NCBI GenBank assembly: GCA_964016885.1
Contig: OZ024742.1
Coordinates: 246,388,001-246,452,000, forward strand
Length of the DNA stretch: 64,000 bases
Source of the DNA: Eledone cirrhosa
Lineage: Eukaryota
Reading direction: 5' to 3'
Position 1 is the first letter of the stretch. The number at the start of each line of letters is the position of its first letter. Of the stretch, positions 1-64,000 are shown in pieces. A program made the position numbers and the translations under genes. The notes beneath the pieces were generated by a model. That model had not been told where the DNA came from. It saw only the letters and a program-made list of their open reading frames with translations, and did no database searches.

Positions 1-395
1 GTATTTAGGTTAACAACCATGTATAACCATATTTATCCGCACTGCAATATCTAACCAACAAAAATATTATTTCCATTTTACCAATATTCTTTCTCTTTCT
101 ATTTGCATTATACAAAAACAATATTCAGATCTATAAAAAAAATCCCACATAAAATCTATTTATTTCTTAAAATATTTTTTTCCCATTGTCTTCAATAAAT
201 TCAATTTTGTATTCCTCTTCTAAAACCAAAAATGCCATTAGGATTTTACAGATGGAAGTGATTAAAAATTTAGGTTAGACTTTGTCTTGATTTGAAAATT
301 ATTTTTGAAAGACAGAATTAATTCACCCCTCTAAAATACATGTAGGCCATATGGGGATGGGGGGTATTCATGGTCGCCAGTGGCTGTTTTACTGC

Positions 396-476
396 AATAA
401 TAACAACGACGACGACAACAACGACGACGACAACAACGATGACGACGACAACAACAACAACAACAACAACAACAAC

Positions 477-516
<40 letters not shown>

Positions 517-517
517 T
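396..517. repeat. Compound trinucleotide microsatellite (AAC/GAC)n(AAT)n
   Basis: Directly visible; it explains the poly-N/T/V/I ORFs at 318-902. Confidence 0.95.
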
Positions 518-747
518 TAGAAGAAGAAAGAAACAAACAAAAATCTTGCCGAAGAAAAAAAATATTTTAGAAATAAAATTGCCTTTTGTTCAGGTCAGAT
601 TTATATCAGACGACAACGAGAAAATATATTTTAAAAATATTATTTCTCGTTTTAACTTTTCTATAACAAACCTTTTCGCCTTCCTTCTCTCACACTCTTT
701 CTCTCTCTCTCTTAACCAATCTCTCTCTACCCTCTCTCTCTTATTCT

Positions 748-915
<168 letters not shown>

Positions 916-1130
916 TTTCTTTATTTACCATAAAGGCATAAAAAGAAGGGACAAATACAAAGGGGGAGTTTACATATAATCGAGTAAAAAGGGTGTAACA
1001 TGAAAATAATCGAAAATAACCTCAAAAGGGAGGGGACGTGATGGGGGTTGCACACACCCCCGAAAAAGTGTGCAATCCTTTGCCCGGGGAGCACATGGAG
1101 AAGGTGCTCCCCTCTCCTTTACTTCTTTAC

Positions 1131-4100
1131 CTACAGGATGGTATACAGAGAAGGCCCATTTACACGAGCCATTCTCGCCACTATCACCCACCTTTCATAA
1201 AACTGCCTGTGGCCAAGCACCTCTCTCTCCATTCTTATCCTTCTTCCGAAGTGATATCGGAAGAAGTAGACCAGACTATGGCCAGAGAGGAAGTTGCCTG
1301 ACCTCAGACCTTTCAATCGTGTCCACCAAACAACCTCTTTCAACATGGCTATTACGCACAGAAAAACCGCCTTTGCTTCCTTTGTGAAGAGGGGAGGCGG
1401 TTTGATTGTCATCACGGACTCGGCGGTCAATTTAATCGGCGCCACCCGCGACAGCAGTTGTTCGGCGTAGCCCCACAGATCAGCCACGCCCGGACATTGC
1501 ACCAATGCGTGCGCTACGGTTTCTTCGTGACGCACGCATCTAGGGCAAATCTTTTTTGAGGGATCCCTGCCCGGGCGCCCGTGTCTGTAGAGCCTCTCTC
1601 GAACGGGTAGAGCCCCTCGGTAGCACTGCCAGGCCAGTGACTTCTGGAAGTTGTCCATTGGTCCTGGGCCGAAAGTCCTACCGAACAGGCTGGCCAGTTC
1701 GTCTTCTTCCATGTCCAGCGACTCTCCAAGGGTGTCATCGCCCCTGCTAGCCACCAGCCCTCTATAGAATGATGAGGTGGATTCTCCACCGATGGCCCGG
1801 CCCGCTTGCCAGAGAGCCCTGAGCGCCTGAGCACACTCAGTGTGCCAGTCTCCCAGTTTTCCGGATCTTTGCTTGACCCAGGACTGTAGCTCGGTGAGTG
1901 AGACGAGTCTCGGAAAGGCTCGTTTCACGAACGGAGCCCACACCGGTTGACCAGTGAGGAATACCTGTAGGTGCCGTAGCCTTAATGCGTGCCTACGCAT
2001 CATCAACCACGGCATCCCCAGCCCTCCTTTCGAAGGTTGTTGGCAGCAGATGGATCTTCTCACCATAGGAGGACGCTTCTTCCAAAGAAATTGGAAGAGC
2101 ATGCGTTCCATGGTGGTGAGTGTTTCCTTAGGGCAAGGCACGACAGTCAGGCGGTAGTAAGTGACGGACGCTATGTAAATGTTCGCCACCTCCGCCCGGC
2201 CTTTTAGGGACAGCTTACACTTGGCCCATTTCTGGGTTAGTGCAAACACCTTGTTCGTAACCTCGTTCCAGTTCTTTTCCACCTGGAGGTCCGGTCCAAA
2301 CCAGACCCCAAGCAACTTTACCGGGCCCTCCGTCCAGTGTCCGACGACACCGTCAGGAGGCATCGGTTTGCCTCTCCACGTTCCGAGTTGCAGCCCGATG
2401 GATTTTTCCCGGTTCAGTTTCGCTCCTGACAACCTTTCGTACTCCTCCAGTAAGGTACCGATCGCCTCGATCTCCGAGTCGGTTGATACCATTACTGTTA
2501 CGTCATCGGCGTAGGCCGACACCGCTTTGCTCAATCCTGGTTCCAGGGGGATACCCTGCAACAACTCCAACTTCCTCAGTAAAGGCTCGAGAGTCAATAC
2601 GTACAGAAGGGAGGAGAGAGGGCACCCCTGTCGAATGGATCGTGTGATTTCGAACGGCTTCGAAAGGTAGCCGTTCACCTTGATCCTAGAACAGATGTGG
2701 TTGCTATGTAGGGCAGTGATCCAGCCTCTGAAAACAGGACCGAACCCAGCCGCCGCTAGCACCGCATCCAGGTAACCATGGTCGACCCTATCGAAGGCCT
2801 TAGACTGATCCAAGTTGATCAGGGCCCCACCGAAGCCGGGTTTGTTGCCAACCCTCTCTATGATGTATCGCATGAGGTGGAGGTTATCGTGAATGGACCT
2901 GGATGGGATAGCACATGTCTGCGCATCTCCCACCAGGCCACCCACGACAAGCGCCAACCTCTTTGCTAACACCTTGGCCAAAATCTTTAACTCTGTGTTT
3001 AGCAGGGTTATGGGCCGAAAATTATTTATACTATCCCCCTTTTTCTCGTCCTTCCTCACCAGCGTGACTACGCCCTTGGCTACAGAACAAGGAATTCTCC
3101 CGTTCTGCTGCCAATTGCAGTAGACCGCTTCGAGGAGTTCGGAGAAGAAGACCGGCATTGCTAAATAAAGTTCGTAAGGTATACCATCGAGACCTGGAGA
3201 TTTGCGTCTGCTGCATTGGCTCAGCGCATCTCCGATCTCATCAGCCGAGATTGGTCCCTCGCAGGACTCTGCCTCTTTGTTCGAGAGACGCGGCAGGCCG
3301 TCGAGGTATGGACCGAAATCCACGCCCCGGCCCGGACCCTCGCCTCCCCCGAACAATCGGGCAAAGTGCTTTTGAAAGGCCTCGCACATCTGCTTAGGCT
3401 CCCGGATCACTCGTCCATCTTCGTCTTGCAACGACCGGATGGTGGATCGATTTCCACTTTTAGCTTCTGTCACGCGGGCCCATCCAACGGCTTTGGCCCC
3501 CTCATTACCTAGAGCACGTATTTTACTTCGAATGACGCAGCCTTCATGCTTTGCATCGAAAAACTGGTTCAAGGCCGTCCTCGATGCCAGCACTCTGGCC
3601 ACATCTTCGCTCTTGATTGCCTCTTCTAATTTACCTGTTAATTCTTTCTCGTTTCTATTCCTATTGGCAGCTAACATCTTGCTATAACTTATTGATTCTG
3701 TTCTAATCTCTCTTTTGAGAGATGCCCACCATCGGTTGTTGACGATTGCACCCGTCAACCTCTCCTTAACTAATCTGCTAATCCGGTTTCTGTAAGTCTC
3801 TTTTGCCGGTAAAGACAAATTAAGTTTCCAGTAACCGGGACCCTGTCTATGTGTTTTCTCGAGATTGACCACGCAGGTCACTAATTTGTGATCCGTGTAG
3901 CCAACCGTGCGCATTTCTGGACAGCTTAATATGTCCCTATCCTTACTTCTAACTAAGAATCTATCTAAGTACGATCTAGATTGACCACTGTGGTTTCTCC
4001 AAGTCCAGGTAGGCACAGTTGGAAAATCTAGTCGATATCTATCGACCAAGTTAAAACGGTCGAGTAACCCCTTGAGGCTGTTACACCCCCCTCTATTAGG

Positions 4101-4567
4101 ACATGCTCCTGCATAGTCCCAACGTGCATCTAGGATGTCATTCCAATCCCCCGCTAGAAGCAGGGAACGCGACGTTCCCAGAAAAGTCTCCAAACGCTGG
4201 AAGAAGTCGGGCCGTTCAGCTCCGAAAGGGGAGTAGACGGCGACCAGTCTCAAGGCCGCACTTTCACTACTGCCAACGTCTAGCACCAACAAACGACCCT
4301 CCGGGTCCGAGTGCACAACCTGTACGGCAAGACCCAGGTGTTTTTGCAGCAGCACGACAACCCCATCCCACCTCCAGGTTGACAGAGAGATGCATGCACC
4401 TCAAAGTCATCGAAGGTGGGGGCCAGCTGCCGCATGACGCTGATTCGAGTCTCACAGATAACCATTACATTTATACTACATGACCTGAGGTCATTTAGAA
4501 GCTTTGCTTGCTTCCAAGTTGAGCCCAGGCCACGTGCATTCAAACATCCTACTCTTAACACATCCAT
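1131..4567 (-). pseudogene. LINE ORF2 (AP endonuclease, reverse transcriptase, zinc finger), one frameshift near 4365
   Basis: N-terminus MDVLRVGCLNARGL...ICETR (4567-4280) joins the 4355-1131 frame after a G-rich patch. Motifs: GDWN, YLDRF, TDH, KSPGLDG, NFRPITLLN, DQSKAFD, RQGCPLS, YADD, CPRC-x8-H-x4-C. Confidence 0.92.
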
Positions 4568-4600
4568 GTGGGCGGCAGAGCCAAAGGAGAGTGTAGAGAC

Positions 4601-6479
4601 CTACCTTTCCGCTTCCCGGGGTTCGGGTTGCACGACTTCCATGGGGTCGGGGGTGTTGGGTGAAGGGTTGTCTTGTGGTGGTGTGGGGTCGTCGGTGTGT
4701 GGTGGGGTTGGGGTGTTTGGAGTTGTGTTGGGGAGGGGAAGGGGAGGGGGAAAGCTTTTTAGTAGGACGCGGTTTATGGGTTTGACAGAGGGTGGTCCTA
4801 CGTCCTCCTTAAAATCCTTTTTTAGTTTTTGGTAGAGGTTCATTGGGATTTTTATTAGTTTTAAATGTGGGTGGTTTTCTGATGAAACAAAGTTTACACC
4901 TTCGGTTTGTACCGAAGGATTATTGTATATGAGTTCATTTAATTTATTATTGTTTCTGTTGATGTAAGTATAGTGTAATGTCTTTTTTTCCGATGGTGTG
5001 AGTGTTTCGAAGAGGGGAGGGGCAGGTTTGGTTTTGTTTGTTGCTGGAGGGGTGTTTTCTGTTTTGTTAGATTGTGTTGCGATTTGGGTGGGGGTTGTTT
5101 GTCCTTGTGTGTTTTGCACATGTTTTCTTTTTTTCCTTTTAATCTGTCTGAAGGACTCCGTTTCTTCCTCCGAATTCGTTGGGTTATCTTCAGTGTTGGA
5201 GGGAAGAGGTATGTTTGCTGGTAATGTTTCCGTGTTGGTTTTCTTTGTGAGGGAGATGGATGTCACTATGTTAGACTGTGTTGTGTGTTGTGTCTGCGGT
5301 GGTTGTGTTGTTTTATTGAGTGAGAGGTTGGGTGGGCCTGTATTTTGTTTTGGGGTAATGTGTTGTGACTGTTTGTGTTGTGGTGGTGTTGTGGTGTTAC
5401 TGAGGGACGGGTTGGGTGGGACTGAGTTTTGTTGTTTGTTTATCTGTTGTGGTGGTGGTGGTGGAGCTGGTGTTGGTAGCAGGGTTTTCTTTTTGTTGAG
5501 TTGGGGACAAGCGGCCTTCAGGTGCCCTCTGCCTGCACAGATATGGCAGGACGGCCTTCTCCCCTCCACGCTAATGTTTATATACCCGTGGTCCTCTAAT
5601 AGGATTCTGTCGGGTATTTGGGCGATGCGTTCAGGCTTCATTTGTACTACCAGCTCTATACCTGTTCCACTGAACGCATTGCCTGTGGTTTTCCCAATGG
5701 AAATCACGTTGTCATTCACTGGATTGATGAAGCCAGCTATGAGCCAGCAGTAGTCCACATCTGGCATCATTGCATCCAGCCATATGCGTTGAGTTTTTTT
5801 TCCCATATAAGATGGATAAAAGGTGAAATTTTTCGAACGAATCGGTGACAAAGCACATTTTTTTGCCGCCGATTCGTTCTTCATGATAATTGCTAGGCTT
5901 CCATACAGTCTGTCTTTTCTTATGAAAGTTGTTTCATTCAGTACTTCTGCGAGTACTGTTTTGATATCTGCTTGAGAAGGCTGTTCAGGTTTTTTTGTAC
6001 TGTTGTTGATGGTCCGAAACTTGACCGTTCGGCTTTCAATGTCTTTCGTGAATTCTTGAGGCATTTTTACCAATAAAATACCATTCTCACCTTCACTTAT
6101 GTATTGTTTTGCGTCCGTGATCCTTCGTACCACATCTGAAATGTTTTCCGCTATATAAGTCAAAGATTTCTTTGTTTTCTGTGCAAATGAAATCCTGTCG
6201 TCTGCTTTGTTTTCTGATATGATGTTATTTTCAACTGTTATTTTTTTGTTTGTTGTGTCTTTGTTTGTGTTATTAGTATTGTCATGCAATTTTTCAAATT
6301 TTTTTTTTTTCGTTGTTTTCGTCATTTAATTTTTTCTCCGCAGATTCGTCCGTTTTTATTTTCATTTTTCCTTCCTTCTCTATGACGTTAGTTGGGAAGG
6401 AAGGGAGGACTAAAGCGTGCGAGCTTACAACTCTTACCGCTGTCCCCCCACCACTATTTTCGTTCGCTGCGTTTAACAT
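4601..6479 (-). pseudogene. LINE ORF1 (nucleic-acid binding, single CCHC zinc knuckle, P/T/N-rich C-terminus), +1 frameshift at an A-run near 6300-6325
   Basis: CHICAGRGHLKAAC knuckle. The true start MLNAANENSGGGTAVR (6479) matches MNAASNDNGGGEAVR in copy 2. Confidence 0.85.
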
Positions 6480-6532
6480 TTCTGTTAGACGATTGAAATT
6501 TTTTTCACAAAATTTTTTTTAAAACAGGTTTT

Positions 6533-6630
6533 TCACCTCTAGGAGGGGTGAGGATGAGCTGACCCACCGCCTGACAGTTCAGACGGAGGGTCAAGCTACA
6601 CAATTGTATCAAAATTAAGTTTGAACTCAC
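6533..6630 (-). promoter_or_regulatory. Conserved structured RNA element in the LINE copy 1 5'UTR
   Basis: Stems GACCC/GGGUC, CCGUCUGA/UCAGGCGG and CACCCC/GAGGUG (one mismatch), plus a possible GUGAGUU/AGCUCAU. The same fold is present in copy 2 with compensatory or G.U-preserving changes. Confidence 0.6.
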
Positions 6631-6746
6631 AAAATTTCCTCAATAAATTTGAACAAAACTTCTGTGCGAAGTGAATGACATCCACACTGTAGAACAGACG
6701 ACAGCTAGATTATGTAGATAGATAGATAGATAGATAGATGGATATG

Positions 6747-6888
6747 TTTCTTTTATTTGCCACCAGGGCATCAAAAGTGGGACAAGCACAATGGGGGGAA
6801 TTTACAAAACAAGGCGTCCTCAATAAGGAGGGGGCAATAACAATATATAAAAATAAAATAAAATATAAAAAATAAAATTTAAAATTTT
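6747..6888 (-). mobile_element. Severely 5'-truncated 3'UTR stub of a third Tx1-like LINE subfamily
   Basis: The plus-strand sequence tttcttttatttgccaccagggcatcaaaagtgggacaagcacaatggggggaatttaca matches the 3' termini of copies 1 and 2. Flanked by GATA arrays (6716-6744 and 6888-6909). Confidence 0.8.
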
Positions 6889-7150
6889 AGATAGATAGAT
6901 AGATAGATATATTTCTTTATTAGCCACAGGGGCACAAAAGAAGGGGACAAATACAAAGAGGGAAGTTTACATACAATAAAAACGTGTAAAATGTTATCAC
7001 AGATGGAATTTAAAAAGTTAGTCGATTTTCCCCAATAGAGGGAGACAGTTTATATGGGTAACACATGCCCCCGAAAAAAAATGTGCAACCCTCATCTCCA
7101 GGAGTACGAAGAGTTTGTACGCCCTTCCTCTCCTCCTCCTTTTCCTCAAC

Positions 7151-10100
7151 CTACAGGCTGATATAGAGAGAAGGCCCATTCACTCGGGCCATTCTCGCCA
7201 CTTTCACCCACCTTTCATAAAACTTGCTGGGGTACAGCACCTCTCTCTCCATCCTGATTCTTCTTCCAAAGTGGTATTTGAAAAAAAGAATCAGTTGTTG
7301 GCCGGAGAGAAAGGTGTCTGACCTCAGCCCTTTCAACCTTGTCCACCATACAACCTCTTTCGCCATAGCTATCACACAAAGGAAAACCACCTCTCCTTCG
7401 TTTTTGAAGGAGGGTGGCGGTTTGATCATGACAATGGACTCGGTGGTCAACTGGACTGGTCCCACCCGCGACAATAGTCGTTCTACATAGCCCCACAGGT
7501 CAGTGACGCCCGGGCAGTGTATGAATGCGTGCTCGACGGTTTCTTCGTCTCGCACGCACCTCGGACAGATTTTTTTTGCAGGGTCCCTGCCCGGGCGCCC
7601 ATGTCTGTAGAGCTTGTCTCGAACTGGTAGAGCTCCTCGGTAGCACTGCCAGGCCAGGGACTTTTGGAAGTTGTCCATCGGTCCCGGGCGGAAGGTCCTA
7701 CCGAACAGACTGGCCAGTTCATCTTCCTCTACGCCTAGAGTTTCACCGAGCGCGTCGTCGCACTTGCTGCGGACTAACCCTCTATAGAATGACGAAGTGG
7801 AGTCTCCACTGATCGCCGGGTCCGCCTGCCAGAGGGCTGTGAGCGCCTGAGCACATTCGATGTGCCAGTCGCCCATTTTCCTCGGTCTTTGCTTGACCCA
7901 GGACTGCAGCTCGGTCAGCGAGACGAGTCGTGGGAAGGCTTGCCTCACGAACGGGGCCCACACCGGTTGTCCGGTGAGGAATACGTAGAGATGCCGCAGC
8001 CTGAGCGCGTGTTTGCGCATCGTCAACCACGGCATCCCCAGCCCTCCGTTAGAAGGGTGCTGGCAGCAGATGGATCTTCTCACCAAAGGAGCCCGCCTCT
8101 TCCAAAGGAATCGGAAGAGCGCGCGCTCCATTTTGGCGAGCGTTTTGGCTGGACAAGGCACGACGGTCAAGCGGTAGTAGATGGCGGACGCTATAAAAGT
8201 GTTCGCCACCTCCGCTCGACCTTTCAAGGATAGTTTGCACTCAGCCCACTTCTGGGTGAGTGCAAACACCTTGGCCGTCACTTCGTTCCAGTTCTTCTCC
8301 ACCTGGAGGTCCGGACCAAACCAGACCCCGAGCAGCTTTACCGGTCCTTCCGTCCAGCGTCCGACGACGCCATCGGAAGGCATCGGTCTGCCTCTCCACG
8401 ATCCGAGTTGCAAACCGATGGACTTGTCCCGGTTCAGCTTCGCTCCTGTGAGACTTTCGTATTCCTTCAGTAAGGTGCCGACTTCCTCGATTTGCGAGGC
8501 GCTCGACACCATTACTGTCACGTCGTCGGCGTAGGCCGACGCCGCTTTCCGCAGTCCCGGTTCCAGAGGGATGCCCTGCAATAGCTCCAGCTTCCGCAGT
8601 AGTGGCTCGAGAGTCAGTACGTACAGAAGGGAGGAGAGAGGGCATCCCTGTCGAATGGATCGCGTAATATGGAACGGCTCCGAGAGGTAGCCGTTCACCT
8701 TGACCCTTGAGCAGATGTTGCTGTTGTGCATTGCAGCGATCCAGCCCCTGAACACGGGTCCGAAGCCTGCCGCCTCGAGCACCGCATCCAGGTAACGATG
8801 GTCAACCCTATCGAAAGCCTTAGACTGATCCAAGTTGATCAGGGCCCCACCGAAGCCGGGTTTACACCCTACCCTCTCTATGATGTATCGCATGAGGTGG
8901 AGGTTGTCGTGTATGGACCTGGTCGGGATTGCGCATGTCTGCGCTTCTCCCACCAGGTTCTCGACGACAAGCGCCAGCCTCTTTGCCAACACCTTGGCCA
9001 AAATCTGTAACTCTGTGTTTAGCAGAGTTATGGGCCGGAAGTTGCCTATGTCATCCCCCTTATTCTCGTCCTTCCTGATTAGTGTGACCACGCCCCCGGT
9101 TACAGAACTGGGAATTCTCCCGTTCTGTTGCCAGTTGCAGTAGACCGCTTCCAGAAGACCGGAGAATAAGTCCGGCATTACTACGTAAAATTCGTAGGGT
9201 AGACCGTCGAGACCTGGAGATTTGCGTTTGCCGCATTGGCTCAGCGCGTCCCCTATCTCAGTGGCTGAAATCGGCTTTTCGCAGAACTTTGCCTCGCTGT
9301 CCGAGAGTCGCGGTAGGCCGTCGAGGTATGGACCGAAATCCATAGCCTCTCCCGGCGCGCCGCTCCCCCCCGAACAGCCGAGAAAAGTGCCGCTGAAAAG
9401 CCTCACACATCTGCTTCGGCTCACGTATCACGCGTCCGTTTTGGTCCTTCAAAGACCGAATCGTGGACTTGTTGCCACTTTTTGCCTCCGTCACTCGGGC
9501 CCAGCTAACAGCTTTGGCTCCCTCGTTTCCCAGAGCACGTATTTTGCTTCTGACAACGCAACCCTCGTGCTTTGCGTCGAAGAACTGGTCCAAGGCCGTT
9601 CTCGTTGCTAGCACGCTGGCTACGTTGCCACTTCTAATTGCCTCTTCTACTTTATCTACCAGTTCCTTCTCGGTTCTATTTCTATCTAACGCTAAATCTT
9701 TACTAAAAACTATCGAGTCTTATCTAACTGCCCTCTTGAGAGAGTACCACCATCTGTTGTTGACAATGGCCCCTGTCAAGTGCTGTTTAACTAAAGTGCT
9801 AATCCGTCTACTGTAGGCTTTGCTTGTCGGTAACGACAAGTTCAGCTTCCAGTAGCCGGGTCCTTGTCTATGGGTTCTATCAAGGTTGGCCATGCAGGTC
9901 ACTAGTTTGTGATCTGAATAGGCAACCATGAACATTTGTGGACAGCTTAACATGTCCCTATCCTTATTTCTAACTAGAACCCTATCTAGGTACGATCTAG
10001 ATGTTCCGCTACGATTACTCCACGTCCACAGTGGTGCAGTCGGAAAATCTAGTCGATATCTATCGGCCAGGTCAAATCGGTCGATTAACTGTTTGAGGCT

Positions 10101-10588
10101 GTTACACCCCCTTTATCGGGACATGCTCCCACATAGTCCCAACGTGCATCTAGGATTCCATTCCAGTCCCCCACTAAAAGAAAGGAGCGGGACGTTCCCA
10201 GAAAAGTCTCTAGACGTTTGAAGAAGTCTGGCCGCGGTGTCCCGGATGGGGCATATGCGGCCACCAGCCTGAAGGCTCAACCTTCACTACCGTCAACGTC
10301 TAGGACCACCAGTCGACCCTCCGGGTCCAGATGTACCGTCTGTGTTACGAGGCCCAGGTGTTTCCGCAGCAAAACGGCAACTCCGCCCCCACCCCCCGGT
10401 TGACAGAGAGATGCGTAGATCTCAAAGTCATCGAAGATGGGGGCCAGCTGTCGCTCGCCGTGGATCCTGGACTCGCAAATGGCTACCACATCCATACTGT
10501 GCGACCTGAGGTCGTTTAAGAGTTTGCCCTGTTTCCAGGGCATCCCCAGGCCGCGTACGTTCACACATCCAACTCTTATATTGGCCAT
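7151..10588 (-). pseudogene. LINE ORF2, disrupted (stops at ~10277 and ~9720, frameshift near 9370)
   Basis: ORF fragments 10588-10277, 9953-9720, 9614-9258 and 9424-7151 tile the APE-RT-zinc finger protein (YADD, RQGCPLS, CPRCVRDEETVEHAFIHC). Confidence 0.92.
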
Positions 10589-10621
10589 GTTGGTGCTGAA
10601 AAGTTAAAAGAGGAAAAGAGA

Positions 10622-12519
10622 TCACTCACCCTTCGCCTCCTGGGGACCAGGCCGCACGATTTCCATGGGGGTGTTGGAGGGGTTGTCTGGATGGGTGGTG
10701 GTTTCCGGCTGGGTGGGGACGCAGATGTTTGGTGGGGTGGGGTCTGGTGGGATGGGGGTGTCTGGGGTGGGGAGGCATTTGAGAAGGACGCGGTTGAGTG
10801 GTTTCACGCAGGAATTACCCACACCCTTCTCAAATGTTTCTTTTAGGGACCTATAAGTTTGTATAGGGACCCTAATCAGTTTTAGGTTCAGTTTTTTGCT
10901 ATTTTTTATAGAGTGGGCGAAAGTTTTCCCTTCGGTGAAAACCGAAGGGTCGTTCGTGATGGTCTCCATTAGTGTTTTGTTTTCAGTGTTTATGTATGTG
11001 TAAGTGTAATTTTCTTGTGTTGTGTTTGTTTTTGTCTGTAGTTCTTGTGTGTGCTTTCGTTTTGTTGTAGGTATTTTGTTTTCAGGAGGTGGGGGTTTTG
11101 TTTGTGATATTTTTGTTGTTTGTGTTGATGGTTGTATGTTTGTGGTAGTGTTTGCTGGTTTTTTGCTTTTGTGATGTCTTTTCTTTCTTTTCGAGCGATG
11201 GGGTTCTCCCTCGTCTTCACTGGGTGATGGCGAGATAGCCTCATCTGTTGTATCGTCTGTGTGATTGGGGAGGGGTATGTCTTGGGGAGCTGTTGTTTCT
11301 GTATGTGATTTTGCAGTGGTTTTAGGTGGAGTGGGGTTGGGTGGGACTGTGTTTGTTGTGGTTATTTTTGTGTGTTGGTGTTGTTGTTGTTGTGGTGGTG
11401 TTGGTGCTTGTGTTGTTTTGATGGGTGTCGGCAGAAGAGCCTTTTTTTGGTTCATTAGTTTAGGACAGGAAGCCCTCAGGTGACCCCTGCTAAAGCAATG
11501 GTAACATGAAGGCCGCCTACCCTCAACCGAAAGGTATATGTAGGTGAGTCCGTCCAGGAGTACACGCTGTGGGATCATAGCTATTCGCTCTGGGCTCATT
11601 TGCACCAGAACTTCAATGCTAGTCCCATTGAATACATCTCTGGGGGACTTTCCTACTGACAGTATTCTGTCTTCATCAAAATTGATGAAGCCGCACAGTA
11701 TCCACCATATGTTCACCTTTGGTGTGACACTTGTGATTCTGATCTTTTGAGTCCTTTTTCCCATGTATGTAGGGAAAAAGGTGTACAGGTTGGATACAAT
11801 TGGCGACACAGAGTAATTTTGGGCCGTCAATTGATCCTTCATGAGTACCGAAATACTCCCAAAAAGTTTGCTTCTTTGAATGAATGCAATATCATTCATT
11901 GAATTTTTGAAAACCAGTTCAATTTCTTTCTGTGACAATTGGACTGGTTTTCGGGTAGAATTGGAAACTGTCCTAAAAACTATCGTTTTGAGAGCAGTTT
12001 CCTTGCGAATTTCTACCGGAGAATTGATGCTGAAAGCACCATTTTTATCGAAAGTGACATATCTCTTAGCGTCCTTTAAAAGTTGTTCAGCATTTGTTAT
12101 GTCGAGATATATCAATTCTTCTTTCTTTTGAACTTTCTCTGCAAAGGAGATTTTTGGTTTCTTTGTGGAATCCGTATTGGTGGTGTTGTTGTTGTTATTC
12201 TTGTTGTCCCCGATGTTGGTATCATCCGTATTTTCCTTGGTGTTGTTGTTGTCTTTGATGCTGGTGTTATTGGCGTTGTCTTTATTTTTTTCTTTGTTGT
12301 TGTTATCGTTGTTGCTTTTATCATCATTATTGGTTTTGCTGTAATTTTGTTGTCATTGAACTGTTTGGTGTCATTTGTGTTGTTTGGATATGAATTCGTT
12401 TTTTTATTTTCATTTTGTCTTTCCATCTCTATAGTATCTAGTGAAGAAGACGTTGTTGACTGCGAGCTTTGTAGTCTTACCGCCTCTCCACCACCATTAT
12501 CGTTGGACGCAGCGTTCAT
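10622..12519 (-). pseudogene. LINE ORF1, -1 frameshift in the N-rich linker
   Basis: CYHCFSRGHLRASC knuckle; FFPTYMGKRTQKI matches FYPSYMGKKTQRI of copy 1. Confidence 0.85.
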
Positions 12520-12585
12520 AACGTAATCAAAATTTTACAATATTTTTTCCAAGATTCGATGGAGAAAGATTTTTTAAATGGATAT

Positions 12586-12684
12586 TCCGCCCCTGTAGGG
12601 GGCGAAAATGAGTTGACCCACCACCTGAAGGTCCAGACGGGTGGTCAAGTTACACAATGATATAAAATTTAACTAAAAACTCAC
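12586..12684 (-). promoter_or_regulatory. Conserved structured RNA element in the LINE copy 2 5'UTR
   Basis: Stems UUGACC/GGUCAA, CCGUCUGG/UCAGGUGG, CGCCCC/GGGGCG and GUGAGUU/AACUCAU, homologous to 6533-6630. Confidence 0.6.
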
Positions 12685-12774
12685 GTTTTTTTCTTACATA
12701 AATTAACGGAAACTTCTCCGCGAAGTGACACGCGTCTGATAGAGAGATAGATAGATAGATAGATAGATAGACAG

Positions 12775-12805
<31 letters not shown>

Positions 12806-12806
<1 letters not shown>

Positions 12807-13086
12807 ATGTAGGAATTCAAATGCAGAAAATTACTCTAACAACATTCGATCGGTATAAATAATAGTTTTAGAAAAGTGGGTAAAATACCCTTAGGAACGG
12901 AAAAAGTGGCCAGCATTATGTATTGCCATCGACTGTTGTTGCAGTTATTTTCTGCGTTTGGATTTCTACATTTTCAAATGTTAAACCACTTAATCGCTTT
13001 AACCTGAATAGAAAAGTGGCAGTGATATTGAAGTTTCATCTTGGTCGCTTCATCTAGCAGTCAGATGAAGCGACAAAGATGAAACA
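12806..13086. repeat. Two degenerate fold-backs next to (TA)n: arms ~12806-12862/12916-12972, and hairpin ~13033-13085 with a hammerhead-like half (AGATGAAG...GAAAC)
   Basis: Reverse-complement matches read by eye. Confidence 0.55.
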
Positions 13087-13222
13087 TCAAAGTAAGGGCC
13101 TTATTTCCACTCAGAACATATAATTTACACACTCTCTAGTTATAAGTATTTAGGGTTCATACAGCTAACGCTTAAATGTTTTAAATACAATGGTATTTTG
13201 ATCAATCTCTATTATATATATA

Positions 13223-13890
13223 TAATAGAATTAGAATTTAGATTCGAGCATAGTTGTATACAGATATGTATCGGAATTTTGTATTTCTAAAGAAATATGG
13301 TAACATTTAGAAAGCAAAAGCACCTGCGGCTATCGCCAACTGGCGGTGTCCAGCAGAAGCAAAGGGGACAATCGTCGATGCATTTTGAACTGAACTAGTT
13401 CTCACCATAACGATCCCTCCCGCTCTTGCAACTGCTGGACTAGAAAACAGGTGAGAATATATAGTTTCTCGTCTGTGTAAATGAGGCGATTAATCTCATT
13501 TGAACACGAGGCTGTATAAGTTGGCTCAACTTATAATAGAATAGAATTAGAATTTAGCCTCGAGCATAGCTGTATACAGATATGTATTGGAATTTCGTAT
13601 TTCTAAAGAAAGCCGTAGCTATGCAAAAACAGCTGCCAATGTTTTCATTGCTATGGCTTTTTAAATGTTTATTTATAAACATACCGTATTTCTTTAGAAA
13701 TACGAAATTCAAATGCATATTTGTATACAGCTATGTTCGAAGCTAAATTCTAATTCTATACAGCTTCATATGCAAATGAGATTAATCACCTTATTTACAC
13801 AGACGAAAAAACTATATATTTTCACCTGTTTTCAAAGTCCAGCAGTTGCAAGAGCGGGAGAGATCGTCATGACGATAACTAGTTGAGTTC
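13223..13890. mobile_element. Old fold-back element with partial tandem copy: direct repeat 13223-13295/13540-13610; inverted arms ~13388-13610/13690-13890
   Basis: For example gctcttgcaactgctggac is mirrored by gtccagcagttgcaagagc, and aatagaattagaattta is repeated. Starts at a TA tract. Confidence 0.65.
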
Positions 13891-14253
13891 TTATTGTTTT
13901 TGCCATTTTATTTGTTGGTCACAGTCACGTGATTGGCCATATAATATAGGCGCCAGAAATGGGTGGTTAGTCGTGGAAAGTTTGTGCCAAACAAAAGATA
14001 ATGGTAAAAAAATGGGAGAGGGAAAATTAGTTCTGGTTCACTGAGTTTGACTGAGGTTTCAACATTCAGACTTTCTACTGAAATAAATTGAATGTTTGTG
14101 TCGATAGTGATGACAGCGGCGATGGTGGTGGTAGGGTATTCTTTTACTATTTTACCTGTTCCAGCCATCCGTGCTTGTGTATGTAGCAAAGTGGTTTATC
14201 GTCTTGATAATAGGAATAAAATTGATTCCATTAATAGAAATGGAAAAGGGCGT

Positions 14254-14354
<101 letters not shown>

Positions 14355-14592
14355 TGGCTAGCATGTTAAGGTGTTAAAATATTAACGTATATTAAACTAT
14401 ATTTGATGCTGGTCTATTTTTTCGTATAAAACAAAGAATTTTCGGAAACGAACTAGATGCGAGACAAACCACAACAGAAACACCAAACCCTCCATCTCAA
14501 TTCTACTTTTGAAAATCATAAGAACTGTGAAACCGGTAACGTAAATAAATAAATATTCTTAAAAGACTTCAGTTGCATTTTTAATTTCTTTT

Positions 14593-14628
<36 letters not shown>

Positions 14629-15240
14629 AGAAGCAAAAAATTGCTTATTGTGATCCAGTTTTTGGTTAAGAAAGCCAGTTTCATGGATGGTTTCAACGTA
14701 CGGTTAGGGGTAACTCCACAAGTTTGTAAGAATTCCGTTCAATCTTGGAGTATAAAGTATAAAAGAGAAAACACAGGTAAGCATTAAGAGATGGATTTTA
14801 TCCAGGTATATACGACCGTTTCATTGGTAAGTGCAACCTTATATTGCTATACTGCAAATAGCAGCCACTCAATTATAATTGTTGTCCACAGTCCAAATTT
14901 TCAAAATAGTAAGTTACTCTTGAAATAATTCTTAATATATAGAGAAAAACATTTATTTGGAATTGTATTTACTAGTATAGAGAGAGAGAGGAATCAGGAG
15001 GTGAGGCGACAAATGGAATAGTATAGAGAGAGAGGAAGGGGGAGAGGTAGGAAGTAGAGTGACAAACTGAGATGGAGGGGTAGAGGTGGAAGGATTCCTT
15101 GGTCAGTTTTGATAGCAGACTTCATGTCGTGGAATGTAGTGAGTTAAAGAGGATTAAATTGATCATAGTGGAAGGGATGGATAGGGAGGGAGAGATAGGG
15201 AGGGGGATATAAAGAGATAAATATATATATATATTTATCT

Positions 15241-15357
15241 TTCCAGCATAGTTACGTCCCTTTACGATCTGAATTCAAATCCCGCTGAGGTTAACTTTGC
15301 CTTTCATCCTTACGGGGTCGATAAAATAAAGTACCAAACAGTAGAAACAATTATTAA
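15241..15357 (+). mobile_element. 5'-truncated tRNA-derived SINE (major family in this window)
   Basis: B-box-like GAATTCAAATCC followed by the core GTTAACTTTGCCTTTCATCCTTACGGGGTCGATAAAATAAAGTACCA shared by more than 12 copies. Confidence 0.8.
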
Positions 15358-15580
15358 TATTCGAAAAACTCAGATTACATTTATGTATATACATATATAT
15401 ATATATGTATATACGTATATACATATATATTGATTTTTAGGTCAACAATCTATGGTGTATTCAATCTATGGTGTTGAAAAAATAAAAGCTTCTTCTTACC
15501 ATATTATATATATACAAAGAGCGTGAACCTAATAAACTTTTATTTGTACTGCCTCTCTATTTTTGTTCCCGTCCAAGTTT

Positions 15581-15653
<73 letters not shown>

Positions 15654-15809
15654 CACTGTACGGCGTAATTCGGGCTGTTTGTTTGTTTACAAACAAACCG
15701 AACATTATAATAAATGTTCGGTAAACCCATACGTACATATATATATGTGTGCATGTATGTATATATATACATACTACTGTACGTCTGTATACATATATGC
15801 ATGTACAGT

Positions 15810-16213
15810 ATTTCTTTAGAACTGCTCGAGTAGCAACCTAGCAGATACCTCAGGTACTGATGGTGATTATCGCTAAATACTGATATTGATTTGATTATCA
15901 ATATTAGTATTATTGGGCACCCACTGAAGAATTATAAGAGCCCACTTGAATAAGTATATGTTGATTTTATACAAGCTTCTGCATAAATTGGTATAATTTC
16001 ACCCAAATTTGTAGGAATCTTATAATGAAACTAGACGTCCGCCCGGGAAGAGATATATTTGATATATCTCATATGAAATAATACAGCCAATTTCCACACA
16101 ATACAATTAGTTAGCACCCCGAACGTTTAATTAGGAATATACTCATTTATTTCCTAATGTTTGTTGAGTGAGTTGGAATTTGGCCGGTGTATCGCTAAAA
16201 GCTTCCTCCGATA

Positions 16214-16217
<4 letters not shown>
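15810..16217 (+). mobile_element. Non-coding HHR element, family E copy 1 (degenerate HHR with long stem II insert)
   Basis: Colinear homolog of 21691-22100. CTGAAGA at 15924, GAAA at 16027, tail hairpin TACTC...GAGTG at 16140-16170; ends in (TA)n. Confidence 0.7.
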
Positions 16218-16250
<33 letters not shown>

Positions 16251-16252
<2 letters not shown>

Positions 16253-16663
16253 AGGTGAGTTTTATTGTAGTACAATAAAGCAATGCAGATATCGGATAAG
16301 AAGCACTCTACAGTTTGTAGGACTGGAGTATACATAATATAAGATCAAAAGATGGTTAAAGGAGTTCCATGTATTTTATTATGCGCATTTCAAAAACAAA
16401 CATCATCATGCAATAATATTTGTGTTTTCATCAGATAAAACAGGAGAACATGATATGAAGGCTAAAAAACACTTGTGGATAGTGCAGTTTTAAATCAACA
16501 TATATGTTGATTTAAAACTGCACTATCCACAAGTGTTTTTTAGCCTTCATATCATGTTCTCCTGTTTTATCTGATGAAAACACAAATATTATTGCATGAT
16601 GATGTTTGTTTTTGAAATGCGCATAATAAAATTCATGGAACTCCTTTAACCATCTTTTGATCT

Positions 16664-16671
<8 letters not shown>
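16251..16671. mobile_element. Fold-back HHR element F: 338-bp near-perfect palindrome (16334-16671) plus a one-sided tail, inserted in (TA)n
   Basis: Apex aacatatatgtt at 16502/3; one arm mismatch seen. Confidence 0.85.
16565..16631 (+). ncRNA. Type I hammerhead ribozyme (mirror copy on minus strand at 16374-16440)
   Basis: ttttat-CTGATGA-stem II-GAAA-tgcgca-TA-ataaaa; palindromic stem III as is typical of PLE HHRs. Confidence 0.85.
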
Positions 16672-16735
<64 letters not shown>

Positions 16736-17220
16736 AAAAGTTCTATTTAAATTGTTGGGATACAACAAGCAAATATTTTTATAACTGATATAAAGCACTC
16801 AACAAATATTTGGAGTAAAAATACGATATTAACAAATGGAAATTATATTTATAAAACCATATTTATTTCATTATACATATTTCAAGGACACCAAGTTAAA
16901 TTATGGTGTGCTTTCATCAGATAAAATATAATATAGAGCAGTTTTATAAATAAATATTGACATACCCTTAAAGAATGCAACCATTACTGTTGGAAGCTCC
17001 CGGATAGTGGAGTGATAACTTTAATTATATTCTTAGGTAAGTTAGTATTGGATATTTTTAAATAAGCCGTTGGGTTACGGAGAAAAAGAAAGAGAAAGAG
17101 CAGAACAACAGAGAGAAAAAGATAGAGAGAGAGAGGAGACAGAGAAAAGGAGAGAGAACGAAACCTCTAGGTCATATCTTGTTGAGTTATCTTAACATTT
17201 GAGATGAAATGAATAAATAA

Positions 17221-17364
17221 AATTAGAAATAAAATTAGAAATAAAATTGGAAATAAAATTAGAAATAAAATTAGAAATAAAATTAGAAATAAAATTAGAA
17301 ATAAAATTAGAAATAAAATTAGAAATAAAATTAGAAATAAAATTAGAAATAAAATTAGAAATAA
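17221..17364 (+). repeat. 12 tandem copies of the 12-mer AATTAGAAATAA at the inversion junction
   Basis: Counted directly; one variant unit (TTGG). Confidence 0.95.
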
Positions 17365-18971
17365 ACTTAGACCTTGGCAGACTTAGCAAAAATATTCTAG
17401 ACAGAATAATACCACAAATTAAGAATTTATCTTATTTAAAATTATGGAAAGGAACTAGTGAAGTTATCGATTGGTTTAAGGAAATTAAATATAACTATAA
17501 TAATAAGTTTATTCAGTTGGATATTGCTAACTATTACTCATCTATCACTCCTAATCTACTGAATAAAGCACTAACTTACGCATTTAAACATACAGACCTA
17601 ACTAGCAATGAAATGCACACTATATTATCGGCACGGAAAACATTAATAGAATTTAATAACCAACTCTGGACTAGGGCAGATAGAAATAATAACTTCGATA
17701 TAACTATGGGATCATCCGATTCCGCTCAGGTAACGGATCTTGTGGGTCTCTTTATAAATAATTCTCTACATAGGAAAATATCTGAGATAACCGGAGGTTT
17801 ATATCGTGACGACATGCTTTTACTTATAGAAAATAATAACTGTGAACTAAATAGAAAAAGAAAACAAATTATACAATTTTTTAATTACCTTAATCTAAAA
17901 GTAGAAATAGAGAATAACCATAAAATAGTTAACTTTCTAGATGTAACACTATATCTTAACACATGTCTTCATTATCCATTTCACAAACTAAATGAGAACT
18001 TAAACTACGTCAATTTTAACTCTAATCACCCCAGATCCGTTAAAAATACTATAGTGAACTCTGTACAGGAACGAATTTCGAGAATTTCAACTAATAAGAA
18101 TATATTTGATGAAAAAGCACATTATTACAACGAAGCATTAGGTAGAGCTGGGTATAGAAATAAAATTAAATACATTGATAATAATAATAATATAACAACT
18201 AACCATAATCGTAACAATTTTAACTATTTTAACAATGTTAACAACTATAATAGAAAACCTTACAATAATTCCGAAAGCGGAAAAAGAAATAGATCTAGGA
18301 ACATATTATGGTTCGCTCCTCCTTTCTCATTAAATATTAAAACCCCTATTGCTAAACTATTTTTTAAAGCTCTTGACAAATGCTTCCCTAGAACACATAG
18401 ATATTACTCAATTTTTAATAGACATACTATAAAATTAACTTATTCTTCCACGAAAAATTTAGCGCAAAATATTAATAGAATTAATAATAGAAATTTAAAA
18501 CCTAACCAAAATACCAATAATAACCCAAGCAATATCCAATTTGATAAATGTAACTGTAGAAATAAATCTAACTGTCCGTTAAATAACAATTGCTTAGCTA
18601 AAAATATAGTATATAATTGTAATGTAAAAACTAATTTAAATTCATTTAATTATGTGGGATCCACTTTCACAGAGTTTAAATCCCGCTTCAATAATCATAA
18701 AAATTCTTTTACAGATCCAAACAAAAAATCTTCAACTTCTCTATCTAACCTATTATGGGACCTCAAACTAAAGAACGTTGAATATTCGCTGATTTAGAAT
18801 ATTATTTCAAAAGCTACTCCTTTTAACTCCTCTTCTGAAAATTGTGATCTTTGTATAGAATAAATATTATTTATATTAAAGACCAAAAATTCCCTGAACC
18901 TAAGGAACAATTTATTCAGTTGCTGTAGACATAGATTAAACTCAACGTTTAAATATAAATTTAAAATATAA
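17365..18971 (+). pseudogene. PLE reverse transcriptase + GIY-YIG endonuclease, N-truncated, two premature stops (18795 TAG, 18861 TAA)
   Basis: FIQLDIANYYSSI, MGSSDSAQVTDLVG, GGLYRDD, NFLDVT, CNCRNKSNCPLNNNC, NIVY...YVG...FKSRFNNH. Past the stops the frame continues CDLCIE*...LNLRNNLFSCCRH. Confidence 0.9.
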
Positions 18972-20487
18972 TATATAATTAATTAATTCTATTAATATAT
19001 TGTACCCGTGGAATCATTTTTTTGACTGCTTATACACTCAAGTAAAAAAAACTTTTCTTCCTAAATATAAATAAATATAATAAACTATTCTAGAGAAATA
19101 TACTGAAAGCTCTTAAAGGGAGAAAATATTTTTTATTTTTTATTATTTTTAATTTTTATTGTTTGATAGTTTCTCCTATTTTCGAAAGTTTATATTTTGA
19201 AAGTTTCTGTTTATTTCTCTTATGGATATAAAATTAAGTTAAATATACGTAGAAAATTTCTATACTAAATCTATTAAACATATTATTATTTTGAAATCAT
19301 AACTTGAAATATTCTATAATATTTTTAAAGTTATATTGTTTTAAAAGTTATATTGCTTATAATTATATTTCCAAATCGTAATATAATTATTTTGTATTTT
19401 ATGTACTTTAATTATACTATGTACTGTATTTATATATACTTCTCTCTCTATATGTGTGTATATATATGTGTGTATATATATGCGTATGATTGTATTGATA
19501 TACATGTACATATGTTTTATGCATGTATGTCTATCTGTATGTATGTATATACGTGATGCGTATCTACCTATTTGTGTGGGTACATATATATATGTATGTA
19601 TATGTAAGAATTGTGTATGTATATGTACGTGTATATCCATACAATTCGATTGCACTTATTTATAGGGATTATCCCAAGATTCGTGACAAATAAACATATA
19701 ATAACAGTCATAAATACATAACAGGTAATCTTATAAAACTTATATAAAAAATTTGTTTAATAACATAAAGTGTGTATAACATAAAATTTCCTTTAATATC
19801 TTAACAATTGTAACATTGATATAACTAAATAACGTAATTTTCCTTCACGCTGCTTTGATATTACATTGAAATAACTTTCTCCGATTTTAAAAGACTCTTA
19901 TATCTTAAATTAAAGAATCCTTTATATTTTGTATGTATATATTATATACGTAGTTAGATATGTATATATATTTTTATACGTGTGTGTATATATATTTATA
20001 TGTATGTATTTTTGCGTCTGTATACGTGTTATATTATATATAGATCTTTAACAATATAGTCTTAATAATAATATATAGATTTCATAATATATAGATCCCA
20101 ATTTTTAATGTATTGATCTCAATATTTAACTGATTAACTAAACATCTAATCATATTTAAACAATGGTTAAATTTCTCATATTATATATGTATATTCCATT
20201 CATGATTATTAACATTTCTAATTTTATTTATTCATTTCATCTCAAATGTTAAGATAACTCAACAAGATATGACCTAGAGGTTTCGTTCACTCTCCTTTTC
20301 TCTGTCTCCTCTCGCTCTCTATCTTTTTCTCTCTGTTGTTCAGCTCTTTCTCTTTCTTTTTCTCCGTAACCCAACGGCTTATTTAAAAATATCCAATACC
20401 AACTTACCTAAGAATATAATTAATGTTATCACTCCACTATCCGGGAGCTTCCAACAGTAATGGTTGCATTATTTAAGGATTATTTAA

Positions 20488-20684
20488 GGGTGGTGGATTG
20501 GCAGTATCGGTAGAGAGTCAGACGCCATGCTTTCCAGCATAGTTACGTCCCTTTACGATCTGAGTTCAAATCCCGCCGAGGTTGACTTTGCCTTTCATCC
20601 TTACGGGGTCGATAAAATAAAGTACCAGTAATGCACTGGGTAATTGCTGGCGTTGTTCCTAAAGTAGAAACAATTATTTAAGGG
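20488..20684 (+). mobile_element. Full-length tRNA-derived SINE inserted into the PLE 3' pLTR, TSD ATTATTTAAGGG
   Basis: A-box-like TGGCAGTATCGG and B-box GAGTTCAAATCC; absent from the inverted pLTR copy. Confidence 0.9.
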
Positions 20685-20722
20685 TATGTCAATATTTATT
20701 TATAAAACTGCTCTATATTATA

Positions 20723-20783
20723 TTTTATCTGATGAAAGCACACCATAATTTAACTTGGTGTCCTTGAAATATGTATAATGAAA
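20723..20783 (+). ncRNA. Type I hammerhead ribozyme in the PLE pLTR (mirror at 16866-16926, minus)
   Basis: ttttat-CTGATGA-aag.acacca/tggtgt.ctt-GAAA-tatgta-TA-atgaaa. Confidence 0.85.
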
Positions 20784-20824
20784 TAAATATGGTTTTATAA
20801 ATATAGTTTCCATTTGTTAATATC

Positions 20825-20864
<40 letters not shown>

Positions 20865-21151
20865 AAAAGAAATTAAAAATGCAGCTGGAGTCTTTTCAGA
20901 ATAATTATATATATATATATATATTTTAAAGGAAGAATCAAACGCGTTTTTTATTCTACAATGAAGAATGAAAAAATGTTTTAAATTCCTAAAGTATTGG
21001 GTTTTAACTTAAAAAAAATTCATGTGTGTGTGTGTGTTTGTGTGCGCACACACACACGTATGTATAGATATGGCTCGATACCCACTCTGCATCTCCCCAT
21101 GCATTAAAGTCCTCCCTTGATTAGTTGTCTACCGGTCTCAGTACCGCAGAC

Positions 21152-21238
<87 letters not shown>

Positions 21239-21283
21239 GTAAGTATGCTAGGGCGAGAAATAAAATTCTAATTTTATTTATAT

Positions 21284-21323
<40 letters not shown>

Positions 21324-21324
21324 T

Positions 21325-21553
21325 TATTTATTAAGGTTTGTTGGTTAACCACTGGATAGAACTGGTCATTCCGTATGGTCAACCTCGATGTAATATTATG
21401 GAGAGCACTCGACGAAATGCAACTCACCCGTCTTCGTTTCTGTTGTTGGTGGTGCGAGTACGGAGTTAATTATTATAAAATTACAGGAGGCTGGACTGGT
21501 GTAATTCCTTAAAAGGTTTATTATACTATGATCATTTCAATGACCGGGTTCAT
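21325..21553 (-). mobile_element. Truncated copy of HHR family J (tail plus 3' half of the ribozyme)
   Basis: Homologous to 25450-25677; breaks off inside stem II. Confidence 0.75.
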
Positions 21554-21690
21554 ATGCGCACATATGAATATTTTTTCATATCCAATTGCGTTCTTAGCAC
21601 GTGGCTTGAATTCTTGTCAGAGTTCAACGACCTGCGCATGTATTGTTTTTGGCGGTAGCCTCCTTCCTCCCATTTTCGGAACAGTGTGAG

Positions 21691-22096
21691 ATTTTCTTTA
21701 GAACTGCTGGACTAACAACCTAACAGCTCCCTCAAAAACTGATGGTGATTATCGCTAGATATTAATGCTGATTTGGTTATCAATATTAATATTATTGTGA
21801 TACCCACTGAAGATTTATAAGTGCCCACTTGAATAAGTATCTGTTGATCTTATACAAGATTCTACATAACTTGGTATATTTTCACCCAACTAGTATAAAT
21901 CTTATAATGAAACGAGTCGTCTGGGAAATTATATATTTGATATATCTCACATGACATAATACAGCCAATTATCCACACAATACAATATAGTTATCACCCC
22001 AAACGTTTAATTGGGAATATACTCAGGTATTTCCTAATGTTTGTTGAGTGAGTTTGAATTTGGCCGGAGTATCGCTATTAGCTTTTTCCGATTATG

Positions 22097-22100
<4 letters not shown>
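21691..22100 (+). mobile_element. Non-coding HHR element, family E copy 2, with an intact HHR at 21803-21925
   Basis: ccca-CTGAAGA-ttataag...(~80 nt)...cttataa-GAAA-cgagtcg-TC-tggg; tail hairpin TACTC...GAGTG at 22020-22050. Confidence 0.8.
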
Positions 22101-22151
<51 letters not shown>

Positions 22152-22155
<4 letters not shown>

Positions 22156-22723
22156 ATGAGAAGAATTGAATACTGCGTGGTTGCAGATGGGTTACATATG
22201 ATAAAAATAGTCCTTCATCAGTGATTTTCCAACCTTCATTGGTATTTCATCGCTTTAAAAATCATATACCTCCAATTGGTGAGAGCAATAGCTAAATAAA
22301 GTAAATCGCGTAAAGCGAGCGAGACAAGTAAACAAACATAGAAGGATAGCAACGCAAAGATAGGAAGAAACAAGCACATAGAGTCCGATCAGCTTAAGCT
22401 GTGTGGATTTCATGGGCGAGAGACAACAGACCGTGCGACGCGAGTGAGGTGTGAGCAAGAAAGGACCCCACTTCAGGCCAAACGGGAGGAAGTGAGAAGG
22501 GGAGAAGCAGAAAGTGAGTGAGTGGAAGTGCGAGAAAGAGGCCAGTCGAGAGAAAGTATAACTGACAGAGGGGGCGAAAGAAGGTGAGAGAAACAGAGAG
22601 AGGGGGAAGCAGTAAGAGAGAAACAGAGAAACGCATTTGGGGAAAATATATATTAAAAACATGAGAAGAATTGAATATTGCGTGGTTGCACATGGGTTAC
22701 ATATGATAAAAATAGTCCTTCAT
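22152..22723 (-). mobile_element. ~505-bp unit with a ~67-bp terminal direct repeat (22152-22218 / 22657-22723) between TA-rich tracts
   Basis: aaacatgagaagaattgaata...aatagtccttcat occurs twice; CTGATGA on the minus strand at the repeat edge; no matching GAAA found. Confidence 0.55.
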
Positions 22724-23023
22724 ATATTTGTACACATATATATGTGTGTACATATACATTTATATATGCATATATATTTATAGGAAAACCAAAGGCTTTA
22801 GGAATTTAAAACATCTTTTATTCATTGTAGAATAAAAAAAGCCTTTGGTTTTTCCTTCGAATATATATTAAATCTCTGTGATGCCTGTTATATTCCAATT
22901 TTTCGGATGTTACTTCCTGAACCTTATATTGGATTTATCTGATTTGCATGATTAATGATCATAACAACACATGGAGCTTCCCAGCATCTTGTTTAGTGAA
23001 AACTAAGTGAATATCTCCATTGA

Positions 23024-23099
<76 letters not shown>

Positions 23100-23159
23100 C
23101 CCTCTCTCTTACATACACACACACACACATACACACATACACACACCTATGTCTCTCTT

Positions 23160-23222
<63 letters not shown>

Positions 23223-23262
23223 TTCACACACACATCACAAATATGTCACTCTCTCTCGCACA

Positions 23263-23826
<564 letters not shown>

Positions 23827-23833
<7 letters not shown>

Positions 23834-24021
23834 TGAGATTCTACAGGACTAGAACTGTTTCATTCTTTAGAAATCATCAGGAATCAGTGATTCCTGATGA
23901 TTTCTAAAGAATGAAACAGTTCTAGTCCTGTAGAATCTCATCTATATTAAAACTTTTATACTCTGCAATGTATTGAGTACCTTACTTACTGTGGTTACCT
24001 CCGATTCAACCCGGAATAACG
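23827..24021. mobile_element. Fold-back HHR element H (palindrome 23827-23947 plus right tail)
   Basis: HHR at 23889-23937 (+): gattc-CTGATGA-stem II-GAAA-cag...ctg-TA-gaatc; mirror at 23837-23885. Tail TACTC...GAGTAC at 23959-23980. Confidence 0.85.
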
Positions 24022-24040
24022 TATATATATATATATATAT

Positions 24041-24624
24041 ATATTGTTATACTTGGGGAGGGTCATATTTGTGTAATATTGCCAGAATTAATAACAGAAC
24101 ACACTCACTGTTTGGTTGGTTTTCGCTTCTCGCTGTCTTTTATATCTGTAATCTAGCTTACTCGGTCCTCAATGTTGCCATTGACTGACCGACGGTCAAA
24201 AATATTACAGATACAATATAGACACAAACACATATATATAGTTTACATAATTTACATAAATCTTTCGTTGCACATCTGGCGTAGACATACAACACAACAG
24301 GAGGAAAATATAACACCACTGACGATGTTGCAGATGTGCAACGAAAGATTTATGTAAATTATGTAAACTATATATATGTGTTTGTGTCTATATTGTATCT
24401 GTATTATTTTTGACCGTCGGTCAGTCAATGGCAACATTGAGGACCGAGTAAGCTAGATTACAGATATAAAAGACAGCGAGAAGCGAAAACCAACCAAACA
24501 GTGAGTGTGTTCTGTTATTAATTCTGGCAATATTACACAAATATGACCCTCCCCAAGTATAACAATATTTGTTTCGACACACGATTTCATATAAAAAACC
24601 TCGCTAAACTAATTCATCGCCGCT
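24041..24624. mobile_element. Fold-back element I (238-bp arms 24041-24278 / 24331-24568, 52-nt loop, right tail)
   Basis: Near-perfect inverted repeat; 3' motif TGACCCTCCC.AAGTATA shared with 28498-28515 and 59671-59688 (minus). Confidence 0.8.
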
Positions 24625-24670
24625 ATATATATATATATATACAGTATATGTATATATATATATATATATA

Positions 24671-25430
24671 GTTAAACTAGGATACTCCTGCGCTAAGAAC
24701 ATCAAGGCCGACATCACCAGCAGCCCTAGGAGAAACACTCACCAGGGTGCTCTTGCCGTAAGCCCGAAGCTTGCCCCCATCAACAGCAATGCAACACACC
24801 AGCTGTAATTTATGAAGTTGTGGTCACTTCCAACCGACCAAACGAACCACAGGAGGTCAAATCCTATGTGGGCATGGCAGAGGGCCGATTTAAGGAACGT
24901 TTCCTGAACCACCAGTCTACCTTCAGATACCCGGACAGACGTTCATCCACGAAACTCGCGAGCCACGTATGGTCCCTCAAGGACTCAAGTATAGACTACT
25001 CCATCCAATGGAAAGCCATCACTAAATCCAAGCCATACGCAAGGGGAAATCCGACGTGTGGCTTATGTATTGACGAACGAATAACTATTCTAGAGAGATT
25101 ACGCAATAGTGATTGCCTAAACACGAGAAATGAATTTTTCACACGTTGTCTACACGTCGCCAAACACCTATTGCATAACTACAAAGCTCCGGACTGATTC
25201 CTTGTAATTTTATTTTCAACTAAAAATTTTCAGACTTTCGCAGTTGTCTCCCTTACACCTCTCACACGCATTCTAGTATTGCCTGTGTGAGGTGACCGGG
25301 TTTCTGTGCATGCGCATTCGTACGGTTGTCCTTCCTGTTCCCATAACCATGCCCATTACGAGCTGAGGATCCGCTAAGGTGAAACAATTGTTCTCGGTAT
25401 GGTGAACTAACTGTTGTGTAACCACTTCTA
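24671..25430 (+). mobile_element. 3' fragment of a second Penelope-like element (GIY-YIG domain, 3'UTR/pLTR with HHR) in (TA)n
   Basis: VKLGYSCAKNI, frameshift, then CSCRKPEACPHQQQC...VIY...YVG...FKERFLNH...CGLCIDER...LNTRNEFFTRCLH (stop at 25197). HHR at 25359-25396: cgag-CTGAGGA-...-GAAA-caattg-TT-ctcg. Confidence 0.88.
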
Positions 25431-25449
25431 TATATATCTATCTATATAT

Positions 25450-25900
25450 TTATTTAGGTTTGTTGATTCACCACCGGATAGAATTGATCATTCCGTATGG
25501 TCAATCTTGATGCAATATTATGGAAAGTACTCAACGTAGTGCAGTTCACCCGTCTTCGTTTGTGTAGTTGGTGGTGCGAATACGGAGTTAATTATTATGA
25601 ATAAAATAACAGGAGGCTGGACTGGTGTAAATCCTTGAAAAGTTTATTATACTATGATCATTTCAATGACCGGGTTCCGTATGAATCCGGTGATATCATC
25701 AGGTATTCGAAATATAACAAAGGAATATATAACAATCCATGGGTCCGTAAATCAGTGACAGAGAGGACGACTGACCAACTAGCTGTTTTCACCTCGGTCA
25801 GTCGCCCTCAAGTGATGGCTATTCGGTCTACTAATGACCATCAGGTGAAGGGGCAAAGGCTTATAGTGTACTACCACCTCTCCGTCAGAGAATATAAAAG

Positions 25901-25970
<70 letters not shown>

Positions 25971-28145
25971 AGAAAAGTTAGCGTAAGTATCACACTACAG
26001 TCAGGCAAGAAAACGCCGCGAAAAATGTTCTTCCAAAGAACCTATACTTTAACAAAGGCATATATAATGTGTGTCTGTATGGTCAAATGTGTGAACAGAA
26101 AATTGGAACGTTAACTTATGTTAAGAGTTAAAGGATGAAAGTAAATTAAAAGTTAAAAAAGATTTTAGAGTTAAAAGAAATTTTTAAAATAATTAGAAAA
26201 TTAATAGAAAATTAAAGGTTTGGGTTGCGGGATTTATTTAATGAAACTACAGAGAGAGTCTTATATGAACAAGTTTAAGTGTATTATTGGGAATCCCTAT
26301 AAGTTATCGAGGTGGGATATAGAGTAAAGATTAAAGCCTGCGATTGTAAATCCCAGCCAGCACCTCCTAATCACGTGTCAGCCAGTTTCGAGTGGTATCG
26401 TCTAGCGAAAGAAATGGAAATTAATTTTTCCGAGTACTCTAGGAACGTGACTGCCATAGGCTTCAGGTGTGTTAGCGGGAAGTCTACCATCTTCGACAGG
26501 CCATCGTCTATACCAAACGAATACTATTAATTCACACAGGAGGGGTTTATTTACGTGCCAGTAGAGGGAGGCATGATACAGCTAACAGTTATGCCTAAGC
26601 CCAGAGTTTATAGGTATAAGTATAATATGGCGGTCAAAACAGGCGGCGGGCCCCGGGGCAAATCCAACCGTTCCGAGTAATTTCATTTACCGAAAGAGGG
26701 GAAATTTATTTTTCCAAGCACTCAAGGAAGGCTGAACTTTCCGAGCGCCCGGCGCACAACCGGGAAAGCGACCACATCAGTCGAAAGTGGTAAAACCCAA
26801 TGAAAATAGACTATAATTATTTTTAAGTCCCAGTTAGTCCGGGTTATAAGTAGTGTGGTTCGTTGGTGGGTAGGGAACTATGAAAGGTGCATAAAGACCT
26901 GAGTAAGGAATAATAAGCAGAAAATCACAAATAAATAAAAGCAGGATACAAAGATACATTAATAAAGTAAAAAGTAAAATACATAAATAAATAAAACGCC
27001 GTCATAGTAGTGATGTAGTGAGACGGAGGAAGTATATAAGAACATATCGGAGGAATCAAAGAAGCAAAGGGGAAATACAGAATAGATCAAGTTGCAGTAA
27101 GATAATACAAAGTTATACATATAGATATAGAGGATGGAAGAGATGGAATGGTATCAGGTGGTACCTAGTGTAAGTTCGGGTCCCAGAACTCAGTGTGAAT
27201 CGCAAAAAGTCCTGAAGTATAGAGTAGAGAGTTCAGTCAATACAATACATGTTTAAGTATAATACGTAGAATTTTGTCGGAATCCGAATATTCCCGACAA
27301 GGAAGCAGCATTGGATCGGGTGGGCGGTAGACAAAGCACAGAGCAGCCAAAATCCGAATGGTAAGTAGATCAGTTAATCCCATGCTGGCAATAGCTGTAC
27401 ACTGAAGTCAGTGCCGCTGTTCAATATTACATCTGAAAGTGCTCAACATTATCGGAGCATTATTTATTTAGGTTTGTTGGTTCACGATCAGATAGAATTG
27501 GTCATTCCGTATGGTCAATCTTGATGTAATATGGAAAGTACTCAACGTAGTGCAGTTCACCCGTCTTCGTTTGTGTAGTTGGTGGTGCGAATACGGAGTT
27601 AATTATTATGAATAAAATAACAGGAGGCTGGACTGGTGTAAATCCTTGAAAAGTTTATTATACTATGATCATTTCAATGACCGGGTTCCCTATGAATCCG
27701 GTGAAATCATCAGGTATTCGAAATATAACAAAGGAATATATAACAATCCATGGGTCCGAAAATCAGAGACAGAGAGGACGACTGACCAACTAGCTGTTTT
27801 CACCTCGGTCAGTCGCCCTCAAGTAATGGCTATTCGGTCTACTAATGACCATCTAGTGAAAGGGCGAAGGCTTATAATGTACTACCTCCTCTCCGTCAGA
27901 GAATAAAAAAAGAGAAGAAATAAAGAAAGAAAGAAGAAAAGTCAGCGTAAGGGTCACACTACAGTCAGGCAAGAAAACGCCGCGAAAAATATTCTTCCAA
28001 AGAACCTATATTTTAACAAAAGCATATATAATGGGTGTCTGTATGGTCAAATGTGTGAACAGAAAATTGGAACGTTAACTTATGTTAAGAGTTAAAGGAT
28101 GAAATTAAATTAAAAGTTAAACAAATTTTTAGAGTTAAAAGAAAT
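25450..28145 (-). mobile_element. Family J: non-autonomous partial-tandem element with a 2011-nt period and one HHR per repeat
   Basis: Direct repeats ~25450-26182 and ~27463-28145. HHRs at 25649-25706 and 27660-27717 (minus): atac-CTGATGA-accgg/ccggt-GAAA-tgatca-TA-gtat. No RT or EN ORF in between. Confidence 0.8.
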
Positions 28146-28545
28146 TAAAAATGAAAACACACACACATAGAACAAACAACCAACCAGTAACATGTAAATA
28201 AACAAATAAATAAACAAATAAAAACACACACAGTTACCCGGATGTAACACATGCGTAAACTAAGCACACAACACACACAAAAACAAGATGGCGTAGGACA
28301 GAACAAAGGAGAGGCACAAAACAAAGAGAAGAATCCCCAGTCACTGAAGAGGTCACAGAATGTGTGACGAAAGAACTTTGACAATATATGAACAACCGTC
28401 CGGTTGTGGAACCAACCAACCAACCGGAAATTTATAAATTTAATTTATAATAAATTGGAGTGAAAGCAACTGGTGCGTGTGTTTCTTATTGGCAACATGA
28501 CCCTCCCAAAGTATACCAATATCGGTTTCAACACACGTTTTCAGT
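28146..28545 (+). mobile_element. Family I-related HHR element
   Basis: HHR at 28340-28382: gtca-CTGAAGA-gtcaca/tgtgac-GAAA-gaac-TT-tgac; homolog at ~59645-59930. Confidence 0.7.
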
Positions 28546-29252
28546 ACTAATTAGAGATACCAGAACTATAAAAATTGATGAGCAGAACAAACAAACATTA
28601 AACAATCCTTTAAAAAATAATTTAAATATCTACCTGTTCATAATGCTATTACCGGCGGTTTCCATCCACAAAAGATTGGAAATTCGGAGAATAGCATTAT
28701 GAACAGGTAGATATTTAAATTATTTTTTGATTTATTTAAAGGATTGTTTAATGTTTGTTTGTTCTGCTCATCAATTTTTATAGTTCTGGTATCTCTAATT
28801 AGTTCCATAGAACAACAATTGTATTATGGACACCCTATATATCTCTATGGGTACTTAGTACTCAGTGAGATATTTACCTCATTTTTATATATTCTCCAAT
28901 CTATGTAGAGAAAAAAATTCGTTGTTGCTTACTGCTATTTTTTTAGCAGCCAAGCCATCAACAAGTCTATAATATTCCCGCTTGCTCTAGTGGCCAGGTC
29001 ACGTATGGGTCACTTTAACGGTTATAACTCATACGAGCTGGTAGTTAGCATTATATTTGCGGACCATGGGACATATGTCCTATAGAAAGGAAATAGCTAT
29101 CTGATGAAATCTACTTTCCGTTGGAAATTCTCCGAATTTCTAATCTTTTGTAAATGGAAACCGCCGGTAATAGCATTATGAACAGGTAGATATTTAAATT
29201 ATTTTTTAATTTATTTAAAGGATTGTTTAATGTTTGTTTGTTCTGCTCATCA

Positions 29253-29260
<8 letters not shown>
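28546..29260 (+). mobile_element. Element N: inverted segment (28546-28692), 479-nt monomer (28691-29169) and partial repeat (29170-29260) ending in (TA)n
   Basis: HHR at 29096-29174: gctat-CTGATGA-...-GAAA-ccgccgg-TA-atagc; the sequence after the cleavage site recurs at 28691. Confidence 0.85.
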
Positions 29261-29315
<55 letters not shown>

Positions 29316-29711
29316 ACACACACACATATCTATATATATACATATATAATATATCTATATCTATATACACAGAGAGAGAGAGAGAGAGTTAAAATCCAGA
29401 CCACGGCGCCAACCCTTTGAAAGGGTGAAGTAAATATAGGTGTGAAAAAAATAGGCCACTGGTCTTGGTAGTGATTTAGTTGAATTTATCATAGTAGTAA
29501 ACTGGTCTAATGGAGAAAGCGAGGAGTAGGGGCAGACAATGGTAAGTGTATCTGGACAGGCAAAGGGTCATGTGAAGGATGTACTGTGGGTAGGGTGTTG
29601 TGTGTAGGATTGGAGTAGGAGGAGAAGGGTCATTTGCACATGCGAAAAACCTGTGCAAAACTAGTGCAAAACTAGCGCCCAAGCATTTGTATGTGGAGCA
29701 TAAAGCAAACC

Positions 29712-29843
29712 ACAGACCTAGCTCCGGGTGATTTCTACTTTTTCTCTAAGTTGAAATTGAAGTTGAAGGTTCCTCATTTTGGGACTGTGGAAAACATATA
29801 GAAAATTGTAACCGACAAGCTAAGAACACTCATAGAAAATGAT
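29712..29843 (+). mobile_element. Tc1/mariner transposase remnant (C-terminal)
   Basis: Translates TDLAPGDFYFFSKLKLKLKVPHFGTVENI*KIVTDKLRTL, matching the mariner (YS)PDLAPxDFxLF motif region. Confidence 0.75.
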
Positions 29844-29888
29844 AAGAATATGTAATATGCTACCTAAATATCTTTCATTATATCATTA

Positions 29889-30283
29889 GGGGGTGGAATG
29901 GCAGTATTGGTAGAGGGTCGGACGCCATGCTTTCCAGCATAGTTACGTCCCTTTACTATCTGAGTTCAAATCCCGCCGAGGTTGACTTTGCCTTTCATCC
30001 TTACGGGGTCGATAAAATAAAGTACCAGTAATGCGCTGGGTAATTGCTGGCCTTGTGCCTAACGTAGAAACAATTATATCATTAGGGGCGGTGGATTGGC
30101 AGTATTGGTAGAGGGTCGGACACCATGCTTTGACGCATAGAGTTACGGCCCTTGCCATTCTGAATTCAAATCCCGCCGAGGTTAACTTTGCCTTTCATCC
30201 TTATGGGGTCGATAAAATAAAGTACCAGTAATACACTGGGTAATTGCTGGCCTTGTACCAAAAGTAGGAACAATTATATCATT
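29889..30283 (+). mobile_element. Two full-length SINEs in tandem, with ATTATATCATT before, between and after
   Basis: Copies start at 29889 and 30085. Confidence 0.9.
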
Positions 30284-30701
30284 TGCCCGGTATTATAGTT
30301 GTTTGGGAGGTGCGTAAATCCAACGACCAGCAACATGTGGTCCTTTGAGTATCGTCCTGTTCAGACTAACTTTGGTTATATATCTCGAGTGCTTGGAATC
30401 GATTAATTATTTAATCAATGTTCCCCTCCCTTCACTTTTTGAATATACTCAGTCACTAGTAACCTACTTACTTTGGAAATTAGAATTTAAAAAATAACTG
30501 CCTTTGTTAAAATTTATTTCATATAAATTTAGCACATAATGTTTGTAAGTTCTAATAAACCTTATTGTTTTTGAAAATTCCTTAATCTTATAATTCTCAT
30601 TATCATTTTTTTAAAACTCCTATTCTATTATTGTCTATATCTTTTAAAAACCCCTATTCTATTCGTGTCCCTATTTATTTATTTATTATTATTATTATTA
30701 T

Positions 30702-30968
30702 TCGCCGAGGTTAACTTTGACTTTCATCCTTCCGGGGTCGATAGAATAAAGTACCAGTAATGCATTGGTAATTGCTGGCCTTGTGCCAAAAGTAGAAACA
30801 ATTATTATTATTATTATTATTATTATTAAGAGTTACGGCCCTTGCCATTCTGAGTTCAAATCCCGCCGAGGTTAACTTTGCCTTTCATCCTTACCGGGTC
30901 GATAAAATAAAGTACCAGTAATACACTGGGATAATTGCTGGGCCAAAAGTAGAAACAATTATTATTAT
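30702..30968 (+). mobile_element. Two 5'-truncated SINEs in (ATT)n
   Basis: Family core plus ATT tails and flanks. Confidence 0.85.
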
Positions 30969-31402
30969 TTTTTTTCTTTCTATTTTTAAATACCGCCATG
31001 TAGACTGACTTGACTGACTGATGTACCCGAATCGAATTTTCTATTTCTACTATATTTGTTCTATCTCCTATCTTCTATTCTATGTTTAGGTTCAACGTAA
31101 TCCTGTTACATCATTCTGCAAAAAAACCCTAGTCTTGCATCATAATCGGATGATAGAGCTGGGTCAACAAAATATGTATAATTCTTTCGCAGAATAGAAT
31201 TAAAATTCTAAAATAAATTTTCCAGTCCGACCTTCTGTTGTTGTTTTAATGACTACTTTAATCCGTTCCTGCATCAGTCTGGATATCACATCTACGATGG
31301 ATGATTTGCATAACGTTGACTGCTTTAATTAATTTGTTGCATCATCGTTAATCAACCCGAACCACAGGTTCTAATCATTAGTAAACAGCGCCTAACATAA
31401 AT

Positions 31403-31452
<50 letters not shown>

Positions 31453-31455
<3 letters not shown>

Positions 31456-32216
31456 AAAATTAAGATGAATTTAATCTAAATCAAAGTTATGGGTGTCGTG
31501 CCAGAAAAACATGCGCCATATCACCCGCAAAATAATCTCTAAGATTCTAACGAGTAGGTCCGAGCATTTTATAATAACTAGAAATTGATTAACATATAAA
31601 TAAGCATGAATAACCACAGGAGATAATTTTTACAAGTGTGTAACCACACATAGCTAAAGTTGACCAGAACTTCAAAAATAGATACCTTATATGATTAATC
31701 TTCCCTGTATATATTCCATTAAAGAAATATATTTCACCAATTAATCGGATGGTAAACCACGGAAGTGGAGACTTGGATTTTCAACAAGGAAGAAGTTCCA
31801 GCGATCCTTAATTGTAGAGCTAACTCTGTTGAAAGGACTCGACTGCTGTTTCTAGTTGCAGATAACCCTATTCATGCCACTGGGACGAAGCTAGTATGAT
31901 GTGTGTATTTCTAATAGATATACCACGTGTTGCTGGCCAGTCGCTGATTTGAACTTGAAGTGTAAACACGGATCGCTGGAACTTCTTCCTTCTTGAAAAT
32001 CCAAGTCTTCACTTCCGTGGTTTACCATCCGATTAATTGGTGAAATATATTTCTTTAATGGAATATATACAGGGAAGATTAATCATATAAGGTATCTATT
32101 TTTGAAGTTCTGGTCAACTTTTTTTAGTTACGTATCTAGCTATGTGTGGTTACACACTTGTAAAAATTATCTCCTGTGATTATTCATGTTTATTTATATG
32201 TTAATCAATTTCTAGT

Positions 32217-32223
<7 letters not shown>
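31453..32223. mobile_element. Fold-back HHR element O (arms ~31569-31807 / 31970-32223, left tail) with a variant-core hammerhead
   Basis: cttcctt(g/c)-TTGAAAA-stem II-GAAA-tatatt/aatata-TA-cagggaag at 31985-32077 (+) and 31700-31792 (-). Confidence 0.78.
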
Positions 32224-32286
<63 letters not shown>

Positions 32287-32366
32287 GGTAAACAGAAATA
32301 ACAACACAATCGGTATAGTGTATGGAAGGAATATATTAGTTTAACGCTTGAAATAGCAGGAAGAGG

Positions 32367-32404
32367 TTCTTAACGTTTCCGACGCTAGTCCTTCATCAGA
32401 AGAA
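32367..32404 (-). ncRNA. Minimal type I hammerhead ribozyme in a short pLTR-like fragment
   Basis: ttctt-CTGATGA-ag.gac/gtc.g-GAAA-cg-TT-aagaa (AACGTT palindromic stem III). Confidence 0.8.
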
Positions 32405-32647
32405 AGAAAGAGAAATTAGAAAGATTGAAGGGTCGGTCAGGGCGGAATTGGAAAAAAATGCTTTTAGAGAAAAATAACAGGTTCATTCATGTTGCAATCT
32501 CTTGGAAAACTGTTGATGCTGGCGCTTTGTGTATGATATATTTTTTTTTAGAAAAATGGAAAATAGAATCGTGTTGTATATAGAGCTAAACGTGTGCACG
32601 TGCGCATGCGCGCGTGTGTTATTATACGTCCGTACGAAGCTAAGATG

Positions 32648-32705
<58 letters not shown>

Positions 32706-32708
<3 letters not shown>

Positions 32709-32960
32709 GATAAATCTACCAAAATATACGGTAGTGTCCAATCCGTATGAAGAACTCAATACCCAAATATCATGAAAAGAGAAGATGTATTCAACAATTT
32801 TCGATGAAAATCACAGGAAAACAGAGTCAACATAAATTAACAAAAACAATGAATAAAAACAAAGAACAAGTTCCTTATATTAAAAAAAATTTTAATATAA
32901 AGAATTTTTTAATATAAGGAACTTGTTCTTTGTTTTTATTCATTGTTTTTATTAATTTAT
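32706..32960. mobile_element. Short fold-back Q (arms ~32832-32890 / 32903-32960) plus left tail, in (TA)n
   Basis: Reverse-complement match; TATTGAGT motif in the tail (minus). Confidence 0.7.
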
Positions 32961-33277
32961 ATATATATATATATTTATTATAAGAACAGCTTAAAATGTA
33001 AGCAAAGAATCGTTGCTTTCAGCCTTAACGGGATCTTCTAATTACTTATAAATTGTATAGCCATTGTATTTCTTTTCAAATTATATTTTCTTTGTATTAG
33101 TTGTTTATAATATTATCAAACTTTTTTGCTGGTTTCAGTCATTAGACTGCGGCCATACCAAGACAGTTTCCCAAATCCATTAAAACTACATAAAATGAAA
33201 TTGAGATTGACTTTAACTTTCCACATTCTTGGGCCAATGTAATAAAAAAACAGTTATGCACTGGAATAGATTTAACA

Positions 33278-33570
33278 TTTCTAAAATGCCGTCTATATGT
33301 GCGTGGAATTATAACGGAAAATAAAAGTCAACTTAGTCTCATCTTTCTGTGGTTGATATAATAAAATATCAGTGAAATACTGGGGCACAATCGTGTATTT
33401 CTATAAAGATAGTCAAGATGTGAATGGAATTATAATAGAAGATGTAGACGCACATTGTCTTACATCTTTCCGTGGCTGATATAACAATGCACCAGTGAAT
33501 AACCGAGGGAAGATTTTTGTATTCCTAAAAAGATAGCCAAGATGTGAATTGAATTATAATAGAAGATTCA
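33278..33570 (+). repeat. ~2.4 degenerate tandem units of ~120 bp containing an old SINE core
   Basis: gatgtgaatggaattataat...catctttc.gtgg.tgatata...cagtgaa recurs; homolog at ~36800-36898. Confidence 0.55.
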
Positions 33571-33860
33571 GCATAAGACGAACAAATCAATGTGAAATCA
33601 AAATGGCGCTGACCGACTTTTCCATGGAAAGTCAAAGGCAATTAACGAGCGGTCGTTGTTACTATAGCTGTCCCGAGTAATTTTCGGACGGTATGTCACG
33701 GAAAGACTCTGGGGTTTGGTGGTGGTGTAGTCAGCGGGAGTGTGTGTATTTTACCAACTGTTTGATTGTTGTTGTCAATTAAATGTGATCTTCACTCCAC
33801 TAATTGTCGTTGACTAAACAGACAAAACAACATGGCCGCCGAATCAGCCGGGAAAGAAAG

Positions 33861-33893
<33 letters not shown>

Positions 33894-33898
<5 letters not shown>

Positions 33899-34172
33899 GA
33901 TGATATTGGTGATATTCGTCCAGACTTTTGGCTTTGTTTTGTTTGTTTAGTTGTCCTACTCCTCCTCCTCCCCCTCCTCCACCACTACTACCACCACCGC
34001 CGCCGCACCTGTCACCGCCGCATCTGACGCCGCCGCCGCCACCACCACCGCCACCGCCACCACCACCAACACGACGACGACGACGACGACCACCACCACC
34101 ACCACCGTCGCCGCCACCACCACCACCTCATTCGAAATAGCAGCAACGGACGTTGTTCACGGAAGTTCAAAG
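33894..34172 (+). CDS. Candidate host coding exon: signal-peptide-like MRMILVIFVQTFGFVLFV, in-frame TAG (33948-33950), Ser/Thr/Ala-rich mucin-like segment, donor AAG|GTGAAT
   Basis: Hand translation. Upstream 33590-33860 is unique, CpG-containing sequence with AAAATGGCG and CAACATGGCCG (YY1-like) motifs. Alternatively a 222-nt internal exon 33951-34172, with the TAG as the splice acceptor. Confidence 0.4.
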
Positions 34173-34194
34173 GTGAATTAATTACTATTATGGC

Positions 34195-35285
34195 CACCAT
34201 CATCACCACAACCATCACTACCATCGCCATCATTATCACCATCATCACCACAACCATCACTATCATCGCCATCATTATCACCATCATCACCACAACCATC
34301 ACCATCATCGCCATCATTACCACCATCATCACCACAACCATCACCATCATCGCCATCATTATCACCATCATCACCACAACCATCACTACCATCGCCATCA
34401 TTATCACCATCATCACCACAACCATCACTACCATCGCCATCATTATCACCATCATCACCACAACCATCACTACCATCGCCATCATTATCACCATCATCAC
34501 CACAACCATCACTACCATCGCCATCATTACCACCATCATCACCACAACCATCACTATCATCGCCATCATTATCACCATCATCACCACAACCATCACTACC
34601 ATCGCCATCATTACCACCATCATCACCACAACCATCACTACCATCGCCATCATTACCACCATCATCACCACAACCATCAGTATCATCGCCATCATTATCA
34701 CCATCATCACCACAACCATCACTACCATCGCCATCATTACCACCATCATCACCACAACCATCACTATCATCGCCATCATTACCACCATCATCACCACAAC
34801 CATCACCATCATCGCCATCATTACCACCATCATCACCACAACCATCACCATCATCGCCATCATTATCACCATCATCACCACAACCATCACTACCATCGCC
34901 ATCATTATCACCATCATCACCACAACCATCACTACCATCGCCATCATTATCACCATCATCACCACAACCATCACTACCATCGCCATCATTACCACCATCA
35001 TCACCACAACCATCAGTACCATCGCCATCATTATCACCATCATCACCACAACCATCACTACCATCGCCATCATTATCACCATCATCACCACAACCATCAC
35101 TACCATCGCCATCATTACCACCATCATCACCACAACCATCACTACCATCGCCATCATTACCACCATCATCACCACAACCATCACTACCATCGCCATCATT
35201 ACCACCATCATCACCACAACCATCACCATCATCGCCATCATTATCACCATCATCACCACAACCATCACCATCATCGTTACCGCCA
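34195..35285. repeat. 42-bp minisatellite, ~26 copies (CACCATCATCACCACAACCATCACTACCATCGCCATCATTAT)
   Basis: Directly visible; variation is confined to a few C/T (rarely G) positions. Confidence 0.95.
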
Positions 35286-35328
35286 TCATTAGTGTCATAA
35301 CCATCATTATTAATATTATTATTAACAC

Positions 35329-36003
35329 AGGGCGGTGGATTGGCAGTGTCGGTAGAGAGTTGGACACCATGCTTTGCAGCACAGAGTTAAGGCCCTTTGC
35401 GGTCTGAGTTCTGATCCTACCGACGTTAACTTTGCCTTTCATCCTTACGGGGTCGATAGAATAAAGTACCAGTCACGCACTGGGGTCAATTTAATCGACT
35501 TTGCCCCTCCCCCAAAATTGCTGGTCTTGTGCCTATACTAGAAACCATTTTGGCAGTATCGGTAGAGGGTCAGACGCCATGCTTTGACGCATAGAGTTAC
35601 AACCCTTGCCATTCTGAGTTCAAATCCCGTCGAGGTTAACTCTGCTTTTCATCCTTACGGGGTCGATAAAATAAAGTACCAGTAATACACTGGGATAATA
35701 GCTGGCCTTGTGCCAAAAGCAGAAACAATTATTAACACAATCGTTATAGTCACTATTGTTATCATCAGCACCATTATCACGGTGGATTGGCAGTATCGTT
35801 AGATCGTCGGAGATAAGGCTGTGCAGCATAGAGTTACGGCCCTTTATGATCTGATTTCAAATCCCGCGGAGGTTAACTATGCCTTTCATCCTTACGGGGT
35901 CGATAAAATAAGGTAACAAACAGTCACGCACTGGAGTCGATTTACTCGAATTTCCCCCTCCCCTCCCAAATTGTTGGCCTTGTGCCTATAGCAGAAATCA
36001 TTA
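35329..36003 (+). mobile_element. Cluster of three same-orientation SINEs
   Basis: Heads at ~35329, ~35550 and ~35780; long and short 3' variants. Confidence 0.88.
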
Positions 36004-36512
36004 TCTTCAATCCTTCACCGTCATCATCATCATCGTCATCGTTGTCATCGTTACCACCACCACCACCACCACCACCACCAGCACCACCATCATCATCATC
36101 AATTAACGTCTGCTTTTCCTGAGAGCAATTGTTCACCGGGCCGTCATAGACCAAGTCAGTACATAACGGAAACCACTGACGTCTCAAACGGCCGGGGCCG
36201 CATCTCATACGTTTTCGCACTCTACAGGATGCACCGGTTGCATTTTATCATGGCAACAGCACAAGGGAGGTTGTCATTTCGTTGACACGACGGAAGAGTC
36301 ATCTCTACCCTTTGTTTGGAAAGTTTTCTATGGCTGGATACCCTTCCTATCCCTTACCGCTTTATAGAAAGCATTGTATGCGTACGCACGTGTTTGTGTA
36401 TTACTTTGTGTATATTACAGTCTGTGTGCATGTGTGTATGTCTTCCACCATGTGTGTGCGTGTGTGTGGTGTGCGATATTAAATTTGATATTTCTATCAT
36501 GAATCCTTTTGG

Positions 36513-36780
36513 AAGTGTGTGGCCAAGTGGTAAGGGTGTTGGACTTACGATCATAATGTTGTGGGTTCGATTCCTGGACTGGGTTGTGTGTTGTGTTCTT
36601 GTGAAAAACACTTCACGTTGTTCCAGTATACTCAATACTGAGTACCGGCAATAGCTGGAGGTTTAATCTTGCGATGGACTGGAGTCCTTTCCAGGGAAAG
36701 TCTTTGACTCTCTCAGTCGCTTCACGCCACCAAACCGGGATAAACTCTGACCTGACGAGCTCCTGGCTTGAGCCACACTT
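36513..36780 (+). mobile_element. Second tRNA-derived SINE family with a V-domain-like core
   Basis: A box TGGCCAAGTGG, B box GGTTCGATTCC, and TGCGATGGACTGG...TCCAGGG resembling the V-SINE conserved domain (from recall). Confidence 0.7.
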
Positions 36781-36999
36781 TAGAATTAGATCATGAATCC
36801 TAGATGTGAATGGAATTATGAAAGAGTTGAGCATTGCCTGTCATATTCCCGTGGGTTGATAAAATAAAGTACCAGTTATTTACTGGTGTTGATTTAACAG
36901 TACTATAAAGAAACTTTAGATATGAATAAACCTACATCTCCACACTAGGACTGTAAGTGCTGCAAAACCATCCTAGAAACACCAACGAGACCCACATGT

Positions 37000-39900
37000 G
37001 TCCATGTGTGTGTATGTTACAGTGTGTATGTGTGTGTGTGTGTGTGTCTGTATGTTAATGTCTGTGTTACTTTTTGTGTGTGTATCTTACTGCGTATGTA
37101 TGCTAATGTGTGTGTGTGTTAATGTTTGTGTTATTTTGTGTGTATGTGTATGTTACTGTGTGTATGTTACTTTGTCTATGTTACTGTGTGTGTATGTTAC
37201 TGTGTGTGTGTTAATGTGTGTATGTATGATACTGTGTGTGTATATTACTGTTTGTGTATGTTACTGTGTGTGTATGTTACTGTGTGTGTGTATGTTACTA
37301 TGTGTGTGTATGTTACTGTGAGTGTGTATGTTACTGTGTGTGTGTGTGTATGTTACTGTGTGTGTGTATGTTACTGTGTGTGTATGTCACTGTGTGTGTA
37401 TGTTACTGTGTGTGTGTATGTTACTGTGTGTGTATGTTACTGTGTGTGTATGTTACTGTGTGTGTTTATGTTACTCTGTGTGTGGGTATGTTACTGTGTA
37501 TGTATGTTACTGTGTGTATGTTACTGTGTGTGTGTATGTTAATGTGTGTGTGTAAGTTACTGTGTGTGTATGTTACTGTGTGTGTATGTTACTGTGTATG
37601 TTACTGTGTGTGTATGTATGTTACAGTGTGTGTGTTACTGTGTGTGTATGTTACTGTGTGTGTATGTTACTGTGTGTGTGTATGTTACTGTGTGAGTATT
37701 GTACTGTGTGTGTATGTTACTGTGTGTGTGTATGTTACTGTGTGTGTGTATGTTACTGTGTGTGTATGTTTCTGTGTGTGTATGTTACTGTGTGTGTATG
37801 TTACTGTGTGTGTGTATGTTACTGTGTGTGTGTATGTTACTGTCTGTGTATGTTACTGTGTGTGTATGTTACTGTGTGTGTATGTTACTGTGTGTGTGTA
37901 TGTTACTGTGCGTGTGTATGTTACTGTGTGTGTATGTTACTGTGTGTATGTTACTGTGTGTGTGTGTATGTTACTGTGTGTGTATGTTCCAGTGTGTGTA
38001 TGTTACTGTGTGTGTGTATGTTACTGTGTGTGTGTATTTTACTGTGTGTGTGTATGTTACTGTGTGTGTGTATGTTAATGTGTGTATGTTATTGTGTGTG
38101 TGTGTATGTTACTGTGTGTGTATGTTACTGTGTATTTGTATGTTACTGTGTGTGTGTATGTTACTGTGTGTGTATGTTACTGTGTGTGTTTATGTTACTG
38201 TGTGCGTATGTTACTGTGTGTGTTTATGTTACTGTGTGCGTATGTTACTGTGTGTGTATGTTACTGTGTGTGTATGTTACTGTGTGTGTATGTTACTGTG
38301 TGTATATATTAATGTGTGTGTGTATGTTAATGTGTGTGTGTATGTTAGTGTGTGTGTATGTTACTATGTGTGTGTATGTTACTGTGTGTGTATGTTACTG
38401 TGTGTGTGGGTATGTTACTGTGTGTATGTTACTGTGTGTGTGTATGTTACTGTGTGTGTGTATGTTACTGTGTGTGTATGTTACTGTCTGTGTGTATGTT
38501 ACTGTGTGAGTATTGTACTGTGTGTGTATGTTACTGTGTGTGTGCATGGTATTGTGTGTGTATATTACTGTGTGTGTGTGTATGTTACTGTGTGAGTATT
38601 GTACTGTGTGTGTATGTTACTGTGTGTGTGTATGTTACTGTGTGTGTGTGTATGTTACTGTGTGTGTATGTTACTGTGTATGTGTATGTTAATGTGTGTG
38701 TGTGTATGTTAATGTGTGTGTATGTTACTGTGTGTGTATGTTACTGTGTGTGTATGTTACTGTGTGTGTGTGTATGTTACTGTGTGTGTATGTTACTGTG
38801 TGTGTATGTTACTGTGTGTGTGTGTATGTTACTGTGTGTGTATGTTACTGTGTGTGTATGTTACTGTGTGAATATTGTACTGTGTGTGTATGTTACTGTG
38901 TGTGTGTGTATGTTTCTGTGTGTGTATGTTACTGTGTGTGTGTATGTTACTGTGTGTGTATGTTATTGTGTGTGTGTATGTTACTGTATGTGTGTGTATG
39001 TTATTGTGTTTGTATATTACTCTGTGTGTGTATGTTACTGTATGTGAGTGTATGTTATTGTGTTTGTATATTACTCTGTGTGTGTATGTTACTGTGTGTG
39101 TATGTTACTGTGTGTGTATGTTACTGTGTGTGTGTATGTTACTGTCTGTGTATGTTTCTGTGTGTGTATGTTACTGTGTGTGTATGTTACTGTGTGTGTA
39201 TGTTACTGTGTCTGTATATTACTGTGTGTGTATGTTATTGTGTGTGTGTATATTACTGTGTGTGTATGTTACTGTGTGTCTGTATGTTACTGTGTGTATG
39301 TTATTGTGTGTGTATGTTACTGTGTGTGTGTATGTTAATGTGTGTATGTTATTGTGTTTGTATGTTACTCTGTGTGTGTATGTTACTGTGTGTGTACGTT
39401 ACTGTGTGTGTATGTTACTGTGTGTGAATGTTACTGTGTATTTGTATGTTACTGTGTGTGTGTATGTTACTGTGTGTGTATGTTACTGTGTGTGAATGTT
39501 ACTGTGTATTTGTATGTTACTGTGTGTGTGTATGTTAATGTGTGTGTATGTTACTGTGTGTGTATGTTACTGTGTGTGTATGTTACTGTGTGTGTATGTT
39601 CCTGTGTGTGTATGTTAATGTGTGTGTGTATGTTACTGTGTGTGTGTATGTTATTGTGTGTGTATGTTACTGTGTGTGTATGTTACTGTGTGTGTATGTT
39701 AATGTGTGTGTGTATGTTAATGTGTGTGTGTATGTTACTGTGTGTGTGTATGTTACTGTGTGTGTGTTGTTACTGTGTGTGTATGTTACTGTGTGTGTAT
39801 ATTAGTGTGTGTGTGTATGTTACTGTGTGCGTATGTGACTGTGTATGTGTGTTACTGTGTGTGTATATTACTGTGTGTGTATGTTACTGTGTGTATATGT

Positions 39901-42900
39901 TAATGTGTGTGTGTACGTTAATGTGTGTGTGTATGTTACTGTGTGTGTATTTTACTGTGTGTGTATGTTATTGAGTGTGTATGTTACTGTGTGTGTGATA
40001 TTATTGAGTGTGTATGTTACTGTGTGTGTATGGTACTGTGTGTGTATGTTACTGTGTGTGTATGTTACTGTGTGTGTGTTACTGTGTGTGTGTATGTTAC
40101 TGTGTGTGTATGTTACTGTGTGTGTGTATGTTACTGTGTGTGTGTATGTTACTGTGTGTGTATGTTACTGTGTGTGTGTATGTTACTGTGTGTGTATGTT
40201 ACTGTGTATTTGTATGTTACTGTGTGTGTGTATTTTACTGTGTGTATGTTACTGTGTGTGTATGTTACTGTGTGTGTGATATTACTGTGTGTGTATGTTA
40301 CTGTGTGTGTGTATGGTACTGTGTGTGTGTATGTTACTGTGTGTGTATGTTACTCTGTGTGTATGTTACTGTGTGTGTATGTTACTGTGTGTATGTATGT
40401 TACTGTGTGTATGTATGTTACTGTGTGTGTGTATGTTACTGTGTGTGTGTATGTTACTGTGTGTGTGATATTACTGTGTGTGTATGTTACTGTGTGTGTA
40501 TGTTACTGTGTGTATGTATGTTACTGTGTGTGTATGTTACTGTGTCTGTATGTTACTGTGTGTGTGTATGTTACTGTGTGTGTATGTTACTGTGCATTTG
40601 TATGTTACTGTCTGTGTGTATGTTAATGTGTGTGTATGTTACTGTGTGTGTATGTTACTGTGTGTGTATGTTACTGTGTGTGTATGTTACTGTGTGTGTG
40701 TATGTTACTGTGTGTGTTTGTTACTGTGTGTGTATGTTACTGTGTGTGTGTATGTTAATGTGTGTGTGTATGTTAATGTGTGTGAATGTTACTGTGTGTG
40801 TGTATGTTACTGTGTGTGTATGTTACTATGTGTGTGTATATTACTGTGGGTGTATGTGAATGTGTGTGTGTAGGTTACTGTGTGTGTGTATGTTAACGTG
40901 TATGTATGTTACTGTGTGTGTATGTTACTGTGTGTGTGTGTGTATGTTATTGTGTGTGTATGTTACTGTGTGTGTGTATGTTACTGTGTGTGTATGTTAT
41001 TGTGTGTGTATGTTACTGTGTGTGTATGTTAGTGTGTGTGTGTATGTTACTGTGTGTGTATGTTATTGTGTGTGTATGTTACTGTGTGTGTATGTTACTG
41101 TGTGTGTGTATGTTACTGTGTGTGTGTATGTTACTGTGTGTGTATGTTACTGTATGTGTGTATGCTACTGTGTGTGTATGTTACTGTGTGTATGTATGTT
41201 ACTGTGTGTGTGTATGTTACTGTGTGTGTGTATGTTACTGTGTGTGTGATATTACTGTCTGTGTATGTTACTGTGTGTGTATGTTACTGTGTGTATGTAT
41301 GTTACTGTGTGTGTATGTTACTGTGTCTGTATGTTACTGTGTGTGTGTATGTTACTGTGTGTGTATGTTAATGTGTGTGAATGTTACTGTGTGTGTGTAT
41401 GTTACTGTGTGTGTATGTTACTATGTGTGTGTATGTTACTGTGTGTGTATGTGAATGTGTGTGTGTAGGTTACTGTGTGTGTGTATGTTAACGTGTATGT
41501 ATGTTACTGTGTGTGTATGTTACTGTGTGTGTGTGTATGTTATTGTGTGTGTATGTTACTGTGTGTGTGTATGTTACTGTGTGTGTATGTTATTGTGTGT
41601 GTATGTTACTGTGTGTGTATGTTAGTGTGTGTGTGTATGTTACTGTGTGTGTATGTTATTGTGTGTGTATGTTACTGTGTGTGTATGTTACTGTGTGTGT
41701 GTAGGTTACTGTGTGTGTGTATGTTACTGTGTGTGTGTATGTTACTGTGTGTGTATGTTACTGTATGTGTGTATGCTACTGTGTGTGTATGTTACTGTGT
41801 GTATGTATGTTACTGTGTGTGTGTATGTTACTGTGTGTGTGTATGTTACTGTGTGTGTGATATTACTGTGTGTGTATGTTACTGTGTGTGTATGTTACTG
41901 TGTGTATGTATGTTACTGTGTGTGTATGTTACTGTGTCTGTATGTTACTGTGTGTGTGTATGTTACTGTGTGTGTATGTTAATGTGTGTGAATGTTACTG
42001 TGTGTGTGTATGTTACTGTGTGTGTATGTTACTATGTGTGTGTATGTTACTGTGTGTGTATGTGAATGTGTGTGTGTAGGTTACTGTGTGTGTGTATGTT
42101 AACGTGTATGTATGTTACTGTGTGTGTATGTTACTGTGTGTGTGTGTGTATGTTATTGTGTGTGTATGTTACTGTGTGTGTGTATGTTACTGTGTGTGTA
42201 TGTTATTGTGTGTGTATGTTACTGTGTGTGTATGTTAGTGTGTGTGTGTATGTTACTGTGTGTGTATGTTATTGTGTGTGTATGTTACTGTGTGTGTATG
42301 TTACTGTGTGTGTGTAGGTTACTGTGTGTGTGTATGTTACTGTGTGTGTGTATGTTACTGTGTGTGTATGTTACTGTATGTGTGTATGCTACTGTGTGTG
42401 TATGTTACTATGTGTGTGTATGTTACTGTGTGTGTATGTTAATGTGTGTGTGTAGGTTACTGTGTGTGTGTATGTTACTGTGTGTGTATGTTACTGTGTG
42501 TGTATGTTACTGTGTGTATGTTACTGTGGGTGTATGTTACTCTGTGTGTATGTTACTGTGTGTGTATGTTACTGTGTGTGTATGTTACTGTGTGTGTGTG
42601 TTTGTGTGTTACTGTGTGTGTGTATGTTACTGTGTGTGTATATTACTGTGTGTGTATGTTACTGTGTGTGTGTATGTTACTGTGTGTGTATGTTACTGTG
42701 TGTGTATGTTACTGTGTGTGTATGTTACTGTGTGTGTGTATGTTACTGTGTGTGTATGTTATTGTGTGTGATTTGTTACTGTGTGCGTATGTTACTGTGT
42801 GTGTATATTACTGTGTGTGTATGTTACTGTGTGTGTATGCTACTGTGTGTGTGTATGTTACTGTGTGTGTTACTGTGTGTGTATATTACTGTGTGTATGT

Positions 42901-45900
42901 TACTGTGTGTGTGTATGTTACTGCGTGTGTATGTTACTGTGTGTGTATGTTACTGTGTGTGTGTATGTTACTGTGTGTGTATGTTACTGTGTGTGTATGT
43001 AATGTGTGTGTGTGTGTATGTTACTGTGTGTGTATGTTACTGTGTGTGTATATTACTGTGTGTGTATGTTACTGTGTGTATATGTTACTGTGTGTATATG
43101 TTACTGTGTGTATTTGTTACTGTGTGTGTATGTTACTGTGTGTATGTTACTGTGTGTGTGTATGTTACTGTGTGTATGTTACTGTGTGTATATGTTACAG
43201 TGTGTGTATGTTACTGTGTGTATATGTTACTGTGTGTATATGTTACTGTGTGTATTTGTTACTGTGTGTGTATGTTACTGTGTGTATGTTACTGTGTGTA
43301 TGTTACTGTGTGTATATGTTACTGTGTGTATATGTTACTGTGTGTGTATGTTACTGTGTGTATGTTACTGTGTGTGTATGTTACTGTGTGTGTATGTTAC
43401 TGTGTGTATGTTACTGTGTGTGTATGTTACTGTGTGTGTATGTTACTGTGTGTATGTTACTGTGTGTGTATGTTACTGTGTGTGTATGTTACTGTGTGTG
43501 TGTATGTTACTGTGTGTGTATGTTACTGTGTGTGAAAGTTACTGTGTATTTGTATGTTACTGTGTGTGTGTATGTTAATGTGTGTGTATGTTACTGTGTG
43601 TGTATGTTACTGTGTGTGTATGTTACTGTGTGTGTATGTTACTGTGTGTGTATGTTACTGTGTGTATGTTACTGTGTGTGTATGTTACTGTGTGTGTATG
43701 TTACTGTGTGTGTATGTTACTGTGTGTGTGTATGTTACTGTGCGTGTATGTTACTGTGTGTGAATGTTACTGTGTATTTGTATGTTACTGTGTGTGTGTA
43801 TGTTAATGTGTGTGTATGTTACTGTGTGTGTATGTTACTGTGTGTGTATGTTACTGTGTGTGTATGTTACTGTGTGTGTATGTTAATGTGTGTGTGTATG
43901 TTACTGTGTGTGTGTATGTTACTGTGTGTGTATGTTACTGTGTGTGTATGTTACTGTGTGTGTATGTTAATGTGTGTGTGTATGTTAATGTGTGTGTGTA
44001 TGTCACTGTGTGTGTGTATGTTACTGTGTGTGTGTATGTTACTGTGTGTGTATGTTACTGTGTGTGTATATTAGTGTGAGTGTGTATGTTACTGTGTGCG
44101 TATGTGACTGTGTATGTGTGTTACTGTGTGTGTATATTACTGTGTGTGTATGTTACTGTGTGTATATGTTAATGTGTCTGTGTACGTTAATGTGTGTGTG
44201 TATGTTACTGTGTGTGTATTTTACTGTGTGTGTATGTTATTGAGTGTGTATGTTACAGTGTGTGTGATATTACTGAGTGTGTATGTTACTGTGTGTGTAT
44301 GGTACTGTGTGTGTATGTTACTGTGTGTGTATGTTACTGTGTGTGTGTTACTGTGTGTGTGTATGTTACTGTGTGTGTATGTTACTGTGTGTGTGTATGT
44401 TACTGTGTGTGTCTATGTTACAGTGTGTGTATGTTACTGTGTGTGTGTATGTTACTGTGTGTGTATGTTACTGTGTGTGTGTATGTTACTGTGTGTGTAT
44501 GTTACTGTGTATTTGTATGTTACTGTGTGTGTATTTTACTGTGTGTGTATGTTACTGTGTGTGTATGTTACTGTGTGTGTGTATGTTACTGTGTGTGTGA
44601 TATTACTGTGTGTGTATGTTACTGTGTGTGTATGTTACTGTGTGTATGTATGTTACTGTGTGTGTATGTTACTGTGTCTGTATGTTACTGTGTGTGTGTA
44701 TGTTACTGTGTGTGTATGTTACTGTGTATTTGTATGTTACTGTGTGTGTGTATGTTAATGTGTGTGTATGTTACTGTGTGTGTATGTTACTGTGTGTGTA
44801 TGTTACTGTGTGTGTATGTTACTGTGTGTGTGTATGTTACTGTGTGTGTTTGTTACTGTGTGTGTATGTTACTGTGTGTGTGTATGTTAATGTGTGTGTG
44901 TATGTTAATGTGTGTGAATGTTACTGTGTGTGTGTATGTTACTGTGTGTGTATGTTACTATGTGTGTGTATGTTACTGTGTGTGTATGTGAATGTGTGTG
45001 TGTAGGTTACTGTGTGTGTGTATGTTAACGTGTATGTATGTTACTGTGTGTGAATGTTACTGTGTGTGTGTGTGTATGTTATTGTGTGTGTATGTTACTG
45101 TGTGTGTGTATGTTACTGTGTGTGTATGTTATTGTGTGTGTATGTTACTGTGTGTGTATGTTAGTGTGTGTGTGTATGTTACTGTGTGTGTATGTTATTG
45201 TGTGTGTATGTTACTGTGTGTGTATGTTACTGTGTGTGTGTAGATTACTGTGTGTGTGTATGTTACTGTGTGTGTGTATGTTACTGTGTGTGTATGTTAC
45301 TGTATGTGTGTATGCTACTGTGTGTGTATGTTACTATGTGTGTGTATGTTACTGTGTGTGTATGTGAATGTGTGTGTATGTTACTGTGTGTGTATGTTAA
45401 TGTGTGTGTGTAGGTTACTGTGTGTGTGTATGTTACTGTGTGTGTATGTTACTGTGTGTGTATGTTACTGTGTGTATGTTACTGTGGGTGTATGTTACTC
45501 TGTGTGTATGTTACTGTGTGTGTATGTTACTGTGTGTGTATGTTACTGTGTGTGTGTGTTTGTGTGTTACTGTGTGTGTGTATGTTACTGTGTGTGTATG
45601 TTACTGTGTGTGTATGTTACTGTGTGTGTGTATGTTACTGTGTGTGTATGTTACTGTGTGTGTATGTTACTGTGTGTGTATGTTACTGTGTGTGTGTATG
45701 TTACTGTGTGTGTATGTTATTGTGTGTGATTTGTTACAGTGTGCGTATGTTACTGTGTGTGTATATTACTGTGTGTGTATGTTACTGTGTGTGTATGCTA
45801 CTGTGTGTGTGTATGTTACTGTGTGTGTTACTGTGTGTATATTACTGTGTGTATGTTACTGTGTGTGTGTATGTTACTGTGTGTGTATGTTACTGTGTGT

Positions 45901-48900
45901 GTGTATGTTACTGTGTGTGTATGTTACTGTGTGTGTATGTTACTGTGTGTATGTTACTGTGTGTATATGTTACTGTGTGTGTATATTACTGTGTGTGTAT
46001 GTTACTGTGTGTATATGTTACTGTGTGTATTTGTTACTGTGTGTATTTGTTACTGTGTGTGTATGTTACTGTGTGTATGTTACTGTGTGTGTGTATGCTA
46101 CTGTGTGTATGTTACTGTGTGTATATCTTACTGTGTGTGTATGTTACTGTGTGTATATGTTACTGTGTGTATATGTTACTGTGTGTATTTGTTACTGTGT
46201 GTGTATGTTACTGTGTGTATGTTACTGTGTGTATGTTACTGTGTGTGTGTATGTTACTGTGTGTATATGTTACTGTGTGTATTTGTTACTGTGTGTATAT
46301 GTTACTGTGTGTGTATGTTACTGTGTGTATGTTACTGTGTGTGTATGTTACTGTGTGTGTATGTTACTGTGTGTATGTTACTGTGTGTGTATGTTACTGT
46401 GTGTGTATGTTACTGTGTGTATGTTACTGTGTGTGTATGTGAATGTGTGTGTGTAGGTTACTGTGTGTGTGTATGTTAACGTGTATGTATGTTACTGTGT
46501 GTGTATGTTACTGTGTGTGTTTGTGTATGTTATTGTGTGTGTATGTTACTGTGTGTGTGTATGTTACTGTGTGTGTATGTTATTGTGTGTGTATGTTACT
46601 GTGTGTGTATGTTAATGTGTGTGTGTATGTTACTGTGTGTGTATGTTATTGTGTGTGTATGTTACTGTGTGTGTATGTTACTGTGTGTGTGTATGTTACT
46701 GTGTGTGTATGTTACTGTGTGTGTATGTTACTGTGTGTGTATGTTACTGTATGTGTGTATGCTACTGTGTGTGTATGTTACTGTGTGTGTGTATGTTACT
46801 GTGTGTGTATGTGATTGTGTGTGTATGTTACTGTGTGTGTATGTTAATGTGTGTGTGTAGGTTACTGCGTGTGTGTATGTTACTGTGTGTGTGTATGTTA
46901 CTGTGTGTGTATGTTACTGTATGTGTGTATGCTACTGTGTGTGTATGTTACTATGTGTGTGTATGTTACTGTGTGTGTATGTGAATGTGTGTGTATGTTA
47001 CTGTGTGTGTATGTTAATGTGTGTGTGTAGGTTACTGTGTGTGTGTATGTTACTGTGTGTGTATGTTACTGTGTGTGTATGTTACTGTGTGTGTGTGTTT
47101 GTGTGTTACTGTGTGTGTGTATGTTACTGTGTGTGTATGTTACTGTGTGTGTATGTTACTGTGTGTGTGTTTGTGTGTTACTGTGTGTGTGTATGTTACT
47201 GTGTGTGCATGTTACTGTGTGTGTATGTTACTGTGTGTGTGTATGTTACTGTGTGTGTATGTTACTGTGTGTGTATGTTACTGTGTGTGTATGTTACTGT
47301 GTGTGTGTATGTTACTGTGTGTGTGTATGTTAATGTGTGTGTATGTTACTGTGTGTGTGTGTTTGTGTGTTACTGTGTGTGTGTATGTTACTGTGTGTGT
47401 ATGTTACTGTGTGTGTATGTAACTGTGTGTGTGTATGTTACTGTGTGTGTATGTTACTGTGTGTGTATGTTACTGTGTGTGTATGTTACTGTGTGTGTGT
47501 ATGTTACTGTGTGTGTGTATGTTATTGTGTGTGATTTGTTACTGTGTGCGTATGTTACTGTGTGTGTATATTACTGTGTGTGTATGTTACTGTGTGTGTA
47601 TGTTACTGTGTGTGTATGTTACTGTGTGTGTGTGTTTGTGTGTTACTGTGTGTGTGTATGTTACTGTGTGTGTATGTTACTGTGTGTGTATGTTACTGTG
47701 TGTGTGTATGTTACTGTGTGTGTATGTTACTGTGTGTGTATGTTACTGCGTGTGTATGTTACTGTGTGTGTGTATGTTACTGTGTGTGTATGTTATTGTG
47801 TGTGATTTGTTACTGTGTGCGTATGTTACTGTGTGTGTATATTACTGTGTGTGTATGTTACTGTGTGTGTATGCTACTGTGTGTGTGTATGTTACTGTGT
47901 GTGTTACTGTGTGTATATTACTGTGTGTATGTTACTGTGTGTGTGTATGTTACTGTGTGTGTATGTTACTGTGTGAGTGTATGTTACTGTGTGTGTATGT
48001 TACTGTGTGTGTATGTAATGTGTGTGTGTGTGTATGTTACTGTGTGTGTATGTTACTGTGTGTATGTTACTGTGTGTATATGTTACTGTGTGTGTATATT
48101 ACTGTGTGTGTATGTTACTGTGTGTATATGTTACTGTGTGTATTTGTTACTGTGTGTATTTGTTACTGTGTGTGTATGTTACTGTGTGTATGTTACTGTG
48201 TGTGTGTATGTTACTGTGTGTATGTTACTGTGTGTATATCTTACTGTGTGTGTATGTTACTGTGTGTATATGTTACTGTGTGTATATGTTACTGTGTGTA
48301 TTTGTTACTGTGTGTGTATGTTACTGTGTGTATGTTACTGTGTGTGTGTATGTTACTGTGTGTATATGTTACTGTGTGTATTTGTTACTGTGTGTATATG
48401 TTACTGTGTGTGTATGTTACTGTGTGTATGTTACTGTGTGTGTATGTTACTGTGTGTGTATGTTACTGTGTGTATGTTACTGTGTGTGTATGTTACTGTG
48501 TGTGTGTATGTTTCTGTGTGTATATGTTACTGTGTGTATTTGTTACTGTGTGTATATGTTACTGTGTGCGTATGTTAATGTGTGTGAATGTTACTGTGTG
48601 TGTGTATGTTACTGTGTGTGTATGTTACTATGTGTGTGTATGTTACTGTGTGTGTATGTGAATGTGTGTGTGTAGGTTACTGTGTGTGTGTATGTTAACG
48701 TGTATGTATGTTACTGTGTGTGTATGTTACTGTGTGTGTGTGTGTATTTTATTGTGTGTGTATGTTACTGTGTGTGTGTATGTTACTGTGTGTGTATGTT
48801 ATTGTGTGTGTATGTTACTGTGTGTGTATGTTAATGTGTGTGTGTATGTTACTGTGTGTGTATGTTACTGTGTGTGTGTATGTTACTGTGTGTGTATGTT

Positions 48901-51900
48901 ACTGTGTGTGTATGTTACTGTGTGTGTATGTTACTGTATGTGTGTATGCTACTGTGTGTGTATGTTACTGTGTGTGTGTATGTTACTGTGTGTGTATGTG
49001 ATTGTGTGTGTATGTTACTGTGTGTGTATGTTAATGTGTGTGTGTAGGTTACTGCGTGTGTGTATGTTACTGTGTGTGTGTATGTTACTGTGTGTGTATG
49101 TTACTGTATGTGTGTATGCTACTGTGTGTGTATGTTACTATGTGTGTGTATGTTACTGTGTGTGTATGTGAATGTGTGTGTATGTTACTGTGTGTGTATG
49201 TTAATGTGTGTGTGTAGGTTACTGTGTGTGTGTATGTTACTGTGTGTGTATGTTACTGTGTGTGTATGTTACTGTGTGTGTGTGTTTGTGTGTTACTGTG
49301 TGTGTGTATGTTACTGTGTGTGTATGTTACTGTGTGTGTATGTTACTGTGTGTGTGTTTGTGTGTTACTGTGTGTGTGTATGTTACTGTGTGTGTATGTT
49401 ACTGTGTGTGTATGTTACTGTGTGTGTGTATGTTACTGTGTGTGTATGTTACTGTGTGTGTATGTTACTGTGTGTGTATGTTACTGTGTGTGTGTATGTT
49501 ACTGTGTGTGTGTATGTTAATGTGTGTGTATGTTACTGTGTGTGTGTGTTTGTGTGTTACTGTGTGTGTGTATGTTACTGTGTGTGTATGTTACTGTGTG
49601 TGTATGTTACTGTGTGTGTGTATGTTACTGTGTGTGTATGTTACTGTGTGTGTATGTTACTGTGTGTGTATGTTACTGTGTGTGTGTATGTTACTGTGTG
49701 TGTATGTTATTGTGTGTGATTTGTTACTGTGTGCGTATGTTACTGTGTGTGTATATTACTGTGTGTGTATGTTACTGTGTGTGTATATTACTGTGTGTGT
49801 ATGTTACTGTGTGTGTATGTTACTGTGTGTGTATGTTACTGTGTGTGTGTTTGTGTGTTACTGTGTGTGTGTATGTTACTGTGTGTGTATGTTACAGTGT
49901 GTGTATGTTACTGTGTGTGTGTATGTTACTGTGTGTGTATGTTACTGTGTGTGTATGTTACTGCGTGTGTATGTTACTGTGTGTGTGTATGTTACTGTGT
50001 GTGTATGTTATTGTGTGTGATTTGTTACTGTGTGCGTATGTTACTGTGTGTGTATATTACTGTGTGTGTATGTTACTGTGTGTGTATGCTACTGTGTGTG
50101 TGTATGTTACTGTGTGTGTTACTGTGTGTATATTACTGTGTGTATGTTACTGTGTGTGTGTATGTTACTGTGTGTGTATGTTACTGTGTGTGTGTATGTT
50201 ACTGTGTGTGTATGTTACTGTGTGTGTATGTAACGTGTGTGTGTGTGTATGTTACTGTGTGTGTATGTTACTGTGTGTATGTTACTGTGTGTATATGTTA
50301 CTGTGTGTGTATATTACTGTGTGTGTATGTTACTGTGTGTATATGTTACTGTGTGTATTTGTTACTGTGTGTATTTGTTACTGTGTGTGTATGTTACTGT
50401 GTGTGTGTATGTTACTGTGTGTATGTTACTGTGTGTATGTTACTGTGTGTATATCTTACTGTGTGTGTATGTTACTGTGTGTATATGTTACTGTGTGTAT
50501 ATGTTACTGTGTGTATTTGTTACTGTGTGTGTATGTTACTGTGTGTATGTTACTGTGTGTGTGTATGTTACTGTGTGTATATGTTACTGTGTGTATTTGT
50601 TACTGTGTGTATATGTTACTGTGTGTGTATGTTACTGTGTGTATGTTACTGTGTGTGTATGTTACTGTGTGTGTATGTTACTGTGTGTATGTTACTGTGT
50701 GTGTATGTTACTGTGTGTGTATGTTACTGTGTGTGTGTATGTTACTGTGTGTATATGTTACTGTGTGTTTTTGTTACTGTGTGTATATGTTACTGTGTGC
50801 GTATGTTAATGTGTGTGAATGTTACTGTGTGTGTGTATGTTACTGTGTGTGTATGTTACTATGTGTGTGTATGTTACTGTGTGTGTATGTGAATGTGTGT
50901 GTGTAGGTTACTGTGTGTGTGTATGTTAACGTGTATGTATGTTACTGTGTGTGTATGTTACTGTGTGTGTGTGTGTATGTTATTGTGTGTGTATGTTACT
51001 GTGTGTGTGTACGTTACTGTGTGTGTATGTTATTGTGTGTGTATGTTACTGTGTGTGTATGTTAATGTGTGTGTGTATGTTACTGTGTGTGTATGTTATT
51101 GTGTGTGTATGTTACTGTGTGAGTATGTTACTGTGTGTGTGTATGTTACTGTGTGTGTATGTTACTGTGTGTGTATGTTACTGTGTGTGTATGTTACTGT
51201 ATGTGTGTATGCTACTGTGTGTGTATGTTACTGTGTGTGTGTATGTTACTGTGTGTGTATGTGATTGTGTGTGTATGTTACTGTGTGTGTATGTTAATGT
51301 GTGTGTGTAGGTTACTGCGTGTGTGTATGTTACTGTGTGTGTGTATGTTACTGTGTGTGTATGTTACTGTATGTGTGTATGCTACTGTGTGTGTATGTTA
51401 CTATGTGTGTGTATGTTACTGTGTGTGTATGTGAATGTGTGTGTATGTTACTGTGTGTGTATGTTAATGTGTGTGTGTAGGTTACTGTGTGTGTGTATGT
51501 TACTGTGTGTATGTTACTGTGTGTGTATGTTACTGTGTGTGTGTGTTTGTGTGTTACTGTGTGTGTGTATGTTACTGTGTGTGTATGTTACTGTGTGTGT
51601 ATGTTACTGTGTGTGTGTTTGTGTGTTACTGTGTGTGTGTATGTTACTGTGTGTGTATGTTACTGTGTGTGTATGTTACTGTGTGTGTGTATGTTACTGT
51701 GTGTGTATGTTACTGTGTGTGTATGTTACTGTGTGTGTATGTTACTGTGTGTGTGTATGTTACTGTGTGTGTGTATGTTAATGTGTGTGTATGTTACTGT
51801 GTGTGTGTGTTTGTGTGTTACTGTGTGTGTGTATGTTACTGTGTGTGTATGTTACTGTGTGTGTATGTTACTGTGTGTGTGTATGTTACTGTGTGTGTAT

Positions 51901-54850
51901 GTTATTGTGTGTGTATGTTACTGTGTGTGTATGTTACTGTGTGTGTGTATGTTACTGTGTGTGTATGTTATTGTGTGTGATTTGTTACTGTGTGCGTATG
52001 TTACTGTGTGTGTATATTACTGTGTGTGTATGTTACTGTGTGTGTATGCTACTGTGTGTGTGTATGTTACTGTGTGTGTTACTGTGTGTGTATATTACTG
52101 TGTGTATGTTACTGTGTGTGTGTATGTTACTGTGTGTGTATGTTACTGTGTGTGTATGTTACTGTGTGTGTGTATGTTACTGTGTGTGTATGTTACTGTG
52201 TGTGTATGTAATGTGTGTGTGTGTGTATGTTGCTGTGTGTGTATGTTCCTGTGTGTATGTTACTGTGTGTATATGTTACTGTGTGTGTATATTACTGTGT
52301 GTGTATGTTACTGTGTGTATATGTTACTGTGTGTATATGTTACTGTGTGTATTTGTTACTGTGTGTGTATGTTACTGTGTGTATGTTACTGTGTGTGTGT
52401 ATGTTACTGTGTGTATGTTACTGTGTGTATATGTTACTGTGTGTGTATGTTACTGTGTGTATATGTTACTGTGTGTATATGTTACTGTGTGTATTTGTTA
52501 CTGTGTGTGTATGTTACTGTGTGTATGTTACTGTGTGTGTGTATGTTACTGTGTGTATATGTTACTGTGTGTATTTGTTACTGTGTGTATATGTTACTGT
52601 GTGTGTATGTTACTGTGTGTATGTTACTGTGTGTGTATGTTACTGTGTGTGTATGTTACTGTGTGTATGTTACTGTGTGTGTATGTTACTGTGTGTGTAT
52701 GTTACTGTGTTTATGTTACTGTGTGTGTATGTTACTGTGTGTGTATGTTACTGTGTGTATGTTACTGTGTGTGTGTATGTTACTGTGTGTATATGTTACT
52801 GTGTGTATTTGTTACTGTGTGTATATGTTACTGTGTGCGTATGTTAATGTGTGTGAATGTTACTGTGTGTGTGTATGTTACTGTGTGTGTATGTTACTAT
52901 GTGTGTGTATGTTACTGTGTGTGTATGTGAATGTGTGTGTGTAGGTTACTGTGTGTGTGTATGTTAACGTGTATGTATGTTACTGTGTGTGTATGTTACT
53001 GTGTGTGTGTGTGTGTATGTTATTGTGTGTGTATGTTACTGTGTGTGTATGTTAATGTGTGTGTGTATGTTACTGTGTGTGTATGTTATTGTGTGTGTAT
53101 GTTACTGTGTGTGTATGTTACTGTGTGTGTGTATGTTACTGTGTGTGTATGTTACTGTGTGTGTATGTTACTGTGTGTGTATGTTACTGTATGTGTGTAT
53201 GCTACTGTGTGTGTATGTTACTGTGTGTGTGTATGTTTCTATGTGTGTATGTGATTGTGTGTGTATGTTACTGTGTGTGTATGTTAATGTGTGTGTGTAG
53301 GTTACTGTGTGTGTGTATGTTACTGTGTGTGTGTATGTTACTGTGTGTGTATGTTACTGTATGTGTGTATGCTACTGTGTGTGTATGTTACTATGTGTGT
53401 GTATGTTACTGTGTGTGTATGTGAATGTGTGTGTATGTTACTGTGTGTGTATGTTAATGTGTGTGTGTAGGTTACTGTGTGTGTGTATGTTACTGTGTGT
53501 GTATGTTACTGTGTGTGTATGTTACTGTGTGTATGTTACTGTGGGTGTATGTTACTGTGTGTGTATGTTACTGTGTGTGTATGTTACTGTGTGTGTATGT
53601 TACTGTGTGTGTGTGTTTGTGTGTTACTGTGTGTGTGTATGTTACTGTGTGTGTATGTTACTGTGTGTGTATGTTACTGTGTGTGTGTATGTTACTGTGT
53701 GTGTATGTTACTGTGTGTGTATGTTACTGTGTGTGTATGTTACTGTGTGTGTGTATGTTACTGTGTGTGTATGTTATTGTGTGTGATTTGTTACTGTGTG
53801 CGTATGTTACTGTGTGTGTATATTACTGTGTGTGTATATTACTGTGTGTGTATGCTACTGTGTGTGTGTATGTTACTGTGTGTGTTACTGTGTGTGTATA
53901 TTACTGTGTGTATGTTACTGTGTGTGTGTATGTTACTGTGTGTGTATGTTACTGTGTGTGTATGTTACTGTGTGTGTGTATGTTACTGTGTGTGTATGTT
54001 ACTGTGTGTGTATGTAATGTGTGTGTGTGTGTATGTTACTGTGTGTGTATGTTACTGTGTGTATGTTACTGTGTGTATATGTTTCTGTGTGTGTATATTA
54101 CTGTGTGTGTATGTTAATGTGTGTATATGTTACTGTGTGTATATGTTACTGTGTGTATTTGTTACTGTGTGTGTATGTTACTGTGTGTATGTTACTGTGT
54201 GTGTGTATGTTACTGTGTGTTTGTTACTGTGTGTATATGTTACTGTGTGTGTATGTTACTGTGTGTATATGTTACTGTGTGTATATGTTACTGTGTGTAT
54301 TTGTTACTGTGTGTGTATGTTACTGTGTGTATGTTACTGTGTGTGTGTATGTTACTGTGTGTATATGTTACTGTGTGTATTTGTTACTCTGTGTATATGT
54401 TACTGTGTGTGTATGTTACTGTGTGTATGTTACTGTGTGTGTATGTTACTGTGTGTGTATGTTACTGTGTGTATGTTACTGTGTGTGTATGTTACTGTGT
54501 GTGTATGTTACTGTGTGTATGTTACTTTGTGTGTATGTTACTGTGTCTGTATGTTACTGTGTGTATGTTACTGTGTGTGTGTATGTTACTGTGTGTATAT
54601 GTTACTGTGTGTATTTGTTACTGTGTGTATATGTTACTGTGTGCGTATGTTACTGTGTGCGTATGTTACTGTGTGTATGTTACTGTGTGTGTATGTTACT
54701 GTGTGTATATGTTATTGTGTGTGTATGTTACTGTGTGTGTATGTTACTGTGCGGGTATGTTACTGTGTGTGTGTGTATGTTCATGTGTGTGTGCGTGTGT
54801 GTGTTATGCTACTATGTGTTACCGTGTGTCTCTGTGTTACTGTGAGCATA
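37000..54850. repeat. ~18-kb satellite of TATGTTAC(TG)n units (mostly 14-18 bp) with higher-order repeats
   Basis: Directly visible; rare variant units recur at ~0.6, ~2.0-2.2 and ~4.1-4.3 kb spacings. Confidence 0.97.
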
Positions 54851-56002
54851 ACTGTTATCGTGTGTGCGTTGTTGTGCGTATGTGTTTATGTTACTGTATA
54901 TATATGTATGAGTATGTGTGTTTGTGTATGTTACTGTGTTTGTCCTTGTATGATATTGTGTATTAATGTGTGTGTATGTGCGTGTTAGTTTATGGTCTGT
55001 GTGTGTGTGTTAATGTAAGGTCTGTGTCTGTGTGTCTGTGTGAGTGTATGTGTGTGTGTGTAAGTTCTGTGTGTGTGTGTGTGTGTGTGAGTGTATGTGT
55101 GTGTGTGAGAGTGTATGTGTGTGTTAGGTCTGTGTGTGTGTGTGAGTGTGTGTTAGTGTAAGATCTGTCTGTGTGTTAATGTAAGGTCTGTGTGTGAGAG
55201 TGTGTGTGAATGTATGTGTGCTAATGTAAGGTCTGTGTGTGTGTGTGTGTGAGAGTGTGTATGAGTGTGTGTGTGTTAGTGTTAATCTGTGTGTGTGTGA
55301 GAGAGTGTGTGTGAGTGTGTGTGTGTTAGTGTTAGGTCTGTGTGAGTATGTGTGTGTTAGTGTAAGGTCTGTGTGTGTGTGAGGTTGTGTGAGTGAGTGT
55401 GTGTTAGTGTAAGGTCTGTGTGTGTGAGTGTGTGTGAGTGTATGTGTGAGTGTGTGTTTTAATGTAAGGTCCCTGTGTGTGTGATGTGTGTGAGTGTGTA
55501 AGTGTGTGTGTGTGAGTGTGTGAGTGTGTGAGTGTGTATGGTTGTAAGTACTGTAGTGTAGTAGAAGTGTAGCTTTGATTTAGTAGGGGTATAAAGATGT
55601 GGGAAGGTGGTGAGATCGTATGGTATGTAGTAATGTGTTTAAGAGAGTGTGTAAGTATGTGTGTATGAGTGAGTGCGGTGGTGTGTGGTATAGTAGTGTA
55701 TGTATGTGTGTGTTGTATGGTGGTTTGGTGGTTGAGTATTTGCGTATGTATGTATGTATGTATGTATGTATGTATGTATGTATGTATGTATGTATGTATG
55801 AATGTCTGTCTGTCTGTCTGTCTGTCTGTATGTATGTATGTATGTAGGTATGTATGAATGTCTGTCTGTCTGTCTGTCTGTCTGTATGTATGTATGTATG
55901 TATGTGTGCGTATGTATATTATACATATATATGCGTGTGTGAGTGTGTGCATGTTATGTATAAGTGTGGATATATGCATATTCATGTATGTATAAATATA
56001 TG

Positions 56003-56037
<35 letters not shown>

Positions 56038-56085
56038 GTATATATATATGCGTGTGTGTGTGTATATATATGTGTGTATGTGTGA
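54850..56085. repeat. Degenerate TG-rich flank with a second motif GTTAGTGTAAGGTC(TG)n, then (TATG)n/(TCTG)n/(TA)n
   Basis: Directly visible. Confidence 0.85.
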
Positions 56086-56291
56086 TGAGAGAAGTCAACA
56101 GAAGTCACAAGTGCACATATCGACAATTTAATCAGGTTATTTATATATTTTCCCTTCACCCTCTCCCCTCCCACTCGCCCCCCCCCCAGTGTACTCTCTT
56201 CCCCAACTTCTCCACCCACACTCTCCCATATGTTTAACCCTACACACATCTTACCTTCCCATTTTATCTCCATTTCACCACCATAAACGAT

Positions 56292-56435
56292 AACTGAGTG
56301 GTTAAGAAGCTCACTTGACAATCATGAGGTTCCGGGTTCGATCCCGCTGCGTTGCATCATAGAAAATTTCATTTTACCCATCCTCGGTTTAATCAAGGCC
56401 TTGTGAGTAAAATTGGGCATATAGAAACCACGTGG
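56292..56435 (+). mobile_element. Old tRNA-derived SINE head (third family)
   Basis: TAACTGAGTGGTTAAG A-box-like, GGTTCGATCCC B box, followed by GCCTTGTGAGT; no acceptor stem. Confidence 0.55.
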
Positions 56436-57734
56436 AGGTCTGTTGTAGGGATTGTACCTGTGATTCAAAGATCCCAACTTATCACATATTGTGCCACGCT
56501 CATTCAGCTTGAAAATTATGGGTACACGTGTCTGTGGAATCCTCAGCCACTTACACATGTACAGTACCTGCAATTCAAAATCCAGTCTTGTCATACAGTA
56601 ACACTGAATCTACCCGCGAATTACATTAATAGTACACATGCCTTTGGAATACTCAACCACTTTAAACATTACCACTCTCTATTTCCCCTACTCCCACTCC
56701 CCTTTTCTCTATATTTTTTCACTCTCTTTTGTCTCTATTATCCTTTCTCACGCCCTCTCTCCCCCCATCTCTCCCCCTCTCCCCCTTCTCTCCCGATCTT
56801 GCCCTTATCCAAATGAAACCCTCACACAGTACCTTTCACTTTCATTATCACTTTTCGACAAATATCCTCACTCACCATTATTCTTTCTCCAAGTTAGACC
56901 CCCCTCTAATGCTCACTCTCAGTCTATCTATAGCACGCCACTCCTATCCCACAATCACTGTTGTTTATCTGCCAACATCCGATTCCATTTCAAAACAATG
57001 CGACAGTTTCTATATATACACGTATATAGAATTACACCTCACACTCACCTACTACTACCCCCTCTCTCTCTGACACTCTTACTCTTTCTCTCTTCCTTTC
57101 CCCTCTCTCTCTCTCTTGCACACACATACACACATATGTGTGTCTCTCTCTCCCTCACACACATACACGCATATGTCATTCTCACACTTGCACACTCATA
57201 TACATATATATGTATAATTAGAAGACAAATCAAGTCGAATAGAATGGACATAGCCTCGGCCGGTTCCTCACTCAATGGGAAACTAAGTTTGTATTATTAA
57301 AATTCAAACCCAGCTGGCCAGAGTGCACACTTTCGTTAAACAGTGAGGTAAACGAGTTTGTGTGGGTAAGATGATAAGGTATCCTGACTCCTATAACAGT
57401 TTCAACAAGTCCTGAACCGCTGGTCGTTCACCGAGATGTGCAGCCATGTGCAGAATATTAGGTAATGTTAGTACACATTACATAATTAAGCGTAGGGCCG
57501 TTTCGTCAGCGGGAGGTTGCCTCCCTGTTAAGGATAGACAGAAAATGGCGTGTTAGCTCCTTCAGTTACTAGTCGCAAGTGAAGGTAGTAATGTATCCTT
57601 TAGTGACGTGTGACGTCAGATCAAAGAAGAGGCAAGCCAGGTCTGACCGTACAGATGAACATGTTGACAAAGGAAATTCACATTGAAAAAATGTGATTAT
57701 TGCTTCAAGCATATATATATATATATATATATAC

Positions 57735-57872
57735 ATAGGAAAAAGTATGACCCCGGCGGCTTGAGCTCTGCCGTCGGGGTCATACTTTTTCCTATTACCC
57801 ACTCTACTACCCTAAGTATTGAGTACTCTGGTGCGTTATGGTCCATCTGGTTCCTTACCACAACTACTTCGT
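57735..57872. mobile_element. Mini fold-back R (arms 57735-57760 / 57770-57795) plus right tail, in (TA)n
   Basis: ataggaaaaagtatgaccccggcggc / gccgtcggggtcatactttttcctat; tail CACTC...GAGTAC. Confidence 0.75.
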
Positions 57873-57889
57873 TATATATATATAAATAA

Positions 57890-57919
<30 letters not shown>

Positions 57920-57926
<7 letters not shown>

Positions 57927-58160
57927 GCTTTCACCGTATTTTTGACTAAAAGAATTTTAGCCTGATAATGGGGTTTTAGAACCCTCAGATAAATGGAAAA
58001 AGATGAGTATTGACGTACGTCAATAATCATCTTTTTCCATTTATCTGAGGGTTCTAAAACCCCATTATCAGGCTAAAATTCCTTTAGTAATAAATACGGT
58101 GAAAGCTATATATTTTCTAATTTCACACCTGCTCACTGTTTCAAAACATACTTACTTGTT
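57920..58160. mobile_element. Fold-back S copy 1 (palindrome ~57920-58113, apex GACGT|ACGTC, right tail)
   Basis: Near-perfect palindrome; same element as 60677-60925. Confidence 0.85.
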
Positions 58161-58182
58161 ATATATATATATATATATATAT

Positions 58183-58685
58183 AAACAAGATAAGAAATAT
58201 CTTTTTCTCTATTTATTTTGATGTCCCGACTGCAGTTCCGCTGAGTAATCGCAGTGTTTTGAGTACTGTGAGAAGTCTCAGTTATTCATGGAAATCTCAG
58301 TAAAAAAAAGATCTTTTGAATGGAAGAATTTTTACGTGATTAACGGCCAGCAGAAGGGCAGTGGTAGGTGTTCATTACTCCACTGCGGTAGAGTATGAAA
58401 TTTAGCTGAATCGGTTGCTATTTCTAGCAGCCCGTTACTTACCATTGTCCACCTACCACTGGCCATCTGTTGACCATTAATCACGTGATAATTCTTCCAT
58501 TCGAAATTATCGCTTGTAGCAGCTAACTAAGAAGAATTTTTATTGATTGAGAAGTTCCTTGATGAGCTGAGACTTCCCACAGTACTAAAAAAAAATCCCC
58601 TGCGATTACTCACCGAAACTGCAGTCGGGACATCAAAGTAAAAAGGTACACTTTTTTCTTATCTTGTTTACTTTTCCCAAGTATA
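58183..58685. mobile_element. Old diverged fold-back T with HHR at 58554-58631 (+)
   Basis: gttcc-TTGATGA-tgag/ctca-GAAA-ctgcag-TC-gggac; the arms are clearly diverged. Confidence 0.72.
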
Positions 58686-58883
58686 ATTTTATATATATAT
58701 CACTATATCACACGCTGATACATACACACATATGTCTCTGTCTGTCTGTCTGTCTCTCTCTCTCTCGCTATATATACACATACACACACACACATATATA
58801 TATACATATACACACATAATATATATATATATATATATATACACATACACATACACACATATATATAATATATATATATATAT

Positions 58884-59102
58884 ATAGTTATGTAATAGAC
58901 AACAAGATAATTATTTCATTTACCAGTGGTTTGCTTTCAATCATCAGCATTCTGATGATTGAAAGCAAATTTTGTTTGCTTTCAAGAAACCACTGGTAAC
59001 TGAAATAATTATCTATGTTGTTTATTACATAACTATTAAGCTCTGTAACCTACATAGAGCACTCTTTTTTCCTGGACCTTTCCGACGGAATTACTTCATT
59101 CA
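58884..59102. mobile_element. Fold-back U (58884-59036) with HHR core at 58952-58998 and right tail
   Basis: CTGATGA-ttgaaagcaaa/tttgctttcaa-GAAA-ccactgg-TA; the 5' strand of stem I is lost at the apex; tail hairpin GCTCT...AGAGCAC. Confidence 0.75.
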
Positions 59103-59163
59103 TATATATATAAACAAATTAACTCGAAAATAGAGTTTTGAGACGCGAGTGTATTAAAATTCT

Positions 59164-59562
59164 CAGAGAAATGGGAAAACTCGGTGCATGGAAGATATTA
59201 GAACAGAAAAATACCGTGGAAGCGGCGTTGGGTAAAATATTAGCTCGACGTGAGTTGACTCGAAGGAAGAAAACGATGATAGGATGGAGGAAAAAGAATA
59301 GATGAAAGCGAACAAACATTAAAATATGCTCTTCAGATTTCAACCTCCTGCAGTTTCGAGGACTGCAGGAGGTTGAGATCTGAAGAGCATATTTTGCTTT
59401 CATCCATTCTTTTTCCTTCATCCTATCTTCTCTTCCTTCCTTCGAGTCAACTCACATCGAGCCGCTGATCTCTGTTCTTCGAGGTAATACTCTACCCAAC
59501 GCCGTTTCGACGGTATGTTGCTCTTCTAACAGCTTCCATGCACCGAGTTTTCCCATTTCCTG

Positions 59563-59563
<1 letters not shown>
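59164..59563. mobile_element. Diverged fold-back V (arms ~59164-59354 / 59362-59563)
   Basis: gaaatgggaaaactcggtgcatggaag is mirrored at the right end; CTGAAGA near the apex. Confidence 0.7.
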
Positions 59564-59595
<32 letters not shown>

Positions 59596-59644
59596 TACGG
59601 TATATAAATATATAAAATATATATTTTGCAAGATTTCTTATCTG

Positions 59645-59930
59645 AAAACGTTTGTTTCAACAGTTATTTTTATACTTTGGGAGGGTCATGCTGCCAATAA
59701 AAACACCTGCACTTTTTGGTTTTGACTTCAAATTTCCGGTTGGCTGGTTCAATAACCGGATGGTTGTTAATATATTATCAAAGTTCATTCCTCACACATT
59801 CTGTGACCTCCTCAATGACTGATTTGCTATATTATTTTGTGTCTCTCCTTTGTTCTGTCCTACACCATCTACAAAAACAAGATGGTGTAGGACAGAACAA
59901 AGGTGAGACACAATAACAGATCAGTCACGA
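59645..59930 (-). mobile_element. Family I-related copy with degenerate HHR and a local fold-back (~59834-59915)
   Basis: Reverse-complement homolog of 28280-28540. Confidence 0.65.
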
Positions 59931-60374
59931 ACAACGAGGAACATTGTACTACAGAGTGGCCTATCAAACCTGAACTTTCCCAGGTAGCATCAATGTTGCT
60001 TGATATCGCTGGAGGATGTGATTCTATTGAAAGGTTCCGAAATTCTCCTGTCGACAACAGATGAAGGGAATGTCCCATTGTGCAAGCTGTATGTAAAATA
60101 TTAATGTATTGTAGCTCTAATATGGAATTATGGCATTTCTTTCAGCCTTTTACGAGACAGTATGTCATGAAACAGGACTCTTCAATTGGAATTTAGACAG
60201 CATCAACTAGATAATGAGGTACGTATATCTGTATGTGTTGGTTTGTGCGTATGTGTGTGTGTGAGTGTGTGTTGTGTGTGTATGCGTGTGTGGTGTGTGT
60301 GCAGGCATGGATGGTATTGCATGTGTGGACCCGTATGTGTTGTGTTATATGCGCACGCACACACACACACACAC

Positions 60375-60450
<76 letters not shown>

Positions 60451-60489
60451 ATGTATATATATATATATATATTTGTGTTTTATATATCA

Positions 60490-60551
<62 letters not shown>

Positions 60552-60676
60552 TGATATAAAAAACACACTCACAGACACACACACATATATATATATATAT
60601 ACGTGTGTGTGTGTGTGCGTGCGCATATAACACAACGCACACACACACACACATATACATATATATATATATATAT

Positions 60677-61560
<884 letters not shown>

Positions 61561-61669
61561 GCATAAAGAAAATAACACTACTAGGTACTGCACATATGTA
61601 CAGACCACTCTAGGACATAAATATATAGAAAACAGAAGAAGATCGTAACTAATTGCCACAAAATATGTT

Positions 61670-62382
61670 GTCGCACGCTCTACCGATTCAGTTAATCCAC
61701 CACCCTAATAATAATTGTTTCTATTTTTGGCTCAAGGCCAACAACTATCTCAGTGCATTACTGGTACTTTTACTTTATCGGCCCCGCAAGGATGTAAGGC
61801 AAAGTTAACTTCGGCGGGATTTGAATTCAGACCGCAAAGGGAGGTGTCCCTATGTATGAAAGCATGGTGTCTGGCCCTCTACCGATACTGCAAATCAACC
61901 AATAATAATGGCCAGCAATTACCCAGTGCATTACTGGTACTTTATTTTATCGACCCCGTAAGGATGAAAGGCAAAGTCAACCTCGGCGGGATTTGAACTC
62001 AGATCGTAAAGGGACGAAAACTATGCTGGAAAGCATGGCGTCTGGCCCTCTACTGATACTGCCAATCAACCAATAATAATGGCTTCTGATTTAGGCACAA
62101 GGTCAAACATTTTCGGAGAAGGGAAGTCAGTCGATTACATCGACCCCAGTGCATTACTGGTGCTTTATTTTATCAACCTCGTAAGGATGAAAGGCAAAAC
62201 TAACCTTGGCGCGGCGATATTTGCAATCAGAACGTAAAGGACCATAACTCTATACCGCAAAGCACGGTGTCTGACGCTCTACCGATACTGTCAATGCACC
62301 ACCCCAATAATAATTGTTTCTACTTTAGGCACAAGGCCAGCAATTACCCAGTGCATTACTGGTACTTTATTTTATCGACCCC
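61670..62382 (-). mobile_element. Cluster of ~4-5 tandem SINEs and fragments separated by (AAT)n
   Basis: Reverse complement of the major SINE core, repeated. Confidence 0.85.
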
Positions 62383-62396
62383 TTAATAATAATAAT

Positions 62397-63018
62397 GCTT
62401 TCTTTATTAACCACAAGAGTTTATTACACAAAGTATGACATTAAGGACAATACAGGGCAATACAGGACAATACAGGATGGTACAAATGGGCATTTCTGCG
62501 TGTAAAAAAAAACAAAAACAGAGGATGTACCAAAAAAAGGAGGAGGGCGGGAAAATCTTCACGATGGACTCAGCTGATAGCCGGATCCGTCCTACATGCG
62601 ACAGCAGGTGTTCGACATAAACCCACAAGTCAGCAATGCTCGGACACTGGACGAGTGCATGCAGGACGGTTTCGTCGCCCTGCGCGCATCTCGGGCATGT
62701 TCGGCTGATGGCACTTCTATGCCTGTAGAGTTTATCCCGAACTGGCAAAGCTCCTCGGTAGCACTGCCAGGCCAGGGATCTCTGGAAGTTGTCCATAGGC
62801 CCCGGCCCGAAAGTTCTTCCGAAGAGATTGGCTAGTTGATTTTCATTGACGCCCAGAGTCTCCCAAAGTACGTCGTCGCTCTTCCCCTCCACTAATCCTC
62901 TATAGATCGCCGAGGTGGAGTTTCCACCGATCGCATTGCTCGACTGGTCGAGGGCTGTGAGCGCCTGAAGACATTCCAGTCTCCAAGCGCTCCCGCTCGG
63001 TCTTCGCTTGACCCAGGA
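62397..63018 (-). mobile_element. 5'-truncated, internally deleted Tx1-like LINE fragment flanked by TAATAATAAT
   Basis: LFGRTFGPGPMDNFQRSLAWQCYRGALPVRDKLYRH...CPRC...HALVQC matches the ORF2 C-terminus of copies 1 and 2; 3' end AATAAAGAAAGC. Confidence 0.88.
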
Positions 63019-63028
63019 TAATAATAAT

Positions 63029-63245
63029 CATTTCTACTTTAGGCACAAGACCAGCAATGTGGGGGGAGGGGAAACTCGATTAAATCGACCCCAGTGCGTT
63101 ACTGGTACTTTATTTTATCGGCTTCGTATGTATGAAAGTCAAAACTAACCTCGGTGGGATTTGAACTCAGAACATAAATGGCCAAAACTCAATTCCGCAA
63201 AGCATGGTGTCTGACGCTCTACCGATACTGCCAACCCATCGCCCT
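63029..63245 (-). mobile_element. Full-length SINE (long 3' variant)
   Basis: Reverse complement of the major family. Confidence 0.85.
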
Positions 63246-63275
63246 AATAATGATAATATTAATATTAATAATATT

Positions 63276-63321
<46 letters not shown>

Positions 63322-63403
63322 ACGACAACAACAACGACAACAACAACAACGACAAAAACAACAACAACAACAACAACAGCAGCAGCAGCAGCAGCAGGCA
63401 ACA
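63246..63403. repeat. Compound (AAT)(AAC/GAC)(AGC) microsatellite
   Basis: Directly visible. Confidence 0.92.
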
Positions 63404-63741
63404 ATAGTAAATGGCAATGTTAAACGACAAGCAATAAAGATGAGAAAACTAGATTTTTTTCTTAGAGCAGGCAATTTGAATTTATGAAAAGAGCTCATTT
63501 TATGAAAGTAGAATGTATTGTTAAGGTTGTTTTATAATATAGCTATTTGCTGCGGGACTGATTAATAAACTTCCGCCTAGTTTATGAGAGAGAACTAATT
63601 TAAGACGCCATATTTTAATATGTATATTTTCTAATAATGTAAGTTAATGTTTAATTTTAGATATAATACCTGAATAATGGCAGCGGCAACGAATTGGAGT
63701 AGGTAAGTTTTGTTGTAAGCCAATGTCGATGAGTTTATATG

Positions 63742-63784
<43 letters not shown>

Positions 63785-63807
63785 TATATATATATATACA
63801 CACACAC

Positions 63808-63838
<31 letters not shown>

Positions 63839-64000
63839 AAGAGAGATATTATAAATTGGAACTAGTAAGAGCATTATTCAAATTAGTACTCCATATATTA
63901 GATGATAGTAGAATGTAGATACTATTCTAAAATATATGCATACACACACACACACACACACTCAGTGAGGCACATTATTAATACTCTGAATATGAATAAT

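Follow-up and report, generated by a model that had tools for sequence, protein, structure and literature searches.

An abundant 479-bp non-coding repeat with a hammerhead-like motif in Eledone cirrhosa: paired insertion arms, likely PLE mobilization and a minority of 5' ends at the predicted cut site

Animal non-LTR retrozymes are described, in the cited passages of PMC7229834 (Cervera and de la Pena 2020), PMC7761336 and bioRxiv 10.64898/2026.07.22.740005, as non-coding, AT-rich repeats some hundreds of base pairs long, with a unit quoted as 150-450 bp, one type-I hammerhead motif per unit and a predicted structured RNA; they form tandem arrays ranging from dimers up to large multimers, occur as linear and circular monomer RNAs, and co-exist with many PLEs, which have been proposed as their mobilizers. 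The last of these sources, the 2026 preprint of Li, Clavereau and Pollet, derives its proposed retrozyme-PLE link from the phylogeny of pLTRs (bioRxiv 10.64898/2026.07.22.740005). PLE insertions generally appear as partial tandems with an inverted, 5'-truncated copy, and are characterized in the cited sections of Craig et al. 2021 (PMC8557442) by strong 5' truncation, a pLTR-like terminal redundancy, a tail of 30-40 bp that is often present at one end only, and a preference for (TA)n targets. Biochemically, the purified PLE protein of the anole cleaves and extends both DNA strands, and the tail is delimited by the two places inside the RNA at which the enzyme begins reverse transcription (PMC11167929). 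In the case of this element, Poseidon PAc of the green anole, which is the only in vitro PLE system, cleavage sites are AT-rich and the template is mostly unprocessed RNA; the cited portion of the study (Frangieh et al. 2024, PMC11167929) reports that hammerhead cleavage is dispensable and that the cut site was not the start or end of any RNA-seq read. The role of the hammerhead in PLEs and animal retrozymes is described as unknown in passages of PMC7761336 and PMC8557442. A further point of comparison is provided by the HDV-like ribozymes of R2 and other non-LTR elements, which set the 5' end of the RNA at the 5' boundary of the element, so that the processed end can be read from the 5' junctions of generally full-length insertions (PMC3774820, PMC7761336). 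Families of this kind leave hundreds of dated insertions whose 5' joins are readable against a predicted cut site; sequence alone can then test whether cleaved RNA is ever the template, and how a dimeric enzyme uses its two start sites.

Here we describe a repeat family of Eledone cirrhosa from one of its copies, located in a 64,000-nt stretch of assembly GCA_964016885.1 (contig OZ024742.1, 246,388,001-246,452,000, forward strand), hereafter the window, whose first letter is position 1. The family is new, while the retrozyme-PLE link has already been proposed in print. It resembles the animal retrozymes in composition, in carrying one type-I hammerhead-like motif per unit, in its predicted RNA structure and in sharing its genome with many PLEs; it differs in its longer unit (479 bp), in a helix II of about 47 nt without an Rfam match, and in consisting of dispersed insertions of at most about two units, and it is known here from genomic DNA alone. 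The connection drawn in the original prediction between a small retrozyme-like RNA and a PLE-type insertion is real in this genome and was previously published, according to the cited passages of PMC7229834, PMC7761336 and bioRxiv 10.64898/2026.07.22.740005. Relative to the PLE architecture of PMC8557442, the family shares truncation, redundancy, inverted copy, one-end tail and target preference, but its tail measures 110 nt (unit 93-202) and it has no ORF. Its footprint matches the enzymology of PAc, namely cleavage of both strands, two internal starts and AT-rich sites; in contrast to PAc, for which no reads from the cut site are reported in the cited portion of PMC11167929, a small but top-ranked share of its insertions begins at the predicted cut. 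This share is a minority, unlike the general rule in the HDV-like/R2 case, which moreover involves another ribozyme and another element class. What the family adds is therefore a strict pairing of short-end with long-end arms, together with this top-ranked share of 5' ends. The window copy can be regarded, with good confidence, as one insertion of an abundant, non-coding repeat of 479-bp period, placed in (TA)n as two back-to-back arms that a PLE reverse transcriptase likely wrote, with each end of the cut DNA serving as primer.

The forward arm of this copy spans 28691-29261 and comprises one complete 479-nt unit, delimited on both sides by predicted cut sites (28691-29169, plus strand; repeat finder and BLAST), followed by a terminal partial unit of 92 nt (unit 1-92, 29170-29261, plus strand; 98.9% identical to the unit by BLAST), i.e. 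1.2 units in all. The underlying direct repeat pairs 28690-28782 with 29169-29261 (93 nt, 99% identity, spacing 479; repeat finder), and bears out the predicted arrangement of one 479-nt monomer and roughly 90 further nucleotides leading into (TA)n. The partial unit ends at the canonical short 3' terminus of the family, ...TCATCAATTTTTATA, and the last letters of the arm, ...TTTTTATA, are fused to a (TA)n microsatellite (29262-29312) that represents the right-side target and is succeeded by CA, TA-like and GA runs. The unit has a G+C content of 33.6% and is non-coding, the longest stop-free stretch in its trimer being 65 aa; as RNA it folds with a z-score of -4.8, and none of 100 shuffles folded as well.

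Upstream lies the inverted arm (28546-28692, minus strand; repeat finder, and BLAST of the window with the 479-nt unit). It corresponds, in reverse complement, to unit 437-479 (28650-28692, 93% identity by BLAST) and unit 1-113 (28546-28649, 92% over 113 columns, 9 of which form a single gap by BLAST). The gap corresponds to 9 nt (unit 39-47) that are missing from the arm, and the repeat finder reports the arm as two matches, of 83 nt at 96% and 72 nt at 99%. Of the hammerhead-like motif the arm has the 3' 43 nt, as had been noticed at the outset; the "short tail" attributed to it is in fact 113 nt long, and its outer end lies at unit 113, whereas the family norm there is unit 202. The arms are joined 5'-to-5' somewhere inside a 3-nt AAT (28690-28692) common to the 5' ends of both, and hence the first nucleotide of the forward arm could be any of -1, +1, +2 and +3 as counted from the predicted cut: the proposed start at 28691 is retained, with a microhomology of three nucleotides in place of the single ambiguous nucleotide first proposed. 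Read-through of an intact, uncut junction, also anticipated, is directly visible in both arms, between 29169 and 29170 in the forward arm and between 28649 and 28650 in the inverted arm. No (TA)n is present on the left side of the window copy, where the inverted arm stands flush against an unrelated repeat. Taken together, the copy displays features of PLE-mobilized sequences, that is, a partial tandem with an inverted, 5'-truncated copy, a partner arm that extends beyond unit 92 before its truncation, and an AT-rich/(TA)n target, the (TA)n being on the right side only. On its own it is ordinary; the usefulness lies in the family-level numbers.

Read from its sequence, a hand-written descriptor and an alignment of 91 copies, the region 29096-29174 (plus strand) is a type-I hammerhead-like motif whose helix II is well supported by comparison among copies. 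The motif consists of helix I GCUAU/AUAGC (29096-29100 with 29170-29174), CUGAUGA (29101-29107), helix II AUCUAC/GUAAAU with an inner 10-11-bp hairpin (29109-29155, about 47 nt), GAAA (29157-29160), helix III ACC/GGU with a 3-nt loop (29160-29168) and GUA, with the predicted cut after A29169. Scored against the core definition C3 U4 G5 A6 N7 G8 A9, G12 A13 A14, A15.1-U16.1 and an H17 that is not G, all elements are present: CUGAUGA, GAA at 29157-29159, the A29160-U29168 pair as A15.1-U16.1, and A29169 as H17. Around the core are three helices, of which helix I is open and the other two are capped. To match the descriptor, a site had to have the core and a minimum of 5 of 6 helix II pairs, 3 helix III pairs and 4 helix I pairs, an initial version having been too strict for a C.A mismatch in helix II of the window copy. 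On both strands of the 64-kb window it returned 29096-29174 as its single match, compared with a mean of 0.01 matches in 200 dinucleotide shuffles (two shuffles had a match).

Pair counts were taken from the alignment of this region in 91 distinct family copies (25 pairs, 2269 cells): standard pairs occupy 97.4% of the cells, versus 33-44% when the 3' partners are slid. Compensatory variation is found in helix II, where 56 copies have CG and 23 have UA at pair 37-80, and pair 49-67 is GC in 65, GU in 19 and AU in 4, while helices I and III are invariant across the 91 copies and show no covariation. The only common polymorphism of the core falls at N7, a free position in hammerheads (U in 76 copies, A in 14, G in 1), the other core positions having at most 3 variants; the lax descriptor is passed by 67 and the strict one by 58 of the 91 copies. 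The base of helix II departs from the usual form: hammerheads have a quasi-conserved G10.1-C11.1 pair at this place, which is absent here, as an unpaired A29108 faces an unpaired G29156, an A.G opposition found family-wide (column 34 is A in 91/91 copies, column 83 is G in 87/91). No Rfam hammerhead model matched the window at the gathering threshold, nor 1.2 kb or 111 nt of it at E<=10, and a search of 16 loci likewise returned no hammerhead. Of the hammerhead ribozyme originally placed at these coordinates, the core and the three helices are confirmed; Rfam gives no match, and helix II of this copy contains the C.A mismatch. The comparative support for helix II and the failure of the Rfam models together motivate the name hammerhead-like motif.

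The family is abundant and protein-less. In the 3.0-Gb genome the unit yielded 1842 first-look BLAST candidates and a 331-nt inner piece yielded 1623 (40 scored in each case), that is, about 1,600-1,800 candidates, with one hammerhead-like motif per 479-bp unit. Among the best 30 loci, nearly every copy lies in (TA)n and many have an inverted arm joined to the forward arm; this BLAST sample is biased toward full units and was left out of the statistics. Arms end at two fixed sites, either unit 92 (short end), ...TCATCAATTT(A/T)TATA, or unit 202 (long end), ...CCTCATTTTTATATAT; genome-wide, exact end-plus-TA patterns number 135 for unit 92 and 47 for unit 202, and reversed controls number 0. 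Since the best BLAST matches favor full units, arms were sampled by their 3' end only, taking 100 of the 135 short-end places and all 47 long-end places, and were extended leftward by X-drop alignment along an unrolled copy of the window's unit. Removal of five segmental duplicates (L053, L116, L117, L164, L165) left 142 arms, 97 short-end and 45 long-end, the longest of which measures 973 nt (2.03 units). No long tandem arrays were seen in the loci examined, which are a sample of the genome. Beyond the 3' end the TA run continues for 7-26 nt in 102 of the 147 arms present before de-duplication. Upstream of the 5' end, these 147 arms adjoin an inverted partner (84), a TA run (29), rearranged forward element sequence (12) or other sequence (22), and the outer flank of the partner, read by eye, ends in a TA run in 75 of the 84 cases.

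The two 3' ends are distributed between partners according to a strict rule. In 74 of the 84 pairs one arm ends at unit 92 and the other at unit 202, whereas unlike-end pairs would be expected in about 38% under independent choice at the pattern frequencies of 135 and 47; six of the remaining pairs are like-with-like and four are of other composition. Counted from either side, the 52 short-end arms with a partner have 43 long-end, 5 short-end and 4 other partners, and 31 of the 32 long-end arms with a partner have a short-end one. The window copy is one of the four other pairs, with a partner that ends at unit 113. The pairing rule predicts that this inverted arm is a long-end arm; the arm does pass unit 92, and it appears to have lost unit 114-202 together with its TA flank.

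The 5' ends, on the other hand, are scattered along the whole unit, with a mean fall-off of 0.0037 per nt in the 142 arms. With expected ends computed from how many arms had not yet ended at each position, the 6-nt window from -5 to +1 contains 9 of 142 ends against 2.44 expected and ranks first of 479 windows (P about 0.001), the next unrelated windows reaching only P about 0.02. The nine are L088 (-4), L090 (-1, the window copy), L123 (-5), L129 (-1), L174 (+1), L175 (+1), L186 (-1), L190 (-1) and L201 (-2); without L186, an internal rearrangement that represents no arm end, eight ends remain (P about 0.004). The excess is unevenly distributed. At the first junction, 76 short-end arms reach +1 and one ends between -5 and +1 (1.69 expected), whereas 27 long-end arms reach +1 and four end there (0.60 expected; Fisher P = 0.016 between the two classes). 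At the second junction, 11 short-end arms reach +1 and three end within the interval (0.24 expected; P = 0.006 against the first junction), as does the single long-end arm that reaches it (0.02 expected). The predicted cut is thus the commonest single 5'-end place of the sampled family arms; about 6% of them begin there, and 133 of 142 end elsewhere. Among the 84 partner arms, 5' ends mapped by BLAST do not accumulate at the site, unit position 476 being the only one within -5 to +1. In the literature searched we found no map that sets 5' junctions of retrozymes or PLEs against the hammerhead cut, and no claim is made here that none is in print. The peak of truncation points forecast for this position is thus present as an excess over expectation, but it does not hold the majority of the arms. 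A template 5' end made by self-cleavage is accordingly plausible for the window copy and for a minority of the family, but not as the rule: the cut site was likely the end of some templates and not of most, and the 5' end of the forward arm in the window possibly records a self-cleaved RNA end, with the chances about evenly balanced.

A broader reading, held short of probable, is that these insertions are a fossil record of in vivo hammerhead self-cleavage on PLE-type templates, in which cleaved linear RNAs of about 1.2 units, and not circles, were used by the Penelope-type enzyme; on the same tentative footing, roughly a quarter to a third of the arms that reach the upstream junction would stop exactly at the cut, and the distribution would suggest that the short site initiates only when it has more than about 91 nt of RNA upstream. 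A comparably serious possibility, also short of probable, is that the 5' ends at the cut are joining artefacts, in which randomly truncated cDNAs had their joins settled on AAT/TAATA microhomology. The cut site is TA-like and palindromic (TAAT AGC ATTA), which favors microhomology joins; the join of the window copy falls in a 3-nt AAT, three of the nine site ends adjoin TA-like flanks for which the site's TAATA could serve as microhomology, 94% of arms end elsewhere, and joins to (TA)n also cluster at other TA-like places of the unit, namely the 5'-end hot spots at +8 (TATGAAC), 87-89 (TATAG) and +40. Such joins are less easily reconciled with the first rank of the site window after normalization for exposure, the next unrelated windows reaching only P about 0.02, or with the five of nine site ends that adjoin inverted arms or non-TA sequence. 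Furthermore, the first junction of short-end arms has the same sequence and shows no excess (1/76), which argues that sequence alone is no explanation of the excess. The contrast between arm classes could also arise if the RNA 5' end at +1 were a transcription start directed by an internal promoter downstream of +1: with a promoter in unit 93-202, stops would be found in arms ending at unit 202 (4/27) and rarely in arms ending at unit 92 (1/76). This explanation is rather improbable, as the sense strand contains T5-T7 runs, which argue against pol III because T runs terminate this polymerase, and as it leaves unexplained why +1 falls within 1-2 nt of the H17 predicted from a complete hammerhead core. 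In its favor, PLE pLTRs are reported to hold promoters, according to the cited portion of PMC11167929.

The length of the arms bears on the form of the template. More than 113 nt beyond the first junction is retained by 54 of 76 short-end arms, compared with 2 of 11 beyond the second (Fisher P = 0.0012); of the other nine of these 11, three end at the cut and six between -35 and -83. A second sample, anchored on the inner unit (42 rows, one of which is the second unit of an arm already counted), gives ends at +1, +1, -1, -5 and -9, then at -35, -48, -58, -83, -89, -91 and -113, followed by four longer arms. These lengths fit linear templates of about 1.2-1.45 units with a pLTR-body-pLTR-like layout, albeit in small numbers, and agree less well with long multimers or with a monomer circle copied by the rolling-circle route. 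The latter alternative, a monomeric circular RNA with a re-ligated junction that is reverse transcribed in rolling-circle fashion, is consistent with arms that cross intact junctions, the first junction being reached by 76 of the 97 short-end arms and by 27 of the 45 long-end ones, and with a cluster of arms of about one unit that start at unit 87-89 (6 of 42 rows of the core-anchored sample); circular retrozyme RNAs have been reported in animals, with target-primed copying proposed (PMC7229834, cited passages). We consider it unlikely: survival collapses past the second junction, the longest arm barely exceeds two units, a circle has no 5' end and hence predicts no stop at the site, and the arms of about one unit all begin at a TATA tract, a possible microhomology. 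As for the inverted arm, a single-cDNA snap-back or LINE-type twin priming, either of which would operate without a PLE, has a very low probability. LINE ORFs are present in the same 64-kb window, and L1 twin priming gives inverted 5' segments. The order found in the inverted arm (unit 437-479, then 1-113) is, however, contiguous nowhere in the forward arm, and the ribozyme motifs of the two arms differ at three positions, all of them subfamily-diagnostic sites of helix II (C for U, GG for AA), in addition to the 9-nt deletion, whereas the duplicated 93 nt of the forward arm differ at a single position. On these grounds the arms were copied from two non-identical units, and a snap-back origin of the inverted arm was rejected. 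Arm-to-arm identity has a median of 96.9% in 55 pairs that overlap by at least 60 nt, the window copy being among the least alike. Mobilization by LINEs is likewise a poor fit, since the lack of poly(A), the partial tandem, the unlike-end rule and the ribozyme motif point to PLEs.

Candidate mobilizers are plentiful. A genome search with the Pfam GIY-YIG domain returned 10,596 candidates; 150 were scored, each of them above the cut-off. Two ORFs, of 938 and 748 aa, contain RVT_1 followed by a C-terminal GIY-YIG domain; such intact ORFs indicate that canonical PLEs, often adjoining TA runs, are present in the genome. Three further GIY-YIG loci were used only to confirm RT+GIY-YIG ORFs. Compared by BLAST with 8 of the roughly 10,600 GIY-YIG loci, the unit gave a best E of 0.003 over 25 nt, which is at chance level; among these 8, no autonomous PLE with sequence in common with the family was found. 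In the mechanism that we propose for such a PLE-written insertion, a dimeric PLE reverse transcriptase/endonuclease would cut AT-rich DNA on both strands, and cDNA would start at two internal RNA sites, both of the form CUCAU..UUUUUAUA and located just 3' of hairpins. The two antisense cDNAs would then grow toward each other and be joined by microhomology. The templates would mostly be linear RNAs of about 1.2-1.45 units with the pLTR-body-pLTR-like layout, some of which would have undergone cleavage by the upstream ribozyme; with its 5' end at +1, an RNA may lack the length for initiation at unit 92 yet have enough for unit 202.

Several features of the surrounding sequence were recorded in addition. 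A second TA-flanked family, found in the flank of locus L030, has GAAAC and GUC, with no CUGANGA within 200 nt, and no hammerhead is claimed for it. The 64-kb window also contains LINE ORFs of the endonuclease-RT-zf type. The unrelated repeat adjoining the inverted arm on its outer side (28319-28545) was delimited by contig depth and is of very high copy number: in three runs of contigs from one sample, which behave like genomic DNA, summed depth is about 1e6 over 28334-28537 and 1e3-1e4 over the element, and loose contig ends fall at 28318/19, 28522 and 28544.

The arms of the family, forward or inverted stretches of its repeat, have two fixed 3' termini, which lie at positions 74-92 and 186-202 of the 479-nt unit (window 28764-28782 and 28876-28892), counted from the first nucleotide after the predicted ribozyme cut, with the motif CTCAT(CAA)TTTTTATA common to both. 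Structure prediction for the unit places a hairpin immediately 5' of each terminus. At the opposite end, arm 5' ends cluster at unit 87-89 (TATAG), as seen at the genomic loci L136, L140, L144, L146, L149 and L153, and also at L102. Arms starting there are insertions of nearly exactly one unit (~479-483 nt) with TA runs on both sides, and this cluster could reflect TA microhomology or a single turn of a circular template. Unit +40 forms a further hot spot of 5' ends (7 observed vs 3.1 expected) directly after a T6 run, coinciding with a 9-nt deletion in the inverted arm of the window (near 28611), from which unit 39-47 (window 28729-28737) is missing; the reverse transcriptase may slip or pause there.

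The (TA)n runs that flank the family also terminate at least two further repeat families (L030:2053-2330; flanks of L016, L019 and L028), whose ends read ...CTTACTTGTTCC|TATA and ...CAATTCCTTCG|TATA and which frequently form mirror-image pairs about the microsatellite, so several TA-targeting families use the same sites. One of these families contains GAAAC...GUC, with CUGANGA absent within 200 nt. On its outer side, the inverted arm borders directly on an unrelated, very high-copy repeat (window 28319-28545), with a summed contig depth of ~1e6 vs 1e3-1e4 over the element. This repeat copy is truncated too, since in other copies a TA run follows the position equivalent to 28522 and the sequence past 28544 differs.

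Regarding Penelope-like elements (PLEs), the proposed mobilisers of the family, two seemingly intact ORFs combining RVT_1 with a C-terminal GIY-YIG domain are found at L217:2509-5322 (minus strand) and L218:1776-4019 (plus strand). Judging from ~10,600 candidate GIY-YIG matches across the genome, the E. cirrhosa genome is very rich in PLEs. The window itself carries two minus-strand LINE-type ORFs, one of 1074 aa (1131-4355; RVT_1, zf-RVT and an Exo_endo_phos endonuclease domain) and one of 757 aa (7151-9424; RVT_1 and zf-RVT), and a 17.8-kb satellite array (37005-54776; 16-bp unit TGTGTGTGTATGTTAC, ~1084 copies, 85% matches), which produces spurious ORFs in all plus-strand frames.
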